Shown here: positions 1-32,000 of the stretch, piece after piece
Layout: each line of letters begins with the position of its first letter
Numbering within the stretch: position 1 is the first letter of the stretch
NCBI RefSeq assembly: GCF_019203185.1
Contig: NZ_CP078093.1
Span: forward strand, 2,700,389-2,732,388
Source of the DNA: Crassaminicella indica
GTDB taxonomy: Bacteria > Bacillota > Clostridia > Peptostreptococcales > Thermotaleaceae
DNA length: 32,000 bases
Reading direction: 5' to 3'
Notes under the pieces: generated by a model
Told to the model about the DNA's origin: nothing
Database searches by the model: none
What the model saw: the letters and a program-made list of their open reading frames with translations, nothing else
Program-made: the position numbers and the translations under genes

Positions 1-936
1 TGTAATATAAGCTAATATTCCTTTTTCCTTTAAAATTTCTAATGCTTTATAAATAAAAAAATAAAAATAATCCATTTTACCTTCATAATATTTTTTCCCA
101 AAAGGAGTATTTTTGATCCCATCAAATAAATCTTTATTTCCCTTTTCTCCTAAATATGGAGGATTTCCTATTACAATATCAAATTCCTTTTCTTTTCCAA
201 ATAAATTCTCATCTATCAAACTATCTGCCTTAGTAATATTAATAATATGTGGATACCCCTTTTGCTGCTGTCCACAAACTAGATCATACAAAGCCATTTT
301 CCCAACTATTGTTGGCTCCCTTTGTATATCTATTCCAAACAAATTGTTCTCCACAATATTTTTTCTTATGAAAAAATCCTCTTCTTTTCTGCCTAATACT
401 CTATAAATATTTTTTTTATATTCATATATTTTTCTAAAAGCACCAATCAAAAACAATCCTGTTCCACAGGATATATCAATCATTCTTATTTCATCAAATG
501 CTTTCAAAATTTTTAAAAGTTCCTTTTTATCTAGTGAATTGTTTTCAAAAAAATATTTCTTTAAATATTCTTCGGAAAATCCAGTTTCTCTTGATAAATA
601 AATTTCTAAAGCTCTTTGTACCATATAATCGATAATATAGTATGGTGTATAAAAGCTACCTGTCTTTTCTCGACGATTTAATGACAAATAATTATCATAT
701 ATCTGACTAAATACAGCAAAATCAAAATCTTCTAAATTTAGATTCTCATTTAGTTCAAATTGATCTTTTATATCTTCTCTTATAAAAACACCTATATTTT
801 TTAGAGCTTCCATTCCATATTTCTTTAAAAATATCACTTTGCAAATTTCTAATATAAAATCTGAATCTTTAATATTAATTTGTTCTGTATTCCTTACAAT
901 TGCATCAAAAAATTTCTTCCACTTCAAATTCTGCAT
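1..936 (-). CDS. Class I SAM-dependent DNA adenine-N6 methyltransferase (Eco57I/TaqI-like or BREX PglX-like), C-terminally truncated by window edge
   Basis: Manual translation of the minus strand from ATG at 936 gives MQNLKWKKFFDAIVRNTEQIN...GSFYTPYYIIDYMVQRALEIY...RMIDISCGTGLFLIGAF...FDIVIGNPPYLGEKGNKDLFDGIKNTPFGKKYYEGKMDYFYFF. Methylase motif I (DISCGTG) and catalytic NPPY are present; the ORF is open to position 1. Confidence 0.88.
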   Translation of the reverse strand, partial: MQNLKWKKFFDAIVRNTEQINIKDSDFILEICKVIFLKKYGMEALKNIGVFIREDIKDQFELNENLNLEDFDFAVFSQIYDNYLSLNRREKTGSFYTPYYIIDYMVQRALEIYLSRETGFSEEYLKKYFFENNSLDKKELLKILKAFDEIRMIDISCGTGLFLIGAFRKIYEYKKNIYRVLGRKEEDFFIRKNIVENNLFGIDIQREPTIVGKMALYDLVCGQQQKGYPHIINITKADSLIDENLFGKEKEFDIVIGNPPYLGEKGNKDLFDGIKNTPFGKKYYEGKMDYFYFFIYKALEILKEKGILAYIT

Positions 937-1016
937 CACATCTCCACCTAAATAAAGTCATATGGGTATCACATATACCTTTTAATTATCAATAAAAAAC
1001 TTTAATCTTTATTTTT

Positions 1017-1625
1017 TTACTCAGTTATATACTTTATCCTATTATCTAATTCTAAATATATAATATCATATTTGTCAAAAACCTTTTTTAAAGAGCTTCT
1101 TCTCATTTGACCCACAATAAAATACTTTTTTAAATATTCATTGGCTCTTGTTAAGCTCTTTTCATCATTATATACTACACTCAATTTTTTTTCTAACAAA
1201 ACATCTCTCATTGTCTTCATTTCTTCTAAAAATAAATAATGATTTTCTATCATATAATAATTAGTTTTAACATTTGCTAATTTGATCATCATATCATCGA
1301 TTGCTGCAATATTTTCTTGCAGTAACTCTTTATTATCTTGATAAATACTTTGGTTCTTTAAATCTATGGTTTCATTTACTAATGTATAAAACTGTTCCTC
1401 TATGAATTGTATACTTTTTAAATAGGTAAATATTTGTTTTTTTTGTTTTATATAAAAAAAACTTTTTACAATGCTATTTTTCATAATGAGGTCTTGTTGT
1501 GTTAAATAAACAAATGATGTAGTAATAAAAATCATTAGTATACTCAAAATAATAAATTTCTGTCCTAAGCTATTTTTTCTAGCTTTTTCTTGTGAAGGTA
1601 CTTGTTTGTTTTTAAATAAATTCAT
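1017..1625 (-). CDS. Hypothetical membrane-anchored protein with one N-terminal TM segment
   Basis: Open ORF (alternative start 1646). GGTGAG-type RBS before the inner ATG; hydrophobic FIILSILMIFITTSFVYL. Confidence 0.6.
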   Translation of the reverse strand: MNLFKNKQVPSQEKARKNSLGQKFIILSILMIFITTSFVYLTQQDLIMKNSIVKSFFYIKQKKQIFTYLKSIQFIEEQFYTLVNETIDLKNQSIYQDNKELLQENIAAIDDMMIKLANVKTNYYMIENHYLFLEEMKTMRDVLLEKKLSVVYNDEKSLTRANEYLKKYFIVGQMRRSSLKKVFDKYDIIYLELDNRIKYITE

Positions 1626-1709
1626 TTTCTCACCTTCTATTTTCATAATATTTTATATTATTTCTATACATTTTCATAGATTCCTTCACAAGCTTTTTAA
1701 TTTAAATCA

Positions 1710-1740
1710 AAAAATAACGCGAAAGCACCGCGTTATTTTT
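1710..1740 (-). terminator. Rho-independent terminator, near-symmetric hairpin
   Basis: AAAAATAACGCG-aaagcac-CGCGTTATTTTT, perfect 12-bp stem just downstream of the 1744..2178 minus ORF. Confidence 0.8.
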
Positions 1741-1743
1741 AAA

Positions 1744-2178
1744 TCAATTTGTTTTTTTTAAATACATACCATCTCCAACCTTTTTAACCCCATCAATTTC
1801 TTGAATCAATTGATCCACAATTAAATCCATATCTTTATACTTTATGTTAACGCCCTTTTTCTTTAAATATTTCATAATCGTAACCAAACGAATAGGATAA
1901 TCACAAGGATTTTTAAAATAAGGATGCTTTTCAATCTTTTTTTTGATACTGTTTTTATCAATATCAAAAATACGAATTACATTTTCACAATCCTTATTTC
2001 TTTCTAGCTCACTAATCAAATAGTCAATTTTATGAATCGGCTTATTGTAATCCTTTAAAAGCTTTTTTAAATCCTTTAGAAATTTTAATTCGTTGTCTAC
2101 AAAATTATCACAAGTATCCAAGTATAAAGGTATATCTTCATTGCACGAATCTACCAAATCTGACAATGATATTTGCAT
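1744..2178 (-). CDS. Hypothetical protein (144 aa)
   Basis: Complete ORF followed by a terminator hairpin; no recognised family. Confidence 0.6.
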   Translation of the reverse strand: MQISLSDLVDSCNEDIPLYLDTCDNFVDNELKFLKDLKKLLKDYNKPIHKIDYLISELERNKDCENVIRIFDIDKNSIKKKIEKHPYFKNPCDYPIRLVTIMKYLKKKGVNIKYKDMDLIVDQLIQEIDGVKKVGDGMYLKKTN

Positions 2179-2297
2179 AAGAGTTTTTTATCCCCCTTCA
2201 AGATAAGTGTTTATTCACTATTAATTACATACTATTGTATATATTTTATGCTTTACTGTCAATTTTATTAATTTATTATATTGCTTCATTTTTCTTT

Positions 2298-3227
2298 TTA
2301 AAGAATATCCTCTAATCCTACAACTTCATCTTTATAATGTTTTGCTAAATCTCCTAAAATTGATTCAATTATTTTCTTCACTTTGATTCGATCTTTTTCA
2401 GAATTGCACTCTAATTCTATTCTATTTTTCTCTAATACTATTTCCGCCAATATTCCCTCTTTATCAAAAAATTTAAAATAATAACTTCCATCGTCTTCAA
2501 AATCAAGCTGAATTTCTTTATGCTTTTGTAATATTTCTTTAATAGTTTTTAAATCATCAATCAAGTATATACTTTGCAAAACATTATATTCATCTTTATC
2601 ATCTGTTTCCTTTGTTACATCTGTAATAACATCTACATATTTTTGAAGTAAAAGACTATTTTTCTTCAAAAATTCCTGCCATGTAGCATATCGATTCTTT
2701 CCTTTGTATTCTTCATACTTTAAAAGTATATGTTTTTCTATCGCATTTTTAAAAATGGCTGGTATGTATATACTATTGCCAACAAATTTTGATCTATTTT
2801 TTATTTCTATCATTCTTCCAAGTATCAAATCTTTACATTGTGCTTTGTGAAATTTTTCTAAGTTTACAAAAACATCTATCTTTGTAAAAATATCTCTCAA
2901 TAAACCTCTATCTTCATTTAACTCTTTTATTTCATATATGCTTAGATAAGAATTTATTTTTCTTTGAATCAATTCACTTTCTTTTTGAGATAATTGACCT
3001 TTCATCCTTTCATGATATTTTTCGATAAATGTATTTCCATCTTTCATGATATAGTCATATATTAACCAAGAATTAAAATCTATCATCATTTTATCATTAG
3101 TTCCTTCTTCGCCAATACTCCTATCAAAATATGCTTTTGCCTCTTCAATATCCTTTCTAAATTCATCATCCAGTAAAAATTTTAAAATATTTTCTTCTAT
3201 GATCATTTCTAAATTTTCATAATTCAT
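2298..3227 (-). CDS. Hypothetical protein (309 aa), cytosolic, charged
   Basis: Long open ORF with an AAAGGAG-type RBS upstream of the ATG. Confidence 0.6.
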   Translation of the reverse strand: MNYENLEMIIEENILKFLLDDEFRKDIEEAKAYFDRSIGEEGTNDKMMIDFNSWLIYDYIMKDGNTFIEKYHERMKGQLSQKESELIQRKINSYLSIYEIKELNEDRGLLRDIFTKIDVFVNLEKFHKAQCKDLILGRMIEIKNRSKFVGNSIYIPAIFKNAIEKHILLKYEEYKGKNRYATWQEFLKKNSLLLQKYVDVITDVTKETDDKDEYNVLQSIYLIDDLKTIKEILQKHKEIQLDFEDDGSYYFKFFDKEGILAEIVLEKNRIELECNSEKDRIKVKKIIESILGDLAKHYKDEVVGLEDIL

Positions 3228-3475
3228 ATGCGTCTCTCCTTTATAACTACTCTAATCATTTCAATTTAAATATTATATACCTATTTTACCCTAATAGCTA
3301 CTAATAGATGAAATTTTTTCGACTCCTTAAATAATATAACTCTTACTACATATTATTCAGCCTGTCTATATTAGTGTTTTGATACAAATTTAATAGTTGT
3401 ATTTTTTGTTTTTTATCTCAAGCAAATACAAATATTTCATTTAAAAGGGACATATACTTAATCGAGGTGATATAA

Positions 3476-4471
3476 ATGGTAAAAAAACTTTTTACAATTT
3501 TGCTTATTATCCTTTTATTATCTACAGCCTTTATATTCAATGAATTTTTTAATAACAATCAATACATTACCACTTTCAAAACATATGTAATTCCTAACTT
3601 AAAAATATCAAATAAGCTTTTAGAAAATTATTATAGTACTAATACAACACTACATAAAAAAGCCTCTGAAGCTATTCTCCTAACCACACTAAAAAATTTA
3701 AAATACAACCAATGGATTGAATATGCAGATTATATTGATTTAATCCTATATAAGTCTAATGTACTCCCTTACAATAAAGATGAACTAATCGTTGTACTAA
3801 ATCTATCAAAGGACTCCTCTGTCATAGCTATATATTCCCATGTAAACAACGAATACATATTTACAAATAAAATTGAGAATGTATTACCTGTTCAAAATAT
3901 TAAATTTCTACCTGTTCCTGAATTAGGATATAATATGCTAATCACCGATCAATTATTAGATGAACGATTGGGAGCATTTTTTTTAGAAGAGTTCATAGAA
4001 ATTTTTGTTTATCGTGATGATCATTTCAAAAGCGTTTTTAAAAAAGCAAAATATAAAGAAGAAATCTATAATGCAGAATGGGTCGACCCAAAAGCATCTT
4101 CAGAGAAATGGATAAAAATTATCGAAGCCAATAATATTACATTTAATCAAAAACCAAAATTGAATATATCCGTTTCTATTAATCAAAAAAAATTTGAAAC
4201 CATCAAAAAAACCTTCCCTGCAAAAGGAGATTTTAAACTTACTGAAGAAATTGTCACACAAGAAAATTATTACTGGAGTCCAAAATATCAGATGTTTGTA
4301 ATGAATGAAGGAATAATCAAAAATTCAACAACAGCTATCGCAATTATTGATGATACAAATCATTGGCTAGAATCTTTCTTAGGTTTTCCATCAAACAACT
4401 ACAAAATTCTCACAGAGAACGGAAAAGTATTTTACTTACATAAACAATTTGTATCTATAAAAAGTAAATAG
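3476..4471 (+). CDS. Secreted or membrane-anchored hypothetical protein, possibly GerMN-like
   Basis: Hydrophobic N-terminus (LFTILLIILLLSTAFIFNEFF), GAGGTGATATAA RBS, terminator immediately downstream. GerMN resemblance is only impressionistic. Confidence 0.6.
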   Translation: MVKKLFTILLIILLLSTAFIFNEFFNNNQYITTFKTYVIPNLKISNKLLENYYSTNTTLHKKASEAILLTTLKNLKYNQWIEYADYIDLILYKSNVLPYNKDELIVVLNLSKDSSVIAIYSHVNNEYIFTNKIENVLPVQNIKFLPVPELGYNMLITDQLLDERLGAFFLEEFIEIFVYRDDHFKSVFKKAKYKEEIYNAEWVDPKASSEKWIKIIEANNITFNQKPKLNISVSINQKKFETIKKTFPAKGDFKLTEEIVTQENYYWSPKYQMFVMNEGIIKNSTTAIAIIDDTNHWLESFLGFPSNNYKILTENGKVFYLHKQFVSIKSK

Positions 4472-4499
4472 CTATAGGGGCAAAAGCCCTATTTTTTTT
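4472..4499 (+). terminator. Rho-independent terminator
   Basis: ATAGGG-gcaaaag-CCCTAT followed by T8. Confidence 0.75.
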
Positions 4500-4558
4500 G
4501 CAGGATTTTATCTCTTCATATAGAAGATAATAGTTATTCACAATACAATCCGAAAGGA

Positions 4559-5770
4559 ATGAGATTATTGACAAAAAAATTATTCTACGACAATATATAT
4601 CAAAAAGAGTTTACTGCAAATATTGCTTCAGTAAAAGAAATAGATGGAAAATTTCATATTGAATTAAACCAAACTGCCTTTTATCCAGAAGGAGGCGGTC
4701 AACCATGCGATAAAGGAACTATAGAAGGTCTTGAAGTATCTTATGTATATGAAAAAAACAACAAAATTTATCATATAATAGACAGAGAGCCTCCTAAGCT
4801 TCATCTTTTAAAATGTGCAATTAACTGGGAAAGACGTTTTGATCATATGCAGCAGCATTTAGGACAACATATTTTATCTGCTTGCTTTCATAAACTATTT
4901 GATGCAAAAACAGTTGGATTTCATTTAGGAAATGAATTTGTAACAATTGACATCACATTAAACAATATATCTCCTGTTCAAATTGAAAAAGTTGAGTACT
5001 TTGCTAATCAAGTAGTATTTAACAATCTTCACGTAAAACAATTATATCCAACAGCTTCAAAGCTTTCTGAACTTCCTCTCAGGAAGCCTCCTAAAGTTAA
5101 AGAAAATATTCGCATTATAGAAATAGACCAGTTTGATTTTTCTCCTTGTTGTGGAACCCATTCATCACATACAGGAGAAGTAGGAGTTATTAAAATTAGA
5201 AAATGGGAAAAAATACGAGGAAATATTCGTATAGAATTTGTGTGTGGTAATCGTGCCCTTAAAGATTTTTACTGGAAAAATGATACTATAAATAAAATAT
5301 CTAAGCTATTATCCGTAAAGGACATAGATGCATTGAGCGGTGTAGAAAGAATATTTTCTCAATATAATTCACAGAAAAAAGAGATTAGGAAATTAAAAGA
5401 ACAACTATTAGACTATGAAGCATCCACCTTTTATCAAAGTGCCTATATAGTAAATAATATTAAAATTATTAACAATATCTTTGATAACAGAAATTTTGAA
5501 GATATAAGAAACTTAGCAGCAAAAATTGTCTCAAAACCTGATGTAATTGTTTTATTCGGTTTAAAAAATGAAAAAGCCCAAATGATATTAAGCTGTTCTA
5601 AGGAAATAGATATTAATATGACAAAAGTATTTAAAGAAGTATGTCCTATCATTAATGGACGAGGTGGAGGAAATGCACATACAGCACAAGGTGGTGGCGA
5701 TCAAACATCAAAGCTTGAAGAAGCATTAAAAACAGCTCAAGATATTATCATTCATCAATATTTAGTATAA
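4559..5770 (+). CDS. AlaX-family alanyl-tRNA editing protein (long form with DHHA1 domain)
   Basis: FYPEGGGQPCDKGTI, RFDHMQQHLGQHILSACF (HxxxH), CCGTHSSHTGEVGVIKI, and C-terminal GRGGGNAHTAQGGG (DHHA1). TTG at 4568 is a likely alternative start given RBS spacing. Confidence 0.9.
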   Translation: MRLLTKKLFYDNIYQKEFTANIASVKEIDGKFHIELNQTAFYPEGGGQPCDKGTIEGLEVSYVYEKNNKIYHIIDREPPKLHLLKCAINWERRFDHMQQHLGQHILSACFHKLFDAKTVGFHLGNEFVTIDITLNNISPVQIEKVEYFANQVVFNNLHVKQLYPTASKLSELPLRKPPKVKENIRIIEIDQFDFSPCCGTHSSHTGEVGVIKIRKWEKIRGNIRIEFVCGNRALKDFYWKNDTINKISKLLSVKDIDALSGVERIFSQYNSQKKEIRKLKEQLLDYEASTFYQSAYIVNNIKIINNIFDNRNFEDIRNLAAKIVSKPDVIVLFGLKNEKAQMILSCSKEIDINMTKVFKEVCPIINGRGGGNAHTAQGGGDQTSKLEEALKTAQDIIIHQYLV

Positions 5771-5802
5771 AAAAGAAAAGTGTCCAAAGACACTTTTCTT
5801 TT
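5771..5802 (+). terminator. Rho-independent terminator after alaX-like gene
   Basis: AAAAGAAAAGTGTC-caaa-GACACTTTTCTTTTTT. Confidence 0.85.
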
Positions 5803-5980
5803 TTTCTACCCTATATATGCTTGGAAAATGATCTTACTCACATTTATTAATTATATATAAAGAATGAATATACTGCAATAGTATTTTAAAATTTTTTTTA
5901 TTATTTTCGACATCTTTCATCATATAGGACAAATACATACTCAATCCTTTTATTTTTCAATAATTTTTACTTTTCTAAAG

Positions 5981-7354
5981 TTAAAAATTCCCAAATTCCT
6001 CTTTTTTATTCACAAATAAGTAACCAAATAAAATAGTTATCACAGGAGAAACATAACATAATACAGTATATAATCCATACGCTGTTGCTCCTACACCTGT
6101 TATAACTGTAATAATAATTGAATTTACATTCCAGGGAATCAAAGGTGCTATAGTTGTCCCTGTATCTGCTATACTTCTAGCAAGAATCGTTTTCTTTATT
6201 TTAAATTCTTCATATTTAGCTTTTAAAAACTTTCCTGGCAAAAGAATTCCTATTGTTTGATCACAAGCAACTGTTGTTAAAACAATACTTAATATAGAAG
6301 TTCTTGCAATCAAAGCTCCTTTTGTTTTTATATTTGATGCCATTTTATCTATCATTGGAGCAATTGTATTCGTACCTTCAAATATACTGCTTAAAGCAAC
6401 AGCACCTATAATAATAAAAATCACCTCAATCATTGGAAGAATTCCTCCACCCCTCAAAATCCCATCTAATTCCTCTATTCCTGTCCGCGCATGATATCCA
6501 AATAATATAGCATGCATCAATTCCTTTATCTGGATTCCTTGAAAAAATATACTAATACATATCCCACCTAATAAACCAAAAGTCATATTCGGAATAACCT
6601 TTACACCTACAACAGCTAAAATAATCATCGTAATAGGGAACAACAATAATGCTGGTGAAATAGTAAAAGTATTAAAAATATTCCTTTGATAAGCTTTTAA
6701 TGTTGAAACATCTACCTCTCCTGTAAAACTTTTTCCTAAAATATAATAAATAATAGCACTAACTATGAGAGTAGGAATCAATGTGGCTAACATATTTTTA
6801 AAAAAATCTTTATAATTTATATCTATTGTTTTAATAGTAAGATTAACCAATGCACTAATAGGAGATATTTTATCAGCAATAAAAGCACCTGAAATAATAG
6901 CTCCTAAAAGGATAGGCTCTGGTATTGATAACCCTTTTCCTATTCCAAGTAGAGCAATTCCTATCGTACTAATAGTTCCAAAAGCTGTTCCCATAGCAAA
7001 TGATATCACTACCATAATCATAAAACATGCAAGTAAATAATTCATATGTACAATATAATCAAATCCATAATAAATCATAGTAGGTACAGTTCCTGAAGCA
7101 ATCCAAACAGATATAATTGATCCCATAAGGAGTACAATGATATATACTGAAAAACATTCTTTTATACCTTTTAAAATCATCTTAATTAAAGCAGTAAAAG
7201 AAAAACCATTTCTCATAAATACAATTATAGAAAAAAATACACCTATAAAAAATCCATAAAACAAAGGTATACTCTTTATGATACAAGCTGCAATAGCGCC
7301 CATACTTACAGCAAATATGATATAAATGTGCTTAAATGATCGATTATTTTTCAT
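5981..7354 (-). CDS. NhaC-family Na+/H+ (or malate/lactate-type) antiporter
   Basis: Polytopic membrane protein with GIALLGIGKGLSIPEPILLGAIISGAFIADKISPISALVNLT and SIADTGTTIAPLIPWN motifs typical of the NhaC family. GGAGGAG RBS before ATG at 7354 (ORF track starts at 7375). Confidence 0.85.
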   Translation of the reverse strand: MKNNRSFKHIYIIFAVSMGAIAACIIKSIPLFYGFFIGVFFSIIVFMRNGFSFTALIKMILKGIKECFSVYIIVLLMGSIISVWIASGTVPTMIYYGFDYIVHMNYLLACFMIMVVISFAMGTAFGTISTIGIALLGIGKGLSIPEPILLGAIISGAFIADKISPISALVNLTIKTIDINYKDFFKNMLATLIPTLIVSAIIYYILGKSFTGEVDVSTLKAYQRNIFNTFTISPALLLFPITMIILAVVGVKVIPNMTFGLLGGICISIFFQGIQIKELMHAILFGYHARTGIEELDGILRGGGILPMIEVIFIIIGAVALSSIFEGTNTIAPMIDKMASNIKTKGALIARTSILSIVLTTVACDQTIGILLPGKFLKAKYEEFKIKKTILARSIADTGTTIAPLIPWNVNSIIITVITGVGATAYGLYTVLCYVSPVITILFGYLFVNKKEEFGNF

Positions 7355-7514
7355 AGCTCCTCCTAAATTATTCATTTATTTCTTTATATTGTAAATTATA
7401 CACTAAAAATATAAAAAACCATTGAAAAATTTCAGTGGTTTGTCTTTTTTAAATATAAAATAAGCGAGCGTAGCTTAATATTTTATGAGAATAATCATTC
7501 AAAAAAGAATTAAA

Positions 7515-7790
7515 AGATAGAGATGATAGTATCGGGGCTACTGATCTTAGGAAAAGTATTGATGGATTAAGTATCATTGTTCAAACTCAGTTTCAGCTAG
7601 ATCCTTTTGAAAAGGCACTATTTGTTTTTTGTAATAGACAGATGAATAAGCTTAAAATACTACATTTTGATGATGGATTTTGGTTATACTACCATAGCTT
7701 AGAAAGAAATAAGTTTAAATGGCCTATTTCAAAAGAAGAAGGCCTTAAAGTTACAGTAGAAGAATTAAGATGGCTGCTTAAAGGATACTA
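7515..7790 (+). pseudogene. IS66-family TnpB (IS66 Orf2) remnant
   Basis: Translated fragments ..GATDLRKSIDGLSIIVQTQFQLDPFEKALFVFCNR.., ..LHFDDGFWLLYHSLERNKFKWPISKEEGLKVTVEELRWLLKGY. Confidence 0.8.
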
Positions 7791-7931
7791 AGTAAGAACT
7801 GTTTCAAAATTCAAACCAATCAAAGGGAAAAATCACTTCTAAAAGATACCACAAAATCAAATCGAAGGTTAAAAATTCAATGATTTTGTGGTATAATTAC
7901 TTGAATTTTAATAGAAAATGAGGGTAAAAAC

Positions 7932-9190
7932 ATGAGTGATTTATTCAACAAAAATCAGTTAGATGAAAAAACTAAAGAGCTGATTTCAAAAATGGAAAAA
8001 GAAATTGCTAATCTAAAAAATGAGTTATTCTACTTTAAAAATCAAATTTTAAATAAAAATAGAAAAATATTCGGCTCTTCTAGTGAGCAAACAAGCTCAA
8101 TGCAAATATCCATCTTTGATGAAGCTGAAAAATTCAGCAATTTAAAAATAGAAGAACCAACAATTGAAGAAATCACTTACAAGAAAAATAAGCCCTCTAA
8201 AAATATAGGCAAAAAAGATAATTTAGCGAATTTAGAAAAAGTAGTGCTTGAACATAAATTAGATGAAAATGAACAAGTCTGCGAAAAATGCTCATCAAAT
8301 TTAGTAGTTATAGGAAAGAAATCAAAAGAGATTCTGAAAATAATTCCAGCAAAAATATGTGGCTTTATAAATCTCCAAGTAAAAAAGCCCCAATAGTCCT
8401 TTATGACTATCAAAAGACAAGGTCAGGTTCTTACCCTAAGAACTTTTTAAAAGGTTTTGCTGGGGTTATTCAAACAGATGGTTATACATGTTATAATCAG
8501 ATTGAAAATGTAAAAAGGATATATTGTCTAGTTCACATAAGAAGAAAATTTCATGAAATCATAGTAAATCTAAATGAAGAAGCCCTCAAAGAATCACGAG
8601 CATTAATAGGGTTTAATTCTTGTGCCAAGCTTTATGAAATCGAAAAAAAGCTTAGAGAAGAGCATAGTGAAAAAGAAGATTACTATGATATACGTTATAA
8701 AACAAGACTTGAAAAATCTAAGCCAATAATAGAAGAATTTATGGATTATGTAGATAAAGAAATAAAAGATGCAGTGCCTAGAAGCCCACTAGGAAAAGCG
8801 CTAGAATACACAAAGAAGCTTTTACCAAATTTCCTTATCTTTTTAGAAAATGGAACACTTGAAATAGATAATAATGGAGCTGAAAGATCCATAAAGCCAT
8901 TTGTAATGGGTCGTAAAAACTGTCTCTTTTCAGCATCATCAAAAGGAGCAGCTTCAAGTGCACCGCTTTATAGTATTATAGAAACAGCAAAGCTTAATCA
9001 CCTAGCAGTAGAAAAATATCTACTATACTTGATGGATGAATTATCAAAGCTTCAAAACAAAGATAAATCATCTTTATTGAAACTTCTTCCTTGGGCCAGT
9101 GAACTCCCAAAAGAACTAAAAATTGAACTAAAAAAAATCAATCCAGTAAGAGATAATTCTCCTACTGGATTAAATTTTATCAGGTATTAA
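7932..9190 (+). pseudogene. IS66-family transposase TnpC, internally deleted and frameshifted
   Basis: N-terminal half (ORF 7932..8396: KEIANLKNELFYFKNQILNKNRKIFGSSSEQ) and C-terminal half (ORF 8288..9190: PIVLYDYQKTRSGSYPKNFLKGFAGVIQTDGYTCYNQ...IDNNGAERSIKPFVMGRKNCLFSAS) lie in different frames with the middle missing. Confidence 0.85.
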
Positions 9191-9649
9191 ATTTATTTTC
9201 CATGCATCTATTTTGGGGTGGATACCAAAAATTGGATCGATTGTCAATCAGGGAAAATAGTTTAGCAAAATACAAAGAAAAGACAAGAATTAATAAGCAA
9301 AGCAGGAAATGACTACGAGCCATCATTTTTCAGGTAATTCTGTTGTTGGTAGCAAACAATAATGAATTTAAAGAAATATACAATTATTACACCACAAGAA
9401 AACAGAATTCACTAAAAAACTTTATTTCTGCAAAAATAAAATCGTAATTGGTAGTACTTCCAAAAATAGATATGGCATAATTCCTTAATCTGTGTTAAAT
9501 AAAAGTTACCACACAAATATATAACAGGGGGTTAAGAACTTATGCCATATACAACTACTAATATTTTAAAACCAAACTAAGAAATTTACAACTATATTGA
9601 AGATGTAAATTATGGTATGATTAAACCATAAATCAATCATTTAAGCAAC

Positions 9650-10268
9650 TTGATGTATGGTCTAGTGGCTGTACATAACAATAAGTCAATCTCTTCAATT
9701 TCTAAGGCTATCTTATCAGATAAAGATAGTAGCTGTATTTATAAGTTTTTAAGCAAGTCAAAGTGGGATGGTAAGATTCTAAACAGAAATCGAACAGCAA
9801 ATTTGAATCTTTTTTTAGAGCAACATACCAAATCTAATTCCGTAGGATTTCTAATAATTGATGATACTGTTAATTCCAAGCCAGAAGCTAAGAAGATAGA
9901 AAGATTAGACTATCACTTTTCTCATGCAGAAGGCAAGAATATTTGGTTCCACTATGTAGTTACTTCTAATTTTGTTGTAAGAGATATTAAATATCGCTCA
10001 AGAATTTGTGAGAAATTTTAAAACACCATCCCATTGTAAAAAAATATATCCCTTTACAGATTCATGGTATAGCAATCAAGGGATAATTTATGAAAGTCTT
10101 AATCATTTTATTAGTGCTGTAAAAGGCAATAGAATTATAGTACCTAAAGGAATAAAACTTCAGTTTTCTAAATTCACAGAATATCTAGACCTCTCTACTT
10201 TAGATGTTGTGACCATCAAAGATAAGGAATATAGGAGATACGTTTATCAAAGTCCTGTAGCAAAATAA
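9650..10268 (+). pseudogene. IS701/IS4-like DDE transposase, N-terminal/central fragment (frameshifted, C-terminus missing)
   Basis: ORFs 9650..10021 and 10008..10268; FLIIDDTVNSKPEAKKIERLDYHFSHAEGKN... and ...FTDSWYSNQGIIYESL...YRRYVYQSPVAK. Confidence 0.7.
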
Positions 10269-10367
10269 TGGAGTTCTTAAAAGCTTTTTAAAGGAATATG
10301 AAAAATGGAGATTAAGAGAGTAAATAAAAGATATTTTAATATTATATAGAGAGGGAGTCGAATATAT

Positions 10368-11954
10368 ATGAAATTAACAAAAAAAACAATTATTTTAGGG
10401 CTTATTAGTATAACAATTATTTTTAGTATAGCATATATCTTAAATAATCTAAAATTTATTTCTACCACTGAGCAATCAACTGATAGTAAAAAGATAAAAA
10501 ACACAAAATATACACTCAATGATCTTCCAAAAGATATTATTAAACATATTAAGTCCAATAGAATCACTAGTGATTTATCTAAAGAAGAGATGAAAGAAAA
10601 TTTTAAAAAATGTTTATATAAATATACTAGCTTAGATGAAGGATTAGATAAGATTCCTAAGAATGATCAAATTAAAGGAAATCCTTCAGACTCCTTATTA
10701 ACTCAACAGAATATGCTTAAATATGAAGAATGTGTGGAAGATATAAACTATCTTTTTACAAATCTAAAGTATGGATATCCTGGATATGAATATTTTGGTG
10801 GAGATGACAGATTTAATAAATCAAAAAGTAAAATCTTAAAAGAAATAAACCAATTTAAAGATGAAAATGAAAGAATAGAGACAATTCAATTCAATTTAAT
10901 TGTTATTAGGAATTTAAAATTCATTAAGGATGGACATTTTATAGTAAATTATATGCCTCTTACTAATACTACATATACATTTATGAATATAAATAATTCT
11001 ATTTTAAAAGATCGTGATAATTACTATATAAAAGATAACAACAAAATGTACTCCATAGTATCTATTGAAGAAAAAGATCCATCCTATTATATAAAGCCAT
11101 CTCTTGATGATGATGGAAAAATTATATATAAAATTGTGTATTTAAAAGATGTTATAAATTCTGCATTATACATTAATATGGTTCTTAATGATGAAGAATC
11201 AGAAATTCTAAAGAAAGTGAAACTTAAAAGGGTAATTCCCCCCTCAAAGAAAATAAAATTGAAAAACTATATATTTAAAAAAATTCAAGGTATACCAATA
11301 TTTAAAGTTACTTCTTTTGGAAAAGAATTAAAATCATTTCAAGAGGACGGTTTGAGATATTCAGATGAGAATATTGCCATATTAGATTTAAGAGGTAATA
11401 AAGGAGGTGCAATCTTTGATGGTTGTAAATGGATTTCGAACTTTACTAATAATAAGGTAGATTCTTTTAAACTTATTAAGTCTGCATTACTTACTAAAGT
11501 TTGTAAAAAGCGAATATCTGATAACTTTACTACAAATAACAACCTGAAAAAAGTAGACCTAAAGGATTTTTATGCTGGTATTGATTCCTCTAATTTAGTT
11601 GGTTGGTCAAAAATAAGGATTCCTGAATTAGGATACTTGAAAAATGATAAGATTATTATTGTTCTCTTTGACAAAAATACTGCATCAGCTAGTGAAAACA
11701 TGATTAGTACGTTAAGTAAAATGGATAACACCATTTTCATAGGAATGAATTCAGCTGGTGCATTAAATATACCTGGTCTAGGGATTAACATTCTTCCAAA
11801 TTCTAAGTTAACAGTTCAATTTGGATCTTTCATATTAATGGAACCAGACTTTGTTTGGAGAGATGGCATTGGATATTTCCCTGATTTTTGGGTTGAATCT
11901 GATGATGCTTTAGATAAAGCCATTAGGTTTATAAATAATTATATAAAGAAATAA
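10368..11954 (+). CDS. S41 (C-terminal processing protease-like) peptidase family protein with N-terminal TM segment
   Basis: AILDLRGNKGG, IIIVLFDKNTASASENMISTLSKMDNTIFIGMNSAGA and LGINILPNSKLTVQFG...DGIGYFPDFWV resemble the S41 fold. RBS GAGAGGGAG upstream. Confidence 0.8.
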   Translation: MKLTKKTIILGLISITIIFSIAYILNNLKFISTTEQSTDSKKIKNTKYTLNDLPKDIIKHIKSNRITSDLSKEEMKENFKKCLYKYTSLDEGLDKIPKNDQIKGNPSDSLLTQQNMLKYEECVEDINYLFTNLKYGYPGYEYFGGDDRFNKSKSKILKEINQFKDENERIETIQFNLIVIRNLKFIKDGHFIVNYMPLTNTTYTFMNINNSILKDRDNYYIKDNNKMYSIVSIEEKDPSYYIKPSLDDDGKIIYKIVYLKDVINSALYINMVLNDEESEILKKVKLKRVIPPSKKIKLKNYIFKKIQGIPIFKVTSFGKELKSFQEDGLRYSDENIAILDLRGNKGGAIFDGCKWISNFTNNKVDSFKLIKSALLTKVCKKRISDNFTTNNNLKKVDLKDFYAGIDSSNLVGWSKIRIPELGYLKNDKIIIVLFDKNTASASENMISTLSKMDNTIFIGMNSAGALNIPGLGINILPNSKLTVQFGSFILMEPDFVWRDGIGYFPDFWVESDDALDKAIRFINNYIKK

Positions 11955-12127
11955 TTAAATGATAATAGAATAGTGATACTGGGCAGCTCCGTTTTTTCTG
12001 AAAAAAGTTATCAAACCTTACTTTAGTGTTTTGTCTAAAATAATACTAGTCCACTGTAACATTTAATTTCTAGTCCACTGAATCTACTTCTAAAATCCTG
12101 TCTATAATCTTGAATAATATCATATTG

Positions 12128-12664
12128 ATGTATATAAGAGATCGCAAATCTCAAAGACAAATAAGTAAAGAAACTGGTATATCTAGAGACACCCTAAGAA
12201 AATACATCAGAAAATATGAAAACAAATTAATAGAACTAGGAAAAATCAACAAAGGAGATGATATGAATAAGGTGGACCTTATATGAGATATAATTTTGCC
12301 TCCCAAGTATAAAACTGGCCCAAGAACTAAAAAAGCTATGACAGATGAAGTTATAGAAAGAATTAAATATTACTTAAAAGAGAATGAAAATAAAAGGTTA
12401 ATGGGATTATCTAAGCAACAGAAGAAAAAAGTTGATATACATCAAGCCTTATTAGCCGAAGGCTTTGGAATTAGCTATACTAGTGTTGTAAATACTATAA
12501 ATAATATTGAAAAAGTAGCCAAAGAAGCCTTTATTAAGCAAGAATATTCTAAAGGTGATGCTGCGGAATTTGATTGGGAAACTGTGAAATTATACACCGA
12601 AGGTAGTGTTTTAAGAGAATATCAAATGGCCATATTTACATCTGCCTACGGCAATTATAGATAG
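12128..12664 (+). pseudogene. IS21 IstA-like transposase N-terminal relic
   Basis: MYIRDRKSQRQISKETGISRDTLRKYIRKYENKL..., in-frame TGA, then KQQKKKVDIHQALLAEGFGISYTSVVNTI...EYSKGDAAEFDWETVKLY. Confidence 0.65.
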
Positions 12665-12762
12665 GCTAGATTATTCCCTAAACAAAATACATATTGCTTT
12701 TCAGAAGCTCACGTTTTATTCTTTGACCATATTCAAGGTGCTTACAGAACTGTAGTATACGA

Positions 12763-12879
12763 GTTTATGAGATTTTATAATGAACGTAGAATTCATTCTA
12801 GTATTAATGATATGTCTCCAAAAGAATTTTATGAAGCAAGTCAGAAAAACAAAATAAAAACTAAGGAAATACACTTATA
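12763..12879 (+). pseudogene. IS3-family OrfB C-terminal relic
   Basis: Translation ..VYEFMRFYNERRIHSSINDMSPKEFYEASQKNKIKTKEIHL*. Confidence 0.6.
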
Positions 12880-12929
12880 ACAAAGGTATTTTAAGAATGA
12901 AAGAGCTAATAGTACTTATTGTTCAAAAA

Positions 12930-13351
12930 TAAGGGGTTGATCCGAATGATACTTAATCCATCAATACTTTTCCTAAGATCAGTAGCCCCACAAGCTAAGT
13001 ATACTGTATCTATTTTATTTATATTTAACATGTCTTCATAATCGCTTCCAAAACGGATGATATTGAAGCCTTGTCATTATTTTGAATATATATTTTGGCT
13101 TTTCCTATCTCAATTTTAATACTATTTGTTGGATACGATGTAGATGTAGTAGATACGTTTTTAGAAGTTTTTTCTTTAAGGTTGACAGCATGAAATACCT
13201 GATGATCTTTCTTTTTGATATTTTTTCTTCTGTAATATAGTTGATGGATGCTAATGTTATTTTTTTTGCAAAAAGACCTAATAGTTCCTTTATGTAAAGA
13301 AAATCTATTTAAAATATCTTCCCTGTCAATAGCTGGTGATTCTTCTTTCAT
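12930..13351 (-). pseudogene. IS66-family TnpB 5' remnant plus TnpA-like ORF
   Basis: 12945-13080 is near-identical to 20888-21020 and to the reverse complement of the 7520-7570 tnpB segment. ORF 13025..13351 (FCKKNNISIHQLYYRRKNIKKK) is IS66 TnpA-like. Confidence 0.65.
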
Positions 13352-13571
13352 AACAGGTAACTCCTCCTATATCTCCTATATAATAGATTTTGTTATCTGT
13401 TATTCTAGCAAAGTAAGATACAAACTACTAGGCAGAAAATCTTTGACGGTTACGAATAATGTTTAAAACAAGAAGCAGCAAATCTAAGAGCTAAAATATA
13501 TGAGGAGTTTTAATTAATATGCATCCATAAATTCTTTTCTCAAACTATATACACTACATAATAGACATATA

Positions 13572-13614
13572 AACAAAGATGAATCTCTTGATTTTACAGG
13601 AACTCATCTTTGTT
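13572..13614. promoter_or_regulatory. Stem-loop between IS66 relic and agr-like locus
   Basis: Perfect 11-bp inverted repeat AACAAAGATGA ... TCATCTTTGTT with a ~21-nt loop; no U-tract on the plus side. Confidence 0.4.
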
Positions 13615-13919
13615 AGTTAAGATAATCCGACAAAACTCACCGCTAAGACAATATATGGGGATAATTATTGAATTTTTTTCACATTAATTATTTATCAGCG
13701 AAGATGTCATCAAGGGCTAAGTAATTTCCAATATATACAATTTACTTTATCCCTAGATGCACGGATGATCCTATTACCCCATGTTGAAAGAAACTCAAAA
13801 CACAAGTAATATAAATTTTTCCATTCATTCTACAAAATTCTGCTTTTTTTTTAAGTTGTTTATATTATTATTATTATAAATGCAGTTTTATTTGTAATCA
13901 AATAGAAAGGAAGATTTGC

Positions 13920-14387
13920 ATGTTCTCAATACCATTAGCTACGGCTGTAATGATAGGTTGGCCAGAAATATTTATAATGCTTATAATGGGATTTTACTTA
14001 TCAAATATAAGAAAACTAAACATATTCAAATTACTGTTTATAGCATTTATACAAGCTATTATTACCTACCAGGTAAGAAAGCTAACTGGAATATTTGGAA
14101 TACATACCATTGTACATATGATTACATTGACTTTATTGGTTTATTTTATTCTAAATATAAGCTTTTATAAAGCTGCAATCCCTGTTCTAATGGGAACTGT
14201 ATTAGAAGGAATGATTCAAAGCAGTATGTTACCGAATATTTTAAACTTTTGTAAAATTGATGTATGTAATTTAGCACAAAAACCTAAGGATATAACTTTG
14301 TGTTTTATGCCTATTTTTATAGTTTCATTTTTGTTTATATTTCTTATTAAAAAATTTAATCTCTCCTTATGGGATGTTGAAAAATAG
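13920..14387 (+). CDS. Polytopic membrane protein, candidate sensor (AgrC-like transmembrane) subunit of split agr receptor
   Basis: ~5 hydrophobic segments; RBS AAAGGAAG; directly upstream (11-bp gap) of the GHKL kinase ORF. Confidence 0.6.
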   Translation: MFSIPLATAVMIGWPEIFIMLIMGFYLSNIRKLNIFKLLFIAFIQAIITYQVRKLTGIFGIHTIVHMITLTLLVYFILNISFYKAAIPVLMGTVLEGMIQSSMLPNILNFCKIDVCNLAQKPKDITLCFMPIFIVSFLFIFLIKKFNLSLWDVEK

Positions 14388-14398
14388 AAGGTGTTATA

Positions 14399-15268
14399 TT
14401 GAAAATATTTAACATTTATATGCTTATTATTACGATTCTTTTACAACTAACAGTAATTTTAATGTTTAATACATCTATTGAAACTGCTACATCCCTTGAA
14501 AATCTCAAAAGGTGTATACCATTTTTCAACTTATTAATAATGATTTTAACTTTTTTTGTTATTTTTTCTATAAAAAAAATAAATGAATATAGAAACAAAG
14601 AAATTGAAAATAAATTATTAAAAACCTACTTAAGTAATGTAGAAAGTATACTTACTTTATTTCGAAAACAAAGACATAGCTATATCAACCATATACAAAC
14701 CATAAAATCTATGAGCTATTTAGAAGAGTATAATGATTTAATAGATTATTTAGAAGGGATTTCAGAAGAATATAGAAATGTTTCTGAATTAATCAGAGTA
14801 GGAAATCCAGCTCTTACAGCTTTATTGAATATAAAAAAGGAAATTGCAGAAAAAAAAGGCGTGAATGTATATATTAAGTGTAAATACAAAACAAATTTTG
14901 AATGGATTAGACCTTGGGATCTTTGTGATATGGTAGGGAATTTAATAGATAATGCAATTGAAGGGGCTACGATACTCACTAATTCCAAAAAATGGATAAA
15001 AGTAAAAATCGATAAATCTGAAAATAAATATATCTTACAAATAGAGAATACAGGAAAATTAGATAAAAATATTCCTACAGAAGAGTTATTTAAAGCAGGT
15101 ATTTCTACTAAAAATGCGACCAGCCGAGGGTACGGACTATATATCGTAAAACAAATCGTTGAAAAATATCATGGAACTGTAAGCATAGAAGAAACAGAAG
15201 ATGAAACCGTATTGGTAACATTAGTGCTAATAGAAGGAGTACAAGAAAATGTTGAAAAGATTATCTGA
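14399..15268 (+). CDS. AgrC-like sensor histidine kinase (GHKL ATPase, quorum-sensing type)
   Basis: RKQRHSYINHIQTIKSM (H-box), LCDMVGNLIDNAIEGA (N-box), GRGYGLYIVKQIVEKYHGTV (G-box). TTG start; only two N-terminal TM segments. Confidence 0.85.
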   Translation: MKIFNIYMLIITILLQLTVILMFNTSIETATSLENLKRCIPFFNLLIMILTFFVIFSIKKINEYRNKEIENKLLKTYLSNVESILTLFRKQRHSYINHIQTIKSMSYLEEYNDLIDYLEGISEEYRNVSELIRVGNPALTALLNIKKEIAEKKGVNVYIKCKYKTNFEWIRPWDLCDMVGNLIDNAIEGATILTNSKKWIKVKIDKSENKYILQIENTGKLDKNIPTEELFKAGISTKNATSRGYGLYIVKQIVEKYHGTVSIEETEDETVLVTLVLIEGVQENVEKII

Positions 15269-15887
15269 TACAATAGCTATTTACATAAGCAAAAATTTAA
15301 AAAGTGATAGGGATAAAATAGAGATTTATTCCTATGGACTACAAATATTTTTAGGAACAGCTTTCGAAATCATATTTATTATTATTACTGCTTATTTGCT
15401 TAATACCTTAAAATCTACAATTGTTGTATTAGTGTCTTTTATTCTTTTTAGAAGGTTATTAGGGGGGACTCACTGCACTATTTATAGAAACTGTTTTTTT
15501 GTAAGTGGGTTTAGTATGCTTTTATTAGGATTTATAGGTGATCAAGTAGTCTTATCATCTAAATACTTATTCGTTTTACTTGGATTAGCTTATATATTCT
15601 CTGTCATACAAACCATTAGATATATTCCAATGGGAACAGAGAAGAAAATGATAAAAAATTCAAATACTCGTTTAAAAATCAAAATACAAACAATACTACT
15701 TTTAAGTTTTTGGATGATCATCATTTATTTATTAAAAGATAAAGTTTCATCAAAATATATATTTTCTAGTTTATTAGGGGTAATTGGTGCATTTTTCTTT
15801 AGCACCCCTTTTAGTTATAAAATCATTAATCATTTAGAAATTTACTTGAATTTCTTAACAAAAGGAGGAAAAAAACAAAATGTTTAA
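15249..15887 (+). CDS. agrB: AgrB-family autoinducer-peptide processing membrane protease
   Basis: RRLLGGTHCTIYRNCFFVSG matches the AgrB catalytic His/Cys region (RxxxGGxHxxxxxxC); polytopic, 212 aa, followed immediately by AgrD-like peptide. Confidence 0.9.
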   Translation: MLKRLSDTIAIYISKNLKSDRDKIEIYSYGLQIFLGTAFEIIFIIITAYLLNTLKSTIVVLVSFILFRRLLGGTHCTIYRNCFFVSGFSMLLLGFIGDQVVLSSKYLFVLLGLAYIFSVIQTIRYIPMGTEKKMIKNSNTRLKIKIQTILLLSFWMIIIYLLKDKVSSKYIFSSLLGVIGAFFFSTPFSYKIINHLEIYLNFLTKGGKKQNV

Positions 15888-16020
15888 ATCAATGAGAAGA
15901 AATTTATTAGCTCTTGTTGCTGGGGTAGTCACTATGGTAGCTATGACAGGTGTAAGTACTGCATGTACATGGGGAGTTTACGAGCCTGAAATACCTGAAA
16001 GTATTAGAAAGGAACTTTAA
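15880..16020 (+). CDS. agrD: AgrD-like cyclic (thio)lactone autoinducer precursor, 46 aa
   Basis: Not in the supplied ORF track. Manual translation: MFKSMRRNLLALVAGVVTMVAMTGVSTACTWGVYEPEIPESIRKEL. AAAGGAGG RBS; overlaps the agrB stop; amphipathic leader, Cys core, acidic Pro-containing tail. Confidence 0.9.
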   Translation: MFKSMRRNLLALVAGVVTMVAMTGVSTACTWGVYEPEIPESIRKEL

Positions 16021-16031
16021 TTTAAAAGTAT

Positions 16032-16742
16032 ATGATGAATATATTAATATGTGATGATGATCTATATACAAGAAAAATGCTAGAAAAAATAGTATCACAA
16101 AATCCTTTTGTAGATACTGTTTTTCTTGCAAAGGATGGCGTAGAAGCAATTAATATGATTAAAAATGAATCTATTGATATTGCATTAATGGATATTGATA
16201 TGCCTAATCTAGATGGCATAGATGCAGCAAAAATGATGAGTAATTTATCTTCTAAAACTAGATTTATTTTTATTACTGCGTATATGGAGCATGCTATTGA
16301 ATCTTTTAGCGTACATCCTTATGATTATCTTTTAAAGCCAATAGATATTTCAAAATTTAAATATACACTTAATAATCTTATAATCATTGTTATGGAGGAT
16401 TTTAAAGAGAATGGTATTAGAAAGATTACTATAAAAGATAAAAGTAAAATATCTGTTGTTCCACTAAAAGAGATATTATATTTTGAAAAGGTAGATAGGG
16501 ATGTATTGGTACATACTCAAAAAGAAGAGTATACCTTAAGTAAAACATTAACTGAACTAGAAGATAAACTTAATAGTAGTTTTTGTAGAGTGCATCAATC
16601 GTTTATAGTAAATATAGAAAAAATAAAGACAATTACAAATATGGGAAACAGATCTTATCAAATTGAATTTACAGGATCTGAAAAAACTGCTTTAATGAGT
16701 AGATATAAGTTTGAGAAGTTAAAGAAGATTGTAATTTTTTAG
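16032..16742 (+). CDS. LytTR-family response regulator (AgrA-like)
   Basis: Receiver domain (ILICDDDLYTRKMLEKIV...IALMDIDMPNLDGIDAAKMM...FITAY) plus LytTR domain (EILYFEKVDRDVLVHTQKEEYTLSKTLTELEDKLNSSFCRVHQSFIVNIEKIKTI). Confidence 0.92.
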   Translation: MMNILICDDDLYTRKMLEKIVSQNPFVDTVFLAKDGVEAINMIKNESIDIALMDIDMPNLDGIDAAKMMSNLSSKTRFIFITAYMEHAIESFSVHPYDYLLKPIDISKFKYTLNNLIIIVMEDFKENGIRKITIKDKSKISVVPLKEILYFEKVDRDVLVHTQKEEYTLSKTLTELEDKLNSSFCRVHQSFIVNIEKIKTITNMGNRSYQIEFTGSEKTALMSRYKFEKLKKIVIF

Positions 16743-16870
16743 AATCGGGGAACGCCGAGATACATGTAAAAAGGGTTCTGGTGCAAAAAATATTAAATGC
16801 TAAAGTAATTTTCTTTCCAATTTTACTTTATGTCATTAAACCAAATAAATTATTGACTTGTGCAAAAATT

Positions 16871-17230
16871 CTAGGGCGTTAGCCCAAAGATTTTATATGA
16901 TTCATACAAGTTGATATTAATTGAAGCTAATATATATGTCCATATAATTATATACTTAAAGGTATCCCCTTTAAATAACTGTATTATATCTCCAAGCGTT
17001 AGCTTAGATTTTTCTTGATTTACTCTAGCTCGATAGATCTCTAACAAAGTGTAGGCTAAATATACAACCATCCAAAACCTTGTAAGGCCTTTTAGTTTAC
17101 GCATTTGATAATGCTTTAATCTTAATCTGTCTTTGAGATATAGAAATAATATTTCTATTTCCCAACGATTAGAATAATACTTTAAAATGGCTTTGTTACT
17201 AAGCTCTGTGTCGGTAGATAAAATAGATAC
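16871..17230 (-). pseudogene. IS701/IS4-like transposase, C-terminal fragment
   Basis: Minus-strand translation ILSTDTELSNKAILKYYSNRWEIEILFLYLKDRLRLKHYQMRKLKGLTRFWMVVYLAYTLLEIY... Confidence 0.75.
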
Positions 17231-17514
17231 TGTTTTAGGATTGCTTTATTAGCTTCAGAACATATTAGAACTACAGCATTCGGATTGACCCCCTATTATT
17301 GGACACTATCTTAAATTTTCTTAAGATAACATAGTATTTCAGCTTTTTCTAAAGTTGTCATGTAACTCTCGGTCTGCCCTTGACATTGAGCCTTTGTATT
17401 CATGATGTAATGCTCTTAAGGCAGCATTAAAAGTGAAAGAGCTTGCCTTGTTAATAGGCTATCATGCATGCCCTAAATATCAAGGGTACGCTCTGCCAGA
17501 CCTAAGTATAGCTT

Positions 17515-18355
17515 TTATAGCGCAATATGAACTTTCTCATTTGTATTCTGTAAATATTCATAATACTCATTTGGAGGCATAAACTTTGTAGATGAATGGA
17601 TTCTTTTCGTATTATATTTTTTGACGAACTCATTAACTTCTCTATAAGCTTGAGCATAATTTTCAAATTCATTGATTCCTAAACACTCATCTTCTAAGAT
17701 ACGATGATATGCTTCTATATATGCATTCATGTTTGGCGTATTATATGGAATTCTTTCATGTTCTATATTTAAATCTTTACAAGCAGTATTGTAAGCATTG
17801 CTAATATATTGAGGGCCATTATCTGATCGAATAATAGGCTTGCTTTTAACATCATATAATTGTCTTTTTAGTAATGCTGTTTTAATCACTCTAATTCCAT
17901 CTTCTGCTGTGCAACTAAGACCTATATGGTATGCAATAATGTTTCGATCAGCTACATCTATCATGCTCATAATGTAAAAAAATCTATCTTCGCCTGCTAT
18001 ATATCCATATTTTATATCTATTTCCCATAGTTGATTAGATCCTGTAACAATTCTATTTTTTGCGAGTTTTCTTGGATATTTTGGTTTGATTTTTCTTTGT
18101 TGTTTTAATATGTTCAGCTCTTTGCAAAGCCTGTATACTTTTTTCTTGTTTATGATTAAATTGCAATTTCTTCTCAACGCATATGTTAATTTTAAGTAAC
18201 CGTAGGAATATCCTTCGTCTTCAATAATTTGAATAATATATTCCTTGATTTGTTCATCGGATACCTTTTTCCCATTATTGGTTTTTGAATATCCTGGTAT
18301 AGCTCGTCCAGGAGCTTTACCTTTCGCTTGAGATTTTTTTGTCACGTGATAGTAG
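17515..18355 (-). pseudogene. IS3-family OrfB transposase, N-terminus truncated at the IS21 boundary
   Basis: YSYGYLKLTYALRR...NQLWEIDIKYGYI...PIIRSDNGPQYISNAY...ECLGINEFENYAQAYREVNEFVKKYNTKRIHSSTKFMPPNEYY; the sequence runs straight into the IS21 terminus at 18356. Confidence 0.8.
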
Positions 18356-18435
18356 TGTTAATGTCAATACAAATTCCTCAAAAAAGGGAAGATTTTTTCC
18401 CCACCTAAAAAATATAAAAAAATAAATAATTGATT

Positions 18436-19230
18436 TTAAGTTTCAATCTCAGATGATTTTTTATTAGTTACTTCATTATTTTGAAACATAGACTTAATTA
18501 CACCTTCACGTTGTTTCATTCTATAACTTTCACCTTTAATTACAATAAAATGGCAATGATGTATAAACCTATCTAATATAGCAGTAGCTAATACTGGATC
18601 ATAAAAGATTCTTGCCCATTCTTCAAAAACTTTATTTGATGTAATTATTATTGAGCCTTTTTCATACCTTCTTGATATAATTTCATAAAAGTCATCAACA
18701 CTATTTTGATTAAGTTTTTTAAGTCCTAATTCATCCAATATTAGCAAATCTGGGCTTGTATAATATCTTAGTTTTTGCCTAAATGAATTATCAGCTCTTG
18801 ACATATATAGCTCTTCGAGCATTTCATTTACAGTTGTAAATACTACTTTATAGCCTTGTGTAATAGCTTTAAGACCTAGAGCTATTGCTAAATGCGTTTT
18901 TCCTGTGCCCGGAGGGCCTATTAATGCTATATTTTCTTTTTTACGTACAAATTCACAAGTACTAAGATTATACACAAACCTTTTATTAATTGTAGGTTGA
19001 TAATTAAAATTATACTCTTCTAATGTTTTATGCTGTGGAAATTTAGCTTTTCTAATTCTATTTTTATTGCTATTATTTTGTCTATTTAAGATTTCATCAT
19101 TTATTAATAATTCAAAAAATTCAATATATGACAAATCGCTTTTTATAGCTTCTTCATTTCTCGAATCAAGTGTTTTTACTATACCTGAAAGCTTCAGATT
19201 TTTTAATCTAGACATTAGCATATCATTCAT
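18436..19230 (-). CDS. istB: IS21-family helper ATPase IstB
   Basis: Walker A IALIGPPGTGKTHLAIALG, Walker B PDLLILDELGLKKL, ...GSIIITSNKVFEEWARIFYDPVLATAILDRFIHHCHFIVIKGESYR. Confidence 0.95.
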   Translation of the reverse strand: MNDMLMSRLKNLKLSGIVKTLDSRNEEAIKSDLSYIEFFELLINDEILNRQNNSNKNRIRKAKFPQHKTLEEYNFNYQPTINKRFVYNLSTCEFVRKKENIALIGPPGTGKTHLAIALGLKAITQGYKVVFTTVNEMLEELYMSRADNSFRQKLRYYTSPDLLILDELGLKKLNQNSVDDFYEIISRRYEKGSIIITSNKVFEEWARIFYDPVLATAILDRFIHHCHFIVIKGESYRMKQREGVIKSMFQNNEVTNKKSSEIET

Positions 19231-20719
19231 ATTTAAACTCCCCCAAACTAGCTAGTTTATCATATTCTGCAAGATTCCTTGTAATATTAGTTGTATTTTC
19301 ATTGATATATGTTATATTTGTTTGAGTTGGAAAATCTATTATACCTTTCTCACAGATTCTCTTAATAATTTTATAAGAAAAAGCTCCATAAGTATTAGCT
19401 CTTTCACATGCTTTATCAATTATTTCATCATCATATTTTGTTCTTAAAGAAAGTATTCCAGAAATAGATTTATAATCATATTTTTTGTTGTTTGAATGCT
19501 TTATGAAGTTATCAAAGAACTTAAGAGCATTTTCTCCTATTTCAAGCATTTCTTCTCTTTGTCTTGACAATATTTGAGCACTTGTTATACTTTTACTATA
19601 AGGATAATGTTCATTATTTGTTATGTATTCGCCCTTTTTATCTTGACATAAGGTATGGAGGGCTATTTCTTTTTCTTTGTAGAATATTTTTAATATATTA
19701 TTTATCTCAATAGCTTCTATTTCTTGTCCTATATAAGCATATGGTACAGAATAATAATTAGCATCGTAGCTGATATGACAATTTGTATTTACAATACATT
19801 TAGTAGATTTAGATAAGATAAAATCTTTATTAGGGATAGGAATTAATTTTTCTTTTTCTATAGAGTTAAAAACTTCGGCAGGAACTTTTTTAGTTGTACC
19901 ATGTTTTCTTATGTTTGCAATATTTTCAAGCCATTCAGATAAAAATTCTTTAGCTTCTTCGTAATCTTTAAATTCTCGACCTTTAAAACAATTATCCTTA
20001 ACATATTTAACATTAGCTTCTACTTTGCCTTTATCCGTAGGAGTGTATACTCTACATGGCTGCGCCCAAAATCCATAATGCGAAGCAAATGATGCATAAT
20101 TTTTTTGCACTGTAGGTTCATAAAAATCAGCTTCTAAAATACCTGCTTTTAAATTATCTATTTTTACTGTTTCAGGTACTCCACAAAAATATTTAAAAGT
20201 ATTTTTGTGACAAGTAATAAAAGTTTTAACAGATTGGTCAAATACTATTTGAACATACATATATCTTGAATAACTCAATGTCATAACAAATATCCAAGCT
20301 TTTTTATGTCTGCCATTAACTTTTATTGTTCCTATATACCCAAAATCAACTTGAGCTTCTTCTCCAGGAAGAGAAGTTAATACCATGTAAGCTTTAGGTG
20401 GATTTTTCTTTATTCCAGCTATATATTTTTTTACAGTATCATAGCTTCCTTCATATCCATGTTCTCTTTGTAAATCTTGAAAAATGCGCTTTGCTGAAAG
20501 TTCTTTAGAAGTTTGAATATTGATATATTCTTTATATGGATCAAGTATTGAAGGATACGCTTTTCTTTCTACAGCACCATGTTTTTCAAGTTTTTCTAGT
20601 ACAGTTCTTACTGTTTTTCTGTCTATTTTTAACATTTTAGCTATTTGAGTTTTGTTATATCCTTTTTCAAATAAAGTATCTATTGTAGTATGCATTTCAA
20701 CCCCCAACATGTATTTCAT
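19223..20719 (-). CDS. istA: IS21-family transposase IstA
   Basis: HTH (GYNKTQIAKMLKIDRKTVRTVLEKL), DDE region EEAQVDFGYIG...KIDNLKAGI...YGFWAQPCRVYTPTDKGKVEANVKYVK, Mu-type C-terminal region. Confidence 0.95.
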   Translation of the reverse strand: MKYMLGVEMHTTIDTLFEKGYNKTQIAKMLKIDRKTVRTVLEKLEKHGAVERKAYPSILDPYKEYINIQTSKELSAKRIFQDLQREHGYEGSYDTVKKYIAGIKKNPPKAYMVLTSLPGEEAQVDFGYIGTIKVNGRHKKAWIFVMTLSYSRYMYVQIVFDQSVKTFITCHKNTFKYFCGVPETVKIDNLKAGILEADFYEPTVQKNYASFASHYGFWAQPCRVYTPTDKGKVEANVKYVKDNCFKGREFKDYEEAKEFLSEWLENIANIRKHGTTKKVPAEVFNSIEKEKLIPIPNKDFILSKSTKCIVNTNCHISYDANYYSVPYAYIGQEIEAIEINNILKIFYKEKEIALHTLCQDKKGEYITNNEHYPYSKSITSAQILSRQREEMLEIGENALKFFDNFIKHSNNKKYDYKSISGILSLRTKYDDEIIDKACERANTYGAFSYKIIKRICEKGIIDFPTQTNITYINENTTNITRNLAEYDKLASLGEFKYE

Positions 20720-20825
20720 CTCCCTTTGCAGACTTTATTTTATTAAACTACAAAGGGGTATTTTTTTCTATACAGATGGGGAATTTTCTTTCCCTTTTCC
20801 GGGTAATTAAATTCTACCACTAACA

Positions 20826-21080
20826 GTCTATTACAAAAAACAAATAGTGCCTTTTCAAAAGGATCTAGCTGAAACTGAGTTTGAACAATGATACTTAATC
20901 CATCAATACTTTTCCTAAGATCAGTAGCCCCACAGGCTAAGTATACTGTATCTATTTTATCTATATTTAACATGTCTTCATAATCGCTTCCAAAACGAAT
21001 GATAGACGATGTAGATGTAGTAGATACGTTTTTAGAAGTTTTTTCTTTAAGATTGACAGCATGAAATACCTGATGATCTT
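20826..21080 (-). pseudogene. IS66-family TnpB N-terminal fragment interrupted by IS21
   Basis: MLNIDKIDTVYLACGATDLRKSIDGLSIIVQTQFQLDPFEKALFVFCNR, then the frame runs into the IS21 end (LLVVEFNYPEKGKK...). Confidence 0.85.
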
Positions 21081-21289
21081 TCTTTAATATAGTTGATGGA
21101 TGCTAATCTTATTTTCTTTACAAAAAGATCTAATAGTTCCTTTATGTAAAGAAAATCTATTCAAATTTTGTTATCTGTTATTCTAGCAAAGTAAGGTACA
21201 AACTACTAGGCAGAAAATCTTTGACGGTTACGCTCAAATTACATTTTTCACAAACAAAAAAAGTCAGCCAAGAATATTTTATTATTCTT

Positions 21290-21747
21290 AACTGACTTAA
21301 ATTTTATTAATGTGCCTTAACTAAATGACATTGCCCATTAAGATACTTATTTTCTCTTTTGTTAGCATGATCAAAGTGCTTAAAGTAGCAATCAAAACGA
21401 TCACCAAACTTGGCTTGTAATGTATCAGCAATAGTTAGAAATATGGTAGCATTCTTTAACGTTTTAGGAATCAATTATATTACAATACCTACGGTAATTC
21501 TAATTAGTTCTTCCATAGGGAAATGAACATAGGATAAAACGTAATATAGGGAATTTAAAGCTTTTCCACTATATTTTTTAATGAAATTTTCATATAAAAA
21601 TCGTATAGATCTAACTTCTTCAACAGAAGTAATGGCTAACATTAACCACAGAAATCCATCAAAGCTACGCTTTTTGAAAAGTGAGCAATATTTAAGTAAA
21701 TACTGTTGTAAAGTTTGAATAAATGAATATTTGGATATACTAATCAT
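21290..21747 (-). pseudogene. Degraded DDE transposase fragment (family uncertain)
   Basis: ORF 21475..21747 plus upstream-frame remnant ...FLTIADTLQAKFGDRFDCYFKHFDHANKRE.... Confidence 0.5.
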
Positions 21748-21887
21748 ATCAGATGCCTCCTAGGGTATTGGTCTTCATAAAATTAGTATTCCTAGTATTC
21801 AGGTGTCTGATTTTGTTATTTATATCCAATTAATTTATAATTTCTTGTAAAGTAATGTAAAAATATTAGATAGATACGATTTTATAC

Positions 21888-23531
21888 TTACCACCTATAC
21901 TCATTATATCCACCTTCAGGACCATTGTCTTTGTCATACCATTTATCTAATAATTCAAACCAGTTACCTACTTTATTTATTTCTTTATTTATTCCTTCTT
22001 TACACCATTTTAATTTTCCATAACACATGTCTCCAAGCGCTAAATATTTAGTTAAATCAAGAGGGCTATACCAAAATTGAGATTCAAAATGTCTATGGTA
22101 AACGCGATTAGAATAAACTTCACTATCACCTGATGGGAAGAAAATAGATAATCCATTTTTACCATCCTTAAATCCATCATAATCTTCTCCCCCATAAGAA
22201 TAGAGAATCATATCATCTACTCTATCCATAAGAGTTTGAGATTTACTATAGATATTCGATAAATTTGTTATAAGAATATCTTCATTTTGATTATATATCA
22301 CATCATAAACAGCAGTCTGTTGTTTTTCTATATATACTTCATTCATAACAGTATTAGGTTGTTTTTCATTATATACTTCATCCGCAACAGTTTTTGTGAA
22401 TTTATCACTATATTTTATTTCTTTTGCAAAATCATATAAATCAAATAATGGATAAAAAAGTTGACTAATTATATTATTCGAATAAAAATAATGCATAATT
22501 TTAGGATTACTTATGTTCCCTCTTAATTCTTCGATTTTTTGTTTCTCATCCTCAATAGCAACAACAAGACCATCTACTGCATTTTTAACATCTTTTACTT
22601 TGGATAAGTCATAACAAGACAAAGTTTGATTTGTAACAATATTTTTACAAGAATCTCTCTGTTCTTCAACGATGATTGCACCAATTTGAGCATTTGTTAT
22701 AGTTTTAGGAGAATAATATTTTTCATATCCCCCCAAAGTTGAATCCTTTTCATTATTGTGTCCATCTTTAGTTTGTAATCTGTTTAGAATCTTATCATAT
22801 TTCCAACCTTGTTCCCATTCAGCTGTAGCACAGCCCACCATAATATCAGCTTCAAATCCACCATTTCCTTTATAAAATTGATAAGCAAACTCTACATTTC
22901 CCATGTAGCAAGCATCTAAACCTAAAACATCTACAGATTGTTCTTTAGTTAGTACATCAGAAATCTCTCCCGTATATAAAGCATCATATCCATTTGTTTC
23001 ATCTGTACATACCATTTTTCTTTTTTCGTTTTTAGGATCTTTTCTTGGTCCTCCTCCATGATTAGAAAGAATCAATACATATTTATCAGCTGGGTATTTT
23101 TCTTTACAATAATCAATAAAATTTTTTAGTGTGTAAGCATCCCCCATATTAGCTTCAAATGTTGTAAAAATTGTACTTATTTTAGGAAATTGTTTTCCAC
23201 CATCTAACCTTTTAACTTCATTTGGATTGATCTTATATAATCTTGTATCATCAAAATCTTCTCCAAATACCTCTTGATCAGAACTATAGCTTTCATGTCG
23301 GTCTACTAACGCAATCAGATTAATTTCTTTAGTAACACCTTTTTTCATTTCTACAACGTCACTTAACAAATCTGGTTCAAGATCATTATCTGCATCGCAA
23401 TAGTACATTATAGTGATAGGTTTTTTTTCTACTAATAATTCTTTTGCATAAGCAAAGTTAAGATTTCCTAAAACTAGACATATCAATAGAACAACGGTCA
23501 ATATAGCATTATTTTTTTTATTTTTAATCAT
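21888..23531 (-). CDS. Secreted clostripain-like cysteine peptidase (MEROPS C11)
   Basis: Signal peptide MIKNKKNNAILTVVLLICLVLGNLNFAYA; TIMYYCDADNDLEPDLLSDV; DKYVLILSNHGGG (His), VDVLGLDACYMGNVEFAYQF (Cys). Start assigned to the inner ATG at 23531. Confidence 0.92.
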   Translation of the reverse strand: MIKNKKNNAILTVVLLICLVLGNLNFAYAKELLVEKKPITIMYYCDADNDLEPDLLSDVVEMKKGVTKEINLIALVDRHESYSSDQEVFGEDFDDTRLYKINPNEVKRLDGGKQFPKISTIFTTFEANMGDAYTLKNFIDYCKEKYPADKYVLILSNHGGGPRKDPKNEKRKMVCTDETNGYDALYTGEISDVLTKEQSVDVLGLDACYMGNVEFAYQFYKGNGGFEADIMVGCATAEWEQGWKYDKILNRLQTKDGHNNEKDSTLGGYEKYYSPKTITNAQIGAIIVEEQRDSCKNIVTNQTLSCYDLSKVKDVKNAVDGLVVAIEDEKQKIEELRGNISNPKIMHYFYSNNIISQLFYPLFDLYDFAKEIKYSDKFTKTVADEVYNEKQPNTVMNEVYIEKQQTAVYDVIYNQNEDILITNLSNIYSKSQTLMDRVDDMILYSYGGEDYDGFKDGKNGLSIFFPSGDSEVYSNRVYHRHFESQFWYSPLDLTKYLALGDMCYGKLKWCKEGINKEINKVGNWFELLDKWYDKDNGPEGGYNEYRW

Positions 23532-23639
23532 TATTAAACATCCTTTCGTTTTGTTTAAAGTACACTGCAATTTATTAAATAATTCTTAATAAGCTTGATG
23601 TTAGTATAAAAGCATGAACACGAAAAGTAGGATATAATA

Positions 23640-24600
23640 ACTATATCTGAAAGGAAGTGTTCACATGAAACAAAATGGAAAAAGATATGATGATGATTTT
23701 AAAAGAATGCTTGTTGATTTATACAATACCACCAATCATACCTACAAAAGTCTCGAAAGCGAATATAGCGTAACAGCTACAACAATTCAAAGATGGGTAA
23801 AGGATTTAACTCCTATCGATCCATCGGATGAAAATTCTATAAGCCCTCGTGAAAGAAAGCAAGCGCCGCTATGGAGCGCATAAAATCCATCAACAGATGA
23901 AGAAAGAGAAACTGCTTGAAACAATACCTAGCCTAAAAAGAGTTCAAAGATTCATGAAAAATATGGGTTTATTTGCTGTACTCATCAAACGATTTAAATA
24001 CAAGAATACCAAGACTACTAATAAAAATCTTCCAAATCTATTTAATCAAGATTTTTCGACTACTAAATTGAATCAGAAGTGGGTTGCCGATATAACTTAT
24101 ATCAATACAATTCATGATGGATGGTGCTATTTAGCTTCAATACTTGATTTACATAGCCAAAAAATTGTTGGCTATGAATTTACTAAGAAAATGGATTAAT
24201 CCATCGTTTTAAACGCATTAGATAAAACTATGCTTCGACAAGGAAAACCTAAAAATGTGATTATACATACAGATCGTGTTAGTCAATACCTAAGTAAAGA
24301 TTATATAAAAGCAATCGAAGGCTATGGAGCAAAGAGATCTTATAGTGCTAAGGGAAATCCTTATGATAATGCTGTAATCAAATCATTTCATGCAATTTTG
24401 AAAAAAGAAGAAATTTACCAAAATATTTATCGTTCATATGAAAAAGCTAATTTGGCTATATTTGAGTTTATTGAATCCTGGTACAACAATAAAAGAATTC
24501 ATAGCAGCATTGGATATCTTACACCAAATGAATTTGAAAAACTTGCTGCTTAAAATATCACACTTTTTGTGTCCAAATATTGACATAAGTCCAGCTTCAC
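23640..24600 (+). mobile_element. IS3-family (IS150-like) element, plus orientation, inactivated by an in-frame stop in orfB
   Basis: orfA 23665..23883 (KRYDDDFKRMLVDLYNTTNHTYKSLESEYSVTATTIQRWVKD). orfB 23849..24553 (KRRYGAHKIHQQMKK...KWVADITYI...) with a TAA at 24197-24199; both halves are in the same frame. Confidence 0.85.
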
Positions 24601-24646
24601 ATGTTCATCATTATTAACATATGATTCTACTATGCGTATATTTTAT

Positions 24647-26455
24647 TTAAGACTGTTCATAGTCGCCTATTTGGATATTATATAATGTACTATAAATTCC
24701 TTCTAAATTCATGAGCTCTTCATGGCTTCCACTTTCCTCAATTCTTCCTTTTTCTAAAACAATTATATTAGCAGCTTGTTTAATAAAATTATTAAATCTG
24801 TGAGCTACAATAATACCTATTTTCTCTTTCAACAAATCATTATACATACTAGATAAATTGTACTCTGATATAGCATCTAATGCTGCATTAGGTTCATCTA
24901 AGATGTATATATCAGCTTCCTTTGCAAACGCTCTTGCTAAAGCAACTCTTTGCCACTGTCCAATAGATATTTGTTTACCATTATCAAACCAATACCCCAA
25001 CTGAACATCTATGTTTTTAGGTTCATTCTTTGTCAAATCTTGCAAGTTAAATCTATTACTAATTTCATTAATACGATTATCGTCTCGAATAATATCTAAA
25101 TTTCCATAGCCTATATTTTCTCTAAAAGTAGTTTCGAATTTAGCAAAATCTTGAAATAAAGTTCCTATTCTTCTTTGTAATACTGATTTATCTATTTCTT
25201 TCATATCAATTCCATTTATGTATACACTGCCTTCATAATCATCATAGAATCCCATCATAATTTTTATTAGAGTAGTTTTTCCACTTCCGTTTTTTCCTAC
25301 TATTGCAATAAATTCCCCTTTCCTAATGGTTAAATTAATATCTTTTAATACATAATCCTCATCTTCTCTATATTTATAATATAGATGTTCTATTTTTATT
25401 TCGTTTATTTGATCTATCTCTTTTAGAGTTGTTACTTTTCTTTTGTTTTTTAAATTCAAAAAAACATACAATTGATCTATAAAAATACTTTGTTTTTGTA
25501 TACTTGCAAACGACTCTAGAATTTTTTCAATATAAGATGTTAAATCTATAATCGTTCTAGTATAAGTTATAACATTTCCAATTAAAATTTCACCAATATA
25601 TCCGATATAAAGAACATAAGCAAACATAAGTGAGCTTAAAATATGTTCAAATATCCCAACAATTGATAAATATACTATAGATTGCTTTGCAATCTTTAAA
25701 TCTTGTAAATTAAAACTATTAATATAGTTTTTATATTTAGTTATAAAATAATCAAACAATTGATATGCTTTTAATTCTTTATAGTTCTCTCCATTCTTTA
25801 TAAGAAAATCATAGTACCATGCTTGTCTCTCCTGATTAGTTCTCGCTTTTATTATTTTAAATTCTTTTATGTTTATATTTTTAACTACAAAATATTTAAC
25901 AATTGGAACTATCAAAACAATTATAACAATCCAAGCTTTAAAATAAAGTAAAATAATTACATATGAAAACATAGTAATCAAAGTACTTGAAATATTAACA
26001 AACATGTTAAAATATGATAATAGCTTACCTTCACTTTCATATTGTGCTCGTCTAATTATGTCATAAGTTTCACTATTTTCATAATCCTTCAGCTCAAGAT
26101 TTGTTACTTTTCGTAATACTTCCTCTTTAATTATTAAATTAAATTTTAAACTAAACTTAGTATTAAAATATCCTACTAAACTTTGAAATATAGTTTGAAA
26201 TAAATCCACCCCTGCATAAAGAGCTATATAAACAAATACTTGTCTTATATTTTTTATTCCAAGTTGTATTAGATTTATAATTTTCTGCATTAATAGTAAA
26301 GAAACGGTAGGAAGTATACCCGTTACTATCGTAGAAATTAAAGTTACAGCAAAATATCTCTTGTCTACTTTATATATATACTTTATTGTTTTAATTAAGT
26401 TTTCCCAAATATTAGTAGTTGTTTCTTCTGGATTCATAATTATTCTCCTATTCAA
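24647..26455 (-). CDS. LanT-like ABC transporter (fused TM + ATPase, no C39 peptidase domain)
   Basis: Walker A GKNGSGKTTLIKIMMG, signature SIGQWQRVALARAF, Walker B ADIYILDEPNAALD; overall like SpaT/NisT-type exporters; close to lanC. Confidence 0.85.
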   Translation of the reverse strand: MNRRIIMNPEETTTNIWENLIKTIKYIYKVDKRYFAVTLISTIVTGILPTVSLLLMQKIINLIQLGIKNIRQVFVYIALYAGVDLFQTIFQSLVGYFNTKFSLKFNLIIKEEVLRKVTNLELKDYENSETYDIIRRAQYESEGKLLSYFNMFVNISSTLITMFSYVIILLYFKAWIVIIVLIVPIVKYFVVKNINIKEFKIIKARTNQERQAWYYDFLIKNGENYKELKAYQLFDYFITKYKNYINSFNLQDLKIAKQSIVYLSIVGIFEHILSSLMFAYVLYIGYIGEILIGNVITYTRTIIDLTSYIEKILESFASIQKQSIFIDQLYVFLNLKNKRKVTTLKEIDQINEIKIEHLYYKYREDEDYVLKDINLTIRKGEFIAIVGKNGSGKTTLIKIMMGFYDDYEGSVYINGIDMKEIDKSVLQRRIGTLFQDFAKFETTFRENIGYGNLDIIRDDNRINEISNRFNLQDLTKNEPKNIDVQLGYWFDNGKQISIGQWQRVALARAFAKEADIYILDEPNAALDAISEYNLSSMYNDLLKEKIGIIVAHRFNNFIKQAANIIVLEKGRIEESGSHEELMNLEGIYSTLYNIQIGDYEQS

Positions 26456-26589
26456 CTAAATACATTAATATAAGTTGTTCATCTTATATTATAATAGTAT
26501 GCAAATTATCGTGTTTTGTATCTACCAACAATTATACTTAGTCCTACTAACTAAGTACAATAATTTTTAATGTGCTACCTGGGCTTATG

Positions 26590-27822
26590 TCAATATTTTG
26601 AACACAAAAAGTTTAACAGATTAAAAAGCTGACTTTAAATTATTCTCAAATTGGTCGGGAGTGATATAACCAATACTACTATGTATTCTATTTCTGTTGT
26701 ATCAAGACTCAATGAATTCAAAGATAGATTTTTTAGCTTCATTAAAATCTCTATACTTTTTATGATTAACTTCTTCTTTTTTTAATATTGAATGAGATGA
26801 TTCTATTGGAGCATTATCATAGGGATTACCCTTACTGCTAAAAGAAATAGATAATCCTAGACTTTTAACCTTTTTCATATATTCATAGCTAGTGTATTGG
26901 CTTCCTCGGTCAAAGTGAATGATAACTTGACCATTAGGTCTTTGGTTAAAATAAGCATTTTCTAAAGCTTTTATTGTTAATTCAGTAGTGATAGATTTAG
27001 AGAATGAGTAACCTATGATTTTTCTTGTATATAAATCCATTATTGATGCTAGGTAACACCAACCATCTTTAATAGTATAAATATAGGTAATATCAGCTAC
27101 CCACTTTTGATTTATACAAGTAGCTGTAAAGTCTCTTTTGATGATGTTTTTACCTATTATTTCATTACACTTAGAAGAATAATACTTAAATTTTTTATGA
27201 ACAATTGATCTAATACCTAGCTTTTTCATTAACCTTTATGTTCTTTTTAGACTTACTGACCATCCACGAGATTTTAGTATTTGTCTAATTTTAGGAGCAC
27301 CGTAACGCTTTTTACTATCTAGATAAACAGACATAATGGCTTTTTAGTTTTTCATTTTCAAGAGATCTGTTAGATTTTTCTCTGGACCTACGGTCATAGT
27401 AAGTGCTACGAGGTAGTTCTAAAATTTTACATAACAATTTAATATTATGTTTTTTCTTATTATCTTCGATAAAAGAAATTAATGATTGAATATCTATTTT
27501 TTCGTGAATATGGTTAAAGCCTTTTTTAAGATTTCAATTTCCTCCTTGATCTTTGCATTTTCCTTTTTCATCTCAGCTATATCTTTAGGAGTAATAGGTT
27601 CTTGATCTTCTACTTTAATTACTTTGTTTTCTTTAATCCATTTATAGATTGTTGTTCTAGTTACACCATATTCATGTTCTAACTCTGATACTGAACTACC
27701 AGAGTTATATAATTCAATAATTGTTTGTTTAAAATCTTCGTTGTATCTTTTACCATTAGTATTCATACGGACACACCCTTTCATCTAATTATAGTTTATC
27801 TTGTTAAACTAAGTGTGTCCAT
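26590..27822 (-). mobile_element. IS3-family (IS150-like) element, minus orientation, orfB frameshifted
   Basis: orfA 27494..27784 (GKRYNEDFKQTIIELYNSGSSVSELEHEYGVTRTTIYKWIKENK); orfB fragment 26702..27229 (CINQKWVADITYIYTIKDG...). Ends resemble each other as inverted repeats: TGGACACACTTAGTTTAACAAG (revcomp near 27820) and TTGAACACAAAAAGTTTAACAG (near 26600). Confidence 0.85.
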
Positions 27823-27973
27823 GATTCTATACTAACACCAACCTGATAATTTTCTTTCTAATAATTTTGTTCCTTTAACAACAGATATTCTATCATTTAA
27901 GACTCCTTATATTGTATAGAATAGACATCTATTTTTAGATTTTTATAAGCATACCTACATTATATAAATACCA

Positions 27974-29272
27974 TTAATCGACCATTAATACTCTTCCATA
28001 CTCCATGCTTTCATGAATAACACCTAAAAGTGATAGTACAACTCCCATTGCTCCTTGTAATAAAGACAAATCATTTTCAAAATGATTTTTAATGATTTGA
28101 TTCATATCATAGCTAGTATCACTATTCTTATTAAATATATCAAGAATTGCATTTATATCTTTCTCAATAGTTTTAACAAAACGTTCATCTTTGGTATCCC
28201 TATAAGCCATCATTCTTATGCATAAAACACTAGAATACCCATGACATAAAATTGTTTCAAATAAATTATATCGATTTACAGGTTGATTGATTATATTAAT
28301 CAGATCTTTTTTATAAGTTTCCTCCTTTTGCGTATAACCCATATATTGAGCTGCTTTTTGCAACCCTCTTGCTATTCCTGTGTTACCATAACACCAACTT
28401 GCCATGGGAAGTCTTAAATTATCTGAATACTGTCCTTTGATAAAATTTTCAAAAGATAATTGCGTAGGCCATGCAGCAATATCATTACGGTATACTTTAA
28501 ATTGATCATAAATATCAAACAATGTGCTAATTGCATTTTCAATTCCTTCTACTCTTATTTCTTTATTATGTGCTTTAGTTAATGCCACTAATGGTCCTAA
28601 CATTCCATGAGATAAACCAAAATTAATATTTCCATTTGGAAACTCTAATTGTTCATCTTCTCTAGATAAATTTTCCTTAATAATATGAAAATTTATAATC
28701 GAATTATCCATATGCTCATGATAGTTAGTTAATTCAATAAGATATTTAATTAATTTTTCTAATTGCAAATTTTCCTCTAAATTCCATTCAAAATCTAGTA
28801 AAAAGTATACAAAACCAGATACTCCAGCAATAACATCATAATCGTTCATAAAAACATCATTTTTTCTTCTTAATCTTTCCACAAACTCAACAGCTTGCTC
28901 TAGAAAAAACTTATTTAATGTATTAGAGAATTTTGATAGATTTCCAGTTTTTTTATTAAATAAACTAACACAGAAACATTTATATCCAAATCCACCAATC
29001 ATACCAAGATTTTTTTCTGAAATACCATATGTTTCTATTTCCTGTTTCAATCCTTTACATAAGTCATATCCCATTTGTTCCCATTTATCTTTATTATCTA
29101 TTAGTGGATAGATCTCCGAAATTATCATTAAAAAATCACTATTATATATAGGATTTATAATTTCTAAATCATATTGTTCTTCAATGTATTGAAAAAAGCA
29201 ATTTAAAAACTCATTAACCCTATCCCTTGTATTTTCTGAAATATGTATATAATTATTTGTATCACCTATCAT
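27974..29272 (-). CDS. lanC: Lanthionine synthetase C-like cyclase (LanC)
   Basis: NFGLSHGMLGPLVAL, ASWCYGNTGIARGL, ETILCHGYSS (Zn-ligand Cys/Cys-His motifs of LanC), DLSLLQGAMGVVLSLLG. Confidence 0.93.
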   Translation of the reverse strand: MIGDTNNYIHISENTRDRVNEFLNCFFQYIEEQYDLEIINPIYNSDFLMIISEIYPLIDNKDKWEQMGYDLCKGLKQEIETYGISEKNLGMIGGFGYKCFCVSLFNKKTGNLSKFSNTLNKFFLEQAVEFVERLRRKNDVFMNDYDVIAGVSGFVYFLLDFEWNLEENLQLEKLIKYLIELTNYHEHMDNSIINFHIIKENLSREDEQLEFPNGNINFGLSHGMLGPLVALTKAHNKEIRVEGIENAISTLFDIYDQFKVYRNDIAAWPTQLSFENFIKGQYSDNLRLPMASWCYGNTGIARGLQKAAQYMGYTQKEETYKKDLINIINQPVNRYNLFETILCHGYSSVLCIRMMAYRDTKDERFVKTIEKDINAILDIFNKNSDTSYDMNQIIKNHFENDLSLLQGAMGVVLSLLGVIHESMEYGRVLMVD

Positions 29273-30023
29273 TATAAAATTCCCCCTCTTTTTTTAATCT
29301 TTGCATTTTTTTATTTTTAATAGCAAATTCTTGAAATGACTTACATTCTTTAATCCATTTCTGATCCCAATAATTCCATTCATACTCTAGTTGCCCAACA
29401 GCTATTTGTTTATCAATGAGAATACTATAATAATTTTGATAAAATCCAAAGTAATCTTCCAAAAACTTATTTGAGTATCCATAATTATTTTGTATAGAAT
29501 TTAAAAATTCAGCTGCACTTGTTTCTATAAACTCTTTAATTTTATCTCTCTTTTTAATAAAAACATAATTGCCTAAATTCTTAATACCTATCGACTCTTG
29601 TATTTCACACATATGTTCTTTTACAAACTCTTGTCCACTACTCATTGTAGTAGTTAATGTAAATCCTAATTTGCCAGCATAATTCATTAAATGGGCTGAA
29701 CTAAATATTCTATCCTCAAAAGTTTTCATAATTCCCGATATATTGTTAAAATAAACGGGACTAGCAAAAAACACAATGTCTGATTCTAATAATTTTTTTC
29801 TTATCTTAAAAAAGTCATCATGCTCATCTACTAAGCAAAATCCATTATCTAAACAATTTGAACATCCAAGGCAATAATTTATTTTATAATCTCTTAAACA
29901 AATTATCTCCGAGTCATAACTCGTATCTAAAATCTGAATTTTTTCCAAAATTCTTTTCGTTAACAAATTTGTAATAGAATTATTGTTATTACTACCAACA
30001 ACAGCTACTATTTTACATTTCAC
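29262..30023 (-). CDS. NAD(P)H-dependent FMN reductase/flavodoxin-fold oxidoreductase, lanthipeptide-associated
   Basis: KIVAVVGSNNNNSITNLLTKRIL, CLGCSNCLDNGFCLVDEHDDFFKIRKKLLESDIVFFASPVYFNNISGIMKTFEDR. GTG start with AAGGAAGTG RBS; the 3' end overlaps the lanC start by 11 bp. Confidence 0.85.
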   Translation of the reverse strand: MKCKIVAVVGSNNNNSITNLLTKRILEKIQILDTSYDSEIICLRDYKINYCLGCSNCLDNGFCLVDEHDDFFKIRKKLLESDIVFFASPVYFNNISGIMKTFEDRIFSSAHLMNYAGKLGFTLTTTMSSGQEFVKEHMCEIQESIGIKNLGNYVFIKKRDKIKEFIETSAAEFLNSIQNNYGYSNKFLEDYFGFYQNYYSILIDKQIAVGQLEYEWNYWDQKWIKECKSFQEFAIKNKKMQRLKKEGEFYNDR

Positions 30024-30151
30024 TATATCATCACTTCCTTATTACTACATGATTTTTTTAATAATTAATTTAGTAATAGTACATCCAAATGTTGTATGTG
30101 ATGTAATACTATATCTATTTATGGTTATTTTTTTTACTCCTTTTATTTGCA

Positions 30152-30176
30152 CAGTAGGTGATCAAAGGGGTCGTAA
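30152..30176 (+). repeat. Left arm of perfect 25-bp inverted repeat flanking the precursor cassette
   Basis: cagtaggtgatcaaaggggtcgtaa; exact reverse complement of 30737-30761. Confidence 0.97.
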
Positions 30177-30221
30177 TATTTTATTACAGTTTAATTATAT
30201 AGTTCTACCTAATTATTTTAT

Positions 30222-30425
30222 TTAGCAGCGTGTACCTTCTCCTGGTTTAGCAGCATTACGACAAGCTGTCATATCACTTGGTGAACAATGAGTTGAAATT
30301 TCAGAACAATGTCTTTCTGATATATAAGTATAACAAAAAACATTAGCCGTCCACGCACGGCTAGTATTTTTATTATCAGTTTTAACTTTCTTTAAATTCA
30401 AATCAAAATCTTTAAATTTACCCAC
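30222..30425 (-). CDS. Class I lanthipeptide precursor LanA-1 (67 aa)
   Basis: MGKFKDFDLNLKKVKTDNKNTSR|AWTANVFCYTYISERHCSEISTHCSPSDMTACRNAAKPGEGTRC. FDLNL box equivalent to nisin FNLDL, Arg before a predicted 44-aa core with 5 Cys and 10 Ser/Thr; GTG start with AAGGAGAG RBS. Confidence 0.92.
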   Translation of the reverse strand: MGKFKDFDLNLKKVKTDNKNTSRAWTANVFCYTYISERHCSEISTHCSPSDMTACRNAAKPGEGTRC

Positions 30426-30477
30426 AGTAATCTCTCCTTCATATGATTTAATTACATAATTTTATCTAACTATTTTT

Positions 30478-30684
30478 TTAGCAGCGTGTACCTTCTCCTG
30501 GCTTAGCAGCATTACGACAAGCTGTCATATCACTTGGTGAACAATGAGTTGAAGGATCAGAACAATACTTTCTTGATAAAACAGTATAGCAAGTAAGTGG
30601 ATTCATCGTCCAGTTACGAGCAGTATTTTTATTATCAGTTTTAACTTTCTTTAAATTCAAATCAAAATCTTTGAATTTACCCAT
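30478..30684 (-). CDS. Class I lanthipeptide precursor LanA-2 (68 aa)
   Basis: MGKFKDFDLNLKKVKTDNKNTAR|NWTMNPLTCYTVLSRKYCSDPSTHCSPSDMTACRNAAKPGEGTRC; 5 Cys and 11 Ser/Thr in the predicted 45-aa core; AAGGGGG RBS and ATG start. Confidence 0.93.
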   Translation of the reverse strand: MGKFKDFDLNLKKVKTDNKNTARNWTMNPLTCYTVLSRKYCSDPSTHCSPSDMTACRNAAKPGEGTRC

Positions 30685-30736
30685 AGCAATTTCCCCCTTA
30701 TGATTTCTAACTACTATTATTGTTTTTTATTAACTC

Positions 30737-30761
30737 TTACGACCCCTTTGATCACCTACTG
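30737..30761 (-). repeat. Right arm of perfect 25-bp inverted repeat flanking the precursor cassette
   Basis: ttacgacccctttgatcacctactg; exact reverse complement of 30152-30176. Confidence 0.97.
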
Positions 30762-30780
30762 AATTAAATATGCGGTACTT

Positions 30781-32000
30781 TTATTTTCTTTTTGTATACT
30801 TCCACTTTTCTATTAAATCATGTAAAGAATGTCTTATGATTGATAAACATTTTCCTTCGTATGCTGTATCACCAATCATACGATTGCAATACATATGATT
30901 CATAGAAAATATAATCTCTTTTTTGATATTTGTTGTTTTTTTCTTTTCAATCTGCTTTTCTAACTGTTTTTTGAATTCAAATAACATTAGCTGTCTTTTT
31001 TTATATACTTCTATTATTTTTAATAATCTTTTATCAATTTTTTCAACTTCTCCTTTTAATATGTATTCTGCGATTCTAAGATAATTTATCCTTTCTTTCT
31101 TAAATTCATCTCTATATTTATTTCTCAAATTCTCTTCATCTAAGATTTCAAGCAATTCAAATTCATCATGAGTTAGCTCTTTTAATACCGATATCATACC
31201 AACCATATATAACAGTTCTTTATCCTTTTCATTATCTAAATCAAATGAATTTAATATATTAATTACAAAAATGCTATCCGCATAAAAAAATTGTTCCGCA
31301 TATTCTATTAATTCTAATCCACCATATCTATTCACTTCTCTTTCGTATACATCAAATATAGTTCTATTAATTAAACGATTTTTTTGCAATTCAAAAATCC
31401 AAGACTTAATTCTATGTAATTTATTTAATGCTATATTTTCATTCTCAAATTTAAATCTTAGTCGTAGATGTTTTCCATTCTCATAATATCTAAGAAAAAA
31501 GAATTTCTCTAAATCTAGATCATCTAACAAACATGGTAATTCTTTTGTTAATAATTCATTTTCTTTATCTCCTAATCCATATAATTTCATATAAATCCAA
31601 CCATGGTCTCCTAAAGAAAAACGTTGACTCTTGTTTTGAATCATCCTATTGTTTTCTACAAAATCCTCTTTTATAGTCGATAAAAGTATTTTTTTATTTT
31701 CTTCATGTTGTATGAATGAAAAAACAAATTCTGCCATATAATTATTCTGGTCTAAATCCTCTACAATGGGATTGCTAAACATTTCAGTTTCGTGTAAATT
31801 CAATTCACCATTCTTCTTAACAGATGAATATATAATATCTAAGAACTCTTCATGTTTTAAATCAACTAATATTCGATGGTCTCCTTCACACAAACATACA
31901 TAGTCATCAATTTTATATTGGTGAATGACTTTATCAAAGCTTTTTTTGAACTTTTCTAAACTTTTCATATCAAAGTTCTCACTACTAAAATTCCAACTTT
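30781..32000 (-). CDS. lanB: Class I lantibiotic dehydratase LanB, C-terminal part (end of glutamylation domain + glutamate-elimination domain); N-terminus beyond the window
   Basis: GDHRILVDLKHEEFLDIIYSS...EFVFSF and GDHGWIYMKLYG...FFFLRYYENGKHLRLRFK...VYEREVNRYGG (Lant_dehydr_C / thiopeptide-type domain). The frame stays open (...SWNFSSENFD-M) past the tool's start to 32000. Confidence 0.9.
   Translation of the reverse strand, partial: SWNFSSENFDMKSLEKFKKSFDKVIHQYKIDDYVCLCEGDHRILVDLKHEEFLDIIYSSVKKNGELNLHETEMFSNPIVEDLDQNNYMAEFVFSFIQHEENKKILLSTIKEDFVENNRMIQNKSQRFSLGDHGWIYMKLYGLGDKENELLTKELPCLLDDLDLEKFFFLRYYENGKHLRLRFKFENENIALNKLHRIKSWIFELQKNRLINRTIFDVYEREVNRYGGLELIEYAEQFFYADSIFVINILNSFDLDNEKDKELLYMVGMISVLKELTHDEFELLEILDEENLRNKYRDEFKKERINYLRIAEYILKGEVEKIDKRLLKIIEVYKKRQLMLFEFKKQLEKQIEKKKTTNIKKEIIFSMNHMYCNRMIGDTAYEGKCLSIIRHSLHDLIEKWKYTKRK

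Follow-up and report, generated by a model that had tools for sequence, protein, structure and literature searches.

Our study identified a pair of complementary segments, one on each side of the two precursor genes of a class I lanthipeptide operon in Crassaminicella indica, which are very probably the two halves of a functional RNA helix. Ten further distinct loci have a complementary pair at this position, with arm sequences that fall into four unrelated classes, and the arms are linked by compensatory changes and by G·U wobble pairs that form only in the sense RNA.

An inverted repeat around the two precursor genes

The window analysed here is a 32-kb stretch of C. indica DNA, in which the operon lies on the minus strand in the order lanB, lanA, lanA, FMN reductase, lanC. 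The sequence reads CAGTAGGTGATCAAAGGGGTCGTAA at positions 30152-30176 and, at 30737-30761, TTACGACCCCTTTGATCACCTACTG, its reverse complement at 25/25 positions, which agrees with the perfect 25-bp inverted repeat around the lanA pair, and with the gene context, described in the initial annotation. In a repeat search, this 25-nt pair ranked first among the inverted repeats of the region; it could be lengthened to 33 nt (91% complementary), which leaves 544 nt between the longer arms. At ≤3 mismatches the 25-mer occurs at 2 places only within the 32-kb window, i.e. the two arms, and 100 dinucleotide-preserving shuffles gave 0 matches as the chance expectation. The stem score between the upstream and downstream flanks of lanA was 51, compared to a maximum of 25 for shuffled flanks. 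The features of the region, from the 5′ to the 3′ side of the operon, are as follows.

30781..31968, minus strand: ORF for the C-terminal part (elimination domain) of the lanB dehydratase (Lant_dehydr_C, E=2.9e-42)
30737..30761, minus strand: 5′ arm, 5′-CAGUAGGUGAUCAAAGGGGUCGUAA in the sense transcript (sequence, repeat search, homologous arms)
30478..30684, minus strand: lanA1, a 68-aa class I precursor with an FDLNL-type leader and its own ribosome-binding site, in the loop
30222..30425, minus strand: lanA2, a 67-aa paralogous precursor, in the loop (weak TIGR03731 match)
30152..30176, minus strand: 3′ arm, 5′-UUACGACCCCUUUGAUCACCUACUG in the transcript (sequence, repeat search, covariation with the 5′ arm)
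30137..30142, minus strand: ribosome-binding-site-like AAGGAG, ~10 nt past the 3′ arm (alignment of downstream flanks)
29262..30023, minus strand: FMN_red-family flavoprotein, downstream gene
27974..29272, minus strand: lanC cyclase, downstream gene (LANC_like, E=4e-43)

The spacings read from the sequence are 19 nt from the lanB stop to the 5′ arm, 52 nt from the 5′ arm to the lanA1 ATG, 45 nt from the lanA2 stop to the 3′ arm and 128 nt from the 3′ arm to the FMN_red start. The arms, both of which lie in untranslated spacers, therefore bracket the two lanA genes and no other gene. The two LanA proteins, each annotated as a hypothetical protein of C. indica, both have the FDLNL-type leader, are 81% identical and are encoded by a tandem duplicate with a period of 256-259 nt, and the FMN_red flavoprotein is a possible lanthipeptide tailoring reductase.

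The sequence beyond the 3′ arm bears upon the mechanism. The AAGGAG of the window belongs to the motif GNGCAAATAAAAGGAG, which in relatives stands ahead of the start codon of the following gene (CPBP or lanC); the alignment of downstream flanks revealed no start codon after the motif in the window. The 128-nt gap past the 3′ arm was considered as the remnant of a CPBP gene, and this was rejected upon a non-significant BLASTP result (E = 0.33). In relatives carrying the window's arm type (class 1 below), the motif GAGCAAATAAAAGGAG stands directly past the 3′ arm, and a few bases on comes the start codon of a CPBP/Rce1-like gene or of lanC, the ribosome-binding site of this next gene beginning ~11 nt past the arm. 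Elements so close to the helix leave no room for a terminator or promoter between it and the next gene, from which it appears that transcription of the downstream genes has to pass through the lanA block. A simple scan of the sense strand found no sigma-70-like promoter between lanB and lanA1, and the sole sense-strand sigma-70-like matches of the segment were inside the lanA coding sequences; as these promoter-like matches occur at background frequency, the absence of a lanA-specific promoter is weakly supported.

An intrinsic terminator or attenuator after lanA was rejected, because 560 nt separate the arms and the window sequence after the 3′ arm, UGCAAAUAAAAGGAG, contains no T-run; the initial annotation had likewise remarked that the arms were not an ordinary terminator. 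Rfam covariance models gave no match at the arms and two chance-level matches elsewhere (E = 0.37 and 0.99).

Recurrence of the bracket and covariation of its arms

The LanA of the window has very few close relatives, and an exact-protein look-up of LanA1 found no contig; relatives were reached by profile searches and contig look-ups. Twelve further distinct LanA-homologous loci were compared, and in each the 150-200 nt upstream of lanA were matched against the 200-250 nt downstream of it to find the highest-scoring stem without gaps. Stem scores were 31-52 in the loci with a bracket, compared to 23.5-30 for the best of 20-30 shuffles. The loci with a bracket fall into the following classes.

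Class 1 (the arm type of the window): L001, L004 and L013, sequencing-run (Logan) assemblies
Class 1: L002, a metagenome-assembled Tissierella genome
Class 1: L009, Clostridium pascui
Class 1: L014, Clostridium sp. MSJ-11
Class 2: L003 and L007, Clostridium liquoris, TTCAGTGGAAGGGCC / GGCCCTTCCACTGAA
Class 3: L015, 27-bp helix, CTTCCATTCAACTCATAGGCCGCAAGG / CCTTGCGGCTTATGAGTTGAATAGAAG
Class 4: L017, perfect 19-bp helix, TCTAATTGGGAAGAAAAGT / ACTTTTCTTCCCAATTAGA

The initial annotation had proposed a comparison of related clusters for conservation of the repeat around different precursors, and these loci provide it. Counterparts of the 5′ arm occupy the same place in L001, L002, L004, L005, L006, L009, L013 and L014; the contigs of L005 and L006 stop before the 3′ side, so these two loci carry no information on pairing. 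The only locus in which the same scan gave no significant stem was L011/L012, where the gene order differs (lanB-lanC-lanA). In every locus fetched, lanA was co-oriented with lanB and with the downstream genes.

The enclosed content varies between loci, from one to two lanA genes with cores of 51-85 aa. As in the window, L014 has two lanA genes within one arm pair, and therefore the bracketed unit is the precursor block rather than the single gene. Identity to the window was 73-96% for the arms, 38-77% for the adjacent untranslated spacers, 74-79% for the leader-coding part and 51-72% for the core-coding part, the arms being the best conserved segment of the region. Class-1 loci also share the distances that separate the helix from the lanB stop and from the ribosome-binding site downstream of it.

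When a 656-nt sense RNA of the window was folded, the 25-bp helix appeared in both the minimum-energy and the centroid folds (z = -7.2). The mean pair probability of the helix was 0.93-1.00 in 11/11 loci folded, with a value of 0.98 for the 5′ arm of the window. The ribosome-binding sites of lanA lie outside the helix, at a distance of 44-52 nt in most loci and of ~22 nt in L004. Ribosomes would not melt the helix, since both arms are outside translated sequence; the exception is class 4 (L017), where the 5′ arm is within the last codons of lanB and translation would compete with pairing. An enrichment of G+C towards the inside of the helix, by which cut ends would stay paired more readily, was rejected as a feature, the inner and outer halves being about equal in the window (46% and 50%).

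Covariation was quantified on an ungapped alignment of seven class-1 loci, the window included, by column-wise counting over a 26-pair helix; this was used because RNAduplex, when given long flanks, drew the helices out too far and told nothing about the strand. Standard pairing was found in 96.2% of cells. Seven of the 26 pairs had changed on both sides, among them a column in which G-C, C-G, A-U and G·U all occur, and five pairs varied on one side only. For four of five covariation measures the observed value was reached in 0/500 shuffles, and for the fifth, further pair types, in 23/500. Sliding the register by 1-3 columns brought pairing down to 27-46%.

The same alignment also distinguishes between the strands. 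The relatives have 2-5 arm-to-arm mismatches at the level of DNA, and all 12 of the 12 one-sided cells are G·U in the sense RNA of lanA and C·A mismatches in the antisense strand. Read as antisense, the alignment is 89.6% paired and has no one-sided variation, seven pairs departing by unpaired cells only. Grouping of shared changes left ~8 independent G·U events in class 1 against 0 of the opposite kind, which would have a probability of ~0.004 if the strands were equivalent. With the other classes included, there are two more G·U events, and also two sense-strand A·C mismatches, of which one is in L015 and the other lies at the outer edge of the stem of the L003 class. The sample is small (~8-10 independent events), and a C-to-T bias of the coding strand could inflate the number of G·U events. 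The arms of the window itself are perfect and so hold no strand information on their own. A DNA site for a recombinase or transposase predicts no strand asymmetry, and therefore the sense-only G·U pairs, as a pattern in the aligned sequences, speak for a duplex in RNA and against a site in DNA.

Putative processing of the operon transcript and its alternatives

The reading that we favour is one of processing and stabilization, in which RNase III would cut the helix and release a stable, end-paired precursor mRNA; on the present analysis we hold this to be probable, with appreciable room for doubt. The 3′ arm, once transcribed, would pair with the 5′ arm in the sense operon transcript, and the closed loop would hold the precursor cistron(s) only, with their ribosome-binding sites free, so that the precursor message would be set apart from lanB upstream and from the tailoring and cyclase genes downstream. 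RNase III would presumably then cut the 25-30 bp duplex and separate the lanB, lanA and downstream segments. The 5′ and 3′ ends of the released lanA mRNA would be kept paired by the remaining inner helix, and these paired ends may shield it from RNase J1, a 5′ exonuclease, as well as from 3′ exonucleases. The message for the precursors would thus outlast those for the enzymes and the substrate peptide would be in excess, the outcome being a selective RNA processing and stabilization inside one operon.

RNase III is a double-strand-specific enzyme with substrates of ~20 bp or more, and the flanking stems of the 16S and 23S rRNA precursors are cut by it. Its involvement is proposed here because perfect or near-perfect 25-30 bp duplexes are its canonical substrates. 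Duplexes of this length are found in the window, L001, L002, L004, L009, L013, L014 and L015; the helices of class 2 (L003/L007) and of L017 are 15-19 bp long, at or below the usual substrate length, which counts against RNase III. Among its possibilities, the initial annotation had listed an mRNA duplex closing a ~560-nt loop that isolates or stabilizes the precursor message. Its duplex is borne out by the four classes, the compensatory changes and the sense-only G·U pairs, and cleavage by RNase III and stabilization of the message are inferred.

The helix might instead act without being cut, either through closed-loop protection by pairing of the 5′ and 3′ untranslated regions of lanA, or as a geometric coupling device. 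In the latter variant, the helix would bring the lanB stop beside the ribosome-binding site of the next gene, and the enzyme genes would be translationally coupled across the looped-out precursors. All of the covariation and strand-asymmetry evidence is equally applicable to an uncut helix, which differs only in the effector, and the conserved class-1 spacing to the lanB stop (19 nt) and to the downstream ribosome-binding site (~11 nt) speaks in its favour. Helices of 15-19 bp in two classes, short for RNase III, also count in favour of an uncut helix, as does the precedent of the hbs mRNA, which involves RNase Y and RNase J1, not RNase III (PMC5737220). We nevertheless regard it as unlikely: in bacteria that have RNase III, cleavage of perfect or near-perfect 25-30 bp duplexes is to be expected. 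Also against it are L017, in which the next gene does not adjoin the 3′ arm and a terminator-like hairpin follows, and the missing downstream start codon in the window.

A mobile or exchangeable precursor cassette had also been raised in the initial annotation. At the level of DNA, the arms would then be miniature-transposon-like ends or recombination anchors for the swapping of lanA; this is, in our estimation, improbable. It is weakly compatible with arms that are better conserved (73-96%) than the core-coding sequence that they enclose (51-72%), and with a content that varies between one and two lanA genes and in the length of the cores (51-85 aa). The window is rich in insertion sequences, and an association of lanthipeptide precursors with repeat-processing transposases has been proposed in picocyanobacteria, one that was later weakened by its own authors (bioRxiv 10.1101/2020.03.09.984088). 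However, the repeat is without a target-site duplication (its flanks read TTTGCA and AATTAA), the 113 kb of related loci contain the arm sequence at lanA flanks and nowhere else, and in all species the arms keep the same position with respect to lanB and the next gene. The one-sided changes, moreover, are sense-only wobble pairs, which would be unexpected of a DNA-level element. An exact arm 20-mer had no match in species-representative genomes, a scan from which the window's own copies were likewise absent, a degenerate arm pattern gave 0 matches in viral contigs, and plasmids gave no match to the cassette (blastn) or to LanA (tblastn).

The least probable reading, and a very improbable one, is the site-specifically invertible segment of the initial annotation, which would switch the precursors ON/OFF in the manner of clostridial phase-variable switches such as the RecV-dependent flgB switch of Clostridioides difficile, an invertible DNA switch (PMC5386303). 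Perfect 25-bp inverted repeats 560 bp apart have the geometry of known switches, those of C. difficile likewise having repeats of ~20-30 bp around a few hundred bp in a clostridial genome; however, these switches invert regulatory sequence rather than whole genes, are found in both orientations and predict no strand-specific wobble, whereas here the segment consists of complete genes with no predicted promoter, lanA has one orientation only in all fetched loci, the 2-5 arm mismatches of the relatives are tolerated only as RNA wobble pairs, and four unrelated arm sequences occur at the same place. The initial annotation had also suggested a search for a nearby tyrosine or serine recombinase, and among window ORFs of >=90 aa there was none, the transposases being DDE enzymes of IS3, IS21 and IS66 type only; as RecV acts far from its own gene, this is not decisive (PMC5386303).

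Known systems and the supply of precursor

A close parallel to the processing that we propose is given by the stems of 16S and 23S rRNA, which are likewise formed by complementary segments, hundreds to thousands of nucleotides apart, that bracket an RNA within a multi-gene transcript. There too, the helix is of at least two turns and the released rRNA keeps its ends paired. The lanA bracket differs in that it encloses a translated mRNA for one or two peptides, in a loop of 300-560 nt, and in that its cleavage is putative. Our broader proposal is a tentative one: clostridial class I lanthipeptide operons may carry a previously undescribed, covarying, bracketing cis-RNA helix that serves for the rRNA-style excision of a long-lived, end-paired precursor mRNA. 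The bracket does not depend on what it encloses (one or two lanA genes, with cores that differ), and it is for this reason that we suggest that it may be a portable RNA-level expression cassette.

Pairing of untranslated regions around one short cistron, with altered access of ribonucleases, is also known from Firmicute mRNAs. In the hbs mRNA of B. subtilis, a 14-bp interaction of the 5′- and 3′-UTRs modulates cleavage by RNase Y (PMC5737220), and in icaR of S. aureus, pairing of the 5′- and 3′-UTRs covers the ribosome-binding site and represses translation, forming a cis duplex that is cut by RNase III (PMC3868564). In contrast to both, the lanA helix is 25-30 bp long, leaves the ribosome-binding site free and is internal to an operon. 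The transcript of the yabJ-spoVG operon of S. aureus also contains an intramolecular duplex in a polycistronic RNA with gene-specific effect, a cis duplex that is an RNase III substrate and provides sub-operonic control (bioRxiv 10.64898/2026.09.18.752551), although it represses a downstream gene and does not flank a cistron on both sides. As these known RNase III-cut cis duplexes of Firmicutes (icaR and spoVG) repress, the effect on lanA could be the opposite of the one proposed here, i.e. repression. A clostridial example is the cip-cel operon of Ruminiclostridium cellulolyticum, in which stem-loop-directed processing sets stoichiometry (PMC10311766); there, intergenic RNA structures likewise direct cleavage, protect ends and lead to non-equimolar expression, but these are local hairpins at each end, whereas the lanA bracket is a single helix made from both ends together.

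The biosynthesis of ribosomal peptide natural products needs far more precursor than enzyme, and in the textbook arrangement the precursor gene comes first, with a leaky terminator after it; in nisin-type clusters, leaky hairpin terminators follow lanA. In the microcin C operon, a terminator after mccA acts as a post-transcriptional device that sets the precursor-to-enzyme ratio (PMC4231749). The presumed purpose of such devices is the same as that of the lanA bracket, namely more precursor than enzyme message from one promoter. However, they need a precursor gene in first position, a local hairpin and a U-tract, whereas here lanA is internal and there is no U-tract.

Full-text searches, with subscription journals outside their scope, found no literature on lanA-bracketing inverted repeats or on RNase III processing of lantibiotic transcripts. 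A helix made from both flanks of an operon-internal precursor gene thus appears to be undescribed. The general logic, that of selective processing and UTR pairing, has precedents, and the bracket is not a categorically new principle.

In summary, the precursor genes of these operons lie mid-operon, and a conserved long-range helix appears to solve the problem of the precursor:enzyme ratio at the level of RNA. If this is true, it would add an mRNA example to a mechanism that is best known from rRNA maturation. It would also provide genome miners with a sequence-independent signature, complementary spacers on either side of a small ORF, and offer a compact, portable part for setting expression ratios in synthetic Firmicute operons.

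The lanA pair and its flanks

Within the arms, the inverted repeat that encloses both precursor genes, lanA1 and lanA2 form a tandem duplication (30217-30714; period 256-259 nt) with a nucleotide identity of 82-88%, and the duplicated unit excludes the arms themselves. The locus of Clostridium sp. MSJ-11 (L014) likewise carries two lanA genes within a single arm pair, with a period of 215 nt. The lanA2 coding sequence contains one further element.

30344-30363, minus strand: terminator-like hairpin within lanA2, TAGCCGTGCGTGGACGGCTA, with a T-run after it

An equivalent hairpin was absent from the paralogous stretch of lanA1 in the window, and the lanA2-internal hairpin could either truncate transcripts within the loop or be due to chance.

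Beyond the 3' arm, most relatives with sequence at this position harbour a gene for a CPBP/Rce1-like membrane protease, which is likely to be an immunity or maturation gene. In L014 its place is taken by lanC, which directly follows the 3' arm. At this position the window shows just a gap of 128 nt (30024-30151), with an orphan ribosome-binding-site-like AAGGAG that lacks a start codon, and BLASTP gave no significant match to a CPBP remnant in this gap (E = 0.33).

An exact 20-mer from the window arm had no match in the species-representative genome collection, the window's own copies included, and therefore the source genome is missing from, or masked in, that collection.

Relatives with a different architecture

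In four related loci (L017-L020) the 5' arm lies inside the final codons of lanB (2956-2974 in L017). On the 3' side (3272-3360 in L017), a terminator-like hairpin, GTAACCAAGCCTAT...ATAGGCTGGTTAC, with a T-run comes after the arm. An opposite-strand ORF also follows the 3' arm in these loci, and together with the hairpin this suggests that lanB-lanA may be a separate transcription unit in this class. The gene order lanB-lanC-lanA was seen in a single relative (loci L011 and L012), in which no significant flanking helix was detected at 2950-3320, the best stem being 14 bp with a score inside the shuffled range.

The lanB reading frame

In several loci lanB was called as two ORFs, as listed here for three relatives.

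L007 (Clostridium liquoris), 821-3928: 739+269 aa
L015, 1-2903: 562+470 aa
L017, 721-2983: 485+275 aa

The lanB ORF of the window (30781-31968, 395 aa) may be split or frameshifted as well, because its opening residues correspond to the last part of the N-terminal dehydratase domain; the window stops at 32000, short of the stretch that would show this.

Genes and insertion sequences around the cluster

Regulatory, peptidase and mobile genes were located as follows.

14399-16742, plus strand: agr-like module (GHKL histidine kinase, AgrB, LytTR response regulator)
21888-23570: clostripain-family (C11) peptidase gene, near the lanthipeptide ABC transporter
7932-9190, 17515-20719, 23849-24553 and 26702-27784: insertion-sequence stretches

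The agr-like module lies on the strand opposite to lanC and >11 kb away, with insertion sequences in between. AgrB is encoded directly upstream of lanB in L004 and in L009 (Clostridium pascui), accompanied in L004 by a LytTR regulator, and in L007 the histidine kinase occupies this place. The C11 peptidase is a candidate leader peptidase. The neighbourhood is rich in insertion sequences, namely IS66, IS3, IS21 (transposase and IstB) and IS3 fragments, with a broken IS3 separating lanC from the ABC transporter (24647-26455), and the lanthipeptide cluster of the window may be partly decayed.
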